DNA from: Acidobacteriota bacterium | Lineage (GTDB): Bacteria > Acidobacteriota > CAIWXX01 | NCBI GenBank assembly: GCA_040755995.1 | Contig: JBFMAF010000008.1 | Coordinates: 64,001 to 128,000, forward strand | Direction of reading: 5' to 3' | DNA length: 64,000 nt | Part shown: positions 1 through 64,000 of the stretch, piece after piece | Layout of the letters: every line of letters starts with the position of its first letter | Position numbering within the stretch: position 1 is the stretch's first letter | Notes under the pieces: model-generated | Databases searched by the model: none | The model's input: only the letters and a program-made list of their open reading frames with translations | Told to the model about the DNA's origin: nothing | Translations under genes and position numbers: made by a program

Positions 1-95
1 TCATGGTAGGCGCGCGCGCAGAGACGCCGGAACGCCTGGTACAGAACTTCCTCGCCGGAGCGCTCCAGCTCGGCGACAACGTCTGTGACCACTGA
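1..95 (+). CDS. 3' end (partial) of NifB/NifX-family dinitrogenase FeMo-cofactor-type domain protein
   Basis: Frame from nt 3 reads MVGARAETPERLVQNFLAGALQLGDNVCDH*, the typical C-terminus of this family. It overlaps the start of the next gene and is not in the ORF track. Confidence 0.65.
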   Translation, partial: MVGARAETPERLVQNFLAGALQLGDNVCDH

Positions 96-537
96 GCACC
101 TGCCCGCGGACGGCGCCGCCAACGGCCACCGTCATTGCCTGTTCTGCGGCGACTGGAACCCGGCGTCCCTCAGGCTGAGTTTCACCGTCGGCCATGATGG
201 GATGGTTCGGTCAATCTTCCACGCCAACCCCAGGCTACAGGGTTACGACGGCATCCTGCACGGCGGTGTCGTCGGCGCTCTTCTGGACGCGGCCATGACA
301 CACTGTCTGTTCCATCATGGTGTCCAGGCATTGACGGGGGATCTGCGCGTGCGTTTTCGAAAGCCGGTCCCCTGCGAGGCACTCCTCGAGCTGCGTGCCT
401 GGCTGCTGTCCGAGAGGCCGCCGCTCTATCGGCTCGCCGCCGAGCTTCTCCATGACAACCATGTCGTCGCCAAGGCCGAGGCCAAGTTCATGCGAAGAGG
501 GGCGGCGAGCAGGCATCCCCTCGTCCGCGCCGTATAG
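85..537 (+). CDS. PaaI-family thioesterase (hotdog fold)
   Basis: HCLFCGxxNP and QGYDGILHGGVVGALLDAAM motifs. Confidence 0.85.
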   Translation: MTTEHLPADGAANGHRHCLFCGDWNPASLRLSFTVGHDGMVRSIFHANPRLQGYDGILHGGVVGALLDAAMTHCLFHHGVQALTGDLRVRFRKPVPCEALLELRAWLLSERPPLYRLAAELLHDNHVVAKAEAKFMRRGAASRHPLVRAV

Positions 538-557
538 CCGCGGTCAGCGTACCGGCA

Positions 558-992
558 TTACGCCGGTGTGACGATACGGAAGCAGCCGAAGATCGCGAAG
601 TCGCGCGGGTCGGCGGTCAAGAGGTCCGTCACCCCATTTGTGAAGTAGGTCGCGCCCAGCAACGTGTCGAGAATGCGCTTCCTCCCGAGCCGGTGCTTCT
701 CCATCCACGACAGGAACAGGGACGTCGCATCCGCGTCGGGGAACACAGGTCTCACCTCGCGCGCGTTCCACCAGAACGCTGCCCTCTCGATGGCGCGTGG
801 CAACGAGAGCGGCCGCAGGAACCTGCGCGGATCCGTCGTGACGTGAATGAACTCTGCCAGAACCTGAGCGGCGAGGCAGGCGCATTCCGGACGCCCCGCC
901 ATGGACTTGCGGACGTAGCTCAGCGCAAGGTCATGTCCCGGCGTTTCCTCGATCTCCGCCTGGACGAGGAAGGTGGTGTCAATCCCGAGCAC
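558..992 (-). CDS. vapC: PIN-domain toxin (VapC family)
   Basis: N-terminal IDTTFL, central AE, and DTLLGAT / LLTADPRDF acidic PIN residues; overlaps the antitoxin gene. Confidence 0.85.
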   Translation of the reverse strand: MLGIDTTFLVQAEIEETPGHDLALSYVRKSMAGRPECACLAAQVLAEFIHVTTDPRRFLRPLSLPRAIERAAFWWNAREVRPVFPDADATSLFLSWMEKHRLGRKRILDTLLGATYFTNGVTDLLTADPRDFAIFGCFRIVTPA

Positions 993-1218
993 GGAGCATC
1001 TCTCCCAGCAGATCGTCGCGCCGAGTGAGGGGCTTCAAGACCTTCCCAACCGAGCTGGGACGCAGGTCTGCCAATGAGGTCCGCGGCCGTATCCGCCGAT
1101 CCCGGTACTCCATCATGGCCTCGCGGATCAACTCTGAGGTCGTCCGGTCGTTGTGGCCAGCGTACTCCTGAAAGTCCCTGTAGACGGGTTCGGATACATT
1201 TATCGTTATCGTCTTCAT
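979..1218 (-). CDS. vapB: RHH/CopG-type antitoxin
   Basis: 79 aa, MKTITINVSE...SELIREAM ribbon-helix-helix pattern, directly upstream of the PIN gene. Confidence 0.8.
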   Translation of the reverse strand: MKTITINVSEPVYRDFQEYAGHNDRTTSELIREAMMEYRDRRIRPRTSLADLRPSSVGKVLKPLTRRDDLLGEMLRARD

Positions 1219-1253
1219 ACATGTATCTTAATGTATCCCCACCTGCGCGTCAA
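1219..1253 (-). promoter_or_regulatory. sigma70 promoter giving a probably leaderless TA transcript
   Basis: Minus strand TTGACG-N17-TAAGAT-N6-ATG; GATACAT direct repeat over the -10 (likely antitoxin operator); no SD. Confidence 0.65.
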
Positions 1254-1301
1254 ACTGGCCCTCAGTATGTGACCTACGAACCCCGACTGCCTCGGCTCAG
1301 G

Positions 1302-1973
1302 TCAGGTAGGGAGCGCGTTCCGCTGCTCGGGCGTCGCGATCTTCCGCGCCACGTCGAGCATCTTCTGACGGCCGTAGCTGTAGTGGTGCTCCAGCAAGCC
1401 AGCTATCCGCCGAGCGTATTCCTCGGGTTCGGCCGTCGCGGAGAGAACCTTGAACCAAGCCGGCAGCACCCTCTCCCAGTCGACGCAGACCTGCCACGAC
1501 CCAGCCTCGTCGGCGAAGAAGATGATCTCCTCGCGGTAGTCGTCGATGCGGTCCAGCAGTTCGAAGATAATGTCGAAGGCATGGCGTACCTCCGCTGGCG
1601 CCCCTGTCTTCACCATGGCTATGCAGCGATCGAGTAGCCGGTGGCATTCCGCTATCCAGGCTCGCGTCGCAGTGGACATCTCCCGGTAATTCCTGGAATT
1701 GACGTTGAAGCTCTCGTAGTACTCGCGGGCCAGACTGGCCTTCTGGAAGGCATTCACACCTGCGAGGAGGTCTCGTTTGGGCTCGCCGGCCGGTTGGAGC
1801 TTCTCGGGGTCGATGTACTTCTTGACCAGCTTCAGGAGCTTCGTCGGAGGCAGCAAGTCAATGGCATCCTGCAGCATGTAGAAGACATACTCGTCGCCCA
1901 TCTTGCGGATGGCGGCGCGGAGCTTGTCGCGATCAACTGTTGGGCAGCCATGGACTACCGCCCGCGCGCCCAT
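1302..1973 (-). CDS. Hypothetical helical protein (start uncertain)
   Basis: Long ORF with coding-like composition from ...VDRDKLRAAIRKMG..., directly downstream of the CcbP-like gene. Confidence 0.6.
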   Translation of the reverse strand: MGARAVVHGCPTVDRDKLRAAIRKMGDEYVFYMLQDAIDLLPPTKLLKLVKKYIDPEKLQPAGEPKRDLLAGVNAFQKASLAREYYESFNVNSRNYREMSTATRAWIAECHRLLDRCIAMVKTGAPAEVRHAFDIIFELLDRIDDYREEIIFFADEAGSWQVCVDWERVLPAWFKVLSATAEPEEYARRIAGLLEHHYSYGRQKMLDVARKIATPEQRNALPT

Positions 1974-2314
1974 CGTCGGTAGGCCTCGATCCACTCTGAG
2001 CCCTGGGGCGGCGGGTCGGGCAGCGGCAGATCGAGGATTGGAATGCACTGGCGCGACTTCCCGCGTGCGCACGCCACGACGACTTGCCCGTCCTCCGTCA
2101 TGTCAAGTCGCTCGACGGTGACCTCTACTCCGAGCACCTCGGTGCCGAATGGCATCGCCAGATGGTCCTCCAGCATCGTATAGAACCCCGTGGTCTGCTC
2201 AGACTCATCGTATGCATCGACGATCGCCTCCTGGATGAGTCGATCCAGCTTCGCCGTCGATAATAGCTCGGAACGCCCCCTCTTCTTCGGTGCGGGTCTC
2301 GTTGCTCTGGGCAT
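1955..2314 (-). CDS. Calcium-binding protein (CcbP-like)
   Basis: EAIVDAYDESEQxxGFYTMLEDHLxxPF...WIEAYRRW pattern; GGAGG SD before ATG at 2314. Confidence 0.7.
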   Translation of the reverse strand: MPRATRPAPKKRGRSELLSTAKLDRLIQEAIVDAYDESEQTTGFYTMLEDHLAMPFGTEVLGVEVTVERLDMTEDGQVVVACARGKSRQCIPILDLPLPDPPPQGSEWIEAYRRWARGR

Positions 2315-2322
2315 CGTCCTCC

Positions 2323-2403
2323 TCACCTCTCGTCATGGATTTGACGAGAGTCTTCACCATGGTACCAGACGACCTGTTCCCGGATGAATTCGCCCCTCTT
2401 CAC
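2323..2403 (-). pseudogene. hicA: Truncated hicA toxin remnant
   Basis: GTG overlaps the hicB stop (GTGA) and reads MKRGEFIRE..., a HicA-like N-terminus, then loses similarity and stops after 26 aa. Confidence 0.5.
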
Positions 2404-2609
2404 GCGACATCCAGCGCGATTTCCAACGTTTGCGCGCCCGGGTGAGATGGTGCGCCCTCATCCTCCATCACCAGCGCATAGGCATCCTGGATGTTCGCTC
2501 GTAGCTCATCCAGTGTTTCGCCCTGGCTGAAAACGCCGGGCACCTCCCTCAACCTGCCGACGTACCAGCCATCATCGATCCAATACTCAAGAGTGAAGTG
2601 CCGTTGCAT
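2400..2609 (-). CDS. hicB: HicB-family antitoxin
   Basis: GWYVGRLREVPGVFSQGETLDELRANIQDA motif. Confidence 0.85.
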   Translation of the reverse strand: MQRHFTLEYWIDDGWYVGRLREVPGVFSQGETLDELRANIQDAYALVMEDEGAPSHPGAQTLEIALDVA

Positions 2610-2978
2610 CTCGATGCCTCACTTGATTCCGTCCGCCCATCATTTCGAGCATTGCCCGGCGCGTGTTTGCATGATCTGCAAGAAGACCTCCGCGTCCGGC
2701 TCTCGTCTCACATAATACGTGGTGCCGTGACCCCCGGTCAACATGCCTGCCGTCCACGATGAATGATTGAATGATGGCGAAGTGGGTAGAACGTGCGGTG
2801 CTGACTGTGGTATCCCACTGGCCGGCCCGAGGGCATGACGACGCGTTCGAGAGATGCCGCCGATACTGCTCGCCAGAGTTGACCGATCCACCGGAACGCT
2901 CTTTTCCCCCCAAGTGGTCATTTCCTGCAGGTGTTTCCTCTTATTTCAATAGCTTACAAGCGTCGGAAACCATTCTGT

Positions 2979-3383
2979 TCATGCGCATGAACTCTTGTGG
3001 TGGGTCAGTTCAAGTGAGCCTGCCTGGCTCAACAGAATCCAGAGGTTGCGAGGCAGTATCTGCTCGCCGATGGGCACAGAGTAGTCAGTGCCGGCGCATA
3101 GCCCCACCGCGATCCCACCGGCGGCGAGTATGATCTCTTCCGGCACGTAGACGCAGAAGGTTCCGAAGACTTTGCCGCCTCTTTCCTTGTGTTCAACCAG
3201 CTCTTTCACGCGTACCCCATGGATTTCCGATACGACATAGTCGTAGAAGCCCATGGCCCGAGGCCGTTCCTGTTGGCTCAGATATATCCTGTCGTAGACA
3301 ACGGGCAACAGCTCCATCAGCATGTCGTGAGACTGCATATTGATATCCAGTTTCTCCCACATGGCGCGATATTCCCGACTCAC
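2979..3383 (-). pseudogene. Truncated double-cubane-cluster / 2-hydroxyacyl-CoA dehydratase-family reductase (N-terminal third only)
   Basis: EIHGVRVKELVEHKERGGKVFGTFCVYVPEEIILAAGG..GLCAG..LPRNL; similarity breaks at ~3040 where the family continues CPLIKS. Confidence 0.75.
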
Positions 3384-3426
3384 TTTTCCTCTCCTTTTGT
3401 AACGCAAACGCGACTGGACGGGATTG

Positions 3427-3777
3427 TCACAACGTGACGACACGATCGGCGTTCAGCATCGCCGTGATCATGTGGTCCATGCCACTGACGATGCCAATGG
3501 CAACTTCATCCTGCAAGCCAAAGGCCTCCAGGCAGGTCGAACACAGCACCAACTGGACGCCCTGGTCGGCCAAAGCGCGGAGCTCGTTCAACACCGGCGA
3601 GCCTCTCACGCAGAGTTTGACTCCATCGGTGTAGAAGCAAAGTTGCGCAGGCAACGGGTCGGTCAAGCCCAGAAGTGTCAGGGCTTTCTTGACCAGCTTG
3701 ATCTTGAGGTCGGCATTCTCGGTATGGCCCATGCCATACGAGTTGAAAACGAAAACGGTATTCGACGGGGAAGACAT
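3427..3777 (-). CDS. DsrE-family sulfur relay protein (YedF C-terminal-like)
   Basis: GMG..FYTDGVKL...CSTCLEAFGL..VAIGIVSGM pattern; GGAG SD. Confidence 0.8.
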   Translation of the reverse strand: MSSPSNTVFVFNSYGMGHTENADLKIKLVKKALTLLGLTDPLPAQLCFYTDGVKLCVRGSPVLNELRALADQGVQLVLCSTCLEAFGLQDEVAIGIVSGMDHMITAMLNADRVVTL

Positions 3778-4073
3778 GTTGCGCTCCTTCGTTGTCGGTC
3801 AGGGTACAGGCTGCGTATGGCGCCACCTTTCGCGGCGACGTCGGAGCCTGCAACAGTCAGCGGCGGAGGGTAGTTGAGGTGACGTCGCCAGCAAAGGGCT
3901 CTGCCAACGCGGCAACTCTGGACAGTGAATGCATCCCGTGCATTCCGCCCACGCGGAATCACGTATGGCGAAGTGGCAGAGCCATGGCGTCACCCCCTTC
4001 CAATGCGAGAGTCGGTCGAAAAGGCGCGAGGCATCAACGACATTCTATCCTGAGATAGACGCTCATTGCCCAC

Positions 4074-4793
4074 TCATTCCCACCCCTCATCGAAAATCTG
4101 CGCTCGATCGAGCTCGACCCAGCAGCGGAGTGCCAGCTCACGGATTGTGCCCATGTAGGCGGGCGTATTGTCTCCGTGTTGCCTCATGAGCGCCTGGACC
4201 TCGGCATCGATCTTCGCGATGACACTGCTCTTGGTGCGCAACCGTAAGCACCGGCCACCTGAGATGAAGAGTGCCTCGGGAGTCGGTGCGGAATTGGGCA
4301 GGATGGAGATCGTCCCGCGCCCGAGGCTGGCGCCGGTCGATACTTGCAGGCCATCATTGAGGCAACTCACCGGAGGCTGCTGGCCGGCGCTGCTCTCGAC
4401 ACGAATGTCGTCGAGCGAAGCGCCCAGCAGCTCGCGGGCGCGCGTCCCCATTTTCACGCCGATGAGCGAGTAGATGCCAAGGTGGCGGTGAAGCTCGTTG
4501 CAGATCACGGCCGCCGCCCATTCCTCCTCGCCGTGCCTCGCGATGATGTCCGCTATCAATGGCCGGAGGTCATCTTGGAACAGGTCTGGCGATGTGGGGA
4601 ACTGGCGGAAGACTACCGGCTGACGCCGCTCAAGGGCAGCCGGTATGGATCGGGCGGTTTCGCGGGCGTGCACAGGAGCGCCTTGGCTGACATGGGAGTC
4701 CATCCCATCGTCGCAGCGCAGCCACCGAGGGATACTGGCCAGCGACAGCACACAGATCGCAACGAGAACGACCCGCCGAGAGTCAGTCGACAT
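4074..4793 (-). CDS. FmdE-family (formylmethanofuran dehydrogenase subunit E-like) exported metal-binding protein
   Basis: ELHRHLGIYSLIGVKMG and PPVSCLNDGLQVSTGASLGRG motifs; hydrophobic N-terminus. Confidence 0.75.
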   Translation of the reverse strand: MSTDSRRVVLVAICVLSLASIPRWLRCDDGMDSHVSQGAPVHARETARSIPAALERRQPVVFRQFPTSPDLFQDDLRPLIADIIARHGEEEWAAAVICNELHRHLGIYSLIGVKMGTRARELLGASLDDIRVESSAGQQPPVSCLNDGLQVSTGASLGRGTISILPNSAPTPEALFISGGRCLRLRTKSSVIAKIDAEVQALMRQHGDNTPAYMGTIRELALRCWVELDRAQIFDEGWE

Positions 4794-4805
4794 CTTCGCA
4801 TCCTC

Positions 4806-6785
4806 CTACAGGTGAAGTGTGAGGCCGAACATCACGTTGGCACCCGGCATTGGGTAGCCGAACTTCTGCTGGTGTGAGGTATCGGTGAGGTTCTCACCAG
4901 CCGCGAAGAGCTGGGCCCGCAGCTTGTCCGCCGCCTGGATGTCATAGGTGAGCTTGGCGTTGAGCAGGAAGTATGAGTTGACCTGGAGTGTGTTGAGGGC
5001 CCCGCGCTGGCGCGCTCGCGAAGCCACCCAGTGCTTGCCAACGTAGACTCCGTCGAGATTGCACTGGAGCCGCTGCAGGAAGCGGTGTGCGAGGCCGAAG
5101 CTGCCAGTCCATTTCGGTGCATAGGGCAGATCCGCAGGCGACGCGTCCAGATAGGTGAGTCCGCCGAAGGCGGATGTCCGCGCCTGGGGCTTGAGCGTCA
5201 CCACCGTCTCCACGCCCTTCGTGTGCGTGTTCCCGACGTTGGTCCAGACAGGAGGGAAGGGCGGGGGAGGAGCGAGCACGATGCGCCCGGAGGCATCGTC
5301 CGAGAACAGGGTGATGTCGATCTTGGCCATGTCGCCAAGTCCCTGCCCGACACCGAGCTCGAAATGATCGGCTCTCTCGGCGCTGAGAAGCTCTTGCCGG
5401 TTCTGTCCCGGGATGAAGACCCTGCTCAAGGTGTCCACGTACACGCCCGGGAAATTGACTCCTCGCGCATAAGCAGCGTGCAACTCAGTGCTGTTGACGC
5501 CGACTGCCACGCCCACTTGGGGCGCCAGTTCATCACCGAATCGATCGTGGGAAAGGAACCGAACGCCGGCAGAGGGCCTCACCCACACACCACTGCCGGT
5601 TTGGAAGCGCTGGGACAGGGCCAGATGTGGACCAATGATGCGGTAAGTCTCGCGATCGAAGTCGACCTCCGGCATGGGAGGGTCCACGAAACGCACCTTG
5701 CCGCTGATGTTGTCGACATCGAGTCCCGCGATGATTTCGCCACCATCCCAGGGTTGAAGCGTCTCGCGGACTCTCAAGCCGTAGTTGTCGAAGTTGGTAA
5801 AGGTGTTTTCGTCGTTCAGCCCGCTGAGCTCATCGTGCTGGCCCGTCCAGTCAATGCTGCCCCGCTCCCAGTAGCCCTTCACATAGCCCTGCACCCTCCC
5901 CTGCTTGTGATACAGCGACGCGACCGTGAAGTAGTCGTCCACGCTGAAACGGCCGTCGCGATAGACCTGGTCCGGTGGCACCAGACTCTGTGACGGGCCT
6001 GGATCATCTGCCCAACTTGCGACGCGGTTGAATGTGAGATCGGCCTCCCAGTGCCCGTTGAGCGCATAGCCGATCCGGCCGAAGTAGCTCTGGACTTCAC
6101 CGCTTGCATGGTCGCGGTGCCCCTCTGAGGCTCGGTAGCTCTGTACGAGGTAGTAGTCAAGAGGCCCCTTCTTGCCACCATGCTCAGCGACCTCGACTCG
6201 AGTGTCGTACGAACCAAGAGCGCCCTCCAGCCGCGTCGAGAAGCCCTCATCTTCCATCCGCTTCGGGACGACGTTGACCACCGCAGAAGCCATGTTCCCG
6301 AAGAGCACCGGCTGGGTCCCTTTGTACACTTCGACAGAGTCCGCAAGGTCGATGCTCAGCACGTCCATAAGCGGATGCGTCCAGACGCTCACGAACCTGG
6401 CGATCCCATCGGTGGCTATCTGTGTCTCGGCACCAGGCCGGGATGAGCCCTGGCCGCGGATGAAGACGGCGCCCCCTTCTCCGCCGCCGAAGCTGCCTAC
6501 GGGATTGTGGCGCGAGACCAGCACGCCTGGCGTCTTCCGGAGCGCAGCCAGCAGGTCCTGCGCGTTCAAGCCCTCGATCTGGTCCCGCGCGATGACCGTG
6601 ACCTGGCTGCCCAGTGAATCCACTTTGTTGCCCTCGATCACCGGCGTCCCCACGACTACAACTTCGTGGGACGGGTGCGTGGTCTCCGCCTGAGTCTCCG
6701 GGTCATGCGGATTCGTCTCCACCGCCAGGGCGAGAACCCCGCTTCCAAGAGCGACGCCCAGAGTTAACGCGAGTGTCCACTTCAT
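4806..6785 (-). CDS. TonB-dependent receptor, probably nickel uptake
   Basis: Signal peptide, TonB box (EVVVVGT), plug (IRG..; VEVYKG..VLFG), C-terminal ENLTD..PG beta-strand; coupled to nikR (ATGA overlap). Confidence 0.9.
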   Translation of the reverse strand: MKWTLALTLGVALGSGVLALAVETNPHDPETQAETTHPSHEVVVVGTPVIEGNKVDSLGSQVTVIARDQIEGLNAQDLLAALRKTPGVLVSRHNPVGSFGGGEGGAVFIRGQGSSRPGAETQIATDGIARFVSVWTHPLMDVLSIDLADSVEVYKGTQPVLFGNMASAVVNVVPKRMEDEGFSTRLEGALGSYDTRVEVAEHGGKKGPLDYYLVQSYRASEGHRDHASGEVQSYFGRIGYALNGHWEADLTFNRVASWADDPGPSQSLVPPDQVYRDGRFSVDDYFTVASLYHKQGRVQGYVKGYWERGSIDWTGQHDELSGLNDENTFTNFDNYGLRVRETLQPWDGGEIIAGLDVDNISGKVRFVDPPMPEVDFDRETYRIIGPHLALSQRFQTGSGVWVRPSAGVRFLSHDRFGDELAPQVGVAVGVNSTELHAAYARGVNFPGVYVDTLSRVFIPGQNRQELLSAERADHFELGVGQGLGDMAKIDITLFSDDASGRIVLAPPPPFPPVWTNVGNTHTKGVETVVTLKPQARTSAFGGLTYLDASPADLPYAPKWTGSFGLAHRFLQRLQCNLDGVYVGKHWVASRARQRGALNTLQVNSYFLLNAKLTYDIQAADKLRAQLFAAGENLTDTSHQQKFGYPMPGANVMFGLTLHL

Positions 6786-7207
6786 ACAGGCATGTCCTTT
6801 CCGGTGGTAGTGACAGTCAACTTCCCGTGCTTGACGCCCTTGGATCCAATCAGAGCGTCCGCCACGGCCTTGATACGCCTCGCCCTGCCGCGCACCGCAA
6901 GCACCTCCATGCAGTTGTCGTGATCCAGATGAACATGCAACGTGGCGATAATGAGCCTGCCGTGATCGTGCTGGATGCTCGTCAACAGCTCCTGCAGGTG
7001 GCGCTTGTGATGGTCGTAGACAAGCGTGATGGTCCCGGCAATCTCGCGGTCGCCCAGCTCCCGCCGGTGCTCCACGAGCTGCGCGCGCGCCATGTCCGCT
7101 ACGGCGTGCGACCGGTTGTCGTAGCCCCGCTCCCTCGCCATTCGATCCAGATCGCGGGCAATAGGGGCAGGCAAGGAAATGCTGAAACGAACTGCCGACT
7201 CTTTCAT
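6782..7207 (-). CDS. nikR: Nickel-responsive transcriptional regulator NikR
   Basis: RFSISL RHH N-terminus, GYxNRS, YDHH, QH and HVHLDHDNCMEV nickel ligands. Confidence 0.95.
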   Translation of the reverse strand: MKESAVRFSISLPAPIARDLDRMARERGYDNRSHAVADMARAQLVEHRRELGDREIAGTITLVYDHHKRHLQELLTSIQHDHGRLIIATLHVHLDHDNCMEVLAVRGRARRIKAVADALIGSKGVKHGKLTVTTTGKDMPV

Positions 7208-7208
7208 A

Positions 7209-7254
7209 GTGTTACGCTCCCATGCAATCGTAACACATTCGCGAACTGGGTCAA
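7209..7254 (-). promoter_or_regulatory. nikR promoter with NikR operator
   Basis: Perfect inverted repeat GTGTTACG-N12-CGTAACAC (7209-7236; 28 bp, NikR-type 6-16-6 geometry) overlapping the -10 of TTGACC-N16-TACGAT. Confidence 0.8.
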
Positions 7255-7530
7255 GAGCTTTCAGCGCTTCTTCAGGGGCCGGCTCAAGCCCCGGCAGATG
7301 GCGATTCTGCATCCCCCTCACCGCGCCAGATTGCGGTGGTACAATCAGCGGCCGGGCACCGCTCAGTGTCTACTTCGGCTCATAGGTGCGCCCGAGCTCT
7401 TCCGGAGAATGCACCGCCTCGATGGCCGTCTGCACAGCCCTGCTCCTGGCACAGCATTTCCCGGCGCGTTCATCACCTGCAACCCGGGCCGCCAACGCCG
7501 CCCCTCGGGCAGCCGCGCGGGCTCGGAGCC

Positions 7531-7884
7531 TCAGTAGCTGTGCGTGCCCAGGATGACCTGGATGCCGAACTTGCTCTCGAGCGTGGGCTTCAGCGCCTCG
7601 AAGTCGATCGGGCACTGCGCCGTCTCCATCGCCAGCTTGACGCAGGTGCCGAGGTGAAGCACCTCGATCGGCCGCCCGAGGTTTTTCGTCAACTCGTTCA
7701 GCAGCTTCACACGCGGGACGGCGAGTCCCGGGCAGTCGCCGCAGTCCGTCATCGCAACTAGCTCGATTGTATCGTGGCGAGCGTACTCGCCGTTCTTCTC
7801 GGCCATCCCCTTGAAGCACTTCGCGCAGGCGATGCACGAGTGATCCTGGATTCTCCTGCAGTACAACACAGCTATTCTCGCCAC
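7531..7884 (-). CDS. CGGC-domain metal-binding protein
   Basis: C...CIACAKC...CGDCPG...HLGTC...C...GTH pattern; AGGAGG SD before GTG. Confidence 0.85.
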   Translation of the reverse strand: MARIAVLYCRRIQDHSCIACAKCFKGMAEKNGEYARHDTIELVAMTDCGDCPGLAVPRVKLLNELTKNLGRPIEVLHLGTCVKLAMETAQCPIDFEALKPTLESKFGIQVILGTHSY

Positions 7885-7892
7885 GGAACCTC

Positions 7893-8354
7893 CTATGCCG
7901 GTGATTGAGAAACCGATTCCGATTGGCCGTCGCACGGTGATTCCGGCGTCTCTACGCACATCAGCGCCTCAGTCGGGCAGATCGCAACACAGGCGGGAGC
8001 CTCCCGGCCCGCGCACAGATCGCACTTGCGTGCAACCTGTGTCTCCAAGTCCCGCGCAATAGCATCGTACGGGCAGACCATCACGCACATCCAGCAGCCG
8101 ACGCAGCGCGTCGAGTCGAGCCGCACGACTCCGCCGGCGTACCGTTCGATGCAGCCCGTCATGCAGGCGTCCATGCACGGTGCCGGGTCGCAGTGGCGGC
8201 AGAGCGACTGGAACTCGTACCGCTCGAAGAGATCCTGGCGCACGATGATGGCGCCTTTGCGCCAGCTGGCGACGCCGAGCTTCACCGTGGCGCAGGCGGT
8301 CGCGCAGAGCCGGCAGCCGGTGCACAGGTCCGGATTGGCGAATACCCGTCTCAT
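7893..8354 (-). CDS. 4Fe-4S dicluster electron-transfer subunit (AorA/CooF-like)
   Basis: CTGCRLCATAC, CRHCxxxPC, CVGCWMCVMVCP and KCDLC..CP cluster motifs. Confidence 0.9.
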   Translation of the reverse strand: MRRVFANPDLCTGCRLCATACATVKLGVASWRKGAIIVRQDLFERYEFQSLCRHCDPAPCMDACMTGCIERYAGGVVRLDSTRCVGCWMCVMVCPYDAIARDLETQVARKCDLCAGREAPACVAICPTEALMCVETPESPCDGQSESVSQSPA

Positions 8355-8373
8355 CACGCCCACCCCGCCCGAA

Positions 8374-10227
8374 TCATAGCGATTCAAACTCCTCCACGCG
8401 CTGCCTCGGCGGCTTCCCCTCCCTGTCCCAGCCATGCAGCGCGTAGTACTCGTCGAGCATCTGCGAAAAACTCTCCCGATCGATCCGATGGCCCGTCGTC
8501 TTGCGGCCGGTCATCGGCTCGTCGAAATACCGGGCGGGGAGCGTGTCGTCTTTCCGCGTGGCGCCTTCACGCATGTTGATCACCCGCTCGAGGTCGACGA
8601 CACGCCGCCCCACCTCGACCAGCTCCTCCCTGCCGATCTCCAGGCCGGTCGCGAGATAGATCAGCTCGCTGAAGTGATCGTAGTTGAGGTTGCGGGGGCT
8701 GTTGAAGCCGTGGCAGATGAACTTGCAGATGCCGACGCAATCCACCACGGCAAAGATGGTCTCGCCGAACGTGACGACGACCGCCTTGCTGTGATAGGAG
8801 GTCGGGTTTGGATCAACCGGTTGGCCGTAGATCTGCCGGGTGACATCGGCGGGCAGATCGAAGATCTCGAGCGTCGGGCGGCTGCGAAGATGGTCGGCGC
8901 CGCGCGAGGCGGTCGCGATGCCCAGGGCGAACCCCTTGAGGTACCGCACGTCGTGCGGGTCGGACTGGGGAAGGCCTTTGACGGCGATCAGGAAAGCCTC
9001 TGAACCAGGGAAGCGGGCCGCGACGCGACTGCCCTCCGCCAGCAAGTCGCCCAGGTCGCGCCGCGCAGCAATATCGTAGATCAACCCCTTCATGGTGTAG
9101 TAGTCGCCGAACCTCAGCTCGCGGCCTCCCGTCAAGGTCGTGTCGAGCATTCCGCGCTGGCTCAGCTCGATAGCCCATGCCAGGTAGGTGCCTGTGGAGG
9201 ATACGTCCAGACCGAGATCGTTCACGATGTTCTGCAGATCGATGATCTGCGCCGTATCGGCGATGCCGATGTTGGCGCCCAGCAGCACTTCGGAGGTGTA
9301 CTCGGGCCCTTCGCCGCCGAGCGTGTTACGATGGCGGCAGTGCACGACACAGCCGGCGCATGCCAGCATTTTCTCTACGTACTTGTGGATCTCCTCGGCA
9401 TTCAGCGTTTCCTCGAAGGAGGTCCTCTGGCTGTTGTGCGTGCGAATCGCGCCGAGGTAGTTGCTGACGTCGTACAGCAGCGGCGTCCCGACGCCGCCCA
9501 GAATGCGAATCACCTTCGACTGCTGCAGGTACTTGCGAAGCTCCACTGATTTCGCGAGAAACGCCTCGGGATGCGCGATGGGTAGCCCGAGGTGGCCGCG
9601 CGCCACGATCGCCTTGAGGTTCTTCGCCCCCCAGACAGCGCCCGTGCCGCAGCGGCCTGCGGCGTTCTTCGGGCCATATCGCACGGCGGCGAACCGTACC
9701 TTGTTCTCCCCCGCCGTGCCGATCAACTCGACCTCGACATCGGCGCCGAGATCGTGCTTGAAACGCACGGTCGCCTCGGCGCAATCTTTGCCCCAGTATC
9801 TGGTGGCGTCGCGAATCTCGACGCGGCCGTCCTCGATGTAGAGATAGACCGGCGTGTCGGCCGCCCCAGTGATGATCAGGCGGTCGATGCCGGCATAGCG
9901 CATCTCCGGCCCCAGGAATCCGCCGATGTTCGAATCGCCGAGGATGCCGGATTCAGGCGACTTCGTCGTGATGCTATGTCGCCCTGAATTCGGCGCTCCT
10001 GTTCCCGTAAGCAGGCCCGTTCCGATGATGAGCGGGTTCTCGGGTGCGAGCGCGTCGGTGCCGGGCCGGAGATGCTTGTAGAGATAGTACATGTTCAGCC
10101 CGCGTCCTCCGACGAAGTTGCGCACCAGCTCGGGTGGGGTGACACCGATTTCAATGCGGCGTCCGGTCAAATCGACGTGGGCGAGCGTCGCGAGTGGACG
10201 GCTCTTTCCAGCTGCGCGATGCTCCAT
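8374..10227 (-). CDS. aor: Aldehyde ferredoxin oxidoreductase family (tungstopterin) catalytic subunit
   Basis: GGRG, KSPESG, IGTAGEN, AAGRCGTGAVWGAKNLKA, CAGCVVHC, EGPEY, SRGADH, DDTLPARY and YYALHGWD motifs. Confidence 0.92.
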   Translation of the reverse strand: MEHRAAGKSRPLATLAHVDLTGRRIEIGVTPPELVRNFVGGRGLNMYYLYKHLRPGTDALAPENPLIIGTGLLTGTGAPNSGRHSITTKSPESGILGDSNIGGFLGPEMRYAGIDRLIITGAADTPVYLYIEDGRVEIRDATRYWGKDCAEATVRFKHDLGADVEVELIGTAGENKVRFAAVRYGPKNAAGRCGTGAVWGAKNLKAIVARGHLGLPIAHPEAFLAKSVELRKYLQQSKVIRILGGVGTPLLYDVSNYLGAIRTHNSQRTSFEETLNAEEIHKYVEKMLACAGCVVHCRHRNTLGGEGPEYTSEVLLGANIGIADTAQIIDLQNIVNDLGLDVSSTGTYLAWAIELSQRGMLDTTLTGGRELRFGDYYTMKGLIYDIAARRDLGDLLAEGSRVAARFPGSEAFLIAVKGLPQSDPHDVRYLKGFALGIATASRGADHLRSRPTLEIFDLPADVTRQIYGQPVDPNPTSYHSKAVVVTFGETIFAVVDCVGICKFICHGFNSPRNLNYDHFSELIYLATGLEIGREELVEVGRRVVDLERVINMREGATRKDDTLPARYFDEPMTGRKTTGHRIDRESFSQMLDEYYALHGWDREGKPPRQRVEEFESL

Positions 10228-10278
10228 CTGGCTACTCCCCGACCTGTCTCCGCCCCGCCGGTGAATCGACTGGCCGAT

Positions 10279-11649
10279 CTACCATGGTCTCCTATCCTGC
10301 TCCCGTTCCGACCAACCTGCGTCATCGAACTGCTTGTGGTAGGGCTCGGCCAACTCCAGCGACTTGCGCCACGGCAGACCGACTCCCTCCATCTGGTCCC
10401 TGAACCAGGCGCGTCGCGAATCGAAGAGCGCCCTCTTGCCGTTCAACAGCGCGTCCTTTACCGGCGCGGCGGACCTCTGCGACTGTATCAGGTAGTTGAT
10501 CAATCCGACGGGGCCGAGGTCACCCACCACCACTGCGCCGATGAGGAGGTCGCGACGGAAGACGAGTTTCTGGTAGATCCGGCCTTCGAACGACTCGCGC
10601 AACCGCACCTCATCGCCCGGCTCCGGCTCGATCACCCCTATCGACATGATCGGGGTGCCGAAAAGCGGCAGGGCGGTCATGCCGATGTAGCCGCCATGTT
10701 CGGTGGAATGCCCGGCCATGTTCAAACCCGCGATGCGCCCCTGCGCGTGCGCGTTGGGCCAGTTCGCGTTCACGAACACGCTGCCACGGGTCACGTCGTG
10801 CGTCTCGGCCACATCACCGGCGGCATACACCCCGGGCACGTTCGTCTCGAAGAAGCTGTTCACCAGTACCCCGACGTCAGTCCTCACGCGCGTGCCGCTC
10901 ACCAGACTCAGATTCGGCCTGACGCCCGTCGCCTTGACGACCACTGAGCATTCGATCTTCTCCCCGTTGTCCAGCAAGACGGCGGCCACACCGTCCTCTC
11001 TGCTCCCCGACACCTCCGCCAAGCGACGTCCTACCAGAACGCGTATGCGATTCTGCTCGAGAATCGCGCGCGCGTGCTCGGATGCAGGGGCGTCAAGTAT
11101 TCGACTGAGAATGTGGGGCAACAGCTCCACGAGCGTGACATCCAGTCCGGCGCCGCGCAGTCCGCAGGCAGCCTGAATCCCCACCAGCCCCGCACCCACG
11201 ACGACGGCCGTGCGGCGGGACGAGCCGCACGCCGCAATGCGAGCGCGGATCGCCTCTGCGTCTCCCCGCCTCCAGAAATCGAAGACCCCGGTGCGATCAG
11301 ACCCCCTGAGCGGCGGGAACGTCTGGACCGAGCCGGTTGCGATGAGGAGCCTGTCGTAGTGCATCGTTTCCCCGTCTGCGAGAACGACCGTCTTCGAGTC
11401 GACGTCGAGCGATTCGGCGCGGACGCCGAGTCGCGGCTCGATCCGCAAGCGTTGATAGAAGTCGGCGGGCCGGTAACGCATTCCGTCGGCCGTCGTTTCG
11501 CCTGCGACGAAGTGCGAAATGAGCGGCCGCGAATAGACGTGATGCGGCTCATCACCGACAACCACGATCTCGCAGCTCCTGTCCACCGCGCGGATGGACT
11601 CTGCCGCGCCGATGCCAGCCGCGCTGTTGCCTACGATCAGATAGCGCAT
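10279..11649 (-). CDS. FAD/NAD-dependent oxidoreductase (AorC-like)
   Basis: IVGNSAAG FAD site, ATGS, VVGAGLVG NAD site and TNVPGVYAAGD; start trimmed to MRYLIVG. Confidence 0.88.
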   Translation of the reverse strand: MRYLIVGNSAAGIGAAESIRAVDRSCEIVVVGDEPHHVYSRPLISHFVAGETTADGMRYRPADFYQRLRIEPRLGVRAESLDVDSKTVVLADGETMHYDRLLIATGSVQTFPPLRGSDRTGVFDFWRRGDAEAIRARIAACGSSRRTAVVVGAGLVGIQAACGLRGAGLDVTLVELLPHILSRILDAPASEHARAILEQNRIRVLVGRRLAEVSGSREDGVAAVLLDNGEKIECSVVVKATGVRPNLSLVSGTRVRTDVGVLVNSFFETNVPGVYAAGDVAETHDVTRGSVFVNANWPNAHAQGRIAGLNMAGHSTEHGGYIGMTALPLFGTPIMSIGVIEPEPGDEVRLRESFEGRIYQKLVFRRDLLIGAVVVGDLGPVGLINYLIQSQRSAAPVKDALLNGKRALFDSRRAWFRDQMEGVGLPWRKSLELAEPYHKQFDDAGWSEREQDRRPW

Positions 11650-11719
11650 CGCCGCCTCCACCGGGCCTTCGAAAATCGACGCTGGACGACGCGCCACCGG
11701 GCGTATGGTGCGGGGTCTC

Positions 11720-12460
11720 TCACGAGTGGCTCGGGTGAAATGCCCATATCGTGGCGATACCGGCCAGCATGAGGGCGAACTGCAGAATCGATTCGGCCGG
11801 ACGTTTCTTTCCCCGGCGTCCCGGAATGAGGTCAGCCAGGGCGATGTAGATGAAGCTTGCCGCCGAAAGCGCGAGCACATAGGGCGCCACAGCGAGTATG
11901 GAACGCGTGGCGAGGTAGGCCAGAACCGCACCGACCAGCGTGAACGAGCTGGAGAGACTGTTGTAGAGCATGGCCGAGGCGCGGCGGTAGCCCGAGTCCA
12001 CGAGGATCATGAAGTCACCGACCTCCTGCGGGATCTCGTGCGCGATTACTGCGATGGGTGTGGCGATGCCCAGATCTGTCGACGTGACGAAAGCCATCGT
12101 GATGGCGATTCCATCCACGAAGTTGTGGAACGCGTCTCCCACCAGCACCAGCGCACCTGCCGACGAATGAACGTCGCAATGCGGATCGTGGCAGTGCCTC
12201 CAGACCACCAGCTCCTCGAGGACGAAGAACAGCAGGATGCCGAACAGCACAGTTCGGAGTGTGGCGGGCCCGGAGAGCCGCTCCAGAGCGTATGGGATCA
12301 TGCCGATGAAGGCGGCTCCGAGCAGCGTGCCGGTCGCGTAGCTCACGACGTTCGGGACCAGCCATTGGCTCTTCCCGTCCTTGAATAGCAGCACTGCGCC
12401 CGCTATCAACACCGATCCGACACTCCCGAGCGCACTGAAGAGTATGATCATTCTCAGCAT
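11720..12460 (-). CDS. ZIP-family divalent metal transporter
   Basis: HNFVDG and HEIPQEVGD motifs, His-rich loop WRHCHDPHCDVH, multiple TM helices. Confidence 0.9.
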   Translation of the reverse strand: MLRMIILFSALGSVGSVLIAGAVLLFKDGKSQWLVPNVVSYATGTLLGAAFIGMIPYALERLSGPATLRTVLFGILLFFVLEELVVWRHCHDPHCDVHSSAGALVLVGDAFHNFVDGIAITMAFVTSTDLGIATPIAVIAHEIPQEVGDFMILVDSGYRRASAMLYNSLSSSFTLVGAVLAYLATRSILAVAPYVLALSAASFIYIALADLIPGRRGKKRPAESILQFALMLAGIATIWAFHPSHS

Positions 12461-12687
12461 GGGCTCACTCCGAACGATCGGCTCTCCTGCGTGCTCATCC
12501 CCTCGTGGAAGGTGGCCATCTCTTGAAGCGGTCTCGGTGGCACAGCCTCTTTCCCACAACGTGGCCATAGCAGGAAACGCGCCAACCCCAGTCGACCGCG
12601 TGATCTGAGTGCCTTCTCTCGATGAATCTCCGGGTTGCGGTCGTGACCTGGGCGTTGCCGACGCGTGCGGGGTCGCATCGCCGCCAC

Positions 12688-13248
12688 TCACTCGGCAGAT
12701 CGAGTCGCTCCAGTGCGACTTCGCTGGACCTCGACCATTGCACCTGCGAGATACCTTGCGGCTAGACTGACGTAGAGGTCCTTCGCCCAGTGGGTCATTG
12801 GGGCGTGACGCTCGTTCACCTCGCCGGTGACCCTCGCCGGCACGCCCACCGCAATCCTGCGGGGCGGGATCTTCTGGCTGTTCTTGACCAGGGTCATTTC
12901 ACCAACTATGGCGCCCTCTCCCACCTCAGAGAAGTCGCTCACCACCGCGCGCATGCCGATGACGGCACCATCCCTGATCGTGGCGTTGTGGATCATGGCG
13001 CCGTGGCCGACGGTGACCCGCTTGCCGATCCGCGTGCAGTCCTCGGGCCGGGCGTGCACGATGACCCCTTCCTCGACGGCGGTCTCATCCCCGATCTCTA
13101 TGGAACCGTAATCGCCGCGCAAGATAGCGCCGTGCCCGATGTAGCAGCTCTCACCGATCGTCACTCTCCCAATGATCTGCGCAGAGGGGGATACATAGGC
13201 GCTTCCGGCGATGTCAGGGTGGCGTTCCTCGAAAGCGTAGACTGGCAT
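12688..13248 (-). CDS. Gamma carbonic anhydrase family protein
   Basis: Hexapeptide repeats, LRGD, VH and VTVGHGAMIH zinc histidines. Confidence 0.9.
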   Translation of the reverse strand: MPVYAFEERHPDIAGSAYVSPSAQIIGRVTIGESCYIGHGAILRGDYGSIEIGDETAVEEGVIVHARPEDCTRIGKRVTVGHGAMIHNATIRDGAVIGMRAVVSDFSEVGEGAIVGEMTLVKNSQKIPPRRIAVGVPARVTGEVNERHAPMTHWAKDLYVSLAARYLAGAMVEVQRSRTGATRSAE

Positions 13249-13315
13249 TGTTCATCCTTTCCATCAAAGCGGCTCTTTGCATTGGATCAAGTCCAGATGC
13301 GTTTCACATCATACT

Positions 13316-13483
13316 TCAAACCTCCAGAGATCGGCCCCTCATCGCCACCCTGCCCATCGCCTCATACAGCACGGGAACCACAATCAGGCGCAGGTGGAAG
13401 GCAAAGGGGAACCCGCCGAGGTAGACGACGGCCTGCGGCCTGTGCAACTCGGCGCCGGTAGACCTTGTGAGGGCGAGTGGCAA
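13316..13483 (-). pseudogene. Remnant duplicate of the cusA/czcA 3' end
   Basis: Translates LPLALTRSTGAELHRPQAVVYLGGFPFAFHLRLIVVPVLYEAMGRVAMRGRSLEV*, versus LPLALTRSTGAELHRPLAVVYIGGFLFAILLRLIVVPVLYEAMGKVALRRKGPEA* at 19608-19775. Confidence 0.9.
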
Positions 13484-13489
13484 CGAGCT

Positions 13490-15757
13490 TCAATCGAAGC
13501 TGTATTCCAGCTTGGCGAAGAACGTTCTCATGTAGCGCGGGCCGTAGACGTAGCCGGCGTCTCTGTCCGGTCCCCGGTCCAGATCAGACTGGAATTGATC
13601 GAAAAGGTTGCTCACTCCCGCAGTGAGCCGCACTTTGGCCCTGCCTGAGGGATCTGCCCACAAATCCCTTGCGCCCGTCAGATCAAGGACATAGAAAGAA
13701 GGCGTTTCCTCCAGCCGGCTAGCCTGGATGTATCCGGCGTAGTGCGGGACAAGCATTCTTCCGGTATACTGCAGCCTTCCGGATATGTTCGTTTTTGTCC
13801 TGCTCTCGTAATAGTCGGCAGAAAGGTACCCGTATGTCTCGGGTGTCCTGAAGAATGACCTTTGATTGAAATCAGGTTCAGGATGATCGTACAGCCCCTG
13901 CTCCCAGGTGAATCCTGCTGCGAATCCCAGCTTCTCACCGATCTCGATCCTTGTAGCGATTTCAACTCCGTAGCTCCTTGCAGCGCCGGCGTTTATTCTC
14001 TGGAACACAAGCTCATCGTCTCCGGAGTGCAGAGGCTGGAGTGCAAAGGCATCCCTGAGCCTCGTATAGAACCCCGTTACGGCGACTGATTGAGTCATTG
14101 TCTCTCCCGCTGTCCAGTTGTTCTGGAGACCCGCACTGTAGCTTGTGGAAGACTCCTCTCTGAGCGTTGGATCGTTGATTATGATCGCACCTTGGCCTCC
14201 GACCTGAGTGATATGCAGGTCCTCGTCAAAGACCTTCGGGGCGCAGAATCCGCGGGAGACTGCCGCCCTGAGTCTCCAGCTGTCGCTGAGTGAGATCATC
14301 ACGTTGCCGCGGGGGCTCATGACTGTCTTGTTCAATACATTGGGCCTGTCCAACCGAAGCCCGCCTACAACGGTGACTCGATTGCCCAGAGTGATTTCAT
14401 CCTGAACGAAAACTCCGGTGTTCGTGTACACGTCGTCAATGACTCTGTCATAAGCAAGAGCCTCGTCTTTCAGCCATTCACGATCCAATGCGAGGCCGGC
14501 AACAAGATAGTGTTTCTCAATCTGATGGTGCAGAACCGCCTCGAAATTGACCAGAGGGTTGGTCGACTTTCCATACGCATTCGGATCCATGTTGGAACCA
14601 TAATAGGAATCTCTTCTTGTATAGGCAAAGGCCATGGAAGTTTCGTAGAAGCTTTTGCCCGAAAGGAGCTGTCTCCATCGTGCTCTCCCGCCATATCGCA
14701 GAGTATCGGCTGCCTCTGCGGTCAAGGCCTCATGGGGAGGAAGATCGAGCCTGTCTCCACCTCTGCGGTCCTCGTGAAATCTGTGAATATCAACAGTGAG
14801 CTGGCCCTTGTTCGCCAGCAGATCCTGGAAGAATCGAACGCCGAAGGCTTCAAGCTTCTTGTATCCCATATCCGAGAATCCGTCCCCGTCTCTGTCAATC
14901 GGGGCCACCCGGTCCACCTTTCCGAAGCCGAGTATCCCCGTATCCCCGGACGAATTCACAGCAGAAAACAGGCCGGAGCCAAGACACTCCGGCCTCCCGT
15001 TCTGCCACCCCTGCTGATAACTCATCCGGAACATCGTTTCCTCCGGGTTCTTCCCCACGATGTTAACCACCCCCGCGACAGCTGAAGCTCCGAATAGCGC
15101 GGAGCCCCCACCCTTCACAACCTCGATCTGCTGTATCATCTCCGGTGGAATCTGCTCAAGCCCGTATACGAGCGCAAGAGAGCTCAGCGAAGGACTGCCG
15201 TCAAGAAGCACCTGAGTGTAGCGTCCCTCAAGTCCGTTCAGTCGGATGTGGGTTATGTTGCAGTTCTGGCATGCGTTTTCTACTCTGACTCCGGTTACTG
15301 CCGTGAAAGCGTCTGAGACCGTTCTAACCAGAGGTGAAGCCAGCTCTCTGCTGCTGATGACTTCTGTCCTCACGGGCACATCCGCAAGAACTACCTCCCT
15401 CCTGGTTCCGGTAACCACTATTGCATCAGAAACCGCTTCCTTCTTGGTAAGTTCGATTAGTATCTCCTGAATGCCATCTCCTGCCAGAGACAACGGCGGG
15501 CATTCGCTCAGATAGTACCCTTCCATAAAGGCTTCGAGAGTGTACGTTCCGCCAGGCACTTCTGCAAAGCAGAAGTCCCCGTTTCTATCGGTCGACACAA
15601 CTCTACCTAACGGCTTCAGTATTACATCCGCCGAACAGACAGGACTTCCGTCTTTTCCTGCTGTGACTCGGCCTCTGATCGTCCCTGCGCCGCAGAGGCC
15701 TACGCAGCAGAATACGAGAATCGCGCAAACGAAAAGCTGAACACATTGCCTACTCAT
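13490..15757 (-). CDS. TonB-dependent receptor with N-terminal carboxypeptidase-regulatory-like domain and plug CxxC
   Basis: Signal peptide, IVVTGTR TonB box, ENACQNC plug, IEVVKGGGSALFG, C-terminal YVYGP..EYSFD; visibly lower GC than its flanks. Confidence 0.92.
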   Translation of the reverse strand: MSRQCVQLFVCAILVFCCVGLCGAGTIRGRVTAGKDGSPVCSADVILKPLGRVVSTDRNGDFCFAEVPGGTYTLEAFMEGYYLSECPPLSLAGDGIQEILIELTKKEAVSDAIVVTGTRREVVLADVPVRTEVISSRELASPLVRTVSDAFTAVTGVRVENACQNCNITHIRLNGLEGRYTQVLLDGSPSLSSLALVYGLEQIPPEMIQQIEVVKGGGSALFGASAVAGVVNIVGKNPEETMFRMSYQQGWQNGRPECLGSGLFSAVNSSGDTGILGFGKVDRVAPIDRDGDGFSDMGYKKLEAFGVRFFQDLLANKGQLTVDIHRFHEDRRGGDRLDLPPHEALTAEAADTLRYGGRARWRQLLSGKSFYETSMAFAYTRRDSYYGSNMDPNAYGKSTNPLVNFEAVLHHQIEKHYLVAGLALDREWLKDEALAYDRVIDDVYTNTGVFVQDEITLGNRVTVVGGLRLDRPNVLNKTVMSPRGNVMISLSDSWRLRAAVSRGFCAPKVFDEDLHITQVGGQGAIIINDPTLREESSTSYSAGLQNNWTAGETMTQSVAVTGFYTRLRDAFALQPLHSGDDELVFQRINAGAARSYGVEIATRIEIGEKLGFAAGFTWEQGLYDHPEPDFNQRSFFRTPETYGYLSADYYESRTKTNISGRLQYTGRMLVPHYAGYIQASRLEETPSFYVLDLTGARDLWADPSGRAKVRLTAGVSNLFDQFQSDLDRGPDRDAGYVYGPRYMRTFFAKLEYSFD

Positions 15758-16029
15758 AGTTCTCTCCAGGTCTGATTACGGTATGCAGAATCGGTCACAC
15801 GGTATTGATGAAGCCAACGCGCCCCGATGCGATGGCGCGGTTTGCAGCATGTCAGGACGTCGCGGAGTGGGTCGGCGCCTTGGACATCCGAATCGATGTT
15901 GATCCAGGGCCGCCCAAGCGCACCGGCTTGATCAGCCCTCACCAGGCAAGGCTCGTTTTGCTCGCTGCCCGACCGCATTAACGGGTTCGAGCCCGGCGCC
16001 AGCAAGACGCACTCCACGAATGACATCAC
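15754..16029 (-). pseudogene. Degenerate 5' remnant of the tolC/cusC gene, still an open 91-codon ORF coupled to the TBDR
   Basis: SFVECVLLAPGSNPLMRSGSEQNEPCLVRADQAGALGRPWINIDSDVQ aligns ungapped (24/48 identical, by hand) with SLADCVSLALARNPLVRSAGEMYRASLARIQQAKALPQPSIDIDSDLQ of 24068..25324; GGAGG SD; ATGA overlap with the TBDR. Confidence 0.75.
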
Positions 16030-16100
16030 TGCACCTCCCCACGAACGTCGACGTACGAGAGTGTACTAACTGAACGAAACGAAATGAGCAGAGGGGGGCT

Positions 16101-16373
16101 TCAGGCGAGAGGAGGCGAGCGGGATAGCGGAATAATCAGCCATGCGCGGCGGGGCACAGAGAAGACCACCGGCTGCAGCATTTCCACTACAACCAGCTGG
16201 CACGGAGGACTCAGGTTCACCTGATGAGGCGTTCCGATCGACTGGCCGTAGTTGCATGCCGGACAGTGGTCGTTTGAAGAGATGCTTTCTTCTGTGTGCG
16301 AGAAATTGACGGACGCCAGGACGAACAGGAACAGAGCCAGGAAACCCGCCACAGCCCATCTGTTTTGCCTCAC
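16101..16373 (-). CDS. Putative metal-sensing arrest/leader peptide, copy 1 (DUF2946/CruR-like)
   Basis: 90 aa: hydrophobic N-terminus, SHTEE, HCPAC, C-terminal SRSPPLA*; paralog of 19134 and 25404; GGAG SD. Confidence 0.8.
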   Translation of the reverse strand: MRQNRWAVAGFLALFLFVLASVNFSHTEESISSNDHCPACNYGQSIGTPHQVNLSPPCQLVVVEMLQPVVFSVPRRAWLIIPLSRSPPLA

Positions 16374-16558
16374 CAGATACACTCCCATCGCCAATCTACG
16401 CCAGAGGTCGGCCGGAATTCAGGATGATACGCGGCATACCGTCGAGCCGCGTTGGGGGCGGAAGTAGGCGGCGCTTGGGCTCGACGCGGAACGTCGTCGC
16501 CCGTCCATGTGGCATCTGCCGCCAGCCAGCCTTCGTGCTGCCAGTGTCCTTGCATCTC

Positions 16559-16611
16559 TATAATGACAGTGACTCTCATTTTCATTATACAACAACTGCG
16601 AAACCTGTCAA
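16559..16611 (-). promoter_or_regulatory. Consensus sigma70 promoter overlapped by a Fur-family-like box
   Basis: Minus strand TTGACA-N16-TATAAT; TATAATGA-N15-TCATTATA inverted repeat with inner 9-1-9 AATGACAGT-G-ACTCTCATT. Confidence 0.75.
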
Positions 16612-16693
16612 CACGCTACTGGCGAGGCGCGGCCTCAGACTCGCGAAGCATGCATCGTTCTGACGGCTGCGCCTCGCCTCGACAGTGGAAGGC

Positions 16694-18976
16694 CTAGAAA
16701 AGAAGTCTAAGTGTCAGCCGTGTGTTCCGGCCTGCGCTGAGAGCGTATTGCTTATACGTGTCCAGGAAATCCTTGTACGACTTGTTGGCCAGATTGCCGA
16801 TCCAGAGATCGATGCAGAGCACGCTCTTCCCAAGTTCCCGTTTCCCGCCGGCCGCCAGGTCAAAAAGAACGTAGCTTTCCGTATCCAGGGGGAAGGGTTC
16901 GTCTGGGCCAGCGATTGTTCCCCTCCCGGTCCAGGTAGAGCGGAGCTCAACGAAGGGGCTCGACCAACTCCCCACTGCGAAGTCGTGGATCCGAACACTG
17001 AAACCGGCACGGACTGGGGGCGTGAAAGGGAGGCGCTTACCGGTATCGTCGTTATGGGTCTGCAGGGTTTCACCCAGTGCACGCAGGGACAGAAATGGCG
17101 TGGCGTCCATCTCGATCCTGCCCTCCACCCCGCTGACGACAGCGTCGCTTTGGTCAAACGTGCTCACCGGAAGGCCCCCGATCGTCTCGCCGGTCAGCCG
17201 GAGATAGATGTAGTTTGCGAATACAGCGCGATAAACAGCCACCGATCCCCGCACTCGCTCGTGATCGCATCGGAGCGTGAATTCGGTGTTGAGGTTGGTT
17301 TCCTCCTGGAGATTCGGGTTGCCTTTCTCGTAGAGCTGCACCCCGTCGTGCGGTCCGTTGGCGAAGAGCTCGAACTCCGAGGGATTTCGCCAACCCCGGC
17401 TGATGCTGACACCAGTGGAAATGACCCGATTGAAACGATACACGACTCCCGCACCCCCGGTCAACGCCTGATAGGTTTTCTCAAACTTGTCGGGAATGCT
17501 CAGTATGGTGTCCGCCGGCACATCCAGGGTCCGGCGGTCGATGCGGAGCCCCGCGTTGAGGGTCCAGTGATCGAACTTCTCCCTTCGGCCGAAGCCGGCT
17601 TCCTCGAAAACCATGGCTGACCATGTCCTGTTTTCGTAATAGGGCAGTAGCTTGACCGGGCCGAACGTTTCATTGCTTTGGCGGCTATGTTCCAGTCGAA
17701 CGACGCCCCGCGCCAGCGGACCCACTGGATTATGCTGGAAAGATGCCCGGTACAACTGGGTGTCGAGCTCGAGATCCACTTTTGCCCCATGGCTCCGCCC
17801 CAGGGGGAACGCGCGGCGGATGTTCCGGGAAAGATTGGCGTCCAACTGCAGCAGTCCCCACGTCGCAGGCAGGGAGGCAGCCACACCACCAATCTCGTTT
17901 TGGAGGCCCAGACGGAAATTCGGCTGGAGTGGAATGTAGAACCCCAAGTCGTTTTGCCAATGCCGGAAATGCCCTGTGACCATCATGCCTTTCTCGGACT
18001 GATAACCGCCTTCCAGCGAAGCGGATTGCTGATCGTAGTCGGTGTTGGGGAGGTCTCCGGCCGGCGTTCCCATGTTGCCCGTTGCCCGGTGCGTCAGTGA
18101 GGCGCGCCCGGCGAAGCCTGCGCGGCCACCATCGATCTGTGCGTGGAGGATCTTGGCTCCGTTGACACCAGCGTATCCAAGGATACCTTCCCCGCTGAAC
18201 ACCGGCCGATCATCCACCGGGAATGGGAGCGGCGCGGAGACTAGATTGACGACACCACCGATGGCCTGCGTTCCGTACAGCACGCTGGCAGGCCCGCTGA
18301 CGACTTCGATGCGATCGGCCTCGTAGGGTTCGATGTTCGCCATGTGTCGGCGGCTGAACTGGAAATAGTCATGGAAAATACCGTTGCTGAGGACCCGGAT
18401 GCGTTCATTGGTCTGGCCCCTGATCATCGGGACACCACTTGCATCTCCGGTGGATATGTTGCGCACACCCGGAACATCCTTGATCGCCTCCCCGATTGAG
18501 AGTCCTGAACGGGTGCGGACGCTTCCGGCATCGACCGCGTACGTAGTTTGCGCCACAGCCAGACTTTCCGCCTTCCATGGAGCGGCGGTCACGGTAACGG
18601 ATTCGGAAATGACAGGCAACGGCCGGGCGGCCAGCTGAATTTCAGCAGCAGAGGGAACTTCAATCCTGAACTGTTCCGGCACGAACTTCGCACTGGACAG
18701 GGCCAACGTGAACTGCCCCGGAGGGATATCTGCAAAACTGAACCGGCCTTCGGAGTCGGTAAGCGTCGACAAACCCAGCTCGGCCAACTCAACCGTAATG
18801 CCGGCGACCGGGTCCCCCGTACCCGCTCGGACCACGCGACCGAAGACCTCGGAACCGGACTCCTCTGCCAACAGCGTCAATGGTGTGAACACCGAGAGAA
18901 GCGCGGCACCAGTGCAAAAGAAGAGTACAATCGCAATCCTAGCTGTCGATGGATCTCTTGCAAACCTAAGTGACAT
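16694..18976 (-). CDS. TonB-dependent receptor
   Basis: Signal peptide, N-terminal carboxypeptidase-like domain, ESVTVTA TonB box, PMIRG, IEVVSGPASVLYG, ELFANGPH, terminal Phe. Confidence 0.92.
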   Translation of the reverse strand: MSLRFARDPSTARIAIVLFFCTGAALLSVFTPLTLLAEESGSEVFGRVVRAGTGDPVAGITVELAELGLSTLTDSEGRFSFADIPPGQFTLALSSAKFVPEQFRIEVPSAAEIQLAARPLPVISESVTVTAAPWKAESLAVAQTTYAVDAGSVRTRSGLSIGEAIKDVPGVRNISTGDASGVPMIRGQTNERIRVLSNGIFHDYFQFSRRHMANIEPYEADRIEVVSGPASVLYGTQAIGGVVNLVSAPLPFPVDDRPVFSGEGILGYAGVNGAKILHAQIDGGRAGFAGRASLTHRATGNMGTPAGDLPNTDYDQQSASLEGGYQSEKGMMVTGHFRHWQNDLGFYIPLQPNFRLGLQNEIGGVAASLPATWGLLQLDANLSRNIRRAFPLGRSHGAKVDLELDTQLYRASFQHNPVGPLARGVVRLEHSRQSNETFGPVKLLPYYENRTWSAMVFEEAGFGRREKFDHWTLNAGLRIDRRTLDVPADTILSIPDKFEKTYQALTGGAGVVYRFNRVISTGVSISRGWRNPSEFELFANGPHDGVQLYEKGNPNLQEETNLNTEFTLRCDHERVRGSVAVYRAVFANYIYLRLTGETIGGLPVSTFDQSDAVVSGVEGRIEMDATPFLSLRALGETLQTHNDDTGKRLPFTPPVRAGFSVRIHDFAVGSWSSPFVELRSTWTGRGTIAGPDEPFPLDTESYVLFDLAAGGKRELGKSVLCIDLWIGNLANKSYKDFLDTYKQYALSAGRNTRLTLRLLF

Positions 18977-19133
18977 GGTTGCCTCCTGTGTCAATCATTC
19001 TGGTGACACAATTAAAGTATCGTCAGTTCTTTCATTATGAAGATGCTCATCCCCCACACTTCTGTACGCCTCCCCTGAAACGGCGGGGTACAAGTATGTT
19101 GGCTAAGCGAAACCGGACGAGCAGGCGGAGGGG

Positions 19134-19406
19134 TCAGGCGGGGGGAGGTGAGCGGGAGATGGGCACGACGACAGCTGCCTGGCGAGGCGGTGGCATCCCG
19201 ATCTGCCCTAGCAGTTCCACCACGTCCAGTTGCCATGGTGGGCTCAGGTCCACATCCTGAGCCGTACCGAGCGACTGGCAATAGATGCAGGCGGGACAGT
19301 CGTCGTTCGCGCAGATGTCCTTTTCTGTGTGCGAGGCATCGACGGAAGCCAGGACGAACAAGAACGCGGCCAGGAAGGACGCAATGGCCCATCTGTTTCG
19401 GCCCAT
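19134..19406 (-). CDS. Putative metal-sensing arrest/leader peptide, copy 2
   Basis: 90 aa: hydrophobic N-terminus, SHTEK, DCPACIYC, C-terminal SRSPPPA*; GGAG SD. Confidence 0.8.
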   Translation of the reverse strand: MGRNRWAIASFLAAFLFVLASVDASHTEKDICANDDCPACIYCQSLGTAQDVDLSPPWQLDVVELLGQIGMPPPRQAAVVVPISRSPPPA

Positions 19407-19607
19407 CACGCGCACTCCATTTGAATCAGATTTCGCCCCTTCCTTGGCTGCCTCGAACGGCAGGCGCTTTTCGCAATGGACATGGTGAGGGGAAGAGGTG
19501 ATGAGCTATGCCGGTGCCGTTCAGCTTCACCACATGTCACCGCGTCCACTGCATGACTGAATCACGATACCCTGTGGCTACAGAGTCCATAGCAGCCACC
19601 GCCTCCT

Positions 19608-22600
19608 TCATGCCTCGGGCCCCTTGCGTCTCAACGCCACCTTGCCCATCGCCTCGTACAGCACGGGAACCACGATCAGGCGCAGGAGAATCGCGAAGAG
19701 GAAGCCGCCGATGTAGACGACGGCCAGCGGCCTGTGTAGCTCCGCCCCGGTGGATCTTGTCAAGGCGAGCGGCAGAACGCCCATGATCATTACCACGTCG
19801 GTGAGAAAGATCGGCCTGAACTTTGTCAGCGCCCCCTGCAGCACGGCCTCACGCAGCGCGAGTCCCTGCTTCACGAGGCCGTTGATCTTGGCCACCAGAA
19901 TCACGTCGTTCTGAACACAGATGCCGAAGAGAGCGATCAGGCCTATGGTGGAGGAGACGTTGATGGTCTGTCCTGTCACCCAGAGCGCAAGGATTCCACC
20001 GATCAAGGTCGAGGGGATGTTCAAGACGATCAGCAGCGACTGCCAGATCGATCCCAGCGAGGAGAACAGTATCACGAAGACGATCAGGATCACGATGATC
20101 ATGACGTAGGTGAGGTGCCTCATCGCGCGCTGCTGGCCTTCGAACTGGCCCCCGAACGTGACGAAGTAGCCGGGTGGCAGGAGCACATCCTCGGAGATCC
20201 TCCTCCGCGCATCTTCCACAAAGCTCCCGATGTCCCGCCCGATGACGTTGCACAGGATGATCTTCCGCCGCATGAGGTTTTCGCGGAGGATAGTCTGAGG
20301 CCCCTCGCTCCTGCTGATCGTCGCGAGGTCTGCGAGTGGGATTCGTACTCCGGACGGCGTGTCCACCAGAAGGCTGCGGATGGCGTCCTCGTCGTTGCGA
20401 TACTGATCAGGCAGGCGTATCAACACGGATGTCACCCTGTCCTCTTCGTAGACGTCCGTGACTTCGATCCCGTTCAGCGCGGTCTCGATCAGGTCGGCAA
20501 TCTGGCCGACGGGGATGCCATGCCTGCCGAGCTCCTGCCGCTCCAGCTGGATGACGAGCTGAGGCACGCCGGTGGTCTGCTCGATCTGGAGATCTGCCAC
20601 CCCGTCGATCTCTGCTATCACACCGCGGATCTCCTTGATCTTCTCGGTCAGAACCGCAAGGTTCGGCCCGAAGAGCTTGACGGAGAGCTGGCCCTCGGTT
20701 CCGGTTAGCATCTCGGCGAGCTTGTTGGCGATCGGCTGCTCGAAGATGTAGGCGATGCCCGGCAGCTTGTCCAGCTCGGTTCGCATCGCCTCGATGACCT
20801 CTTCGATGCTCCGTTCCCGGCCCTCCTGGGGCAGGAGCTGGATGTTATAGTGACTGTGGCCGACCGGGTGCAGATGCTCGGATGCCTCGGCCGTGCCCGT
20901 CATTCTCGAAACCGACACCACCTCGGGGAAAGACATGAAAATCGACTCGATCTTGGTCCCCATCTTCACCGATTCCTCGAGCGAAGTCTCCGGCAGCATC
21001 ACGGTGGACGCCATGATGGCACCCTCGTCCAAAGGCGGTACGAACTCCTTGCCGAGGAAGTGGAGTCCGATTCCTGCCACCGCGATGAGCAGCAGGAACG
21101 CCGTGATGATCTTGCCCTTGTGATCGAGCGCTCGAAGCAGAAGTGACCGGTAGGCGGAGGCCAAGCCGACGATCATCGGGTTGGGCCTGTTCTTGAGAGA
21201 GCCCCGGCTCAGGAGAACGGCCGCCAGAATGGGCTGCAGCGTCAGATTCAGAATCATCGCACCGAAAAGCGCCCCGGCCACGGCGAAGGCGGTCGGATGG
21301 AACATCGCGCCCTCGATACCCTGGAGCGTCAGGAGCGGCACAAAGACCAGGATGATGATCAAACTCGCAGAAAAGAGGTAGCTTCCCACCTCCCTGGCCG
21401 CCGCCGAAACCAGTTCGGTGCCGGAGCGTGAGGAGCGGCCGGTGTTCTCCTGGAGTATCCTGACGATGTTCTCGACCATGATGATGGACCCGTTGGCCAT
21501 CTTTCCGATTCCGATGGCGAGACCGCCGATGGACATGACGGTCAACTTGATCCCGAAGAGGTCCATGAGCACCAGCGCGATCAGGATGGAAAAAGGGATC
21601 GTGAGGGATGCGATGAGGGAGCTGCGCACGTTCCACATGAAGAACATCATCACGAGGATGATGAGGATCGCCCCTTCCAGGATCGAAATCTCCAGGTGCT
21701 CAATAGATCTGACGATCAAGATCGATTGGTCATAGAAGGGCTTGATGGTGATGTTCCTGGGCAGGTCCCTGGAGACTTGCGCGATCGCGTTCTTGATGTT
21801 CGCGATGGCGTTGAGGGTGTCCCCGCCATACTGCTTCTCGACGGTGACGTAGACAGCCTCCTTCCCATTGTGCCCCGCCGACTCGCGCCTGAACTTGCTC
21901 CCGATCTTCACCTCCGCCACGTCCTTCACGAAGACGGGCACATTGTCGCGCGACGTGATGAGGGTGTTCTGGATGTGATCGAGGGTCTCCATCCGGCCCA
22001 GCCCCTTGATAAGTATCTCCTGGGACCCCTTCGAGATGATCCCTCCCGAGAAGTTGCGATTGTTGGCCCCGATCGCCTCCCTGACCTCCTCGATCGTTAT
22101 GTCATAGTGCGTGAGCATGTCCGGCTTGAGATAGACCTGGTATTGTTTGATGAACCCGCCGAGATTGATGATGAAGGCCATGCCGGGCACACCCTGCAGC
22201 CGGTAGCGCACCGTCCAGTCGGCCACGGAGCGAAGCTCGAGCGGATCTGCACCTTCCCCGACGACCGCGAACTCGAAGACCTCGCCCATCCGCGACGAGA
22301 CCGGGCCGAGAATCGGCTCGGTCGTTCCAACCGGCAGGCGCCCCGCAATCAGCTCCAACTTGCTCGCGACGATCTGCCGCGCCAGGTAGATGTCCGTGTC
22401 CCAGTCGAATTCGACCGTGACCACCGAATCGCCCGTCGCCGATTCGGACCGCACCCGAGTCACGTGCGGCGCCCCGGACATGAGGCTCTCGAGCGGAAAC
22501 GATATCAACCGCTCGACGTCCTCAGAGGCCATCCCGGGGTTCTCGGTGATGATGGTTACGAGCGGCGCATTGAGGTCAGGGTAGATATCCTTTGGGATTC

Positions 22601-22697
22601 GTATGTAGACAACGACCCCCCAGATGCAGACAAGGAGCAGCAGGAGGACCGTGAGCAGCTTGTGTCTGAGAGAGAAATCGATCAGGCGGCCGATCAT
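19608..22697 (-). CDS. CusA/CzcA-family heavy-metal RND efflux permease
   Basis: 1029 aa; DIYPDL, EDVERLISFPLE, GGFIKQYQV, GKEFVPPLDEG, FEQPI, FGGQFE and RPLAVVYIGG motifs. Confidence 0.93.
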   Translation of the reverse strand: MIGRLIDFSLRHKLLTVLLLLLVCIWGVVVYIRIPKDIYPDLNAPLVTIITENPGMASEDVERLISFPLESLMSGAPHVTRVRSESATGDSVVTVEFDWDTDIYLARQIVASKLELIAGRLPVGTTEPILGPVSSRMGEVFEFAVVGEGADPLELRSVADWTVRYRLQGVPGMAFIINLGGFIKQYQVYLKPDMLTHYDITIEEVREAIGANNRNFSGGIISKGSQEILIKGLGRMETLDHIQNTLITSRDNVPVFVKDVAEVKIGSKFRRESAGHNGKEAVYVTVEKQYGGDTLNAIANIKNAIAQVSRDLPRNITIKPFYDQSILIVRSIEHLEISILEGAILIILVMMFFMWNVRSSLIASLTIPFSILIALVLMDLFGIKLTVMSIGGLAIGIGKMANGSIIMVENIVRILQENTGRSSRSGTELVSAAAREVGSYLFSASLIIILVFVPLLTLQGIEGAMFHPTAFAVAGALFGAMILNLTLQPILAAVLLSRGSLKNRPNPMIVGLASAYRSLLLRALDHKGKIITAFLLLIAVAGIGLHFLGKEFVPPLDEGAIMASTVMLPETSLEESVKMGTKIESIFMSFPEVVSVSRMTGTAEASEHLHPVGHSHYNIQLLPQEGRERSIEEVIEAMRTELDKLPGIAYIFEQPIANKLAEMLTGTEGQLSVKLFGPNLAVLTEKIKEIRGVIAEIDGVADLQIEQTTGVPQLVIQLERQELGRHGIPVGQIADLIETALNGIEVTDVYEEDRVTSVLIRLPDQYRNDEDAIRSLLVDTPSGVRIPLADLATISRSEGPQTILRENLMRRKIILCNVIGRDIGSFVEDARRRISEDVLLPPGYFVTFGGQFEGQQRAMRHLTYVMIIVILIVFVILFSSLGSIWQSLLIVLNIPSTLIGGILALWVTGQTINVSSTIGLIALFGICVQNDVILVAKINGLVKQGLALREAVLQGALTKFRPIFLTDVVMIMGVLPLALTRSTGAELHRPLAVVYIGGFLFAILLRLIVVPVLYEAMGKVALRRKGPEA

Positions 22698-22712
22698 TCG
22701 CTCTTCCCCGCC

Positions 22713-24068
22713 TCAGTGAACATGGGCCTGTTTCAGCTCCTCATCCAGGAGCTTGCTCTTGAGCTGGTAGCTGCCGGCGGTCACGACCTTCTCTCCCGGC
22801 TCGATCCCGTCGAGGATCTCGTAGAAGCCGTTCTCCCTGCAGCCGACAGCTACGGCCCTCGGCTCGAACCCTCCGTCGACACTCAGAAAGACCATCTTCT
22901 CGCCACGGTCGTCCAGCACAGCCTCCACCGGCAGCGCCAGAACCTCTGTCGGCTGGTCAAGGTAGATCGTAACGTCGGCGAACATCCCGGCCTTCAGCTG
23001 CTGGCCTCTGTTGTCGACCTGAGTGCGCATGGTGATGGTCCGCGTGTCCTCCTTCAGGACGTCGCCGACGTACGTCACGCGGCCCTCGAATCTCTCTGCC
23101 GGATACGCAGGCACCGAAACCTGGACCTCCTGCCCCACTCGGATTCTCGACACATCTCTCTCGTAGATCTCCGCATCGATCCAGAGAACGGTCGGGTCCA
23201 TGATGACGAAGATCTCCGTGGTCTGGTCCACCATGCCGCCCAGAATAGCCTTGGTGTCGATGACCTTGCCGCTCAACGGAGAGTGCAGGGTGATCACGGC
23301 ATTGATCTGGTGGCTCTTGTCCATCTCCAAAACTTGTGCCTCGGTGAAGCCCAGCACATGGAGCTTCTTCTCCGCTGCATTCAACGTAGCCTCCGCCGCC
23401 TTGAATGAGGCCTCGCTCTGCAACACGTCCTTCTCGGCACCCACGCCGCGATTGAACAGCAGGCGCTCGCGCTCGAGGCTCCGATTCGCCAGCTCGTGGT
23501 CCGCTCTCGCCTTGTAGAACTCGGACCTGGCGTTGCCAACCTCCTCGCTCTCGAGCGTCACCAGCTCCTGTCCCGCCCTCACCCAATCGCCGAGGGACAC
23601 GTGGATCTCCGAAACCCTGGCAGAGAAAGCGTAGCTGACGATGGCCTTCTTCTTCTGCGGAATGAGGACCTTCCCCATCGCCTTGAGCTGCGAGCGCATC
23701 GGCCGCCGCCCGACCTCGGCGGTCTTGATCTCGACTGCCCCTTGCTCAGCCTCGGAAAGCTCCACCAGCGGCACCGCATCGTGCTGCCATCCACGGCCCC
23801 ATCGCCGGCTATGGCGGTGAGCGGCGTCACGGAGCGCGCCGGCGGCGTTGTTCAATGCCTGTGTCTGCCCGGACACGGGTTGGACTGTCTCCTTCTCGGA
23901 GGACGCGGCCTGCCCGGTCCGCGCGACCCCGTTCGTTGTTCTCGTACATCCAGGAGCAGCCGCACACGTGGCCAGCACGGCCAGGATGTGAACCACACGC
24001 GGGACCTGATGCAAGGCGTTGCGGTCCGAGCGGGATATCATGGATTTGAAACCAGAATTCCTATTCAT
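22713..24068 (-). CDS. RND periplasmic adaptor (CusB/CzcB-like)
   Basis: LGDWVRAGQEL, SPLSGKV, LKAGMFA and GEKVVTAGSY motifs; C-terminal HVH. Confidence 0.9.
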   Translation of the reverse strand: MNRNSGFKSMISRSDRNALHQVPRVVHILAVLATCAAAPGCTRTTNGVARTGQAASSEKETVQPVSGQTQALNNAAGALRDAAHRHSRRWGRGWQHDAVPLVELSEAEQGAVEIKTAEVGRRPMRSQLKAMGKVLIPQKKKAIVSYAFSARVSEIHVSLGDWVRAGQELVTLESEEVGNARSEFYKARADHELANRSLERERLLFNRGVGAEKDVLQSEASFKAAEATLNAAEKKLHVLGFTEAQVLEMDKSHQINAVITLHSPLSGKVIDTKAILGGMVDQTTEIFVIMDPTVLWIDAEIYERDVSRIRVGQEVQVSVPAYPAERFEGRVTYVGDVLKEDTRTITMRTQVDNRGQQLKAGMFADVTIYLDQPTEVLALPVEAVLDDRGEKMVFLSVDGGFEPRAVAVGCRENGFYEILDGIEPGEKVVTAGSYQLKSKLLDEELKQAHVH

Positions 24069-25324
24069 TAATCATCTCCTACTTGTGGCTCGCCAACCGC
24101 CCTCTCCAGCGCAGCCAGCGCCACCGAATACTCGGAACGGGAGTCCGCGTAGGACTTGCGTGTTTCGATCAGCGTCCGCCGGGACTCGATCAAGTCAATG
24201 CCTGCCGCGCCGCCGTGAAGGTAGCTGAACAGCAGCATGTCATACGCCTCCTCGGCCTGCGACAGCATTTCCTCCTCGAAGAGCGCTATCTGCTCGGCGG
24301 CGGACGCGGCGCTCCGATACGCATCCTCCACCTCCAGAGAGATCAGGTTCAGCGTGTGCTCCGCTTCGCGCCTCGCCGCCTCAAGGTTCGCCTCCGCCTC
24401 GCGGACCTCACCTCTCTTCGGCTGCCAGAAGAACAGCGGCACGGGGAACGAGATCGCGAAGTCCCACGTCGACTCCTCTCCCGCGATCCGGTGGCGAGAC
24501 AGCCCCACATCGAAATCGGGCAGATAGCTCAGATACCCCTGCTTGCGCCGGAGCGTTTCCTTTTCTACGGAGGCCTGCGCTCGCCGCGCCTCCGGCCGAG
24601 ACGCAGAGGCTCTCTGCCTGAGCTCTTCGACGGGTGGAATCTCTGCCCTCGGCTTGAACTCCCCGTCAATCTCCAGAGGATCGTCGGTACCTCTGGCCAG
24701 CAAGTAGTTGAGGCGGGCCTTCGCGAGCCTGATGTCGCGCATGGCAGCTTGAGCGGTGTTGGCTGCCTTTGACGCTTCCACCCGCGCCCGAAGGACCTCC
24801 ACTCTGGGCGCATCCCCGGCCTCGAACTTCACCCTCGTCTTGTCGAGAAAATCGTTGGCAAGATCGCGGTCCTCCTCGCTGTGACGCAGCTTCTCCATGG
24901 CGAGGAGAAGCCCGTAGAAGGCCTCCTTGATCTCGTATGTGATCTGCAATCTCCACAGGTCAAGATCGGCGAGTGCCTCCTGGGATTCTCGAACGGCTAT
25001 CCCGCCACGGGTTGCGCGTTTCCCCGGAAACTCGAATGTCTGGGAGATACCGAGATAGGACTCTCCTGAGTGGCCAAGCTGGAAAGGGCCGGGCTGGAGA
25101 TCCGAATCGATGTCGATCGACGGCTGTGGCAGCGCCTTCGCCTGTTGAATCCTCGCCAACGATGCCCGGTACATCTCCCCGGCCGATCGGACCAGCGGAT
25201 TCCTTGCGAGCGCCAGCGAGACGCAATCCGCGAGGGACAACCGCTGAGGCGTGCCCTCGCCATGAAGAACCGCCGCCGGTACGACTTGGGCCAATAATAG
25301 TAGACAAACAGCTACCCGCTGCAC
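24068..25324 (-). CDS. TolC-family outer membrane efflux protein (CusC/CzcC-like)
   Basis: Signal peptide, LSLADCVSLALARNP, two OEP repeats; AGGAGG SD before GTG. Confidence 0.9.
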   Translation of the reverse strand: MQRVAVCLLLLAQVVPAAVLHGEGTPQRLSLADCVSLALARNPLVRSAGEMYRASLARIQQAKALPQPSIDIDSDLQPGPFQLGHSGESYLGISQTFEFPGKRATRGGIAVRESQEALADLDLWRLQITYEIKEAFYGLLLAMEKLRHSEEDRDLANDFLDKTRVKFEAGDAPRVEVLRARVEASKAANTAQAAMRDIRLAKARLNYLLARGTDDPLEIDGEFKPRAEIPPVEELRQRASASRPEARRAQASVEKETLRRKQGYLSYLPDFDVGLSRHRIAGEESTWDFAISFPVPLFFWQPKRGEVREAEANLEAARREAEHTLNLISLEVEDAYRSAASAAEQIALFEEEMLSQAEEAYDMLLFSYLHGGAAGIDLIESRRTLIETRKSYADSRSEYSVALAALERAVGEPQVGDD

Positions 25325-25403
25325 TTCTATACACCTCCTGGAAAAGCGTGATGAACGAGATGTAACTGTCTCTGGTGACCCGATCTACGGGCGAAAGGAG
25401 GCT

Positions 25404-25685
25404 TCAGAAAGTGGGAGGCGAGCGGGAGAGCGGAGCGAACAGAACGGCCTGACAGTGCCAGCTAACCTCGACGGGCTCCAGCTGTTCGACCACAGCCAGT
25501 CGACAGGCCGGTATGATGTCAGCGTGCTGGGCTGTTGCCAGTGACTGGCCGTAGACTCCAGCAGGGCACTGGTCGTTGTCATTGGAGCTGATGTACTCCT
25601 CGGTGTGAGACAGGTTGACGCAGGCCAGAACGAAAACGAAGACGGCCAACGTGGGCCAATTCAACCACCTCGTTCGTCTCGTCAT
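25404..25685 (-). CDS. Putative metal-sensing arrest/leader peptide, copy 3
   Basis: 93 aa: hydrophobic N-terminus, SHTEE, QCPAG (second Cys absent), C-terminal SRSPPTF*; GGAG SD. Confidence 0.78.
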   Translation of the reverse strand: MTRRTRWLNWPTLAVFVFVLACVNLSHTEEYISSNDNDQCPAGVYGQSLATAQHADIIPACRLAVVEQLEPVEVSWHCQAVLFAPLSRSPPTF

Positions 25686-25784
25686 GCCTACTCCGGTAAC
25701 TACTCTACCCAACATCCGGCCAGGCCGTCAACGGAATTCTAGACTGTTGCAAGATGCTACACCTACTGCTATGCTTTGCCGCTG

Positions 25785-27122
25785 ATGGAGAAGCGGCTCG
25801 ACGCACGCCATTTCCCGCTGGTGCTCGACTTCGTTGAGCAGGGCATATTCACAGTGGATGAAAAGGGATGCATAACCTCGTTCAACCGGGCGGCGAAGGC
25901 CATAACCGGCTATTCGGAGGAAGACGTGCTGGGTCGGGAATGCTCCTCGGTGTTCAGGACGGAGCTATGCGACACGATCTGCCCGCTGCGGCGCAGCATC
26001 GCCTCCGGCGAGTACATCCGGAACCGCGAGGTGCGGATACACGCCAAGGACGGGCGGCGGATTCCGATCTCGATCAGCACGGCGCCTCTTCTTACCTCGT
26101 GGGGTACACTGCTGGGCGGGGTCGAGGTCTTCACCGATCTCTCGCACATCGCGGATCTGCAGCGGAAGCTCGATGGGCAGTACCAGTTCGAGGACATCGT
26201 CAGCCGCAATCCCGAGATGCACAAGATCTTCAAGATGCTCCCCCTCGTCGCTGAGAGCACCAGCACAATCCTCATCACGGGTGCCAGCGGCACCGGCAAG
26301 GAGCTCGTGGCGAAGGCGATCCACCATCATGGTCCCCGCAGCAAGCGCCCTTTTGTCGCTGTCAACTGCGCGGCGATACCGGAGACGCTTCTCGAATCAG
26401 AGCTCTTCGGCTACCGGCGCGGCGCGTTCACCGACGCAAAGCGCGACAGGGCGGGGAGAATCGCACAAGCCGAGGGCGGAACGCTGTTCGTCGACGAGGT
26501 GGGCGACCTGCCCAAACCCCTGCAGGTGAAGCTCCTCAGGTTCTTGCAGGACAAGACGTACGAACCACTCGGGTCCAACGTGGCCCAGCGCGCGAATGTG
26601 AGAGTGATCGCCGCGACGCATCGAGACTTGGAGGCGATGATGCGGGAAGGGCTTTTCCGAAAGGACCTGTACTTCCGTCTGAATATCCTGCAGATCGCGC
26701 TGCCGCCGCTCTCCAGGCGTCCGGAGGACATCCCGCTGCTCGCCCGCCATTTCGTCCAACGTTTCCGCCAGGCCACCGGCAAGGTCATCGAGGGGATCTC
26801 GCCGGAGGCGCTTGCCGCGCTGGTGCGTTACCCATTCCCAGGCAACGTGCGCGAACTGGAGAATCTCATCGAGCGCGCCTTCATCCTGTGCGAGAGGCCG
26901 GTGGTCGACCTGCGTGACCTGCCGCCGCATGTCGCGGCGGCGCTGAGCCGGGGCGCCGGGCCGGAGGCCGTAGATGAACACGGCGGGAGCCTGAATCGTG
27001 TAGAGATCGAGGCAATACAGCAGGCACTGAAAAGGCACGCAGGCAATCGCACACGCGCCGCGCGAGATCTCGGCATTCATCGCAGCACGCTCATCCGCAA
27101 GATCCATCGTTACCGGCTATGA
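25785..27122 (+). CDS. PAS-domain sigma54-dependent transcriptional activator (Fis family)
   Basis: PAS domain, GASGTGKE, ESELFG..GAFTDA, FVDEVGD, FPGNVREL and a C-terminal HTH. Confidence 0.93.
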   Translation: MEKRLDARHFPLVLDFVEQGIFTVDEKGCITSFNRAAKAITGYSEEDVLGRECSSVFRTELCDTICPLRRSIASGEYIRNREVRIHAKDGRRIPISISTAPLLTSWGTLLGGVEVFTDLSHIADLQRKLDGQYQFEDIVSRNPEMHKIFKMLPLVAESTSTILITGASGTGKELVAKAIHHHGPRSKRPFVAVNCAAIPETLLESELFGYRRGAFTDAKRDRAGRIAQAEGGTLFVDEVGDLPKPLQVKLLRFLQDKTYEPLGSNVAQRANVRVIAATHRDLEAMMREGLFRKDLYFRLNILQIALPPLSRRPEDIPLLARHFVQRFRQATGKVIEGISPEALAALVRYPFPGNVRELENLIERAFILCERPVVDLRDLPPHVAAALSRGAGPEAVDEHGGSLNRVEIEAIQQALKRHAGNRTRAARDLGIHRSTLIRKIHRYRL

Positions 27123-27125
27123 GGC

Positions 27126-27632
27126 ATGCTGCTGGAGGTGGTCAGGATGAACAGTCCCGCGAGTGCGACCGGAATCGTCGTCGACGTGCCCGGTCGAGGG
27201 CGGATCAGCATCGCCCGCGTCTTTCTCGACTTCACGGGCACACTCTCGGCTGACGGGCAACTGCTGACGGGAGTTGCCGAACGGCTCCGGCTGCTGGCGG
27301 CACAGGTGCCCATCACGGTTCTTACCGCCGACACGTTCGGCACGGCGAGGGAGGCCCTGATGGGACTCCCTGTCGAATTCCGGGAGATTCGAAACGGGGC
27401 TGAGAAGGAGCGCATAGTCCAGCAGTGCGCGCTGGCGGGATTCGCGGCCATCGGGAACGGCATGAACGATGTCGCCATGATCCGTGCCGCAGATCTCGGC
27501 ATAGCCGTGGTGGGGTCGGAAGGCGCGGCCAGCGAGCTTCTCCGAGTGGCTGGCGTGGTGGTCACGAACATCAACGATGCACTCGACCTGCTCCTCAAGC
27601 CGCTCCGCCTGAAGGCCACCCTGCGCGAGTAG
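27126..27632 (+). CDS. HAD-superfamily hydrolase (soluble P-type ATPase-like)
   Basis: LDFTGTL, LTADTFGT and IGNGMND motifs. Confidence 0.85.
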   Translation: MLLEVVRMNSPASATGIVVDVPGRGRISIARVFLDFTGTLSADGQLLTGVAERLRLLAAQVPITVLTADTFGTAREALMGLPVEFREIRNGAEKERIVQQCALAGFAAIGNGMNDVAMIRAADLGIAVVGSEGAASELLRVAGVVVTNINDALDLLLKPLRLKATLRE

Positions 27633-27749
27633 GGCCCGCCGGTCCATCCCGGCTCAGCGGCCTTGGCACTGCATTGTCTCGGATCAACACACGGGAAAGG
27701 AGGGCCGCTTGTGCCCGGCCGACTGCAGCGACTACGCGATACACCCCGT

Positions 27750-28199
27750 TCAGACCCGCTCCTTCAACGGATTCCACACCCTCGAGAACCCGAAGTCGTC
27801 GAAGTCCTTGACGTTTACCGTCGCGAGATGCGTGACCCCCTGGCGCCTGAGGCTGAGCGCCACACGCGCGTCGTAGATGCGCCGGCGAGCAAATCCGGGT
27901 CGTGCGGCGATCTCCCAGAGCTCATCATGCAAACCCGCACTATCGGGACCAAAACCGAGCAAGGCCCATCGAGGATGCCGGCGGTATTCCTGGATTACAC
28001 GCGCCGCGTCCTTGGGCGATAGGGGTCGCCGGACGACAATTGGATTGCGAAGCAGCGTGTAGAGCTCCATCAACACGAATTCGGACACGGCGACATCCTC
28101 GCGCTGTCCCAGTGCTGATATGAAGCTGAACGCAGCCCGGTGCCACGGACTGTCCGCGTTGTACGCATATAGCAGCAGATTGGAGTCTATCGAAGTCAT
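27750..28199 (-). CDS. vapC: PIN-domain toxin (VapC family)
   Basis: IDSNLLLYA, E, IYDARVA and TVNVKDF motifs. Confidence 0.88.
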   Translation of the reverse strand: MTSIDSNLLLYAYNADSPWHRAAFSFISALGQREDVAVSEFVLMELYTLLRNPIVVRRPLSPKDAARVIQEYRRHPRWALLGFGPDSAGLHDELWEIAARPGFARRRIYDARVALSLRRQGVTHLATVNVKDFDDFGFSRVWNPLKERV

Positions 28200-28462
28200 C
28201 GCTGCGTGTGCGAGGCGACCCCCCGTTCCACGTCGTCCAATGCCGCCTCCCGGACGGCAGCATGGCTAAGCCCCCTCCACCCAAGACGGCGGGGTTCCGG
28301 CGGGGACCACGATTCTCCATCTGGAGAAGGCGACGGATAGGCCTGCAGTAGCATTTCTGCTCCTCGTCGCACAGCCTCCGCCAACGACCATTCCTTCGCC
28401 TCCGCCACTTTCCTCAGGCCGCGGTACAGCTCGTCGGGCAATTGTATCTGTGTCCTCACCAT
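28196..28462 (-). CDS. vapB: RHH antitoxin
   Basis: MVRTQIQLPDELY...SLAEAVRRG; ATGA overlap with the toxin gene. Confidence 0.82.
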   Translation of the reverse strand: MVRTQIQLPDELYRGLRKVAEAKEWSLAEAVRRGAEMLLQAYPSPSPDGESWSPPEPRRLGWRGLSHAAVREAALDDVERGVASHTQR

Positions 28463-28498
28463 GCTTACATTTTTACAGCTACATTAGATCAGTGTCAA
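28463..28498 (-). promoter_or_regulatory. sigma70 promoter, probably leaderless TA transcript
   Basis: Minus strand TTGACA-N17-TAAAAA-N7-ATG; no SD. Confidence 0.55.
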
Positions 28499-28801
28499 GC
28501 TGAGACTCGACGACTCTCCGCACCGATTCTGTGATGGCCCAGGCGCGATGCCGCCGAACGAGGGTGCGTCAAGCACGAGTGCGCGAAGGACCCCTTTCGT
28601 CTGTACTGCACGACATGAGTCGCGCTGTATAGCGTTCATCGTGCGCCGCTGGATGTGCGGGGAGAGACCGCCTACGCTTCGCGAGCAGCGAACGATCCAA
28701 TCGCCGGGTTGCGCCACAGAGCAGGGGCACCCGGAAGATGATAGAATGGCCTACGTAGTCAGCGGCTTCGATCAGTACTCAACGGGAGGGGGGATCGAAA
28801 G

Positions 28802-30409
28802 ATGTCGTCGAAACCGAGCCGAGGAGGTCTCTTCGGCTGGCTGCGGGGCGAAGCACGTCCCAACGATCCGACTGACGTCGTGCCGATATCTGAAAAGGCC
28901 CGAATAGCACCGGCGCGGCCGGAGTCGCTCCTGCAGGATCGGCTGCGCGACAGAGGCGAGATCGGCAAGGGCGGGATGAGCACAATACGCAAGGTGTTCG
29001 ACAAGAACCTCCTCCGCTACATAGCGATGAAAGTGTTGAACCTGAAGTATGCGGGAGACAGCGGCGAGGTACAGCGATTCATCGAGGAGGCGCAGATCAC
29101 CGGGCAGCTCGAGCACCCGAACATCCCTCCCGTGCACGAGATCGGCGAACACGAGGGCACGCACTACTTCACTATGAAGCTCATCCAGGGCGAGACCCTG
29201 GACAGCATACTCCGCTCCAAGACCTACTCCCCAGTGGACAGCACCGAGCTGTACCGCGTACTGGAGGTGTTCGATCACGTATGTCAAGCCATCTCCTTCG
29301 CCCACAGCCGCGGCATTCTCCACTGCGATCTCAAGCCGGCCAACATCATGGTTGGGAAATACGCTCAGGTCTACGTGATGGACTGGGGTGTCGCAAGGCT
29401 CAAGGACGAGTTCCGGCCTTCCGGCGCAGACCGCGAAACCCTGGCGCTCGCGACCGTTTCCAGCCGCGCCGAGGACGACAGCGGCAAGATCGTCGGCACG
29501 CTGGCCTATATGCCGCCGGAGCTTGCCCAGGGATGGCTCGAGGAGATCGACGAGCGCACCGACGTGTTCTCGCTCGGGGCTATCCTGTATCGTGCCCTTG
29601 CCGGGAAACCTCCATATCATGACAAGGACTTCGGCACCAACTTCGCGAACGCACTCGAAGCCAAGATCACGCCTCCGCAAGAGGTGCGCCCGGGCATCAA
29701 CCTCCCGGTGCGCCTCTGTGATATCGCCATGAAGGCCCTTGGCCGGGATCCCGCCGATCGGTATCAGTCGGTGGATGCTCTCAGAGAAGACGTCGAGATA
29801 TTCATGCGCGGCGGGCCGGGATTCCCACGGCGCACCTTCGCGGCCGGGACGCTGATCATCAAGGAGGGGGAGCCCGGAAGCACTGCCTACGTGATCGAAC
29901 GCGGCACCTGCCGCGTCTTCAAGATGATCGACGGGCAGAAGAACGTCATCAGGGAAATGGGACCGGGGGCGGTATTCGGGGAGGCCGCGGTGCTCAGCTC
30001 GCAGCCACGCACAGCATATGTCGAGGCCGTGGACGATGTCACCGCGCTCGAGGTGACGCGCGAGGCGATCGAGCGCGAAATCGGCCAGACCCAGTGGGTC
30101 GGCTCGCTCGTCAAAGCCCTGGCCGAACGCTTCCACGACCTCGACGCAACACTCGCCAGAGCCAGGCAACGACTACTGGCCGCCGAGACGGTGCTGCGCT
30201 ACATCTGCTCAACCGCAGAAACGGGACGCGCTGGGGAGCGCGTGGCCAGATGGTCGGAGCTGCGCGAGACTCTGTGTTCGAGACTCGGCGAGGCCGAGGA
30301 TGAGGTAATAGAGTTCGTACAAGCGATCGACGGCATCACGGTCGACCCGGAGACTGACAGCATCGTCGTAACAACGCACCGCTCATCACCGAGGGAGGGA
30401 GAGAAATGA
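28802..30409 (+). CDS. Ser/Thr protein kinase with cyclic-nucleotide-binding domain
   Basis: GKGGMS, AMK, HCDLKPAN, DWG, GTLAYMPPE, then IIKEGEPG..FGEAAV..PRTA (cNMP-binding domain). Confidence 0.92.
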   Translation: MSSKPSRGGLFGWLRGEARPNDPTDVVPISEKARIAPARPESLLQDRLRDRGEIGKGGMSTIRKVFDKNLLRYIAMKVLNLKYAGDSGEVQRFIEEAQITGQLEHPNIPPVHEIGEHEGTHYFTMKLIQGETLDSILRSKTYSPVDSTELYRVLEVFDHVCQAISFAHSRGILHCDLKPANIMVGKYAQVYVMDWGVARLKDEFRPSGADRETLALATVSSRAEDDSGKIVGTLAYMPPELAQGWLEEIDERTDVFSLGAILYRALAGKPPYHDKDFGTNFANALEAKITPPQEVRPGINLPVRLCDIAMKALGRDPADRYQSVDALREDVEIFMRGGPGFPRRTFAAGTLIIKEGEPGSTAYVIERGTCRVFKMIDGQKNVIREMGPGAVFGEAAVLSSQPRTAYVEAVDDVTALEVTREAIEREIGQTQWVGSLVKALAERFHDLDATLARARQRLLAAETVLRYICSTAETGRAGERVARWSELRETLCSRLGEAEDEVIEFVQAIDGITVDPETDSIVVTTHRSSPREGEK

Positions 30410-33180
30410 AGAGGGCCGCCTGTTTGTTGATTCTGCTCGCAATTCCCGCCACCCGCGCACCCGATGCGGCCGATAGACTCGGCTGGTCGTGGGAAGACCG
30501 GCGCGGCCTGGAGGATTGGTACTGGAACCAGCGCGCGTTGCCCGCGCCGAAGGTCCCGGTGGAGGTGTTTCGTGCGGCGGTCGTCGCCGAGAGCACGCGT
30601 GCCGTGCCCGCCTACGCGCAACGAGTCGACTGGCAGGACCTGGGGCCCGATCCGATCCTCCGCGCGACAATGTACGGAGACGGGACGCTGACTGCAAGCG
30701 GCAGGACACTGGCTGTCGCCATCGATCCAGCCGATCCCGACATCCTGCTGCTCGGCACGGCCCAGGGCGGTATCTGGCGATCGATCGACGCCGGCAGGCA
30801 CTGGGTTGCGGTCGCTGAGAACATGCCGTCGCTGGCGATCAAGGTGATCCGCTTCTCGCAGAGCAATCCTGACATTGTCTACGCGGGCACTGGTGAGCCT
30901 CACTCCAAGACGAGCATCTTCGGCATGGGGGTCTTCAAGTCGGCCGACGGCGGCCAGACCTGGCGCACTCTGCCCGATCACGGCAAGGGATGGGACTTCC
31001 GATACGTAGCGATCAGCGGTCTGCGCGTGCACCCGGCCAATCCCTCAGTCCTGTGGGTCACTACCGCCAACGTGCTTCCTGATCGTGTCCATGTCAACGT
31101 GCCTCCGCCCGATCGTCCGCAGACCGGCATCTACAAGTCAACAGACGCGGGCCGCAGCTGGCGGCTTGTGCAGCCGGCCAATGACTACCGCCGCTACATG
31201 TACCCGGTCTACGATCCGTATCTCGCGCACGGCGTCGGCTTCATGGACCTGGAACTCTTCAACGCGAATCCCAACGTGCTGTTCGCCAGCGAATACTCAG
31301 GGGGTATCTACAGGTCGACCGATGGAGGAGAGCGGTGGCAGCGCGTGACGCCGGTGAAGAACCCGGACGGCGGTGCGGCCATGGGTGCCGATTTCCCTGA
31401 CCGGATCGGCGAGTACAGCGACTTCGACTGTGTCAAGGCGCGATTCGAGAGGTACCCCGTGCTGCCGCGCGGGAGGTCGATCCCCGAATTCAACCGGATT
31501 GAGATCGGTCTGGCACAGCGCGGAACGGGAATCACCACCGACTATCGAACCACGGTTCTCTACGCCGGCCTCGGGGCCGTGCTGCAGCTCGACAAGAATG
31601 GGAACGGCAAGTTCGATCCCGGCACGGACGTGGAAGCGCCGCAGGGGATCATGTTCAAGACGACCGACGGCGGGCAAAGCTGGACCTGGCTCGGGGACTG
31701 GCTTGACGGTGTGCCGGCCTACTGCGACACCTGCAACGATCCCTCCATGATGAACTGCCTGTATGACAACACCGTCGAGGTGAACCCGGAGGATGCAGGC
31801 GACGTGGTCATCGGCGGGAATGCAAACTACAGTTCCCTCTGGCCTGACCCGGTCAATGCTCCTGTGCGGATGCTGCAGATCCCCTGGAGCGGGATGGTCT
31901 ACCGCTCGCGCGACGGCGGGAGCACCTGGGTCGACACTACCCCGGCATGCGCTCGCTACGAGCCGGCAACGGATCAGCCCGCTTCTCACGGCCTGCCGGT
32001 GTACAAGTGCGCGGACATCCCGGCCGACAAGGTCGTCCATCCGGATATTCACTGTGTCGCATTCTCTCCCGGCAGCCACCTCATCTACTGCACCAACGAC
32101 GGCGGCGTGTACAGTTGCCGCTTCCGCGGCGACGGCTCGAACAGCCTGACCGACTACAGCTGGCGGCCGCTGAACAACAATCTCTCGACAAATCAGCCAT
32201 TCCACGTCGGAGGCCATCCTACAGACCCGAACAAAATCATATGCGCGATGCAGGACAACGCCGCGGCCTATTGGAACGGGAAGCTTTGGGACGCATGGGA
32301 CTCCTCCGGAGGCGACGGCACGATCGCCACGTACGATCAGAAAGACCCGAACTACGTCTACATAGGTTGGCAGTTCGCTCTGGCCCGGCACGATCACGGA
32401 GGCAGCAAGTCCGCCGAAGGTTGGAAGACGCTGTTCGACGGCAAGATCCATGACGATACTTCCTTCCCGTTCGTCACCGTTTTCGAGATCGACCCTGTGG
32501 ACACGAGCACCGTATACACGGCGAGCACCAGTGCGGTCTATCGCTCGACCGATCGAGGCGACCACTGGTCCGCCCGGTTGAACGCTGGCCCCATCGACTA
32601 CCACCCCACTGGCATCTCCGTGTCGCCACGGAACAGGAACCACGTGTGGATCAGCACCGGCACGGGTAATGTGTATTTGTATGATGTGCAGGCTGCCAGG
32701 CTCACCAAGAGGACTGGCGCGAATTTGCCGAACAGATGGATCTCCAAGATCGAGGCGTCGCCGAATGCCGAGGGTACGGTTTACATCACGTTCAGCGGCT
32801 ACGACGCGAATTCCGCCGACGTCTACCATGGAGGCAACGGCAACGTCGGCAAGGTGTTCAAGACGACCGATCTCGGCAAGCACTGGACCAATATCAGCGG
32901 CAACCTCACGGGCGCCGACAACCTCGATGTGCCCATCTCCGCTCTGGCCATCGACCCTCGCCACGAAAACCGCATGTGGATCGGCACGGACGTCGGCATC
33001 TACCAGACCACCGACTCAGGCGCTACCTGGACGCCCTACCGCGGCAACATGCCCATGGTCGTGACGATGGCGCTCGAGTACAACGATGTGACTGGATACC
33101 TCCTGGCAGCCACGTTCGGGCGCGGCGTCTGGCGCACCGCGCCCGCGCAGACTTCGCCGCCGGGCGGTCCGCCGGAGTAG
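30406..33180 (+). CDS. Secreted BNR/Asp-box beta-propeller protein (VPS10/sialidase-like)
   Basis: Signal peptide; many (S/T)xDGGxxW repeats; HPDIH, GGDG and ATFGRGVW motifs. Confidence 0.85.
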   Translation: MKRAACLLILLAIPATRAPDAADRLGWSWEDRRGLEDWYWNQRALPAPKVPVEVFRAAVVAESTRAVPAYAQRVDWQDLGPDPILRATMYGDGTLTASGRTLAVAIDPADPDILLLGTAQGGIWRSIDAGRHWVAVAENMPSLAIKVIRFSQSNPDIVYAGTGEPHSKTSIFGMGVFKSADGGQTWRTLPDHGKGWDFRYVAISGLRVHPANPSVLWVTTANVLPDRVHVNVPPPDRPQTGIYKSTDAGRSWRLVQPANDYRRYMYPVYDPYLAHGVGFMDLELFNANPNVLFASEYSGGIYRSTDGGERWQRVTPVKNPDGGAAMGADFPDRIGEYSDFDCVKARFERYPVLPRGRSIPEFNRIEIGLAQRGTGITTDYRTTVLYAGLGAVLQLDKNGNGKFDPGTDVEAPQGIMFKTTDGGQSWTWLGDWLDGVPAYCDTCNDPSMMNCLYDNTVEVNPEDAGDVVIGGNANYSSLWPDPVNAPVRMLQIPWSGMVYRSRDGGSTWVDTTPACARYEPATDQPASHGLPVYKCADIPADKVVHPDIHCVAFSPGSHLIYCTNDGGVYSCRFRGDGSNSLTDYSWRPLNNNLSTNQPFHVGGHPTDPNKIICAMQDNAAAYWNGKLWDAWDSSGGDGTIATYDQKDPNYVYIGWQFALARHDHGGSKSAEGWKTLFDGKIHDDTSFPFVTVFEIDPVDTSTVYTASTSAVYRSTDRGDHWSARLNAGPIDYHPTGISVSPRNRNHVWISTGTGNVYLYDVQAARLTKRTGANLPNRWISKIEASPNAEGTVYITFSGYDANSADVYHGGNGNVGKVFKTTDLGKHWTNISGNLTGADNLDVPISALAIDPRHENRMWIGTDVGIYQTTDSGATWTPYRGNMPMVVTMALEYNDVTGYLLAATFGRGVWRTAPAQTSPPGGPPE

Positions 33181-33204
33181 GGGCGTTCTGCGTCTGGCGT
33201 ACCA

Positions 33205-33426
33205 ATGAAGATGAAGTATGACCCACTCTCCGATACGCTCTACATCGATACCTGCCCGCCCTACGAGGGCCAGGAATCCGACGAGATCGCCAGGGGTGTG
33301 GTGATCAGGACCAACCCATCAAGCGGGGAGATAGAGAACATCGAGGTCATGTTCTTCCGACGGCGGTTCGCGAAGGGCGAACCCTTCGAGTTGCCCATCG
33401 ACATGCGTTGCCTGCGCACTGCCTGA
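33205..33426 (+). CDS. DUF2283-like small protein
   Basis: MKYDPLSDTLYI...SDEIARGV..GEIENIEV pattern. Confidence 0.7.
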   Translation: MKMKYDPLSDTLYIDTCPPYEGQESDEIARGVVIRTNPSSGEIENIEVMFFRRRFAKGEPFELPIDMRCLRTA

Positions 33427-33758
33427 TCTCTGTCTGGGCTTCAGGTAGTCGGACAGCGGCGGACTCAGAAGTGCCGTCTGGACCGGCGATCTGGCGGCCA
33501 TGCTGGCGGTGCTGCAGGGCGGCCTTGCGAGTCAGGGCCACGCGAGCTTTCGCGCACGGCTGCAGACGCCCAAAGCTCAAAGCGCGTCCTGAGAGCGCTC
33601 ACGGCCGCTCTGATTCCAGGGCCAGGCCAGGTGCCAGAGCGGGGGCGTTTGTCAGCCGACGAGAAGACGCCCTGATCCGATGACGCGGAGGACCCGACAG
33701 GGCCTTTTCGACGCGTCTCCTCGTCTCCGCGTCACCGCGTCTGTACCTCGGTCACGGA

Positions 33759-34205
33759 TCAAGAGGTCCCAGCCCGTTCGGATCCCCCAAGCATCCGTCG
33801 GTAGAGCCGCTCCACCCTGCGACTATCGATCCTTCCCGTGCGGCCTCGATGCGGCAGCAACGAGCCCGAGAAGTTCTTGGGTATGTGGAGAAGCTCGTGG
33901 ATGAGCACCTTCGTTCTCTCCTCGGGCGATAGCTTATCGAAGCGCTCGGAGAGAACCTCGATGACGTAGTAAGCAGGAACTCGCAGTGCCTGCTGCCAGA
34001 CGCGCGACAGCCCCCAGATGCGCGCCTGAGCCCGCGAGACCGACCCGCGGCTGCGGAAACAAACGATGCGACTGCAGTCTACGTTGACGAACCCGAGCCT
34101 CCGGACGATCTCGTCGATCTGTTCGCTGATGTCGGGCGCGGCCATCCAATCCACTGGCACCTCGGGGTGATCATACGCATCAAGACCGCGGACGGCAACG
34201 CCCAA
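33759..34205 (-). CDS. Putative zinc metallopeptidase (start uncertain)
   Basis: ARIWGL..YVIEVLSERFDKL..VLIHELLHIP (HExxH). Confidence 0.8.
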   Translation of the reverse strand: MGVAVRGLDAYDHPEVPVDWMAAPDISEQIDEIVRRLGFVNVDCSRIVCFRSRGSVSRAQARIWGLSRVWQQALRVPAYYVIEVLSERFDKLSPEERTKVLIHELLHIPKNFSGSLLPHRGRTGRIDSRRVERLYRRMLGGSERAGTS

Positions 34206-34338
34206 TAGGGGTCAGGGGGTCAGCGCTGGGCGCCCACGGTACCGGAACCTGCTGCCGCGTCGCCGCGTCGCCGTGCCATGGGGCTTTTGCCGTTGCGCCA
34301 ACTCCTGTAGAATGGGCCTCTGGGCAACCTGGTAGAGA

Positions 34339-34791
34339 ATGAGTTCCTACGAACCTGTGATCGTCGGTTTCCTGTGCAACTGGTGCGCTTATAGGGCCGC
34401 CGACCTTGTGGGCATGGCCCGCTCGCCGTATGCACCCGGCATCCGGGCGATCCGCGTCATGTGCAGCAGCCGTGTGGATCCTGCGTTCGTCTTGAAGGCG
34501 CTGCGTGAGGGAGCCGATGGAGTTCTCATCGTCGGGTGCCACCCGGGCGAGTGTCACTATGTCGATGGCAACATCAAGGCCATGCGCCGCTTTGCCTTGC
34601 TGCGGCGAGTTCTCTCGCAGTTCGGCGTCGAGGGGGAGCGCGTGCAGCTGGCCTGGGCCGCTGCATCGGAGGGCAACGCATTCGCCGAGGCCGTCAACCG
34701 TATGACCGAGCAGCTGCGGCCGCTTGGCCCCCTGCGATGGGCCGAGTCCGTGTTGCGCGAGATCAGGGCGCCGGCAGGGCTGGACGAATGA
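34339..34791 (+). CDS. mvhD: Methyl-viologen-reducing hydrogenase delta subunit [2Fe-2S]
   Basis: FLCNWCAYRAAD, RVMCSSRVDP and GCHPGECHY motifs. Confidence 0.93.
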   Translation: MSSYEPVIVGFLCNWCAYRAADLVGMARSPYAPGIRAIRVMCSSRVDPAFVLKALREGADGVLIVGCHPGECHYVDGNIKAMRRFALLRRVLSQFGVEGERVQLAWAAASEGNAFAEAVNRMTEQLRPLGPLRWAESVLREIRAPAGLDE

Positions 34792-35819
34792 AACTCAAAC
34801 CCAAGCTCGCGATGTACTGGGCTGCGTCCTGCGGCGGATGCGAGGTTTCCCTGCTCAACGTCGGCGAGAAGATTCTCATGGTCGACCGCGTGTTCGACAT
34901 CGTTTTCTTTCCGTGCATCGCCGACTTCAAGTACAAGGATGTCGAGGCCTTGTCGGACGATCATATCGACCTTTGTCTATTCAACGGCGCCATCCGCTCT
35001 TCGGAGAACCAGGAGCTTGCCGAGCTGCTCAGGCGCAAGTCGCGGTTGCTGGTAGCCTACGGATCATGCGCGCACGAGGGCTGCATTCCTGCGCTGTCCA
35101 ACCTCACTACCGCTGCGGATACGCTGGAGGCCGTCTTCGTGAGCAACTTCTCAACTGCCAACCCGGGGGGAGTTGTGCCGCGCACGACAACAAGAGTCCC
35201 GGAAGGGGACCTCGCTCTTCCGCTTCTCTACGACACGGTCAGGGCTCTGGACCAGATCGTGCGGGTCGACTACTACATCCCCGGCTGCCCTCCGGAACCG
35301 CCTCGGATCTGGGAAGCGCTCGAAGTTTTCGTCGATGCGTTTGTCGGTGGAGCCGAGTTGCCAGCGGTCGGTTCGGTGCTCGGCGCCACGGATCTCGCGC
35401 TCTGCGAAGAGTGCCCGCTCGAGAGGAACGAGAAGCGGGTCCCGCGGTTCTTCCGCCCGCATGAGATAGTGCCCGACCCGAAGGTGTGCCTCTTGGAGCA
35501 GGGGATCGTGTGTTCCGGACCTGCCACGCGTGGGGGCTGTGGGGCGCTCTGCCCGCGCGCCGGCATGGGATGCCGCGGCTGCTATGGTCTCCTCCAGGGC
35601 GTCGTGGACCAGGGCGCCGGAATGGTCGCCGCCGTCGCAGCGGTTCTGGGTGTGGGCTCACCGCAGGAGGAAGAGAGCGCAATAGAGCAGACCATAGAGC
35701 GAGCGACGAGCTCTATCGTGGATCCGGCCGGCACATTCTATCGCCACAGCCTTGCGCATTCGTTGTTGCGCCGGCGACGCCCCTCGATCACACCGAACGA
35801 GGCGGACGAAGGATCATGA
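34788..35819 (+). CDS. mvhG: [NiFe]-hydrogenase group 3c small subunit
   Basis: YWAASCGGCE, GSC, PGCPP, CLLEQG, GPATRGGCGALCP and CRGCYG; true start ATG 34788 overlaps the mvhD stop. Confidence 0.9.
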   Translation: MKLKPKLAMYWAASCGGCEVSLLNVGEKILMVDRVFDIVFFPCIADFKYKDVEALSDDHIDLCLFNGAIRSSENQELAELLRRKSRLLVAYGSCAHEGCIPALSNLTTAADTLEAVFVSNFSTANPGGVVPRTTTRVPEGDLALPLLYDTVRALDQIVRVDYYIPGCPPEPPRIWEALEVFVDAFVGGAELPAVGSVLGATDLALCEECPLERNEKRVPRFFRPHEIVPDPKVCLLEQGIVCSGPATRGGCGALCPRAGMGCRGCYGLLQGVVDQGAGMVAAVAAVLGVGSPQEEESAIEQTIERATSSIVDPAGTFYRHSLAHSLLRRRRPSITPNEADEGS

Positions 35820-37303
35820 AGCGGATTACCATCGATCCGCTGACGCGGCTGGAAGGGCACGGGCGAGTCGAGATCTTCCTGAACGAAGACGGCGAGGTCG
35901 AGAACGCGTACTTCATCGTGCCGGAGCTGCGTGGGTTCGAGCAGTTCTGTGTAGGGCGGCCGGCGGAGGAGATGCCGAGGATCACCAACTGCATCTGCGG
36001 CCTCTGCCCCGAGGCACATCACATAGCCTCGGCCAAGGCGCTGGATTCCTTGTACCAGGTCGACCCACCGCCGGCGGTGAAGAAGATCCGCGAGCTGTTC
36101 TACTCCGCATTCTTCGTCCTCGACCACGCCACCCACTTCTTTGCGCTGGCCGGGCCGGATCTATTTCTGGGACCGGACGCCCCGGTGGCCGAGCGGACTC
36201 TGCTCGGAGTCGTCCGCAAGCTCGGTGCCGAAACCGGCAAGCAGATCATTGATGCGCGGATGCGCAACGGTCATGCCATCCAGCTGCTCGGCGGCCGCAC
36301 GGTTCACCCGGTCGCGGCGCTGCCGGGCGGGTGGAGCAAGCCGGTGACCGAAGAGGTGAGGAAGGAGATCGAGACCATCGCCCGGGCCAACGTCGAGTTC
36401 GCGCTGTCGGCCCTGGAGCTCTACGAGCAGATCGTGTTGAGCAGCGGAGCCAACGTAGCTCTGATCGTCTCGGATGACTACACCGACCGCACCTACTCGA
36501 TGGGCATGGTAGACTCCCGGAACCGCCCGAACTTCTATGACGGCCTCATCCGGGTGGTCGATCCCGACGGTGGCGAGTACGCCAAGTACTCGCCTCGCGA
36601 CTACAGGGACTATGTTGAAGAACGGGTGGAACCCTGGACCTACCTGAAATTCCCATACCTCCGAAGGGTGGGATGGGACGGATTCAGAGACGGCCCGGCG
36701 AGCGGTGTGTACATGGCAACGCCGCTCTCAAGATTGAACGTCGCCGACAGCATGGCCACGCCACGCGCGCAGGCATGCTTCGAGAAGATGTACGAGACGC
36801 TCGGGAGCAAGAAGCAGAACGGCCGTTATCAACCGATTCACCACCGCCTCGCCACTCACTGGGCGCGGCTGATCGAGCTGCTGTATGCGGCTGAGCGGAT
36901 GGTGGAGCTCGCCACGGATCCGGAAGTCACGGATCCCAACGTGCGCGCACGCCTGACCGCGATTCCATGCGAGGGCATTGGGTGCGTCGAGGCCCCTCGC
37001 GGCACCCTCACGCACCACTACTGGACCGATGAGAACGGCGTTCTCACCAAGGTCAACCTGATCGTCGGCACCACCAACAACCACGCCCCTATCGCGATGT
37101 CAATCAAGAAGGCCGCCCGGAGCCTGATCAAGAAAGGCGTCGTGCCGAGCCAGGGGCTGTTGAACCGGATCGAGATGGCCATACGCTGTTACGATCCGTG
37201 TCTGTCGTGCGCCACTCATACGCTGCCCGGATCGATGCCGCTGGAGGTCGCGATTCGCGATTCGAGAGGGATCGTTATCGGGCGGGTTGCGCGAGAGCCG
37301 TAG
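35816..37303 (+). CDS. mvhA: [NiFe]-hydrogenase group 3c large subunit
   Basis: TRLEGHG, ELRGFE, L1 ICGLCPEAH, EAPRGTL, L2 DPCLSCATH plus a cleavable C-terminal tail; start ATG 35816. Confidence 0.92.
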   Translation: MKRITIDPLTRLEGHGRVEIFLNEDGEVENAYFIVPELRGFEQFCVGRPAEEMPRITNCICGLCPEAHHIASAKALDSLYQVDPPPAVKKIRELFYSAFFVLDHATHFFALAGPDLFLGPDAPVAERTLLGVVRKLGAETGKQIIDARMRNGHAIQLLGGRTVHPVAALPGGWSKPVTEEVRKEIETIARANVEFALSALELYEQIVLSSGANVALIVSDDYTDRTYSMGMVDSRNRPNFYDGLIRVVDPDGGEYAKYSPRDYRDYVEERVEPWTYLKFPYLRRVGWDGFRDGPASGVYMATPLSRLNVADSMATPRAQACFEKMYETLGSKKQNGRYQPIHHRLATHWARLIELLYAAERMVELATDPEVTDPNVRARLTAIPCEGIGCVEAPRGTLTHHYWTDENGVLTKVNLIVGTTNNHAPIAMSIKKAARSLIKKGVVPSQGLLNRIEMAIRCYDPCLSCATHTLPGSMPLEVAIRDSRGIVIGRVAREP

Positions 37304-37369
37304 TCGCACAGGGCTCGTGCACCAACAGTCGGATCCCGGCCGGAAGAAGAGGAAGCAGGAGAGGCATCT

Positions 37370-38497
37370 GTGGCCAAACCGTGGATGATAATCACGGGGG
37401 CCACGGGTTTCCTGGGCGGAGCCCTCGTCCGACAGCTGCGCAAGGAGTACCGCATCTTCGCCATGGGCCGCAGGACGCCGGCCGAAGCGGGGATTCCGGA
37501 CTGGCCGGGAATCGTATGGTTCCAGGTCGACATCGCCAACTTCGATCGGCTTCAGGAGGTTTTCCGGCGAATCAGGGAGATGGGTGGAGCCGACTTGCTG
37601 TTGCACATGGCGAGCTTCTACGATTTCACCGGGGATGACAACGTCGAGTACATGCGAACGAACGTTCAAGGCACGAGGAACATCCTCACGCTCTCGGCTC
37701 CTCTCAAGCTGAGACGGTTCATCTTCGCCAGCTCGGTCGCCGCCTGCGAGTTCCCCCGTCCGGGCGATGCCATCCGGGAGGACACGTATCCGAACGCCGA
37801 CGTCCCCTACGCAATCTCGAAGCGCATGGGAGAGGAGATGATGCGCGAGTTCTCGGACCGCATTCCGACGTGCATCATCCGGCCTGCGGCGATCTTCAGC
37901 GACTGGTGTGAGTACCAGCCGCTCGACGAGTTCCTGAAAACCTGGTGCTCCCACCGATGGAACGCGCGCATCCTGGGCGGCAAGGGGCAGTCGGCGATTC
38001 CATACATGCACGTCGAGGACCTCATGCTGTTTTTCATCCGAGTCGTGGAGAGATGTGACGAGCTGCGTCCGGCGGAAATCCTGATCGCATCGCCGGACGG
38101 CTCCACGACACACCGGGAGCTCTACCGCGAGGCCACGCGGTGCTACTTCGGAGCGCCGCGTCGTGCGATCTCTGTCCCCCCGTCGCTGGCCCGCGTCGGG
38201 ATTCGGATGCGTGAGCGGCTGGGGCGGATGACCGGCCGAATGCCCTTCGAGCGCTCCTGGATGGTCGACCTGATCGACCTGCGCCTGAACATAGACGCCT
38301 CACGGACGCGCCGCCGCATCGACTGGGCCCCCAACAGCGACCTCACGGTTCTGAAGTGCATGTGCCGCATGCTCGAGAACATGCGGAGAGATCCGGCGGA
38401 GTGGAAGCTGCGGAGCCAGCGGCGCAAAGTCAAGGCACCCCCCCGCGATCTGGATGAGCGCATGCTGATGCTGCAAAGCCCAGCCCTTGACGATTGA
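37370..38497 (+). CDS. NAD-dependent epimerase/dehydratase (extended SDR)
   Basis: ITGATGFLG, NVQGT and YAISK motifs. Confidence 0.88.
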   Translation: MAKPWMIITGATGFLGGALVRQLRKEYRIFAMGRRTPAEAGIPDWPGIVWFQVDIANFDRLQEVFRRIREMGGADLLLHMASFYDFTGDDNVEYMRTNVQGTRNILTLSAPLKLRRFIFASSVAACEFPRPGDAIREDTYPNADVPYAISKRMGEEMMREFSDRIPTCIIRPAAIFSDWCEYQPLDEFLKTWCSHRWNARILGGKGQSAIPYMHVEDLMLFFIRVVERCDELRPAEILIASPDGSTTHRELYREATRCYFGAPRRAISVPPSLARVGIRMRERLGRMTGRMPFERSWMVDLIDLRLNIDASRTRRRIDWAPNSDLTVLKCMCRMLENMRRDPAEWKLRSQRRKVKAPPRDLDERMLMLQSPALDD

Positions 38498-38499
38498 CT

Positions 38500-38542
38500 G
38501 TAGGGGCGGTTCGTGAACCGCCCTGGGTTCGTGAACCGCCCT
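38500..38542. repeat. REP-like palindrome with partial tandem duplication
   Basis: GTAG-GGGCGGTTC-GT-GAACCGCCC followed by a second GGTTCGTGAACCGCCCT, between convergent genes. Confidence 0.7.
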
Positions 38543-38556
38543 CGCCAACACCAGGG

Positions 38557-39018
38557 TCAAGGTCGCAGCGATCGAGGCGATCTGATATCCACGACCTTGA
38601 GTCCTGCCACACAGGCCGCCTTCACCTGCCGGTCGTCGGCGGTCACGAACGCGTCGCTGCCCCACTGGATCGCTGCCGCAACGTGAATCAGGTCCAACGT
38701 GCGGCAGCCGAACCGCGCCGAACACATCTTCCCGACGCCGCGCGCCCCCTCGATCGCCTGGACCCAGTCAACCGGGCACAAACGCATCCGCCGGCCTGCA
38801 AGGTCCAAGGCGATTCTCTCCATCACGGCCTGCAGCCTGGTCTCGTTTATCTCGCCCCGAAACACCTTCTGAGCAACGGCCGTCTCGAGCTCCAGCAGGT
38901 GAAAGACATTTACCGGGATCGCATCGCCGCGCTTCTGTACGTAGGCCGTGACCGTACGGCTGAATGCCTCCGGCACGTAGAGCGGGACCAGGGCCCCCGT
39001 GTCGAAATACGCGGCCAC
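38557..39018 (-). CDS. vapC: PIN-domain toxin (VapC family)
   Basis: YFDTGALV, E, RTLDLIHVAAA and FVTADDRQ motifs. Confidence 0.88.
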   Translation of the reverse strand: MAAYFDTGALVPLYVPEAFSRTVTAYVQKRGDAIPVNVFHLLELETAVAQKVFRGEINETRLQAVMERIALDLAGRRMRLCPVDWVQAIEGARGVGKMCSARFGCRTLDLIHVAAAIQWGSDAFVTADDRQVKAACVAGLKVVDIRSPRSLRP

Positions 39019-39266
39019 TACCGGTCCCTGGACTCGTAGACGATTTGCGATGCGGGTCTGCCTGGAGCGGCGCGGCGTCCCCAGATTCTATCGCGCCAAA
39101 GCCCGATGTCCGACCAGTCCGCCCTCTGGTTCACTACCCCGCTCACAGGCACCAGCCGGGCGACCGGCGCGTCCCTTCGCCGTATCTCGAACTCCTGGCC
39201 CTGTTCGACCTGTCTGAGGAATCCAGCCAGGTTGTGCTGAACGTCCCTTACGCTGGCAGTTCGCAT
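39018..39266 (-). CDS. Phd/YefM-family antitoxin
   Basis: MRTASVRDVQHNLAGFLRQVEQGQEFEIRRRDAPVARLVP; GGAGG SD. Confidence 0.85.
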   Translation of the reverse strand: MRTASVRDVQHNLAGFLRQVEQGQEFEIRRRDAPVARLVPVSGVVNQRADWSDIGLWRDRIWGRRAAPGRPASQIVYESRDR

Positions 39267-39391
39267 GCAGCACCTCCGTCCTACTTGACGCACATAGCGT
39301 AGCACATGTCCAGCCGTCCTGCAATCTGATACGACGTGGCGGATGAGTTGGCAGAGGCGCTGCAGCGGTCTGGCGCCCTGCCCCCGTTCGC

Positions 39392-41356
39392 TCAGCAGCG
39401 TTCCGAAAGGGCCCCTTCGATCTCCGCGAAGAGCTGCGCGTTGGTGAATCCCAGCTGTGTGATGGCTCCGGACGGGCACGTCGCCGCGCAGCTCCCGCAG
39501 CTCTTGCACAGCACCTCGTTGACCTCGGCCACCATTCGCTCGCCATGCTGCACCCGGCCGATCGCCTGGTACGGGCAATCGGTCAGGCACAACCGGCAGC
39601 CGCTGCACCGGTCGGGATCGACCACCGCCACCGTCGGCACGATGTCCACGACGCCGCGGTCCAGCAGATCGATCGCAACGGCCGCGGCGGCTCCGCCCTG
39701 CGCCACGCTGTCGGGGATGTCCTTCGGGCCCACGCACGTGCCGGCGACGTAGACGCCATCAGTGGCCGTCTCGACGGGCGCGAACTTGATGTGCTTCTCC
39801 ATGAAGAAGCCCTCTTGCGTGCCGCTTATCCCGAACAGGTTTGCCATCCGCGTCGCATCCGGTCGCGGCTCGAGCCCCACCATGAGCACGACCATGTCCA
39901 CCGGCACCATGATGCGCCGTCCCAGCCCGATGTCCTCGGATTTCACCAGCAGGTTGCCGCCCCGATAGATGACCTCCGTCCCCTTGCCGTGCACGAAGAT
40001 CACCCCCGATCGCTGCGTCTGCTCGTAGAACTCCTCGCAATTCTTCCCCTGCGCCCTGAGGTCGATGTAGAAGCTGAAGACCCGCGCCCCCGTTTTCTTC
40101 CGGGCCTGCAGCGCGATCTTCAGAGCCGTGGTGCAGCAGACTCGCGAGCAGTGCCTGTTGAATCTCACGTCCCGGCTGCCGACGCAATGGAGGATCGCGA
40201 TGCTGGCCGGCTCGCGCCCGTCCTTCATGAGCACCCGTCCGCCGGTCGGCCCGGCCGGGTGGCACAGCCTCTCGAACTGCATGCTCGTCAGGATGTTGTC
40301 CCAGCGCCCGAACCCGTACTGGGTCGCCCGCCCAGGGTCGAAGAGCTGATATCCCGTCGCCAGGATCACGGCACCGGCGTCGATCTCGCGTATCTCGTCC
40401 TGTTGGGTGTAGTTGATCGCGCCTGTGGGACACACCTTCTCGCAGATGCTGCAGGTGTTCGATTGGTAGTGGGCGCAGTGAGACGAATCGATCACCGGCA
40501 CATGCGGCACGGCCTGCGGGAATGGGAAGTAGACGGCTGGCCGCGTGCCCATGCCGTGGTCGAATTCCGAAAGAATGTCGCTCCACGGGCACTTCTCCAC
40601 GCACAACCCGCAGCCGTTGCACAACGCCTCGTCCACGTAGCGCGCGCGCTGGCGGACGCGTACGCGGAAGTTGCCCACGAATCCGGAGACCTCCTCGATC
40701 TCGCTATTGGTCAGAAGCGTGATGTTCGGGTGTTCGGCGGCGCTTGCCATCTTGGGGACGAGGATGCAAGCCGAGCAGTCGAGGGTGGGGAAGGTGCGGT
40801 CGAGCTTGGCCATGTTTCCACCGATCGACGGTTCGCGCTCCACCAGAAACACCTTCCTCCCGGCCTCGGCCAGGCGCAGCGCCGCCTCGATGCCGGCGAT
40901 ACCGGCTCCCACTACCAGCACCGCTTGCGAGACTGGCACCTGCTTCACCTGCAGATCCTGATGATGCGCGATGCGGCGCACGGCCGCGGCGACAATCGCC
41001 TTGCTCTTCTGTGTGGCTTGCGCGCCGTCCGGCGTCACCCACGACACCTGCTCGCGGATGTTTGCGACCTGCACGTTGAAGGGGTTGACCCCGGCGGCCT
41101 GGCACGCGCGCCGGAAGGTGGTTTCGTGCATGAACGGCGAGCAGGCGCCGACGACGACGCGCGTCAGGCCGAGGGCGGCGATGTCCTCCTGGATGAGCTT
41201 CTGGCCGGAATCGGCGCACAAAAACTTGCATTCGCGCACGACACTCACGCCATCGAGGCCGCGGGCGAACGCCGAGAGCTCGCGGATGTCGACTGTGTCC
41301 GAGATGTTGGTGCCGCAGTGGCAGATGTAGACGCCGATCCTGTCGGTGGGCATCAT
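39392..41356 (-). CDS. hdrA: Heterodisulfide reductase subunit A
   Basis: GVYICHCGTNI, ANIREQ, GAGIAG, TFPTLDCSAC, HCVGSRD..CSRVCC, GPKDIPDSV and ferredoxin motifs. Confidence 0.95.
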   Translation of the reverse strand: MMPTDRIGVYICHCGTNISDTVDIRELSAFARGLDGVSVVRECKFLCADSGQKLIQEDIAALGLTRVVVGACSPFMHETTFRRACQAAGVNPFNVQVANIREQVSWVTPDGAQATQKSKAIVAAAVRRIAHHQDLQVKQVPVSQAVLVVGAGIAGIEAALRLAEAGRKVFLVEREPSIGGNMAKLDRTFPTLDCSACILVPKMASAAEHPNITLLTNSEIEEVSGFVGNFRVRVRQRARYVDEALCNGCGLCVEKCPWSDILSEFDHGMGTRPAVYFPFPQAVPHVPVIDSSHCAHYQSNTCSICEKVCPTGAINYTQQDEIREIDAGAVILATGYQLFDPGRATQYGFGRWDNILTSMQFERLCHPAGPTGGRVLMKDGREPASIAILHCVGSRDVRFNRHCSRVCCTTALKIALQARKKTGARVFSFYIDLRAQGKNCEEFYEQTQRSGVIFVHGKGTEVIYRGGNLLVKSEDIGLGRRIMVPVDMVVLMVGLEPRPDATRMANLFGISGTQEGFFMEKHIKFAPVETATDGVYVAGTCVGPKDIPDSVAQGGAAAAVAIDLLDRGVVDIVPTVAVVDPDRCSGCRLCLTDCPYQAIGRVQHGERMVAEVNEVLCKSCGSCAATCPSGAITQLGFTNAQLFAEIEGALSERC

Positions 41357-41366
41357 AGCCTTGTCG

Positions 41367-42569
41367 CTACCATTCCACTCTGTTCAGCAGCGATTCCCAG
41401 ATCAGCTCTGCCACGTCGATGACCTTCACGGGTTGCCGGATAGTTTGCACCGCGCTGACCAGCGCTCGCTTGCACTGCTGGCATGCGGAGACGATGGTGT
41501 CGGCGCCCACGTCAAGGGCCTGTTCGGCACGGCGCCGGGCCACCTCCATGGTCGTGTCGTGGCTGAAGATCTTCACGTCGCCTCCGCCGCCGCAGCAGAG
41601 TGCCGCGTCGCGGATGTTGGGCATCTCCCGGAACTCGACCCCCGGAAGGCTCCTCAGGATATGCCGCGGCGCATCGTACTCGCCGCTCTTGCGGCCGAGG
41701 TCGCAGGGATCGTGGTAGGTCACTATGCGGGACAGGATGCCGGGTCGTATACGCTGCCCGTCGAGCAGCTCGCCGAGAAGCTGTGTGGCATGCATGATGG
41801 TGATGTCGGCGGGGAAGCTGGCGAAGGTCGGGTAGATGATCTTCCAGGTGTAGTAGCAGGACGGGCAGGTCATCACCATCGTCTTGATGCCAAGCTCTCT
41901 GAGCACTGCCACGTTGTGCTCGACAAGCTCGCCCATCTCGTTCTTCAGGCCCGCGTTGTAGAGCGGATATCCGCAGCACCATTCGCCGCCCCCGGCCGTG
42001 GTGAACCGGATTCCGGCGTGCTGGAGGATGCGTCCGAACGCCTGGGGGATGCTGAAGGCGCGCGGGTAGAAGGACGCGACGCACCCGACGAAGTACAGCA
42101 GATCCGCGCCGTTCTTCCCCTGAATATCCGTAAGCGGCTGCGGCAGGTTGGTGCTCCACATGAGCCGCTCTTCGTTTGATTCGCCTGAGACGTTGTGCAG
42201 CGTCTTGATTGTGCGGCGCAGCAGCTCGACGTCTTCCGGCACCTGCAGGCCGTGCTGAATCGAGTATGTCTTGCAGCCTATGTTGGTCTCCAGTATGCGG
42301 ATGCCTCGCGGGCAGTGCGTGGAGCAGGCTCTACAGGATGTGCACCGCCAGAACGCCTGGCTGTCGAGCACGTCTTCCTTCATGCCGAGGCGGATGAGCC
42401 GTATGAGCTGCTGTGGCGTGACGATCATGCGATTCGCGGTCGGGCACGAAGCCGTGCAGCTCCCGCACTGGATGCACGAATAGAGCTTCTCCGGGTCCGG
42501 CGTCACCTCCTTGGCGAACGATAGGTCCAGCTTGTCCGGGGTCCAGTATTCGAGAGGTGCTGTCGACAT
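41367..42569 (-). CDS. Fe-S/CCG-domain oxidoreductase (HdrD-like; HdrC+HdrB-type fusion)
   Basis: CIQCGSCTASCP, CTSCRACSTHCP, WCCG, CPSC, YHDPCDLGR, LCCGGG and ACQQC motifs. Confidence 0.88.
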   Translation of the reverse strand: MSTAPLEYWTPDKLDLSFAKEVTPDPEKLYSCIQCGSCTASCPTANRMIVTPQQLIRLIRLGMKEDVLDSQAFWRCTSCRACSTHCPRGIRILETNIGCKTYSIQHGLQVPEDVELLRRTIKTLHNVSGESNEERLMWSTNLPQPLTDIQGKNGADLLYFVGCVASFYPRAFSIPQAFGRILQHAGIRFTTAGGGEWCCGYPLYNAGLKNEMGELVEHNVAVLRELGIKTMVMTCPSCYYTWKIIYPTFASFPADITIMHATQLLGELLDGQRIRPGILSRIVTYHDPCDLGRKSGEYDAPRHILRSLPGVEFREMPNIRDAALCCGGGGDVKIFSHDTTMEVARRRAEQALDVGADTIVSACQQCKRALVSAVQTIRQPVKVIDVAELIWESLLNRVEW

Positions 42570-42702
42570 GGGGAAGAAGCGCTAGACCTCCGTGCGCCGG
42601 CTGCGGCCCGAGCTGCCCATACGAAAGGGTAGCATTTTCGGCCCGTGCATTCAACGCAGGGTTGACACACGTGTGTCGTCACGATATCCCTGTGAGGTGA
42701 AG

Positions 42703-43935
42703 ATGATGAGCACCGGAGCCTTCGATCGCGTCCTGTGGATCGTTCTGGACAGCGTCGGGGTAGGCGAGCTGCCCGATGCAGATCAGTACGGCGATCGCGG
42801 TGCCAACACGCTCGCTAGCCTTGCCCGCGCATTCCGCGAGCGGACCGGTCGGAGCCTTCGGGTTCCGGGCCTGGAGCGGCTTGGGATCGGGAATGTAACG
42901 CACGTCGAAGGAGTCCCACCGCGGGCACCTGGAGACGGTGAAGGCGCCTGCGGTCGCGCGATCGAGCAGTCGGCGGGCAAGGACACCACTACGGGGCACT
43001 GGGAGCTGGCTGGGCTGATCCTGCGCGATCCGTTTCCGGTGTTTCCCCGCGGGTTCCCGCAGGAAGTCGTCGATCGCTGGGCGCGCGAGAATGGGCTGCC
43101 CGGCGTTCTGGGGAACAAGCCCGCCAGCGGCACGGAGATCATCGTAGAGCTCGGAGAAGAGCATCTTCGCACTGGCAAGCCGATCTTGTACACGAGTGCC
43201 GACAGCGTCTGGCAGGTTGCCGCGCATGAAGAGGCTTTCGGCCTCGAACGTCTCTACGCCGTCTGCCGGTCCGCGCGGAGGATCTGCGACGAGCTCGGGG
43301 TCGGCCGCGTTATCGCCAGGCCGTTCGTCGGGAATCCTGCGACGGGACGACCGTTCACGAGGACTCACCATCGCCATGACTTCTCTCTCAAACCACCCGG
43401 GCCTACCTATCTGGATGCATTGCAGGCCGCGGGTATCGACGTGCTGGCAATCGGCAAGATTTCGAGCATCTTTGCGGGGCAGGGGGTAACCGGGAGCATC
43501 GAAACAGAAGGTAACACGCATGGTGTCCAGATCATTCTCGATTCGATGCGATCGCGCCGGCCGGGGCTCATCTTCTGCAACCTCCTCGACTTCGACATGC
43601 TGTACGGCCACCGGCGCGACGTCGCCGGCTACGCGCATGCACTCGAGGAATTCGATCTCGCCCTTCCGGGGATCCAGGCTCTGATGGGCCCGCGTGACCT
43701 GCTGGTGCTCACGGCCGACCACGGAAACGATCCGACGCATGGCGGAACGGACCATACGCGCGAGTATGTTCCGGTCCTTGCCTTCACTCCCGCTCAGCAG
43801 CGGCCCGGTCCGATCGATCTGGGCACGCGGTCGAGTTTCGCCGATATCGGGGCGACGGTCACGCAGGCTCTGCTCGGGAGCGAGGGCACACCTCCTGGAG
43901 CGCAGTCGTTCCTCAGCGCGCTGCTCGGGGCGTGA
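42703..43935 (+). CDS. deoB: Phosphopentomutase
   Basis: [54 protein letters not shown] and TDHTREYVP motifs. Confidence 0.95.
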
Positions 43936-43947
43936 AAGGGCCTCGGG

Positions 43948-46900
43948 TCACCGGCTGGCGGCATCACCTCGGCCGGCCCGGACGCGTTCCAACTCGCGCA
44001 ACACCTCCTGGGCCGATGGTCTCGACTCAGGGTCGCGGTCGATCATGGCCAGAATCAGGCGTTCGAGATCGACGGGGAGGTTGGGGGCGAGGTCGGTTGG
44101 GCGGAGGGGAGTCGACTCGAGGACCTGCATGATCAACCCCACGGGCGTATCGGCCTCGAATGGGCGTCGCAGCGTCAGCAGCTCGTAGAACAGAACCCCG
44201 AGCATGTAGACGTCGCTTCGGGAATCGGCCGGCTTGCCCCGGACCTGTTCGGGTGACATGTAGTACAGCGTTCCGACCATAGTTCCGGTCTGAGTCAGAC
44301 GAGTCGACGATTGCATCCGCGCAAGGCCGAAGTCGAGGAGTTTGACGAAGTTGGGGTCCTCGCCCGACGTGACCAGCATGATGTTGTCGGGTTTCAGATC
44401 GCGGTGGATGATGTCCTTGGAGTGTATGTTGGCCAGGGCGGATGCAATCTGGATCATGACGTGCAGACTGGCGTCCGTGTCCGAGAAGCCGCCGGCCGCG
44501 ATCTTGGCCGACAGCGTGACCCCCGCCAGGAGTTCCATGGCGACATACGGTCGTTGCTCGTGCTCGCCCCGTTCCACCACCTTCACCACATTGGGGTGAT
44601 CCAGCTGATCGATGATGAAGGCCTCGCGCCTCAACCGTTTTCTCTCCTTCTCATCCGTTGCGAGCTCTTCGTTCATGAGCTTGAGCGCCACTATGCGCGA
44701 GCGTAGCATGAGGTCGACGGCGCGGTAGACCGTGCCCATGCCGCCTGTGGCGATCTTGGTCGTCAGCTGGTAATGCCCTACGCATTTCTGCTTCTTCCAG
44801 AAGGCGATCAGGCTGAGATATCGCCTGAGCGAGTGGATGATGATGTAGGACAGCCCGGAGAAGGCCAGCAGAGCGAACAGAATGAACCACCACGTCCGCC
44901 ATATCGGCGGCAGGACGATGATTCCAATCGAATCCCCGGTGTCGTTCCAGACGCCATCGCTGTTGCACGCAGTGACTTGGAACGTGTAGCGCCCCGGTGG
45001 AATGTTGGTATACACGGCTGAACGGTCCTTCCTCGGTCCCGTCCAGTCCCGGTCGAAGCCGGCCAGCTGGTACTTGAGGCGGACCCGGCCGGGCGAGACG
45101 AAGCTGAGCGCCGTGTACGAGATCTCCACTTTGCCGACGCCGGGTTTGATGTAGACCGGATGCTGCCACCCTTCGTCAAAACCGTCCAGCGCGATCCGCT
45201 CGATGTGCACGGGCGGAGCTACCGGATTGAGATGCAGGCGCTTGGGGTCCACTAGAACGATCCCGATCGTGGTGGCGAACCACAATCGTCCGTCGCGCGT
45301 CCTGCATCCTGTGCTCTGGTAGCCTCCAGTCCCCTCGCGGCTCCTCATCCCGTCGTCGGTTCCGAAGGTCAATGGCACGACGCGTTCCAGTTTGCCTTCG
45401 GCGAACTCGTTGAGCTGTCTCTTGCTGATGCAGGACAGGCCGCGGTTGCTGCTCAACCAGAGATTCTCCGACGCATCTTCGACGACGGCAAAGATCGCTG
45501 AATCGATCAGCCCCGCGGCGGTCGTGTAGTTCACCAACTGCCCGTGCCTTAGGCGCAGGAGGCCGCCGCCCTCCGTGCCGATCCAGACTACTCCCTCCGC
45601 GTCCCGGTGAATGACGAGGACCCGATCGCCGGGCATGCCTTCGCCCTTCGCATATGTGCGGAACCGGCCGCCGGCATAGCTCAGGAGCCTCCCGTCGCCC
45701 AATCCCAACCACAGCGTCCTGTCTGGTGCGACGCACATGCTGAGCACGAGCGTTTCGGAGAGACCCTGATCGTCGCCGACTGTCTCAAACCTCCCGTCTC
45801 GGTATCGATAGAGGCCCCCCTTGGCTGTGCCGATCCAGAGAGATCCATCCGCGCCCTCGGCGAAACACCGCACTTCCTTGTCCGTGAATCCGTTTGCGGT
45901 CGAGAAGACCTCGAAGCGCCCGTCTCGCAGGCGGTTGAGACCGCCGTCGTATGTGCCGACCCAGACATTTCCCTGGCGATCCGAGTGAGCTGTGGTGGTC
46001 AGCGCGCTCGAGAGTCCGTCCCTGGTCCCGAAGTTGCGAAATTCGCCGTTCTGGTATCGGCTGAGGCCACCATTCGTCGAGATCCACAAGGCCCCCTGCT
46101 GATCCTCGCAGATTCCCCATACGAAATTGTCAGGCAGCCCATCGGCGGTGGTGTAAGTGACGATCTTCCCGTCCCTGAGTTGATTCAATCCGAAGTATGT
46201 TCCGATCCACAGAGACCTCTCACGGTCCTCCATTAGTGCCAGCGCCCCGTTGCCTGAAAGCCCCGCCGCACGATCGAATGTGGAGAAACGGCCGTTGGCG
46301 AGACGCGAGACCCCGCCGCTTTCGGTGCTGATCCAGATGTTTCCGTCCCGGTCTTCCAACAGAGCGGTGACCAGATCGGAGCTCAGTCCATCTCGGGTGG
46401 TATAGAAGGCGAATCGTCCATCTCTGTACCGCGCGATTCCCTTGTCCGTGCCTATCCACAGGTTGCCATTCCTGTCGGGCGCGATCGCTCGCACCGGCAC
46501 CCTCGTGAACCCGTCTGCGATTCCGTACTCGCGCACGACGCCGGCGTGCATTCGGAAGAGGCCGGAGCTCGACCCGAGCCACAGATCACCATCCGGACCT
46601 TCGCAGATCGCCGAGACGTCCCTGGGGAACGGTACCCTGAGCTCGCGCGGTCGATCGGCAGATCCTTCTTCGATTCCGATCAGGCCTCGTCCCACTGTTC
46701 CGATCCAGATCCTGCCTTCGCTATCCTCGATCACCTCCTCCACCGATTCCGCCGGAACATCGGCCCCGAGAGTGAATCGATTGAATCTGCCGTTCGCAAA
46801 CGTGGTCAGTCCGCTCCTGGTGCCTATCCAGAGCGTTCGCCGGCGGTCCTCATACAACGCCGTCACGTGGTTGCCGGCCATTCCGTTCGTATTCGACCTG

Positions 46901-47169
46901 TCAAACACAGTGAATGCGACTCCGTCGAACCGGGCCAGCCCATCCTGCGTGCCTAGCCAGAGATAGCCATCGTGAGTCTGAACAATGGCAGTGACCGTGT
47001 TCTGAGGCAGCCCGTCATCCGTAAGCCAAACACGATGTACATACTGGCTAGGCGGCCTGCTCGGGTCCAGTGCGTCGGCGGCATGGGCAAAAGACAGCAA
47101 CGCGATCACGAACCTGAACGCCCGATGCAAACACCTCATGCTCGCGCGCACGCACGAGTCGAAGTGCAT
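43948..47169 (-). CDS. Membrane Ser/Thr kinase with extracytoplasmic Reg_prop beta-propellers and Y_Y_Y domain
   Basis: DGL..N.V..I.ED..G.LWIGT repeats, YTNIPPGRYTF (Y_Y_Y), TM after PPIWRTWW, then GGMGTVY, HRDLKPDN, DFG, YMSPE. Confidence 0.9.
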   Translation of the reverse strand: MHFDSCVRASMRCLHRAFRFVIALLSFAHAADALDPSRPPSQYVHRVWLTDDGLPQNTVTAIVQTHDGYLWLGTQDGLARFDGVAFTVFDRSNTNGMAGNHVTALYEDRRRTLWIGTRSGLTTFANGRFNRFTLGADVPAESVEEVIEDSEGRIWIGTVGRGLIGIEEGSADRPRELRVPFPRDVSAICEGPDGDLWLGSSSGLFRMHAGVVREYGIADGFTRVPVRAIAPDRNGNLWIGTDKGIARYRDGRFAFYTTRDGLSSDLVTALLEDRDGNIWISTESGGVSRLANGRFSTFDRAAGLSGNGALALMEDRERSLWIGTYFGLNQLRDGKIVTYTTADGLPDNFVWGICEDQQGALWISTNGGLSRYQNGEFRNFGTRDGLSSALTTTAHSDRQGNVWVGTYDGGLNRLRDGRFEVFSTANGFTDKEVRCFAEGADGSLWIGTAKGGLYRYRDGRFETVGDDQGLSETLVLSMCVAPDRTLWLGLGDGRLLSYAGGRFRTYAKGEGMPGDRVLVIHRDAEGVVWIGTEGGGLLRLRHGQLVNYTTAAGLIDSAIFAVVEDASENLWLSSNRGLSCISKRQLNEFAEGKLERVVPLTFGTDDGMRSREGTGGYQSTGCRTRDGRLWFATTIGIVLVDPKRLHLNPVAPPVHIERIALDGFDEGWQHPVYIKPGVGKVEISYTALSFVSPGRVRLKYQLAGFDRDWTGPRKDRSAVYTNIPPGRYTFQVTACNSDGVWNDTGDSIGIIVLPPIWRTWWFILFALLAFSGLSYIIIHSLRRYLSLIAFWKKQKCVGHYQLTTKIATGGMGTVYRAVDLMLRSRIVALKLMNEELATDEKERKRLRREAFIIDQLDHPNVVKVVERGEHEQRPYVAMELLAGVTLSAKIAAGGFSDTDASLHVMIQIASALANIHSKDIIHRDLKPDNIMLVTSGEDPNFVKLLDFGLARMQSSTRLTQTGTMVGTLYYMSPEQVRGKPADSRSDVYMLGVLFYELLTLRRPFEADTPVGLIMQVLESTPLRPTDLAPNLPVDLERLILAMIDRDPESRPSAQEVLRELERVRAGRGDAASR

Positions 47170-47318
47170 TCCTCTCCCGGCTTTCACGTGCCACCCGCTG
47201 GTCTTCCCGCATTCTACCATGATTCCCGTCTCGCGCCGGGACGGTAGTCGCCGGGCTCGTCGCACGATGTATGATATGCGTCTGCGATCATGAGCGAGAC
47301 GCCGAGGCCGGTTCGGAG

Positions 47319-47888
47319 ATGAACCCACTGGAGATCGCCACCTTCGTCTTCGGGCTGCTGTCGGTCTGGCTCACCGTCCGGCAGAACATATGGTGCTGGC
47401 CGACTGGAATCACGATGGTTCTCTGCTACGGCGTCCTTGCATTCCAGGTTCGTCTCTACTCCGATGTCGGACTGCAGATGATCTACCTTGTGATGCAGAT
47501 CTATGGCTGGTATCACTGGCTCCATGGCGGGCGCGACCGGGGGACGCTTCCTGTCACGAGGCTCGGGCTGTGGCTGCTCGTGGCATGGATTCTGATCGGG
47601 CTCGCGGGCGCAGGCTTTCTGGGGCTGGTGATGTCGACGCGCACCGATGCCGACCTGCCTTACTGGAATGCCACCACTACCACACTCTCGCTCGTCGCAC
47701 AGTGGCTCCTGGCCAGGAAGAAGCTGGAGTCATGGGCCGCCTGGATCACCGTCGATGTGCTATACATAGGCGTGTTCGTAACGAAGAGGCTGTACCTCAT
47801 GGCCTGCCTTTACGCCGTGTTCCTGGCAATGTGCGGAGTGGGATTCTACGAGTGGAGGAGATCAGCACGAGAAGCGGCAGCGGCCTGA
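47319..47888 (+). CDS. pnuC: Nicotinamide riboside transporter PnuC
   Basis: WCWPTG, YGWYHW, AQWLLARKKLESW motifs. Confidence 0.9.
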   Translation: MNPLEIATFVFGLLSVWLTVRQNIWCWPTGITMVLCYGVLAFQVRLYSDVGLQMIYLVMQIYGWYHWLHGGRDRGTLPVTRLGLWLLVAWILIGLAGAGFLGLVMSTRTDADLPYWNATTTTLSLVAQWLLARKKLESWAAWITVDVLYIGVFVTKRLYLMACLYAVFLAMCGVGFYEWRRSAREAAAA

Positions 47889-48961
47889 TCATCGGCAAGT
47901 TCATGCCCCCGCACCTGGGCCACCAGTACCTTGTCGACTTCGCGCGGGAGCAGGTGGATCGGCTCACCGTGCTGGTGTGTTCGATCGCGGCCGAGCCCAT
48001 CCCAGGAACGCTTCGCTGCAAGTGGATGCGGGAGATGTTCCCGGACGTGGACGTGGTCCACGTGACGGACGAGAATCCGCAGGAACCGCATGAGCATTCG
48101 GAGTTCTGGCAGATCTGGCTCGATACCATCCGCCGCGTTGTGCCACGCGGGCCCGACTACCTGTTCGCATCCGAGGACTACGGCTGGAAGCTGTCGGATA
48201 TGCTCGGCGCCCAGTACGTGCCCGTCGACCACGCCCGCAGCCTCGTGCCGATCTCCGGTTCGCGGCTGCGCGAACGGCCGATGGAGAACTGGGGGTTCAT
48301 CCCGCCGTGCGTGCGCCCGCACTTCGCCCGTCGCGTGTGCGTGTTCGGACCCGAATCCACCGGCAAGAGCACGCTGGCCCGCCGGCTGGCAGAGCATTAC
48401 CAGACGGTCTACGCCGCGGAGTACGCTCGAGGACTGCTCGACTTCAAGCACGGGCGATGCGACTTCGATGACATCCCGAGGATCGCGCGAGGGCACGTAG
48501 CATCGGAAGAGGCGCTGGCGCGGCAGGCCAACCGCGTGCTCTTCTGCGATACCGACCTGATCACGACCGTGATCTGGAGCGAGATTCTGTTCGGCGAATG
48601 CCCCGAGTGGATTCGTCGAGAAGCCGATCGCCGCGGCTACGATCTCTACCTGCTCATGGACATCGATACGCCATGGGTTCCGGATCCACAGAGGTATCTG
48701 CCGAACGATCGCGAGAGCTTCCTCGCCCGCTGCGAAGCCGAGCTTACGTCGCGCGGGCGGGCGTATGTCAAGATCGGCGGATCGTGGACTGAGCGGTTTC
48801 GCAGGGCGTGCGAGGCTGTGGAGCCGTTGCTGTCGGATCGATGGCGGCCCGCGGAGCGCCCTACCGCCTTGCGGAAACCGCCGGGTCAGACCGAGCGCCG
48901 GGATGAGCGTAAATCGGGGAGTCGATCTCCCGGATGCGCCGATGGTATTCCTGGGCGGTGA
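47852..48961 (+). CDS. nadR: NadR-like NMN adenylyltransferase / ribosylnicotinamide kinase (no HTH)
   Basis: GKFMPPHLGH, ISGS, GPESTGKST, EYAR and FCDTD motifs; start approximate. Confidence 0.88.
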   Translation: MEEISTRSGSGLIIGKFMPPHLGHQYLVDFAREQVDRLTVLVCSIAAEPIPGTLRCKWMREMFPDVDVVHVTDENPQEPHEHSEFWQIWLDTIRRVVPRGPDYLFASEDYGWKLSDMLGAQYVPVDHARSLVPISGSRLRERPMENWGFIPPCVRPHFARRVCVFGPESTGKSTLARRLAEHYQTVYAAEYARGLLDFKHGRCDFDDIPRIARGHVASEEALARQANRVLFCDTDLITTVIWSEILFGECPEWIRREADRRGYDLYLLMDIDTPWVPDPQRYLPNDRESFLARCEAELTSRGRAYVKIGGSWTERFRRACEAVEPLLSDRWRPAERPTALRKPPGQTERRDERKSGSRSPGCADGIPGR

Positions 48962-49961
48962 TCGTGTTCTGCCAGCACCCAGTGAGTCGCGCGGCGCCCA
49001 CGCCGAGCATGAAGAGTAGCACTACCGCGGCCGCGAACTCCGCAAACGACAGGCTGTGCCCGATCCCCGCCGTGCGCACGCGCAAGGCGGGTGTCACCGG
49101 GCAGACGGCGACGCAGTCGAGGCAACCTGTGCACTCGACGGAACGGACGTCCTTCACCTTGTCGACAGGCAGGTAGGAAGGACAGGCGACCGCGCATTTC
49201 CCGCAGTCGATACACGTCTCCTCATCGCGGCGCACAGTCGTGGGACTGATACGGCTGAAGAAACCCAGCAATGCACCGTATGGGCAGAGATAGCGGCACC
49301 AGAAGTTCTTGATGATGATCGAGAGCAACGCGAGGACGACGACGGTCTTGAGCGCGAACGGACTGATGCGCGCGAAAAACATATACATCTTGACGTCGGC
49401 CACGCGATTATACGGGCTGTCGATGAACGACTGTATCGCAAGCGCATCCATGGCCCAGAAGATCGCGTAGAGGAAGAAGAGAAGGAGCAGGTACTTGAGT
49501 GCGCGAGGCGGGATGTCAATCCACCTCCACGGAGCGACGCTGCGCCGGAAGAAGAAGCGGCCCAGTTTCCACAGGTACTCGCTCAGGGCTCCGACCGGAC
49601 AGATCCAGCTGCAGAAAGACTTGCGAAGCAGCCAGGAGATCGCCACGAAGACGATCAGCAACACGGTGGCCGCCGGGTGGATTGTGTTGAGCTCACCGGT
49701 GCTCGCCCAGTGCCTGATGCCGATCAAGCCGCTGATGGGCAGGAACCCTTCGACGCCGGGCGGGCGTTCCGGAAGCGAAACGAATTCATCCGGTCGTGCG
49801 CTTTCGGCCATGCTGACGAAACGATGGAATTCCCATCCGATCCAGATCACCAGGACGAGGAACGCGAACTGTACGATCCAGCGGGTCGGATTAATGCCGA
49901 AGACGCTTTGCAGCCAAAGCCGCCATCCCCTGGGCTTCGGCTTCAACAGGCTCTTGTCCAC
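48861..49961 (-). CDS. Membrane 4Fe-4S-binding protein (NapH/MauN/YccM-like)
   Basis: FCSWICPVG, WCRYLCPYG, CIDCGKCAVACP and CTGCLDCVAVCP, plus TM helices. Confidence 0.88.
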   Translation of the reverse strand: MDKSLLKPKPRGWRLWLQSVFGINPTRWIVQFAFLVLVIWIGWEFHRFVSMAESARPDEFVSLPERPPGVEGFLPISGLIGIRHWASTGELNTIHPAATVLLIVFVAISWLLRKSFCSWICPVGALSEYLWKLGRFFFRRSVAPWRWIDIPPRALKYLLLLFFLYAIFWAMDALAIQSFIDSPYNRVADVKMYMFFARISPFALKTVVVLALLSIIIKNFWCRYLCPYGALLGFFSRISPTTVRRDEETCIDCGKCAVACPSYLPVDKVKDVRSVECTGCLDCVAVCPVTPALRVRTAGIGHSLSFAEFAAAVVLLFMLGVGAARLTGCWQNTITAQEYHRRIREIDSPIYAHPGARSDPAVSARR

Positions 49962-50192
49962 CTTACAATCATAGCCTCACACATGATACCGCACCTTGAC
50001 TTGGATCAAGCCCGAACGGTGCCTCATTGGCCTGAATTCGTGCCCGTTCCCGATCCCGACCGGGTAGGCGTACGGGTACCGGTCTTCGGCCTGGCTACGG
50101 CGCAGGGGTCATGGCTGATCGGTCCGACCGGCCACCTGTTGTTTGCATTGCGTCGACCTCGAAACTACACTCAGCGCGGATCGAGTGATGTG

Positions 50193-51518
50193 ATGATTCT
50201 GAGCCGTGTGCATCGAGCGCTGCGGGCGGCACGATCGTGGCTGAAAGGGTGGTCGGCCGCCAGGGACAGGCAATACCACCAGTCGGTTTTCGCGATGCAG
50301 AACTACGATCCGTTCACCGATTCGTACATGGGCTACGTGACGATCAGGCGGTTCGCCGACCTGGTGTCTCCACATCTGGCCGGGTGCTCCACGGCGCTCG
50401 ATCTCGGCTGCGGCGTCGGGGAGATCACTTGCGAGCTGGCACGCCGTCATAGGGACATCTCGTTCTTGGGCGTTGATCACAGCGAGACGGGCGTGGCGCG
50501 GGCCCGAGAGAACGCTCGACGGCTGGAGTTGACGAACGTTTCATTCGAGGTCGGCGATGTCGAGACCTTCGAACCGCCACGCGCCACAGACATCGTTCTC
50601 ATGTTCGACGCATTCCATCACCTGACCGGCCCGGCCCGGTTTGTGCAGCGGATGAGGGGGTTCGCACCGCGATTTGCGCTCATCGAGCCCCATGGAGACT
50701 GGAAGGGGACATGGCGCAAGGACCTCGACTTCGATTGGCTAGTCGCCGAAATGGAGAAGATACGCAGTCGGATTGCATATGTCACGCTGGAGAGGGATGA
50801 GCCGTGTGATGCGCCTGCACCGCGGGAGGTTTCGGAAGGAGACCCGACGGAGCACCGATACTCGCTGCACGAATTCGAGACGTTTTTCGCCGGCATGTCG
50901 ATGAGCATACGCGGCACGGTGGCCGGGCTCGAGACATACCCGCCCGACCCACACCGCAGAAGCCCCACGCGGCAGATGCAGGGACGAGTGATGTATGAGA
51001 TGCTGAAGGAGCTGGATGAGATGCTGGTGGAGCGCGACCTCGACCTGCTCGCCAAGCACTGGCTGATCTACGCGAAACGCGGCGCGCCGAAGGAGCCGCG
51101 CCGGGTGCCACCCGCAATCCTCGAGCCGGCCGTGCCCGCAGGACTCGAAGGGCCCTACGACGTCGACTATGTGTCCTTCGACGGTCCAGCCGAAGTGCAG
51201 GCTGATGAGGTCTTCAGAGCGCTGGTCGGCCTGAGGAATCGAAGCTACAGACTGTGGTCCTCTTACGAGCAGGAAAACCCGGTCAAGGTCAGCTACCACT
51301 GGTTCGCCGGGTCGGGTTCGATGGTGATCGAGGATGGCACGCGAACCGCACTACCGCGGGCGCTCGCTCCGGGCGACGAGTGCTCGATCGAGATGACGAT
51401 CGCCGCTCCATCGGTGCCCGGCAAGTATGTCCTGGCCATCGATCTGGTGCACGAGGGCGTCACCTGGTTCAGCCAGGCCGGGAGCCCATGCCGCAGGATT
51501 CCAGTTCGTGTGCGGTGA
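50193..51518 (+). CDS. Class I SAM methyltransferase with C-terminal Ig-like domain
   Basis: LDLGCGVG, GVDHS, DAFHH; C-terminal VSYHW..PGKYVLAIDLVHEGVTWFS; start approximate. Confidence 0.78.
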   Translation: MILSRVHRALRAARSWLKGWSAARDRQYHQSVFAMQNYDPFTDSYMGYVTIRRFADLVSPHLAGCSTALDLGCGVGEITCELARRHRDISFLGVDHSETGVARARENARRLELTNVSFEVGDVETFEPPRATDIVLMFDAFHHLTGPARFVQRMRGFAPRFALIEPHGDWKGTWRKDLDFDWLVAEMEKIRSRIAYVTLERDEPCDAPAPREVSEGDPTEHRYSLHEFETFFAGMSMSIRGTVAGLETYPPDPHRRSPTRQMQGRVMYEMLKELDEMLVERDLDLLAKHWLIYAKRGAPKEPRRVPPAILEPAVPAGLEGPYDVDYVSFDGPAEVQADEVFRALVGLRNRSYRLWSSYEQENPVKVSYHWFAGSGSMVIEDGTRTALPRALAPGDECSIEMTIAAPSVPGKYVLAIDLVHEGVTWFSQAGSPCRRIPVRVR

Positions 51519-51533
51519 GAGGAGGCGGACGAG

Positions 51534-52274
51534 ATGGTCGAATGGTACGAGGACGAGCGGTTCTGGACCGTGCTCTACCCGTTCTTGTTCCCGGCGGAAC
51601 GCTGGGCATCGGCCGAAGCCGAGGTCGACAGGATACTCGCGATGGTCAACATCCAATCCGGATTCGCTCTTGACCTCTGCTGCGGGCCGGGAAGGCACTC
51701 GGTAGCTCTGGCGAAGCGCGGCTTGAAGGTGACCGGCGTCGATCGAAGCCCGTTTCTTCTCGAGCGCGCGAGGGAGAACGGCGGGCGCGCGGGGTTGGAA
51801 GTCGAGTGGGTGCGGGAAGACATGCGGCGCTTCGTACGAGAGAACGCATTCGATCTTGTGCTGAACTTCTTCACATCATTCGGGTATTTCGACGACAGGA
51901 ACGAAGACGTTAGAGTCCTGGAGAACGTGCACCGGAGCCTCAAGCCCGGCGGGGCTCTCGTGATGGATCTCGTGGGCAAGGAATGGGTGGCCAAGGTCTT
52001 TCAGCCGACCACATCGGAGAAGCTTCCAGACGGGAGCCTTCTGATTCAAAGGCATGAGATCATCGACGAATGGTCTCGGATTCGGAACGAGTGGATCGTC
52101 ATCCAGGATGAGCGCGTCACATCGTTCTCATTCCAGCACACGATTTACAGCGGCCAGGAGCTCAAGGACCGTCTCGCGCGCGCCGGATTCGGGAACATCA
52201 GGCTCTACGGCAACCTGCAGGGGAAGGAGTACGGGCCGGATGCCGAGCGGCTGGTCGCTGTGGCGCGGAGATAG
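51534..52274 (+). CDS. Class I SAM-dependent methyltransferase
   Basis: LDLCCGPGRH, FTSFGYF and LKPGG motifs. Confidence 0.9.
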   Translation: MVEWYEDERFWTVLYPFLFPAERWASAEAEVDRILAMVNIQSGFALDLCCGPGRHSVALAKRGLKVTGVDRSPFLLERARENGGRAGLEVEWVREDMRRFVRENAFDLVLNFFTSFGYFDDRNEDVRVLENVHRSLKPGGALVMDLVGKEWVAKVFQPTTSEKLPDGSLLIQRHEIIDEWSRIRNEWIVIQDERVTSFSFQHTIYSGQELKDRLARAGFGNIRLYGNLQGKEYGPDAERLVAVARR

Positions 52275-52339
52275 TCGAGAGGATTCCTCTACCCTGAGCT
52301 GACGGTCGTCCGCTCGTCCCGCCGGCTTCAGTAGTCACA

Positions 52340-52373
52340 GACGCGGTGACGCGGCGACCCGGAGACGCGGAGA
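52340..52373. repeat. Tandem GACGCGGN octamer repeat
   Basis: gacgcggt-gacgcggc-gacccgga-gacgcgga between convergent genes; related units at 33726, 34254 and 58390. Confidence 0.6.
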
Positions 52374-52459
52374 ATCCGGGGATCGAGGAGACGGAGAGAG
52401 GCACCGTGACGCGGAGACACGCCATGCCGCGCCCGGGAGGCGGTGCGTCCTGCCTGGCC

Positions 52460-52933
52460 TCAGGCGTTCTTCAGCATGGCGATCTGGCCGGCGTGATACG
52501 CGCTGTGAGCGATGATGCCGTGGACTGTGGTGGCCACGGACACGCCGCCGCCGGTCTCTAGATTCCTCTCACCGCCGAGCCGTTCCTCCAATCGCGCGTC
52601 GCTGAGTCGCCCGAGCGAACGCCTCAGACTCTCGTGTACCTCCTCCAGATGACGCAGCGTGTCCTTCCACGACTGGGGATCGGTCTGCGCGATCTCGGGC
52701 CAGTCGCCTTCTTCGGGCAGGTCCACGACACCCGTGTCGAGCCGCCTCGCCACCGCACCTTCCCACGCCGCCACATGGAGCACGATTTCCCAGATGCTGT
52801 GACCGTTCGGAATCGGCCTCGCGGCGGCCTTCTCTGCCGTGACTCCGTCGATGATCTTCTTCAATGGATGCCCGTGCCACGGATCTCCATCCCATACTCT
52901 GTCGAACTGATCTATCAGCCTCGGCATTTCCAT
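52460..52933 (-). CDS. DinB-family protein
   Basis: WHG, HSIWEIVLH and HSAYHAGQI motifs. Confidence 0.88.
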   Translation of the reverse strand: MEMPRLIDQFDRVWDGDPWHGHPLKKIIDGVTAEKAAARPIPNGHSIWEIVLHVAAWEGAVARRLDTGVVDLPEEGDWPEIAQTDPQSWKDTLRHLEEVHESLRRSLGRLSDARLEERLGGERNLETGGGVSVATTVHGIIAHSAYHAGQIAMLKNA

Positions 52934-53010
52934 TGCTCGCCCCCCCGCCATTCCCGGCGATGCTTCAGCTCACCCGCGTGTCTGGCGTCGCGCATTCAGA
53001 AAGCTCCAGG

Positions 53011-54300
53011 TCATCGCGCGGCCAGTTGCTTGTCGCAGACCGCGCGAATCACGCGGAGGAAGTTGCCGCCGAGGATCTTCTTGATGTCGTCTTCGGTGTA
53101 GCCGCGGGCGGCTAGCTCGCTGGTGATGGCTTCGAGCTTGCCGGCGTTTTCCAGGCCGACAGGTGTTGAGCCGATGCCGTCGTAGTCCGATCCGAGTCCG
53201 ACGTGATCGGCGTCGCCCATCACCTTCACGGCGTGATCGATGTGGTCTACGAGGAGCTTGACGTCCACCGGCGGGAAGCCCTTCCTCGCCTCCTCGAAGC
53301 GCGCCTTGAGCTCCTTCTCGAATTCCTCCCGCTTCTGCGGCTCCGCCTTTTCTATCTCGCGCCAGCTCGGAGGCAGCCCGTGCTTCTTCGCGACTTCCGC
53401 CAGAAGCTCCTCCTGTTTCTTGCTCAGCTCTGCATTCAGGAAGCCCGGAGCGAAGTTGATGCCGATGACCCCACCGTTCGTCGCCAGCGCCTTCAGCATC
53501 TCGTCGCTCAGGTTGCGGTGATGATTCGATAGCGCTCGGCAACAGGAGTGCGACGCCACCACCGGCGAATCGGTGATTCGAAGCACGTCCCAGAAGGTCT
53601 CGTCGTGCACGTGTGAGATGTCGATGATCATGCCGAGCCGGTTCATCTCGCGGACGATCCTCTCGCCCAGCTCGGTCAGGCCGCAGAACTCGGCCTTCTC
53701 ATCCCCCGATGCATCGGCCCAGTCGGTCCTGTTCCAATGAGTGAGCGTCATGATGCGCACGCCCCGGTCGTAGAAGTGGTTCAGCTTCGCAAGATCGTTC
53801 TCGATCCCATAGCCACCCTCGATGCCTATGAGCATGCCGATTCTGCCGGTCTTCTGCGCAGCCGCGTATTCGTCGAACGATCGCACAAGAGCGAGATCAT
53901 GCGGATTCTGTCCGACGAGCCGATACACGGCGTCGATCTGAGTTTCGATGCGTCCGGCGGCGGTCTTCTTCTCCTCCTCGTTCTCGGGCGGACCGACGAA
54001 ACAGGCGAACACCTGGAGGTCCACACCTCCGCGCTTCAGCTTCGGGATGTCGATGTGCCCCTCCGGCAGCTCTTTGCGGAGATCCTCCCCGTCGATGAAC
54101 CGGCTGATCGCGTCGCAGTGGAAGTCCACGATCATTGCATCTCGATGGACTGACGCGACCTTGTCAGCCGGAACGGCAACCTTCTCCGAGGCAGGAGCCT
54201 TTCCGCCGAGCACAAGTGCGAGCATCATAGCGGATGAGAGGGAGATGCACGAGACAGTGAGGTGGGTCGAGTCGGATCGTTCTGGCTCTTCGGTTCGCAT
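53011..54300 (-). CDS. Membrane dipeptidase (peptidase M19)
   Basis: DFHCD, GIEGG, DISH, ASHS and GLGSDYDG; only the 3' ~430 codons of the 1172-aa track ORF are real. Confidence 0.9.
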   Translation of the reverse strand: MRTEEPERSDSTHLTVSCISLSSAMMLALVLGGKAPASEKVAVPADKVASVHRDAMIVDFHCDAISRFIDGEDLRKELPEGHIDIPKLKRGGVDLQVFACFVGPPENEEEKKTAAGRIETQIDAVYRLVGQNPHDLALVRSFDEYAAAQKTGRIGMLIGIEGGYGIENDLAKLNHFYDRGVRIMTLTHWNRTDWADASGDEKAEFCGLTELGERIVREMNRLGMIIDISHVHDETFWDVLRITDSPVVASHSCCRALSNHHRNLSDEMLKALATNGGVIGINFAPGFLNAELSKKQEELLAEVAKKHGLPPSWREIEKAEPQKREEFEKELKARFEEARKGFPPVDVKLLVDHIDHAVKVMGDADHVGLGSDYDGIGSTPVGLENAGKLEAITSELAARGYTEDDIKKILGGNFLRVIRAVCDKQLAAR

Positions 54301-54492
54301 ATTCGTCTCCACGTTTGCTCTTCTGCCCATCACCAAGGTGAGACAGTCTACTCCAAAGGGTACGGGAAGCGCGAGCCTTGACAGAGATGGTCGGCCCAAA
54401 GATACTGCGCAGGTGTCTTGCGAACGCCTTGGCGAGGGCCCGGCATGCTGTATGACTGAGCCGCTGTCGGAACCTGCCCGACTTGGCGACAA

Positions 54493-56715
54493 GTGATGAG
54501 AGCGCTGGCGCGCCTGGCGATGTCGCTCGCGGTGTTGCTCAGCGCCGCGATCTGCGCCCACGCATCGCCGCCGCTGCGAATCGGGTTGGCTCTGGGTGGA
54601 GGGAGCGCGCGTGGAATCGCCCACGTCGGCGTGCTGGAGTGGCTCGAGCACAATCATGTGCCGATCGACTACGTCGCCGGAACCAGCATGGGCGGCCTGG
54701 TCGGCGGGGCATACGCCACGGGCATGACACCGGCGGAAATCCGGGAGATGCTGGCGGGGGTGGACTGGGACCTCATGTTTCTGCCGGACGTCCCGTTCAA
54801 ATCCAAAACGTTCCGCCGCAAGCAGGACTCGCGGGCGTTTCCCACGGCGATCGAGCTGGGTCTCAGAGGTGGAATCCGATTTCCGTCCGGGCTGAACTCG
54901 GGCCAGCAGGTGGAGCTGCTGCTCGACCGCATCGCGCTGCCGTGTTGGGACGCCGGGAGCTTCGACGAGCTGCCGGTGCCTTTCCGGTGCGTCGCCACGG
55001 ACCTGCGCCGTGTCGAGGCTGTGGCGCTCGACCGCGGCCCACTTGCACGCGCCCTGCGGGCTACCATGGCGATCCCGGGTGTGTTTGCGCCCGTCGAGAT
55101 CGACGGACGGACTCTGGTTGACGGCGGCGTGATCAACAACGTCCCGGCCGACGTCGTGCGCGCCATGGGGGCCGACATAGTCATCGCAGTCGACGTTGGC
55201 ATCGATCCGATGACGGCGGCGCAACAGCAGTCCCTCTTTGGAGTGCTCGGTCAGACGATCGACGCGATGATGCTCCCGAATGTACGGCAGTCGCTCGCGT
55301 GCGCTGACATCGTGGTCCGTCCGGACCTGAGGGGCCTCGGTTCCATCGACTGGAGGCGAAGCGACGAGATGGCAGACCGCGGCTACGCTGCAGCCGACAC
55401 ACTGCGGGACAGACTCTGTGCACTGTCGGTCGACGAGGGCACGTACAGCCATCGTGAAGAGCTGCGCACCGCCGTCCGGCGAAAGCCCCTGCCCTCCCCC
55501 GTCTCGCTCACGGTGACGGGTATCCGGCCGGCGGAGCAAGCTGAAGTCCGTCGACAGCTGCGCGGGTACCTGTCGCACGAGCTGCAGGTCGAGCGGCTCG
55601 CCGCGGATCTGACCGAGGTCACCGGCACGGAGCGATACGAAACCGCTACCTACTCCCTGTGCACGACGCCCGACGGACCGAACCTGATGGTGGATGTCCA
55701 TCCGAAGAGCCACGGCCCGCCGTTTCTGAACCTCGCCTTCGACCTCGGCACCACCTCCTCGGCCGACTTCACGGCAGCCCTGCGCGGGCGGATCACCACA
55801 TTCGACACGATCGGTTCGGAGTCCGAAATCCGGGCTGACTTCGGCCTCGGCACTGGGATCACGGGCGGAATCGAGCTCTACCGCCCCTTCAGCAAGGTGC
55901 GGCAGGGATTCTTCGTGGCGCCGAGGGCCACATTCGAGCAGCGGCTGCTTAACGGGTACGTCGGAGACGAGTTTCTCGCGCAATATCGATTCCGCCGGTC
56001 GGCAGGGGCGCTGGACGTCGGATTCGGCACGGGCGCCTGTACGGAGGTCCGCGCGGGTGTTGAGATCGCGGACGTGCGCCAGCGGGTGCGCATAGGCGAT
56101 CCCGTCCTCACGGAAATCGACGGCTGGGAGCGCTTCGTGCGCATCCAGTACGAGCGGGACGGGCAGACCAGCCCGTTGGTCCCGACCCGCGGGGTCCACG
56201 TCGTCGCTCAGCTCCGTCGCTACTACGGCGTCGCTGGCGCAAAGAGCGGCGACGAGCCGATTCGGGGTCCGGATCGGTTCTGGAGAGCGCAGGTCGACCT
56301 TTCCTGGTTCCACTCGGCGAGCCGCAGGAACCGCATGTTTGCGCTCTTCTCGGGCGGCACGTCGTTCTCCGCTCAACCGCTCCCGCCCAACGACTTCACG
56401 CTCGGCGGCCTTCTGCGGCTCAGCGCGCTCAACAACGACGAGTTGCGCGGCAGCCGTATGCTCTTCCTCGCCACCGGCTGGCTCCACCAGATCGGCCGCC
56501 TGCCGGATATGCTGGGCGGGCCCGTCCACGCATCGCTCTGGATCGAGGAGGGCTCGGCATTCGAGTCCTTCGATGGCGCACAGTTAAGAACGAACATCAC
56601 CGGCGGCATTATCTTCGAGACGCTCTTCGGCCCGTTCTTCATCGGGGAGAGCGGCGGCTTCGGAAACGGGGCTCAGTCGCGGTTCTACATCTCGCTGGGT
56701 CCTCTCTTCCGTTGA
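54493..56715 (+). CDS. Patatin-like phospholipase with C-terminal beta-barrel (PlpD / type Vd-like)
   Basis: Signal peptide, GGGSARG, GTSMG, DGG; amphipathic beta-strands ending FYISLGPLFR. Confidence 0.85.
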   Translation: MMRALARLAMSLAVLLSAAICAHASPPLRIGLALGGGSARGIAHVGVLEWLEHNHVPIDYVAGTSMGGLVGGAYATGMTPAEIREMLAGVDWDLMFLPDVPFKSKTFRRKQDSRAFPTAIELGLRGGIRFPSGLNSGQQVELLLDRIALPCWDAGSFDELPVPFRCVATDLRRVEAVALDRGPLARALRATMAIPGVFAPVEIDGRTLVDGGVINNVPADVVRAMGADIVIAVDVGIDPMTAAQQQSLFGVLGQTIDAMMLPNVRQSLACADIVVRPDLRGLGSIDWRRSDEMADRGYAAADTLRDRLCALSVDEGTYSHREELRTAVRRKPLPSPVSLTVTGIRPAEQAEVRRQLRGYLSHELQVERLAADLTEVTGTERYETATYSLCTTPDGPNLMVDVHPKSHGPPFLNLAFDLGTTSSADFTAALRGRITTFDTIGSESEIRADFGLGTGITGGIELYRPFSKVRQGFFVAPRATFEQRLLNGYVGDEFLAQYRFRRSAGALDVGFGTGACTEVRAGVEIADVRQRVRIGDPVLTEIDGWERFVRIQYERDGQTSPLVPTRGVHVVAQLRRYYGVAGAKSGDEPIRGPDRFWRAQVDLSWFHSASRRNRMFALFSGGTSFSAQPLPPNDFTLGGLLRLSALNNDELRGSRMLFLATGWLHQIGRLPDMLGGPVHASLWIEEGSAFESFDGAQLRTNITGGIIFETLFGPFFIGESGGFGNGAQSRFYISLGPLFR

Positions 56716-56868
56716 GCCGGCCCCCATTGCGCATGTGTACACAGACGTCTCCCCGGTGTACACCCGTCAGCAGACCAGGTCTCGCTCCCCCAGGCCGCCA
56801 CTCGGACGCCCCGCCGAAAACCGGCAAACATAATCCGTTGCAGGGCGCGACGTTCCGTGGTATTGTCC

Positions 56869-56929
56869 TGGTAGCTGAACGGGTGTAGATACTCTTTCGA
56901 GAGACGGTTGCCCGGGTCGATCCGCTCCA
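56869..56929 (+). ncRNA. Candidate riboswitch, resembling the DUF1646 / Na+-I class
   Basis: GCTGAACGGGTG-[CTCT-TTCG-AGAG]-ACGGTTGCCC-GGGTCGATCCGC, with nested stems CGGGTG/TGCCCG and AGC/GCT, right after TTGCAG-N17-TATTGT; class assigned from recalled consensus only. Confidence 0.45.
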
Positions 56930-57017
56930 CGGCGCACGCTGAATCCTGGGGAGGTTGGGCTACAGGCGGAGGAGGCGGCCGAACAATCTCACTGGACGAA
57001 ATCAAGGAGACACTAGC

Positions 57018-58286
57018 ATGCCTCGGCGAGTGAGACTGCGCACGCTCATGCTCGCCATACTCTTTCTGGCCGTGACCTTCCCCCTGGGCATTCTCACGGC
57101 ATTCCATGCGTTCCAGTACTCGCGGCTCGAAAAGCAGAAGACCGTCAGCCGCTTGCAGGAGTCCGCTGAGGCAATGGCGGAGACAATCCAGATCGAGCTG
57201 CACCGGTACCGCGACGGCATCACCGTGCTGGCCGGACAGCTGGAACGCGCCGGCCGTTCGGACCGCGCTTCGCTCGAATCCGCGCTGGTCGACATCGCCC
57301 CAACGTATCCTGAGTTTCTCACCATGATCGTTGTGGATGCGAATGGCAAGATCGTGGCGGAGAAACAGAAGCAGGGTGCTCCGGTGAGCTCGTCGATCGG
57401 CCACTCGGTCGCGGACCGCGAGTACTTCCAGGTCCCGATGAAGACCGGCAGGAGTTTTGTCTCTGACGCCTTTCGCGGCCGCCATTTCGGCACGGACCCG
57501 ATCGTCGCCGTCTCGGCTCCGATCAAGATGCCGAACGGCGCCACATTCGTGGTCGAGGGCTCGCTCAACCTGTTGGATTTCGCCCGGCTGGAGGCGCGCT
57601 ACAAAGGCATACCGGGCGAACGGGTGCTGATCACCGACTCGAAGGATCAGGTGCTCTATGCCAGCCCATTTCTGAAGATCGCGCCCTTGACCGACGTCTC
57701 CGGCTCGAAACTGTTGGCGTTGGAGAAAGAGAGCAGCGGCAAGCCCTACGTCATCACCGAGGCGGAAGGCCCGACCTACATGGGCCACTACACCATCCAA
57801 CCAAGCCTCTGGCACGTGTACTTCGGCCAGCCGGTGTCCTACTCCCGGGCAGATCTGCGATCCTATCACCTGGCAGCTGTGCTGGTCGGAGTGGGCGGGA
57901 TCATCATGTCCTCCCTGCTTGCAACCTGGATGGCGCGTTCAGTCAACAGACCGATCCACGCGCTCGCGGAATCTTCGCGCAATCTGATTATGAATGGAAA
58001 ACGTCCCAATATCTCACCCAGTGCCACGACGCCCATGGAGATCGCCGCTCTGGTTGATGACCTGCAGCTCTACAGCGAAAGACTGAGCAAGGCGCTGACG
58101 GGCCTGTTGCCCATCTGCTCGAGTTGCAAGAGCATCCGGGATGAAAACGGCAACTGGATCCGGATCGAGTCATACATCAAGTCGAAAACCGAAGCCGAGT
58201 TCACTCACGGTCTCTGCCCGACGTGCGCAGACAGGCTCTACCCCGAGCTGAGATCCGGTGCGTGGCGCCCACCTGACAGAACGTAG
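57018..58286 (+). CDS. Membrane sensor: Cache domain, HAMP-like linker and C-terminal CxxC..HGxCxxC zinc-ribbon
   Basis: Two TM helices, SVADREYFQ Cache motif, LPICSSCKSIRD..FTHGLCPTC; AAGGAG SD. Confidence 0.82.
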   Translation: MPRRVRLRTLMLAILFLAVTFPLGILTAFHAFQYSRLEKQKTVSRLQESAEAMAETIQIELHRYRDGITVLAGQLERAGRSDRASLESALVDIAPTYPEFLTMIVVDANGKIVAEKQKQGAPVSSSIGHSVADREYFQVPMKTGRSFVSDAFRGRHFGTDPIVAVSAPIKMPNGATFVVEGSLNLLDFARLEARYKGIPGERVLITDSKDQVLYASPFLKIAPLTDVSGSKLLALEKESSGKPYVITEAEGPTYMGHYTIQPSLWHVYFGQPVSYSRADLRSYHLAAVLVGVGGIIMSSLLATWMARSVNRPIHALAESSRNLIMNGKRPNISPSATTPMEIAALVDDLQLYSERLSKALTGLLPICSSCKSIRDENGNWIRIESYIKSKTEAEFTHGLCPTCADRLYPELRSGAWRPPDRT

Positions 58287-58438
58287 CGAGGCCGGGCCTC
58301 GGACCGATGACTCATGCAGGGCCCCTCTGGCCCCGCCTCGCGTAGAGAGTAGAGAGTGGCAGGGACGCGGTGCGCTGCGTCGCCCCCTCACCGCGTCTCC
58401 GCCACGGTCGCGGATCGCCAACGGCCCGGAAATGCGCC

Positions 58439-60409
58439 TCAGAATATGAAATCGGCCGTGGCCGTCTCTGTGCCCACGATCTTCACGCTCTTCTTGATCT
58501 GCCTGGTTCCACGCTTTGCGAGGAGCTGGTAGTCGCCGGCCCGGAGAAGCCCGAGCGAGTACTTCCCGTCCGTGCCGGATGTGACTGTCCTGACGATCCC
58601 GTACTTCTTCAGCGATACGGTTACCGGCACAGCGCTCAGCACTGTTCCCTTCTTGTCTTTCACTGTTCCCGCGACGGCTCCACCCGTAAGGGCTACGTTA
58701 ATGGCGGCGCGGTCCTCCACTCCGGCCTTCCAGAATGTCTGCCAGGCCGAGATGAAGGACTCGAACTTGGTCAAGTCGGTCGTGCTCGGCGTCGCGCCCT
58801 GTTTCACCAGCATGACGAAGCCTTGATTGAGGACATGCTGAGACTTGTCCCACAGCGGATTCCGCTGCCCTTCCGCCTGGATGATCTGGCCGACATTGAC
58901 ATTGACGCGCGTGCCGTTGAATGTCACGCCGACTTTGGGTGAGGTGCTGGGGTCTCCGCCGGCACCCGTGACGTAGAAGGAATCAGGCACCGACGAAGAG
59001 GGCCGGAACCCCATGAGGTAGTGATCCCACCCGGAGTATCTCATCGATGCCGCGATGGTGCCGAACGTGCCGTTGCCGTTGTCCTGGATGTCATTGCCTT
59101 CCATGCAAGACGCGTCTGTATCGAAGTAGAACGACCAGTGGGCGAGGGAACGGCCCAGGAGGTTCGTCGTTCGCACGCCGTTCTCCATGATCCGTGGCTT
59201 GGCCAGCCAGAGGTGGCCCGTCTCTTCGCCCATCACGCTCACAGTGCTGGATTCGCCCAGAAACTTCTTCGTTGGATCGCTGGGGTACTTGTGGATATAG
59301 TCCATGACCACCAGGCTCTTGAAGCGCCCGCTGCTGCCGACGAACGAGCTGAAATCGTAGATCTCCTCACCGATCCCGCCCACCTCGTTCTTCAGCGTCA
59401 TCTCGTATGCGAAGGCCCCGGAGCCCCTCGGTATGATCTGCACCTCGCGGCTGTTCGTCCAGATCTGGACAGTGTCAAACGAGTCGCCGTGCGATGCCAG
59501 AAACTTGCGGATGACGGCGAACTCGTCGATCGCTTTCGTGTTCGAGAAGATCTCGCCGATCGCACCCTTGAGGCTCGCAATGGGCAGATCCGTCGCGTAG
59601 TCCACAACATCCGGGGTGCCTCCGCTGGACATGCCGGGAGTGATGCCCACGATCGCGCGGGTCGGCGACATGCTGCTCGTCCAGTTGAATTGAATATCCC
59701 CGGACTTGTAGAGCACAACCTGGAAGCGGTTGGCCGGGAGCGGCGTCGATTCGCTGAACTCCGGGACGTTGTTCCAGGTGATCACGACGCGGTCAGCCAA
59801 CTTCGCAAGGTCGACCTCGCCGCCTTGCTGCGGGTTCAGATCGTCGAACAACGGTGCGATCCGAACCAGCGCGTTGAAGCGCGTGAAGTTGCGGTCAGTG
59901 CTCTCGTCATCCCCCTGCTCGAACGTGACATTCCCGTCCGAGTTCACATAGGCACGAGTGTGGGTCTTCGAGAAGAACTTGAAGGAGAAGCCGATGTCCA
60001 CCGGCTCGGAATCGTCGTCGCCCAGATCCAGCTTCGGACCCGCCGTCTCATCGAACACGGCGCCCACGAACTGCACAGCATAGCTGCCATCTTTGTTTCG
60101 CTTGAACTTGACGGACCTCTGTTTCAGATCAAACGGATTGATGTCAACCAGAATGCCGCTCTGCTTGGTCGCCTCGATCACGGCCACGTTCCCGATGTCA
60201 CGATCGCCTGGCGACCGCAGCTCCAACGGAATCCCCTGCCGCTCGAGCTGCCGAAGGTTGAACAGGTGTTGCGAGAGCGGCGCCAGCGGCGGACCGCTGG
60301 TGGTGCCGCAGTAATGTCCCTGGCGCCAGTCACTCGGCCCGAGCGGCCGGGCGCCCACTACCGCCGGGACTACGGCCATGACCAGCGCAACTGCCAAAGC
60401 TCTTCTCAT
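58439..60409 (-). CDS. Secreted protein with nidogen-like region, peptidase-like core and C-terminal carboxypeptidase-regulatory-like domain
   Basis: Signal peptide, GDDDS..FSFKFF..VNSDGNVTF..IAPLFDDL, GEETGHLW..AHWSF, C-terminal GTVKD..GKYSL..GDYQL. Confidence 0.7.
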   Translation of the reverse strand: MRRALAVALVMAVVPAVVGARPLGPSDWRQGHYCGTTSGPPLAPLSQHLFNLRQLERQGIPLELRSPGDRDIGNVAVIEATKQSGILVDINPFDLKQRSVKFKRNKDGSYAVQFVGAVFDETAGPKLDLGDDDSEPVDIGFSFKFFSKTHTRAYVNSDGNVTFEQGDDESTDRNFTRFNALVRIAPLFDDLNPQQGGEVDLAKLADRVVITWNNVPEFSESTPLPANRFQVVLYKSGDIQFNWTSSMSPTRAIVGITPGMSSGGTPDVVDYATDLPIASLKGAIGEIFSNTKAIDEFAVIRKFLASHGDSFDTVQIWTNSREVQIIPRGSGAFAYEMTLKNEVGGIGEEIYDFSSFVGSSGRFKSLVVMDYIHKYPSDPTKKFLGESSTVSVMGEETGHLWLAKPRIMENGVRTTNLLGRSLAHWSFYFDTDASCMEGNDIQDNGNGTFGTIAASMRYSGWDHYLMGFRPSSSVPDSFYVTGAGGDPSTSPKVGVTFNGTRVNVNVGQIIQAEGQRNPLWDKSQHVLNQGFVMLVKQGATPSTTDLTKFESFISAWQTFWKAGVEDRAAINVALTGGAVAGTVKDKKGTVLSAVPVTVSLKKYGIVRTVTSGTDGKYSLGLLRAGDYQLLAKRGTRQIKKSVKIVGTETATADFIF

Positions 60410-60692
60410 GTGTCCTCCGTGTGAGTCCAGGGAATCCTCTGCGCCCGACAACAAATCGGGCGCAGGGAAGATCCTAGCAGATGCCGCCGGCTTTTGCAGT
60501 CTGGTTGTCCGCTCGCCCGCTCGCCGGGTCATCGGCAGTGCTACTGCAACCGACTGCCGGAGGCTCACGCCCCGGGCAACGCGCTTCCACTGTCCCTCGG
60601 TGAGCGCTCCCAGACGGAGGCCCTGGCCGGCGGTGAGACGGGGGAACTCACGAGGGCTCGATTCTTCGCCAGTGTGGTGTTAGATTGAGTGT

Positions 60693-61121
60693 ATGAATTC
60701 TCTTGCGTTGATCCTCGCCTGCGCCCTCGGTTCGGCTGAAGCCGATGGCGTCCGAATGATCGACGCGCAGGCGACAGCTACCAGGGACAGCGATCAGGGC
60801 GCGGTCAAGCGCGAATCGCCGGAAACCGCTGCCACCGAGCCGGATCGAGAGAATACGTCAATCGAGTCGATACTGGATGAGCCGCCTACCTACACAGGCG
60901 AGCCCATCGATCTCGAACTCACGGATGCTCCGATTCAGCAGGTCATACGCCTGCTGGCGGAGATCGGCGGCTACAGCTACGTGCTCGATCCGGCCGTCGA
61001 CGGCAAGGTGACGATTCACCTCAAGGCAGTTCCGTGGGATCAGGCGCTCGCGCTCATCCTGCGCTCACACGGCCTCGGCTTCGATGTCGAGGGAAGCGCC
61101 CTGCTGATAGCAGATCCCTGA
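60693..61121 (+). CDS. Stand-alone secretin/TonB N-terminal (PilQ N0-like) domain protein
   Basis: Signal peptide, YTGEPIDL..IRLLAE..VDGKVTIHLKAVPWDQALALIL; no secretin barrel. Confidence 0.75.
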   Translation: MNSLALILACALGSAEADGVRMIDAQATATRDSDQGAVKRESPETAATEPDRENTSIESILDEPPTYTGEPIDLELTDAPIQQVIRLLAEIGGYSYVLDPAVDGKVTIHLKAVPWDQALALILRSHGLGFDVEGSALLIADP

Positions 61122-61266
61122 GCCCCGATCCTGAGGGGCCGGCTGTCGCAGTCTGCGGCCGGGGGCGCCGCCATGATAGCGGTCCGCTGGATGTCCTCGA
61201 AGCTCACGTGTCTCCGTCTCCCCGCGTCTGCCCCCTCCATCATCACACTAACACGTGGAAGCATAC

Positions 61267-62208
61267 TCATATCATGACCTGGAGCGCCGACGGCAGCACA
61301 TCGATAGACTGGGGCTTTACGGTCAGGACCTCGCCGTCGACCATCACATCGATGGGCTCGTCGAGATCGAAGTCGATCCTCCTGGCGGCACAACGCCATG
61401 CCAGCGGATCGCGGATGTGCGTGCCGTCGTAGAGAGCGGGGAGCCGTCGAATGAGACCCAGGCGGCCGATCGGACTCCAGCGAACGAGCTCGATCAATCC
61501 GTCGCTCGGATCTGCGAGAGGCGCCAGCATCATCTTGCCTCCGGTGAACTTGCTGTTGTTGAACGTGAGCAAGAGGCAATCCCGCCGGTCGATCTCCGAG
61601 GACCCGTCCACTCGAAGTGGGAAGGCGCGGCCTCGATACCGGATCAGGCGCTGCAGTACGCCGAGCAGGTATCCCGCTTCGCCGAGGCGTTTGTAACGCC
61701 GGTTGGCGATCACGCAGACATCGGCGACGAAGCCGACGCTGAGGAGGTTGATGTAGTGAAGCAGCCCATCACCGTGGCTGAGGCGAAGCACATCGCACGG
61801 CCGCGACCGGTTCTCCAGCATCGCCCGCGTGGCGTCTGCGAGGCCGTTCGCGGTGAAGTCTCGGAGAAAGGAGTTACCGGTTCCAAGCGGAAGGAAGCCC
61901 AGGACCGGAGGCGGGCCTTCCGATGCCTCCGGGTACAGGCCGTTCACGATCTCGAACGCAGTGCCGTCGCCGCCGACCGCGATGAAGCGCTGGCATCCCT
62001 GGCAGTAGGCGGCGCGCGCGATCTCGACTGCGTGTCCGGCGTAGCGCGTTTCGGAGACCTCGAACAGCAAACCGGCCGAACGCAATCCGGCCAAGACATC
62101 GCCGGCCAGCCGGCCGCACCGCCCGTGCCCAGCCTTGGGATTGACGACGGCGATGGCACCGGTCGAGCTCGGCCGGACCGAGGTGCTGTCCCTAGGAGGG
62201 CCGATCAC
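61267..62208 (-). CDS. Diacylglycerol-kinase-family lipid kinase
   Basis: NPKAG, GGDGT, PLGTGN, SVGF and DGE motifs. Confidence 0.9.
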   Translation of the reverse strand: MIGPPRDSTSVRPSSTGAIAVVNPKAGHGRCGRLAGDVLAGLRSAGLLFEVSETRYAGHAVEIARAAYCQGCQRFIAVGGDGTAFEIVNGLYPEASEGPPPVLGFLPLGTGNSFLRDFTANGLADATRAMLENRSRPCDVLRLSHGDGLLHYINLLSVGFVADVCVIANRRYKRLGEAGYLLGVLQRLIRYRGRAFPLRVDGSSEIDRRDCLLLTFNNSKFTGGKMMLAPLADPSDGLIELVRWSPIGRLGLIRRLPALYDGTHIRDPLAWRCAARRIDFDLDEPIDVMVDGEVLTVKPQSIDVLPSALQVMI

Positions 62209-62782
62209 TTCAGGCTCGAGAACAGCGGCCCAAGATCGAGCGTGAAGCCTGGGATAACGCGGCTCTCGACGGTCCCCGTCCCTTCTGCGGCGCTCTGCAG
62301 CACAAAGCGGTCCCCCTTCAGCTCGAGAATCTCGATCCGAGCTGTCTCGGGATCGACCACCCAGTACTCACGCACCCCAGCCCAGGCGTAGTCACGGCGC
62401 TTCTGCCACAGGTCCAGCTTCGCCGTAGAATGAGAAAGAATCTCGAAAACCACGTCCGGGGCCCGTGGATGTGGGTATCGCGCAGACGGTCTGCGTGCTC
62501 GTTGAGGATGACCATTAGGTCCGGTTGGTACGCCGTGTCATCGGCCAGGCGCACATCCAAAGGCGCGTTGTACACCTCACCGAGGCCGCCGTCTTCGACG
62601 TGCTTCATGAGCCGGTATTGAATGATCTTCGAAATCTTCTGGTGAAACCGCGATGGTGATGGACGTGGCATGGGTTCTCCGTGCACCAGAATCCAGTAAC
62701 CCGGCTGAGTCTCGGTCCAGGCGCGGAAGTCCTCGTATCGGCTGAAACGGATCGCTGGAGCGTGAGTCGCTTCTGTCGGCAT
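62205..62782 (-). pseudogene. Uma2-family endonuclease with single-base frameshift
   Basis: PSPSRFHQ..QPDL..IHG in one frame, PDVVFEILS..K..Y..GVREYWVVDP in the next; shift in the G/C run at ~62457-62464. Confidence 0.8.
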
Positions 62783-63075
62783 GGTGGCCCTCAATCAAGC
62801 CTGAGAGTATTATACGGAGCGCAGTCTGCTTGTTCAAATCGAGCTCGGCGGCTCGCGCCGGTCGACGGGCACAGTTCAAGTCGTGCGCTGTGGCACTACA
62901 GCCCCGGATTCCTCCGTGTGGCTCGTCGCACGCGGCGCGTTCGCCCCGGTCTGAGGCCGGCTGGTCCCAGCAGCCGGAGCAGGATGCGCAAAAGGCGTGT
63001 ATCATCTGACTGTGGACCTCCGGGACTTGGCATCGCCAATCGATCCGGTAGAATGCTGATCGTGAGGAGGCAGTC

Positions 63076-64000
63076 ATGAGGCTCGGCGCGAATGGCATTG
63101 CATTGTGTGCGTGCGCTCTGGTATTCACCGGTGCGAGCGCGGGCGAGGTGCGGGAGGAAGCGGCGGCTTCGGCTGTCGAGGTGCCGGTCTACGTCGCTGA
63201 TCGCGACGGGAACCCGGTCATGGATCTCAAGTCTGAGGATTTCACGGTGTACGAGGACGGCAAGAAGCAGAGCCTGCTCTTTGCTCAGATCGTCGTCGCC
63301 GGAGCTGTGCCCGCGGCCACTGTTGTAGGACAGACTCAACCGGCCCCGCCGTCTCCCGCGATCGAGGCGCCTCGCAATTTTGCGCTCCTGTTCGACCTCA
63401 CGTTCAACGACCTCGGCGGGATCCGTCGAGCGCGCGAGGCCGCCATGCGGTTCGTCACCGAGCAGGCAGCCGAGGATGATCGGATCGCCGTCTTCACGCT
63501 GTCGCGTGCAGGTCGCATCACCATGTGCTCGAACTTCACGACCGACCGCCGGAACCTCAAGGAAGCTCTTGCCACACTCAGCGCCAGGAAGAGTGCCGAG
63601 ACGCTCTCGGAGTCCGCGGGACTCGTTCAGGCGCCGCCCACCCCGTCTTCCACTTCGCTCGGGCTGGGCAAAGGTGTCGGCGCGCCGGACACGATGGCCG
63701 AAGGGATGCAGAACGCCCTGGCCGCGCTGGAGATCGAGGAGCAGCTGGCCGTCTCGGCCTTTGACCGGGCATCGTACCGCGCCGTCGTCCGCGACTACCT
63801 CTCGGACCTGCGCGATTTCGCCCGCTCCCTGGACGTGCTGCCCGGGCGCAAGTTCGTCGTCTTCTTCTCGGGTGGCTTCGACACAGGTTCCGCCTTCTAC
63901 AACACGCCCGATGCCAGCTACGAGTGGGGCGGCGGTGACTCGGGTGCCCCACCGGTAGTGATCGATTCGAGCCTGGGCACGACGGAGACGGCGACCGTCG
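63076..64000 (+). CDS. VWA-domain protein (VWFA-related acidobacterial type), partial
   Basis: GAGGAGG SD; MRLGANG..VEVPVYVADRDGNPVMDLKSEDFTVYEDGKKQ..LLFDL..FTTDR..PGRKFVVFFSGG; runs off the window so it is absent from the ORF track. Confidence 0.85.
   Translation, partial: MRLGANGIALCACALVFTGASAGEVREEAAASAVEVPVYVADRDGNPVMDLKSEDFTVYEDGKKQSLLFAQIVVAGAVPAATVVGQTQPAPPSPAIEAPRNFALLFDLTFNDLGGIRRAREAAMRFVTEQAAEDDRIAVFTLSRAGRITMCSNFTTDRRNLKEALATLSARKSAETLSESAGLVQAPPTPSSTSLGLGKGVGAPDTMAEGMQNALAALEIEEQLAVSAFDRASYRAVVRDYLSDLRDFARSLDVLPGRKFVVFFSGGFDTGSAFYNTPDASYEWGGGDSGAPPVVIDSSLGTTETATV

Follow-up and report, generated by a model that had tools for sequence, protein, structure and literature searches.

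CruR and CutF leaders share a common architecture but have opposite signs. In CruR metal relieves a stall and uptake goes off, and in CutF metal causes a stall and detoxification goes on. The question is what determines the sign. It can be approached in the window considered here, a stretch of 64,000 nucleotides from an Acidobacteriota genome (G000), in which three similar leader ORFs (u1, u2 and u3) accompany two TonB-dependent receptors and an RND pump. We argue that these are probably regulatory leaders of the CutF/CruR type, in which a stall would open the next Shine-Dalgarno sequence (SD), and that copies 1 and 2 came about by cassette duplication.

Three leaders and the genes behind them

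25404..25685, minus strand: leader copy 3 (u3), 93 aa, CPAG...RSPP, ATG start, czcC directly behind (ORF and motif comparison)
24068..25324, minus strand: czcC-like outer-membrane factor, OEP (domain comparison)
22713..24068, minus strand: czcB-like periplasmic adaptor (domain comparison)
19608..22697, minus strand: CzcA/ZneA-like heavy-metal RND pump, His-rich site EHLHPVxHSH (profile and site comparison)
19134..19406, minus strand: leader copy 2 (u2), 90 aa, CPAC...RSPP, ATG start (ORF and motif comparison)
19012..19059, minus strand: 15-codon ORF opened by an SD and GTG homologous to the czcC start (homology of start region)
16694..18976, minus strand: TBDR2, TonB-dependent receptor, best solved relative ZnuD, E 2e-24 (domain and structure-database comparison)
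16101..16373, minus strand: leader copy 1 (u1), 90 aa, CPAC...RSPP, GTG start (ORF and motif comparison)
15754..16029, minus strand: relic ORF of 91 codons, decayed czcC 5' end and unrelated tail (sequence comparison with czcC)
13490..15757, minus strand: TBDR1, TonB-dependent receptor, CxxC plug motif (domain and orthologue comparison)
13305..13482, minus strand: czcA 3' relic right after the TBDR1 stop (CzcA residues 975-1028, 80% aa; 79% DNA over 178 nt)

The original prediction saw three ORFs with one layout, and this is confirmed on the minus strand for the coordinates, the lengths of 90, 90 and 93 aa, the shared motifs and the hydrophobic helix. The other two copies are 60% and 56% identical to u1 (56-60% among all three), and dN/dS is 0.23-0.43 (0.43 for u1 against u2). 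SHTE, CPA(C/G), YxQS and SRSPPxx-stop are invariant. The CxxC is present in u1 and u2, and u3 is without the second Cys. The Kyte-Doolittle 19-mer maximum of the helix is 1.7-2.1, and an AlphaFold model (pTM 0.38) has two helices, one at residues 4-24. The spacer from CxxC/G to RxPP is 44 residues in every copy. This layout is not chance, because just 5 of the 137,403 stop-to-stop frames in the genome have an R[SAGPD]PP close to the stop and, 44 residues before it, a CxxC/G: u1, u2, u3, one RAPP-type leader on C23 and one that is apparently spurious. An HMM built from the three copies found no fourth close copy in this genome.

The family to which the leaders belong counts at least 168 clusters, chiefly Acidobacteriota. 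From their sequences the leaders look like an apparently unnamed branch of CutF/CruR-kind switches. The prediction of a divergent family is supported by motifs, spacing and metal-transport neighbours. Among 135 members the His is kept in 134, the Cys in 135, the second Cys in 130, the Arg in 131 and the Pro-Pro in 135. Before the His the family reads I/V-N/D-F-F, without a small -1 residue, and the hydrophobic helix is present. SHTE holds as an invariant of the three copies, but its SH is local, the family consensus being F-F-H-T-E. RSPP fares similarly as a hallmark: R-x-P-P is conserved, but RSPP is one state beside others (RSPP 86, RAPP 43, RGPP 11, RPPP 4, RDPP 3 and none 9 in 156 members), and both these counts and the spacing of 44 in 131 of 143 members come from a seed HMM biased toward RSPP and toward 44. 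A repeat protein (P0026) was a false match and is excluded from the tallies.

Are homologues enriched upstream of metal transporters? They are, since 84 of 88 distinct held-out leaders precede czcC, a TBDR1-like gene or an OM-protein/znu operon. Two of the other four stand before a weak TBDR and two are without assignment. Where the first gene is unnamed, ZnuA/ABC-3 follows further behind in 13 of 17 cases. Family leaders stand directly before TBDR1 orthologues (30-42%) at 8 discovery loci, and 35 held-out leaders do likewise. One can imagine that the peptides monitor secretion or disulfide status, or are small membrane metal-binding proteins, rather than sensing metal on the ribosome. Most downstream genes encode envelope proteins that need Sec, the RAPP peptides ApdA and ApdP monitor protein export, disulfides are part of the CutF model, and the second Cys is Gly in 8 of 54 exporter leaders. 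However, the downstream genes are almost exclusively metal transporters, the His and Cys are invariant, and the middle 40 residues look like a spacer, conserved in length and not in sequence, with coil past residue 46 in the model. We consider this scenario very improbable.

The claim that each leader stands first in front of a metal transport unit is true directly for copy 3, where 79 nt separate the u3 stop from the czcC start, but copies 1 and 2 have other ORFs in between. TBDR1 starts 344 nt downstream of u1, beyond the 91-codon ORF. As an independent gene this ORF is ruled out, since it matches czcC (15864-16025, 65% DNA identity; residues 2-51, 48% identity, E 4.5e-7). Its TGA overlaps the ATG of TBDR1. 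Against translational coupling stand the relic's dN/dS of 0.62 and a tail that 28% of shuffles also leave open. The 15-codon ORF behind u2 has its SD at 19069-19075 and ends 36 nt before TBDR2, which has its own SD and its own ATG at 18976. No close solved structure was found for TBDR1.

The leaders form one clade (support 100/99 in one tree and 100 in another). Judged by sequence, copies 1 and 2 are duplicates of the pump's control cassette, and TBDR1 lies between relics of czcC and czcA, which the original prediction did not mention. The supposed threefold reuse is therefore a local duplication of an exporter cassette and not three independent recruitments.

The pump had been called cusCBA. 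This is a mislabel, because ZneA/CzcA scores higher than CusA (571 against 545 bits) and His replaces the site methionine of CusA. The CusA hallmarks, a periplasmic Met site and a TM4 Asp, are replaced by a His-rich loop at the PLEM position and an Asn; TM4 Lys/Asn and a TM10-11 Asp take the place of the usual arrangement. The window also holds nikR, ZIP and FmdE. Together with the His-rich pump and the ZnuA/ABC-3 genes noted above, these genes hint that the sensed metal is more likely Ni, Co or Zn than Cu.

Putative stall codons and the next Shine-Dalgarno sequence

25333..25339, minus strand: SD of czcC, predicted pairing partner of the u3 stall codons (folding prediction)
16109-16116, minus strand: anti-SD of u1, within the Ser-Pro-Pro codons (predicted pairing)
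16034-16040, minus strand: SD of the czcC relic (sequence)

In RNA sequence the putative stall codons are complementary to an SD 40-100 nt further downstream. We add to the original prediction, which lacked it, that the Pro-Pro codons of the leader are, by predicted pairing, the anti-SD of the next gene, and therefore a stall would mean ON. Summed over 40 loci, the duplex of stall site and SD is worth -606 kcal for cognate pairs and -528 +/- 15 kcal for swapped ones; the covariation z for importers is -5.3. The swaps were GC-matched and also contain a Pro-Pro and an SD. The signal is maximal at the stall codons (z -3.6, -4.0, -2.9), with upstream windows within +/-2.3, though one upstream control window in importers reached z -2.7. 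It persists with one locus per family (26 families, z -3.0 to -5.4) and in held-out importers (z -3.9, 32 clusters). In exporters it is weak (z -1.6, n=11; held-out -1.4/-2.0, n=34). The hiding of an SD and its opening by a stalled ribosome, as in CutF-like systems, are thus predicted, with covariation that is strong for importers and weak for exporters. The first Pro codon is CCT in 28 of 49 cases against 10.1 expected, and other leader Pro codons are CCT in 56 of 281.

In the window itself, masking the stall site lowers the cost of opening the SD from 10.1 to 8.1, 15.9 to 9.0 and 10.8 to 3.5 kcal in u1, u2 and u3, so u1 is predicted to gain just 2 kcal on stalling. The czcC SD is predicted to pair either with the Pro-Pro codons (weight 0.43) or with another anti-SD that directly follows the u3 stop (0.57). 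The pairing is retained among the copies although their sequences differ. Synonymous tuning is absent in u2 (p 0.44) and slight in u3 (p 0.19), and whole-region folding is not exceptional in any of the three (z -0.35, -1.9, -1.7).

We propose that the ribosome would pause while the first Pro occupies the P site, the position shown for CruR, covering the anti-SD and freeing the SD downstream, which would switch the next ORF ON. Periplasmic sensing is geometrically possible: at the pause the His would be 61 and the Cys 50 residues away from the P site, at or past the translocon exit, where metal binding might alter the duration of the pause. Stalling, metal, periplasmic sensing and the sign of the response are all inferred. 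Copy 3 would perform this switch for czcCBA. TBDR1 would have taken the place of the interior of a second czcCBA copy, and the czcC relic probably couples its translation to the leader. For TBDR2 the 15-codon ORF would provide a loose coupling at best.

An alternative is that control is transcriptional, with a stalled ribosome blocking Rho, and that Pro codons, being C-rich, pair with the SD only incidentally. The best-studied DUF2946 protein, CruR, works via Rho, any CCN-CCN pairs partly with an SD, the exporter covariation is weak, and there are pyrimidine-rich regions past the stop. Against this, the cognate pairs outdo swaps equally supplied with Pro-Pro and SD, CCT is enriched at the first Pro, and the gaps, with medians of 66 and 92 nt, are short beside the 162 nt of cruR. 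We regard the Rho scenario as unlikely.

Promoters, copies 1 and 2, and the sign of the response

25702..25731, minus strand: weak sigma70-like site (9/12) before u3, alone not above chance (motif match)
16616..16692, minus strand: palindromic repeat of REP-like type, with TBDR2 on one side and the u1 promoter on the other (37 blastn matches in the genome)
16584..16611, minus strand: sigma70 promoter of the u1 unit, a perfect 12/12 (motif match)
16559..16589, minus strand: inverted-repeat operator candidate overlapping the -10 of the u1 promoter (8-15-8 dyad)

By operon position u1 and u3 are first. Between czcA and u2 there is neither a promoter-like site nor a terminator, so u2 may be internal to the copy-3 transcript. 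The inner 19-mer of the u1 dyad agrees at 14 of 16 positions with a Fur-type consensus. This dyad has no second copy in the genome, and either Fur or NikR may be its regulator. No dyad is enriched among the 52 loci searched for a shared upstream operator, and a high Fur-like score occurs only for u1 and one other locus (L077).

These sites bear on a second alternative, that the family works as described but copy 3 is the only working switch here, copies 1 and 2 being leftovers of duplication with the receptors under their own promoter/operator and SD. The SD that u1 and u2 pair with belongs to the czcC relic and the 15-codon ORF, not to the receptors, and both receptors own an SD predicted to be weakly structured. 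There is also the perfect u1 promoter with its operator-like dyad, and TBDR1 is flanked by decaying czc relics. Yet u1 and u2 have kept all family motifs, including the CxxC that u3 lost, and the dN/dS between them is 0.43 while the adjacent czcC copy decayed. The anti-SD/SD pairing survived sequence change, TBDR1 orthologues elsewhere are leader-headed, and the relic stop overlaps the TBDR1 start. We consider a loss of function in copies 1 and 2 possible, but less probable than the reading proposed above.

How could one leader serve import and export? Importer and exporter cassettes showed no reversal of the RNA switch. If their metal responses are opposite, the difference must therefore lie in the peptide or in transcription; otherwise both units respond alike. 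At the level of transcription, copy 1 is equipped with a promoter and an operator candidate of its own. The idea that another anti-SD behind the stop codon inverts the sign, with a terminating ribosome opening exporters, was not supported (p 0.37; p 0.99; paired post-stop duplex p 0.31). A smaller stalling gain in exporters, seen in unpaired comparison (1.8 vs 6.9 kcal, p 0.03; 0.7 vs 4.9, p 0.003), was lost in 17 within-genome pairs (3.1 vs 3.8 kcal, p 0.28). The stalled state is more closed in exporters across these pairs (7.2 vs 4.9 kcal, p 0.0005). CPAG as a sign switch fails too: of its 8 occurrences among the 54 exporter leaders 7 are from one clade, and the other 46 leaders keep CxxC. 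A His after the CxxC occurs in 18 of 34 exporter and 9 of 32 importer leaders (p 0.049, without kinship correction). No residue was found that separates receptor-heading from pump-heading leaders.

One can also imagine that one leader type with one polarity turns on the CxxC-plug receptor and the atypical His-rich RND pump under the same metal condition, as a single functional module and not as an oppositely controlled importer and exporter. The control cassette would then be portable, able to take in a new gene behind it with the decayed target stub as a translational relay. This is compatible with the shared RNA polarity, the tandem leader-TBDR1-leader-czcCBA in G556, G476 and G537, the 17 genomes besides this one that have one receptor-heading and one pump-heading leader, the lack of a separating residue and the stop-start overlap of the relic. 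If true, the module might serve metal exchange, competitor removal during starvation, or a receptor in the service of detoxification. We consider it doubtful. The copies u1-u3 and the 17 two-type genomes provide matched pairs for swapping peptide and RNA.

Comparison with known switches

The closest known systems limit the surprise, because earlier publications cover both the general mechanism and its use in import and export. Leaders before both importers and exporters were reported for CutF-like proteins (PMC9973294) and for Caulobacter CC2720, a DUF2946 protein that heads czrCBA (PMC4176598). We found no literature on this leader branch or on stall codons as its anti-SD, though subscription papers and supplements may include members. 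The family illustrates the spread of such a switch by duplication, and extends such leaders to probable Ni/Co/Zn handling in Acidobacteriota.

CruR of Bordetella pertussis (Bp2923, DUF2946/PF11162; PMC9426467; arrest, PMC12992588) shares with the family a CxxC about 45 residues before a C-terminal RxPP, an export signal or N-terminal membrane helix, a place at the head of a TonB receptor unit, and stall = ON, which for the family is predicted. In CruR, Cu relieves the arrest and brings on Rho termination. The function of CruR is independent of its signal peptide. The leaders differ in length (90 aa against ~145 aa), in being RSPP-dominant, in pointing to SD masking and not Rho, and in their Zn/Ni/Co-type rather than Cu-type neighbours. 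They also fall below the Pfam cut-off of 23.7 bits: u1 reaches 14 bits (E 0.085), u2 and u3 have no match, and 24 of the 135 members give a match at E<=1, the best at E 3.4e-4. The spacing in DUF2946 is 45 +/- 1-2, and is 44 in the DUF2946 matches L199 and L200 (both over the cut-off) and L201.

A small leader with a Cys metal motif, a Pro-Pro tail and a short gap is also found in CutF (Rhodobacter capsulatus) and in CutF-like proteins (PMC9973294; bioRxiv 10.1101/2025.02.05.636593). There the leader is exported, and a stall opens a structure hiding the next SD, as is predicted here. The leaders here have the features by which CutF-like proteins were filtered in PMC9973294: under 150 aa, a Pro-Pro at most 15 residues from the C terminus and a same-strand next gene within 1,000 nt. 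The commonest neighbours of the 5,334 CutF-like proteins are OEP (CusC/CzcC) and TonB receptors (PMC9973294). However, the family has CxxC with an upstream His where CutF has CxxxC, and RSPP where CutF has PPP. Its N-terminus resembles an uncleaved anchor in most members (F-F before the His), and its anti-SD lies inside the stall codons, whereas CutF uses an intergenic stem-loop. The family is mainly found in Acidobacteriota, a word absent from the main text of PMC9973294.

CC2720 (PMC4176598) and Cupriavidus CzcI, CusD and SilD (PMC9973294) are also leader-like small genes before heavy-metal RND operons. CzcI is without the proline tail, and in the parts of these sources seen a paralogue heading a receptor is not described. 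ApdA, ApdP and SecM/MifM/VemP (PMC12992588, PMC7897499, PMC10987492) share the R-x-P-P core, and in SecM/MifM/VemP a stall-opened SD. They monitor protein export and lack the His/CxxC motif, and no SD-hiding hairpin is predicted for ApdA/ApdP. RSPP is among the uORF motifs that cluster with RAPP in these papers. RxPP by itself is insufficient for arrest. The tails of the family match the substitutions reported as arrest-permissive (S/A/G/P/D at x; PMC12992588) in 147 of 147 cases. RSPP is just partly permissive in ApdA/ApdP (PMC12992588), and has so far been known mainly from partly active mutants and library hits; this family provides natural candidates for RSPP arrest.

Three leader ORFs and the history of their units

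Three short ORFs were originally predicted to be leaders, and their coordinates and lengths are borne out:

16101-16373, minus strand, leader copy 1 (u1), 90 residues, before the TonB-dependent receptor TBDR1
19134-19406, minus strand, leader copy 2 (u2), 90 residues, before the TonB-dependent receptor TBDR2
25404-25685, minus strand, leader copy 3 (u3), 93 residues, heading czcCBA

Identity to copy 1 is 60% for copy 2 and 56% for copy 3. All three have a hydrophobic helix (structure prediction gives helices at 4-24 and 38-46 and coil for the remainder), an H-T-E, a Cys motif (C-P-A-C in copies 1 and 2, C-P-A-G in copy 3) 44 residues from the Arg, and an R-S-P-P ending two residues ahead of the stop. 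These genes are under selection, with pairwise dN/dS of 0.43, 0.23 and 0.29 and dS near saturation for copy 3. There is no fourth close copy in the host genome (7.7 Mb, 99.8% complete), where the motif pair occurs at this spacing in 5 of 137,403 frames. One of them is a distant RAPP-type leader (L007, G000:C23:152881-153420; CATC, spacing 44), which stands before genes for an outer-membrane-like protein without a name and for a solute-binding protein.

The three leaders form one clade, with copies 1 and 2 as sisters in two trees. At copy 3's Shine-Dalgarno sequence (SD) czcC begins. At the SD of copy 1 a 91-codon ORF begins. It aligns over residues 2-51 with CzcC lacking the signal peptide (65% DNA identity to czcC over 162 nt), and its stop codon overlaps the start of TBDR1. 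Directly after TBDR1 lie the last 54 codons of czcA (80% at the amino acid level). Since a czcC relic stands before TBDR1 and a czcA relic after it, we argue from the sequence that unit 1 is another copy of leader-czcCBA, in which TBDR1 took the place of the interior. P0020, from another genome, joins a leader in frame to two short segments of the same CzcA subfamily and reads as a collapsed leader-czcCBA operon, resembling these relics.

The similarity between copies 2 and 3 stops at the czcC start codon. Behind copy 2 the former czcC start now begins an ORF of 15 codons, whose end is 36 nt from TBDR2's own start. The same frame is open back to 19392 (19012-19392, 126 codons) and covers nearly all of u2, probably by chance. 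The czcC relic has a dN/dS of 0.62, and its 106-nt tail is open in 28% of shuffles. The stubs may act as a translational relay; that the relic stop falls exactly on the receptor start is less likely by chance than this 28%. The unit 1 promoter (sigma70, 12/12) is overlapped by a unique dyad, which resembles Fur or NikR sites and would add metal-dependent repression at transcription. A REP-like palindromic repeat of ~70 nt (16616-16692) has 37 blastn matches across many contigs of the genome.

The exporter was first taken for cusCBA. Its pump matches ZneA/CzcA with a His-rich site rather than CusA, so we class it as ZneA/CzcA-like. Proton-relay residues are a TM4 Asp in CusA, and Lys/Asn and Thr in TM10/TM11 of AcrB-type pumps. 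The CzcA subfamily (66-80% identical; 19608-22697, L064, L065, L066, L067, L069, L073) has G-K-x-A-N in TM4 at the position of CusA's Asp, and Q-N-D in TM10 and T-D in TM11 at the AcrB-type positions. It looks as if the two pseudo-symmetric repeats had exchanged their relay charges.

Downstream of the leaders on the same strand is a metal/redox cluster (4074-12691) encoding a gamma carbonic anhydrase, a ZIP transporter, an NAD(P)H oxidoreductase, an aldehyde ferredoxin oxidoreductase, a 4Fe-4S protein, NikR, a third TonB receptor and FmdE. In L073, L074, L138 and L140, too, a relative of this receptor stands ahead of the leader. A divergent PAS/sigma-54 activator and a HAD-like gene (25776-27632) begin ~90 nt away from where u3 starts; inspection by eye revealed no sigma-54 promoter.

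The leader family and the genes behind it

That the leaders are a real regulatory family is well supported. Searching 1.84 billion representatives with a profile retrieved 168 proteins at E<=0.001, of which the best 150 were used; the tally covers 156 proteins including the three window copies, one repeat protein having been removed from 157. Tails are RSPP in 86, RAPP in 43, RGPP in 11, RPPP in 4, RDPP in 3 and absent in 9, counts that the seed skews towards RSPP. RSPP, offered originally as novel, is thus one tail state within the family. The second position of R-x-P-P is therefore limited to S, A, G, P or D, residues that are fully or partly permissive in ApdA according to PMC12992588. A sub-branch has KSPP (L026, L031, L041, L183, L186, L187, L193; P0129, P0132, P0133, P0153), whereas Arg was irreplaceable in ApdA/ApdP mutagenesis (PMC12992588).

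The protein ends two residues past PP in 128 of 147, and the Cys-to-Arg spacing is 44 in 131 of 143. In a 135-row alignment conservation is 96-100% at the His, the two Cys, the Arg and the Pro-Pro; the 40 residues between the Cys and Arg-Pro-Pro motifs keep their length but not their sequence.

Within the phylum 47 of 401 genomes have leader matches, and 48 of the 49 loci beyond the window have a downstream ORF. The first genes are 15 TonB receptors, 2 probable ones, 12 czcC-like outer-membrane factors (OEP), 1 CDF, 1 leucine-rich repeat and 17 without family; ZnuA/ABC-type genes come next after 13 of these 17. CzcA-like genes occur at all 12 OEP loci; 7 share 66-80% identity with the window CzcA. 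An unnamed secreted family of 360-465 aa, without Pfam/NCBIfam match, comes first in leader-headed ZnuA/ABC-3 operons (L082, L084, L086-L088, L092, L093, L097, L099, L100, L007) and is probably an outer-membrane metal porin. In two cases (L053, L094) the leader is followed by a non-transport gene, a leucine-rich-repeat protein gene in one and an unassigned ORF in the other.

A held-out set came from the classes of G226 (95 of 201 genomes with a match) and G158 (9 of 101). Among the matches listed 91 loci (31 + 60) were examined; four matches without tail or downstream ORF and two duplicates were excluded. The 88 distinct leaders precede czcC (45), TBDR1-like genes (35), an OM/znu operon (4), weak TBDRs (2) and unassigned genes (2). 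The HMM and downstream-gene check proposed originally thus finds metal transport behind 84 of 88. Both types, one leader each, occur in seventeen genomes; a tandem leader-TBDR1-leader-czcCBA is present in G556, G476 and G537.

On trees that rest on few columns, the importer/exporter label is unclustered with 52 rows (12 changes vs 13.9 shuffled) and clustered with repeated changes with 102 rows (11 vs 34, at least 3 forced). No column among the aligned leaders separates exporters from importers, which is to say that the sign of the response is not readable from the sequence.

Pro-Pro codons as predicted anti-SD and the proposed arrest

The three cassettes are alike for ~75 nt beyond the leader stop, as far as the SD and start codon. 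Throughout the family the downstream SD finds its complement in the Pro-Pro codons and their neighbours. CCT serves as the first Pro codon at 28 of 49 loci, where local usage would predict 10.1. Cognate stall-site/SD duplexes sum to -606 kcal vs -528 +/- 15 for GC-binned swaps (0/20,000) at 40 of 52 loci, 12 having been left out for uncertain starts. The signal is maximal on the stall codons and persists with one locus per family. The held-out test (83 leaders after removing 7; 66 clusters at 70%) gives z of -3.9 twice for importers and -1.4 and -2.0 for exporters, with one control window at -2.7. Window copies are individually modest (synonymous test p 0.05, 0.44 and 0.19 for u1, u2 and u3; cassette folding z -0.35 to -1.9).

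In 17 genome-matched pairs a blocked ribosome footprint lowers the SD opening cost in both classes (medians 3.1 and 3.8 kcal). The importer/exporter difference in this gain is not significant, and exporter SDs remain more closed. Together with the duplex tests, this lower cost predicts that a stall means ON. As an equilibrium prediction this polarity is well supported for importers and weakly for exporters; neither duplex nor SD-opening predictions gave a reversal in exporters.

We infer that metal would bind the leader His and Cys, which lie 61 and 50 residues away from the P site, roughly what tunnel plus translocon span, and that arrest would release the downstream SD. The ribosome would arrest at the leader Pro-Pro with the two Pro in the P and A sites, as CruR does; RSPP is only partly permissive for arrest (both PMC12992588). 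The window has nikR and a ZIP gene near the leaders, and the best solved relative of TBDR2 is ZnuD. With low confidence we favour Ni, Co or Zn over Cu as the metal.

Comparison with known leaders

CruR/DUF2946 is defined in PMC9426467. Pfam DUF2946 is the family's most frequent match (24 of 135 members at E<=1), yet under the cut-off, which none of the window leaders reaches either, and by that threshold we place the family outside DUF2946. An Atlas cluster that is 54% DUF2946 scored 0.95. Acidobacteriota DUF2946 matches (L199-L201) also have the spacing of 44 and reach 4-22 bits on the leader-family HMM.

CutF is described in bioRxiv 10.1101/2025.02.05.636593, and PMC4176598, 10.1101/072470, PMC10987492 and PMC7897499 were also compared. 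No description of this leader branch was found in the literature searched, which took in passages of PMC9973294. The heading of both import and export, considered new at first, is already published there: among 5,334 CutF-like proteins the commonest neighbour is OEP and TonB receptors are second. The window leaders agree with those of that paper's CutF-like filters that were applied. The duplication history of the control cassette is visible in the window, and its matched paralogues are suited to testing what sets the sign of the response. We propose that the window leaders would work as CutF and CruR do.

Follow-up and report, generated by a model that had tools for sequence, protein, structure and literature searches.

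Three small open reading frames upstream of metal-transport genes

The window, that is, the whole 64,000-nucleotide stretch of the Acidobacteriota contig analyzed here, contains three small upstream open reading frames (uORFs) that end in R-S-P-P-x-x-stop. We refer to them as copies A, B and C, or by their approximate positions (25k, 19k and 16k); all features described below lie on the minus strand. The three uORFs share the same anatomy, namely a hydrophobic N-terminus, a His followed by CPAC or CPAG, 44 residues, and the RSPP-x-x-stop end. uORF-A (25404..25685) encodes 93 aa from the ATG at 25685, in a frame that also opens at 25715, and contains HTEE, CPAG and RSPPTF-stop. uORF-B (19134..19406) encodes 90 aa with CPAC and RSPPPA-stop, and uORF-C (16101..16388) encodes 95 aa with CPAC and RSPPLA-stop and shows a weak DUF2946 match (E 0.4). 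In all three, the N-terminus has basic residues and a 17-residue hydrophobic stretch. None of the three was assigned to any NCBIfam family. They are paralogues with 49-55% identity to the 25k copy, they are mutual nearest relatives, and a search of the genome with their own profile (E<=1) recovered only these three copies. Therefore, their agreement amounts to one observation, and independent support has to come from homologues.

At the 3′ end, copy A reads CGC TCG CCT CCC ACT TTC TGA (stop ending at 25404) and continues into AGCCTCCT (C-rich tract, 25396..25403). Copy B reads CGC TCA CCT CCC CCC GCC TGA (19134), followed by CCCCTCC (19127..19133), and copy C reads CGC TCG CCT CCT CTC GCC TGA (16101), followed by AGCCCCCCTC (16091..16100). 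The RSPP codons occupy 25413..25424 in copy A, 19143..19154 in copy B and 16110..16121 in copy C, and a Shine-Dalgarno sequence (SD) follows after gaps of 65, 60 and 62 nt, respectively: AGGAGG in copy A (25334..25339) and GGAGG in copies B (19069..19073) and C (16034..16038). The sequence-only reading of this DNA had described CCT-CCY proline codons in all three copies (CCT-CCC, CCT-CCC and CCT-CCT), a C-rich tract after each stop, and a GGAGG approximately 60-65 nt downstream, and our analysis bears out all of these points. It had also regarded the spacers of its copies 1 and 2 as alignable. This holds for the 16k and 19k spacers, which carry the motif it quoted and whose score was matched by 0 of 2000 shuffles, whereas the 25k spacer, although it is the one within the coordinates given for that observation, aligns more weakly with the other copies (p 0.007 and 0.036). 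Such likeness is a matter of descent by duplication and not in itself of structure. At E<=0.1, nothing in Rfam matched positions 13000-27000, and hence no riboswitch of a known type was recognized there.

The uORFs are located directly upstream, and on the same strand, of metal-homeostasis genes, which comprise a CusA/CzcA RND operon and TonB-dependent receptors. The SD of copy A lies 9 nt before the GTG of a gene for an outer-membrane efflux protein of the OEP/TolC family (24068..25324; PF02321), the direct target of the proposed switch A, which is followed by an RND periplasmic adaptor (CzcB/CusB-like; 22713..24068; PF16576, with TIGR01730 over the cut-off) and a CusA/CzcA-family heavy-metal RND transporter (19608..22697; TIGR00914, 860 bits against a cut-off of 701). 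The only reading frame served by the copy B SD is a 15-codon GTG ORF (19012..19059), whose SD-to-GTG stretch matches that of the copy A OEP gene. This ORF is probably a relic; tblastn with OEP homologues gave no match there. Receptor B (16694..18976), for which the best NCBIfam score was ZnuD, far below the cut-off, starts 36 nt past the stop of the 15-codon ORF and has its own, comparatively open SD (18987-18982; 3.1-3.9 kcal/mol). The SD of copy C is followed by a 90-codon ORF (15754..16026), the first 49 residues of which are an OEP remnant (49% over 49 aa, E 2e-12) that aligns to OEP residues 29-77; OEP homologues match the same stretch. The stop of this ORF overlaps the start of receptor C (13490..15757) in an ATGA, which suggests a relay by translational coupling. 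In 38 of the 119 homologous loci, receptor C was also the protein that the downstream gene matched best. Among the three SDs, the one at 25k alone leads into an intact gene, that of the CzcCBA-like operon, and those at 19k and 16k serve the 15-codon ORF and the efflux-gene remnant. Judging from these sequences, copies B and C resemble duplicates of a uORF-OEP unit in which the OEP gene may have decayed.

Further downstream, a cluster at 4074-13248 on the same strand encodes a hexapeptide/gamma-carbonic-anhydrase-like protein, a ZIP transporter, an NAD(P)H oxidoreductase with a rubredoxin-reductase domain, an aldehyde ferredoxin oxidoreductase, another TonB receptor and an FmdE-domain protein. 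This is a metal-uptake and metalloenzyme neighbourhood. The ZIP/ZupT-like transporter, the gamma-carbonic-anhydrase-like gene and the weak ZnuD score hint weakly at Zn or another divalent metal over Cu. The genome encodes Rho (TIGR00767 over the cut-off), and a second Rho-like gene is located at G000:C24:352231-353319 (399 bits, below the cut-off). No 16S rRNA gene was found in the assembly.

As for transcription signals, a candidate sigma70-like promoter, recognized by consensus match (9/12), lies directly upstream of uORF-A (25702..25731), and a perfect sigma70 consensus (12/12) lies upstream of uORF-C (16584..16611), about 190 nt from the uORF start, unlike in the homologues. A 7-bp inverted repeat at 16571-16599 overlaps the -10 box of the latter; it presumably resembles Fur-family boxes and may be a metalloregulator site. 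Among the homologues described below (L007-L207), 66 of 108 have a TTGAC at a distance of 25-70 nt, mostly 36-50 nt, upstream of their first plausible ATG, and this proximity implies leaderless or near-leaderless transcripts. An operator palindrome common to the homologues was not found upstream of 112 of them (best 5/112).

Homologues of the uORFs

Protein searches returned 5 and then 37 further matches, and 36 of the sequences, together with 2 window sequences, 1 locus sequence and the query, went into a 41-row alignment in which His, Cys, Arg, Pro and Pro are invariant. A profile built from it matched 25 of 401 genomes of the phylum and 89 of 201 genomes of one class; a tighter alignment used as a profile recovered 72 metagenome loci, and a 3-row alignment searched against genome contigs gave 2 short matches, which were left out. 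Look-alike Atlas clusters were commonest in Acidobacteriota, an observation that serves as a lead only. The RxPP end was present in 189 of 199 profile matches, the other 10 lacking it or running off a contig edge, and dereplication of these 189 members at 75% left 119 loci. Of these, 107 entered the pairing tests (12 were dropped for lack of a clear downstream ORF, a spacer longer than 140 nt, or a weak SD) and 110 the codon test, and the 3′ regions of 57 of the 107 were aligned.

The anatomy seen in the window recurs throughout the 119 loci. The motif is RSPP in 84, RAPP in 26, RGPP in 4, RDPP in 4 and RFPP in 1, and two codons separate it from the stop in 97. CxxC occurs in 109 loci, a His before the CxxC position is present in 117, and the distance from there to the Arg is 44 residues in 97 and 45 residues in 7; a hydrophobic N-terminal stretch is present in 116. 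CPAG is found in 7 of 61 OEP-linked loci, including the 25k copy. In eight members (L024, L115, L121, L122, L125, L126, L134 and L135), NKSPP replaces RxPP.

The next downstream gene was OEP-like in 64 loci (the copy C remnant included) and a TonB-dependent receptor (TBDR) in 42, so that these two classes account for 106 of the 119 with the 16k remnant counted; nine were unclassified and four had no ORF. On the uORF tree, the target class changed 24 times, compared with 37.5 times after shuffling. The median spacer was 67 nt before OEP genes (61 loci) and 92 nt before TonB receptors (37 loci). Targets of 418-452 aa at L090, L093, L095, L103 and L106 (also L028 and L027) matched neither the window OEP nor its TBDRs, and an NCBIfam scan of those of L090, L093, L028 and L027 gave no family.

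Codon choice and predicted closure of the SD

In the six-frame ORFs of at least 400 aa in this genome, shadow ORFs included, CCT makes up 15.4% of Pro codons and 21.6% of Pro-Pro first codons. CCTCC was found 55-85 nt before GGAGG in 4 of 200 control genes. Among the homologues, the first Pro was CCT in 71 of 110 loci, compared with 30.8 expected from downstream codon usage. However, CCT also came first in 33 of 76 Pro-Pro pairs of the downstream genes. Because ordinary pairs are CCT-rich too, the true excess is 65% versus 43%.

Next, we calculated by folding the cost of opening the SD, which was 10.4 kcal/mol for copy A, 12.0 for copy B and 9.4 for copy C, with a median of 8.9 kcal/mol over the 107 homologous loci. 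In ordinary GGAGG genes (200 of 533), the median was 3.7 kcal/mol and 6 of 200 reached 9.25. The SD is thus predicted to be unusually closed relative to ordinary genes. In all three window copies, it is predicted to pair with the uORF 3′ end, as earlier supposed. The partners differ: in copy A they are the post-stop tract (0.57, the commonest) or the Thr-Phe-stop codons (0.42), in copy B the post-stop tract (1.00; range 0.94-1.0), and in copy C the Pro-Pro codons (1.00; about 1.0 for the RSPP codons as a whole). The Pro-Pro codons are thus the predicted SD partner at 16k only, with other partners favoured at 25k and 19k. Across the 107 loci, the top partner was Pro-Pro in 39, the post-stop tract in 23, the S-R-x codons in 12, the codons after Pro-Pro in 11, the spacer in 11 and upstream sequence in 10, with the SD unpaired in 1.

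A stalled ribosome was represented by a mask up to +18 from the first Pro, which was taken as the P-site codon by analogy with ApdA/ApdP. Since the extent of the footprint is a matter of general knowledge, it was varied from +12 to +24, and the results were similar. Under the mask, the opening cost fell to 2.9 (A), 7.2 (B) and 5.1 (C) kcal/mol, with a family median of 4.9, and it fell by >1 kcal/mol in 82 of 107 loci, compared with a median drop of 0.01 in control genes. The predicted swing was from 11.0 to 4.0 kcal/mol in receptor-linked loci and from 8.7 to 5.5 in OEP-linked loci. The proposal that a stall would free the SD is thus partly supported: the cost falls in all three copies, but in copy B a local hairpin holds the SD at 7.2 kcal/mol under all masks. 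Under the masks, the window SDs are still predicted to be mostly paired, with other partners. The synonymous CCT->CCG change that had been suggested as a check lowered the opening cost in silico, but only by 0.5 (25k), 1.7 (19k) and 2.8 (16k) kcal/mol, with a family median of 0.45. The median predicted disruption in the family was 0.45 kcal/mol for the coding arm, 0.17 for the post-stop tract and 1.72 for both. Given so small an effect of CCT->CCG, a synonymous-codon test could come out falsely negative.

Covariation between the uORF 3′ end and its own SD

To address pairing across homologues, we compared the predicted binding of each uORF 3′ end to its own SD region and to those of other loci. 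It bound its own 2.46 kcal/mol better (83/107 loci; 0/10,000 permutations), and 24 of the 107 had no cognate advantage. Against the five nearest relatives, the own-SD advantage was -1.77, while control windows gave -0.50 to +0.13. The window copies ranked 0.25, 0.06 and 0.25 among partners. In 53 phylogenetically independent pairs, taken from a tree built without the tested 3′ end, the contrasts for the coding part were negative (supporting cognate pairing) in 40, positive in 10 and zero in 3 (p 2e-5). The codons point the same way: among synonymous recodings, the native ones had a median quantile of 0.13, compared with 0.56 for control codons, and they fell within the best 5% in 31 of 107 loci, compared with 3 of 107. 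Copy B is an exception, as its codons are not optimised (quantile 0.45).

The post-stop tract behaved differently: its 20 nt showed no cognate covariation (23 versus 29 pairs), and the controls were likewise without signal. Co-evolution of this tract with the SD was accordingly rejected. Two further candidates were also dropped, namely that the Ser of RSPP is chosen as TCA/TCG to lengthen the pairing (TCC/TCT dominate, 65/78), and that the wobble position of the second Pro codon varies in concert with the nucleotide preceding GGAGG (40 versus 39.0 expected).

When 89 GGAGG loci were compared in one fixed register, covariation was seen in 3 of 24 columns (+6, +8 and +9, the codons after Pro-Pro; p 0.0015-0.005, uncorrected). 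RNAalifold found no consensus pairs in the 57 aligned 3′ regions, and a fixed-register helix was only slightly above shuffles (12/500 and 10/500), its covariation score being equalled by a slid register; a single fixed consensus hairpin was accordingly rejected. Whole-region folding z-scores of -1.9, -0.7 and +0.7 were not notable. Six loci have an AGGAGA-type SD whose complement sits in the Phe-Ser-stop codons, and five of them lack CCT-CCY; they are probably one clade. In the L090 group, the anti-SD has moved to the Phe-Ser-stop codons. The folding and covariation check had a mixed outcome, in that the SD is predicted to be paired and the coding 3′ end covaries with its cognate SD, but the homologues yield no consensus structure of fixed form. 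The most apt description of the pairing is an anti-SD zone that is flexible and redundant, with its centre in the last codons, and not one conserved hairpin.

We also considered that the complementarity is due to chance or is a relic, since Pro-Pro forces CC-N-CC and duplication would share it among the copies, leaving a pairing without function. The paralogy of the three copies and the general preference for CCT in Pro-Pro pairs (33/76) fit this notion, and because the ORFs fed by copies B and C are relics, these two copies alone could plausibly be read in this way. For the family, however, the notion has already been largely refuted by the covariation in 53 independent pairs, by the optimisation of synonymous codons and by an SD closure that far exceeds that of ordinary genes, and we regard it as very improbable. 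The regulatory element is real and comparatively well supported.

Comparison with known regulatory nascent peptides

The comparisons below refer to the portions of the cited papers that were accessible. In the CutF-cutO system of Rhodobacter capsulatus, a small exported Cys-containing uORF likewise ends in a proline motif, and the stem shielding the SD downstream can unfold upon stalling; the genes that follow those for CutF-like proteins are most often OEP and TonB-like, at an intergenic distance of mostly <100 nt (PMC9973294; bioRxiv 10.1101/2025.02.05.636593). In our family, an SD-sequestering stem within reach of the stalled ribosome was also found in silico, weakly for copy B. However, CutF has CxxxC and PPP in place of CxxC and RSPP (PMC9973294), its target is a multicopper oxidase rather than RND efflux or a TonB receptor, and its stem-loop is placed between cutF and cutO, whereas here the covarying anti-SD lies in the last codons and pairs across 60-100 nt. 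The terms ‘Acidobacter’ and ‘Aminicenant’ are absent from the main text of PMC9973294.

CruR (Bp2923, DUF2946/PF11162), which precedes bfrG in Bordetella pertussis, has an N-terminal export signal, a CXXC and an RxPP near the C terminus spaced by 45 residues, compared with 44 here (the criterion for CruR being about 45, within 1-2); like the uORFs here, it is also first in a metal-transport operon and has a C>G-rich 3′ end (PMC9426467). In contrast to our family, with mostly RSPP in biased, SD-complementary codons, CruR is reported to have RAPP in frequent codons, no SD stem is described for it in the accessible text, and it acts by Rho-dependent termination over 162 nt (PMC9426467). None of the window copies reached the PF11162 gathering cut-off of 23.7 bits (11.9 bits, E 0.4, for the 16k copy; the other two unmatched), a PF11162 search of the genome recovered none of the three uORF loci, and 4 of the 41 aligned members matched at E<=1 (best 3.4e-4). 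The uORF family is thus formally outside DUF2946. One look-alike Atlas cluster was 54% DUF2946, again as a lead only. Elsewhere in the genome, a 179-aa open frame with a weak DUF2946 match (L208, G000:C23:152890-153078; E 0.013) is possibly another leader of the same kind.

This resemblance raises the question of whether the family is primarily of the CruR type, such that the stalled ribosome shields a Rho utilisation site formed by the C-rich 3′ end, transcription termination is the level of control, and SD pairing is secondary. Rho is encoded in the genome, and the 3′ end contains more C than G (family mean 0.33 versus 0.13; 0.39/0.23, 0.51/0.20 and 0.40/0.20 in the window copies). The post-stop tract, moreover, is kept in composition yet lacks cognate covariation, the CxxC, the RxPP and their spacing agree with CruR, and Rho control would account for copy B governing a receptor that has its own open SD. 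However, a better fit of the last codons to their own SD flanks than to those of relatives is not what a rut site would lead one to expect, and the spacers are short (medians of 67 and 92 nt) compared with the 162 nt given for cruR-bfrG in the accessible text of PMC9426467. We therefore consider a primarily Rho-based control unlikely, while noting that Rho and SD mechanisms can coexist.

SecM and ApdA/ApdP/RQH have an R-x-P with its Pro in the P site and a further Pro in the A site, as would be the case in our family, and in SecM and uDF_RQH a stalled ribosome disrupts an SD-sequestering stem (PMC10951233, PMC10987492, PMC7897499, PMC12992588). These peptides act as monitors of Sec/YidC activity and are encoded in front of sec or yidC genes, whereas our uORFs have a CxxC segment and are followed by OEP or TBDR genes, not by secA, secDF or yidC; for ApcA/ApdA/ApdP, no SD hairpin is predicted in the accessible accounts. 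In those available for ApdA/ApdP, RSPP variants keep partial arrest (PMC10951233, PMC12992588), and we accordingly mark the RSPP codons as a putative stall site. Such partial arrest leaves room for a reading without regulated arrest, in which the stem does no more than tie downstream translation to ordinary ribosome transit or termination on the uORF, or dampens the target constitutively, and the peptide serves otherwise, for example as a small metal chaperone. RAPP alone is described as insufficient for arrest, and the Arg position, held critical for RAPP arrest in the same accessible literature, is Lys in the eight NKSPP members. On the other hand, the Arg and both Pro residues never vary in the 41-sequence alignment, the CxxC-to-R distance is 44 in 97 of 119 loci and such spacing is stated to matter for CruR (PMC9426467, accessible text), and RSPP is described as under-represented in bacterial proteomes; a family devoid of regulated arrest seems quite improbable to us.

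Taken together, the family works like CutF and is built like CruR. The logic by which a stall unmasks an SD has already been published for CutF and SecM, so that the basic mechanism carries limited surprise. In the open-access text searched, we found no statement that RxPP or arrest codons double as an anti-SD.

Proposed mechanism and significance

We propose that the three uORFs encode regulatory nascent peptides of the CruR/CutF kind. The hydrophobic N-terminus of each would be inserted or exported, and the His/CxxC segment, by analogy with the CxxC and spacing of CruR, may sense a transition metal. By analogy with RAPP structures, the ribosome would pause when the first Pro of RSPP occupies the P site. 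The last codons, R-S-P-P-x-x-stop, would provide the 5′ arm for a long-range stem closing the SD/start region 60-100 nt downstream, in a flexible rather than a fixed register and with post-stop pyrimidines assisting the arm in some copies; this stem is predicted by folding and supported by homologue covariation. A ribosome paused on the arm would free the SD, so that pausing would mean ON, and run-through and release would let the stem re-form (OFF). That initiation at the downstream gene becomes possible while a paused ribosome sits over the anti-SD zone, with release restoring the stem, is in our judgement the probable mode of action. The in vivo effect of such pairing may be anticipated from Bacillus subtilis, in which anti-SD-like sequences repress at long range, according to the accessible part of the report (bioRxiv 10.1101/2025.11.27.690947).

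In this genome, the proposed switch of copy A, which precedes the CzcCBA-like operon, is intact. Copy C probably relays through the OEP remnant coupled to its receptor, and the SD arm of copy B no longer directly controls receptor B. It counts against the scheme that one stall-ON logic would govern both exporters and importers, since opposite metal responses should be needed.

These results extend metal-responsive nascent-peptide control to a family missed by Pfam and NCBIfam but present in 89 of 201 genomes of one class, and their comparative part is evidence that a second selection, at the level of RNA, acts on arrest-motif codons. In addition, approximately 100 natural variants before efflux and uptake genes offer material on the direction of the response. 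A more far-reaching reading, which we put forward only tentatively and think rather doubtful, is that the family is an unannotated, widespread clade of metal-sensing arrest peptides in uncultured bacteria, in which the stall codons hold the repressor RNA arm, the choice of codon and residue after Pro-Pro co-evolves with the target SD, and the compact module has repeatedly moved between exporter and importer operons. If this speculation is true, then either close peptide relatives answer metal oppositely or all of them sense something besides excess metal, and the family would be a natural test set for the CruR-versus-CutF question of whether the ligand induces or relieves arrest.
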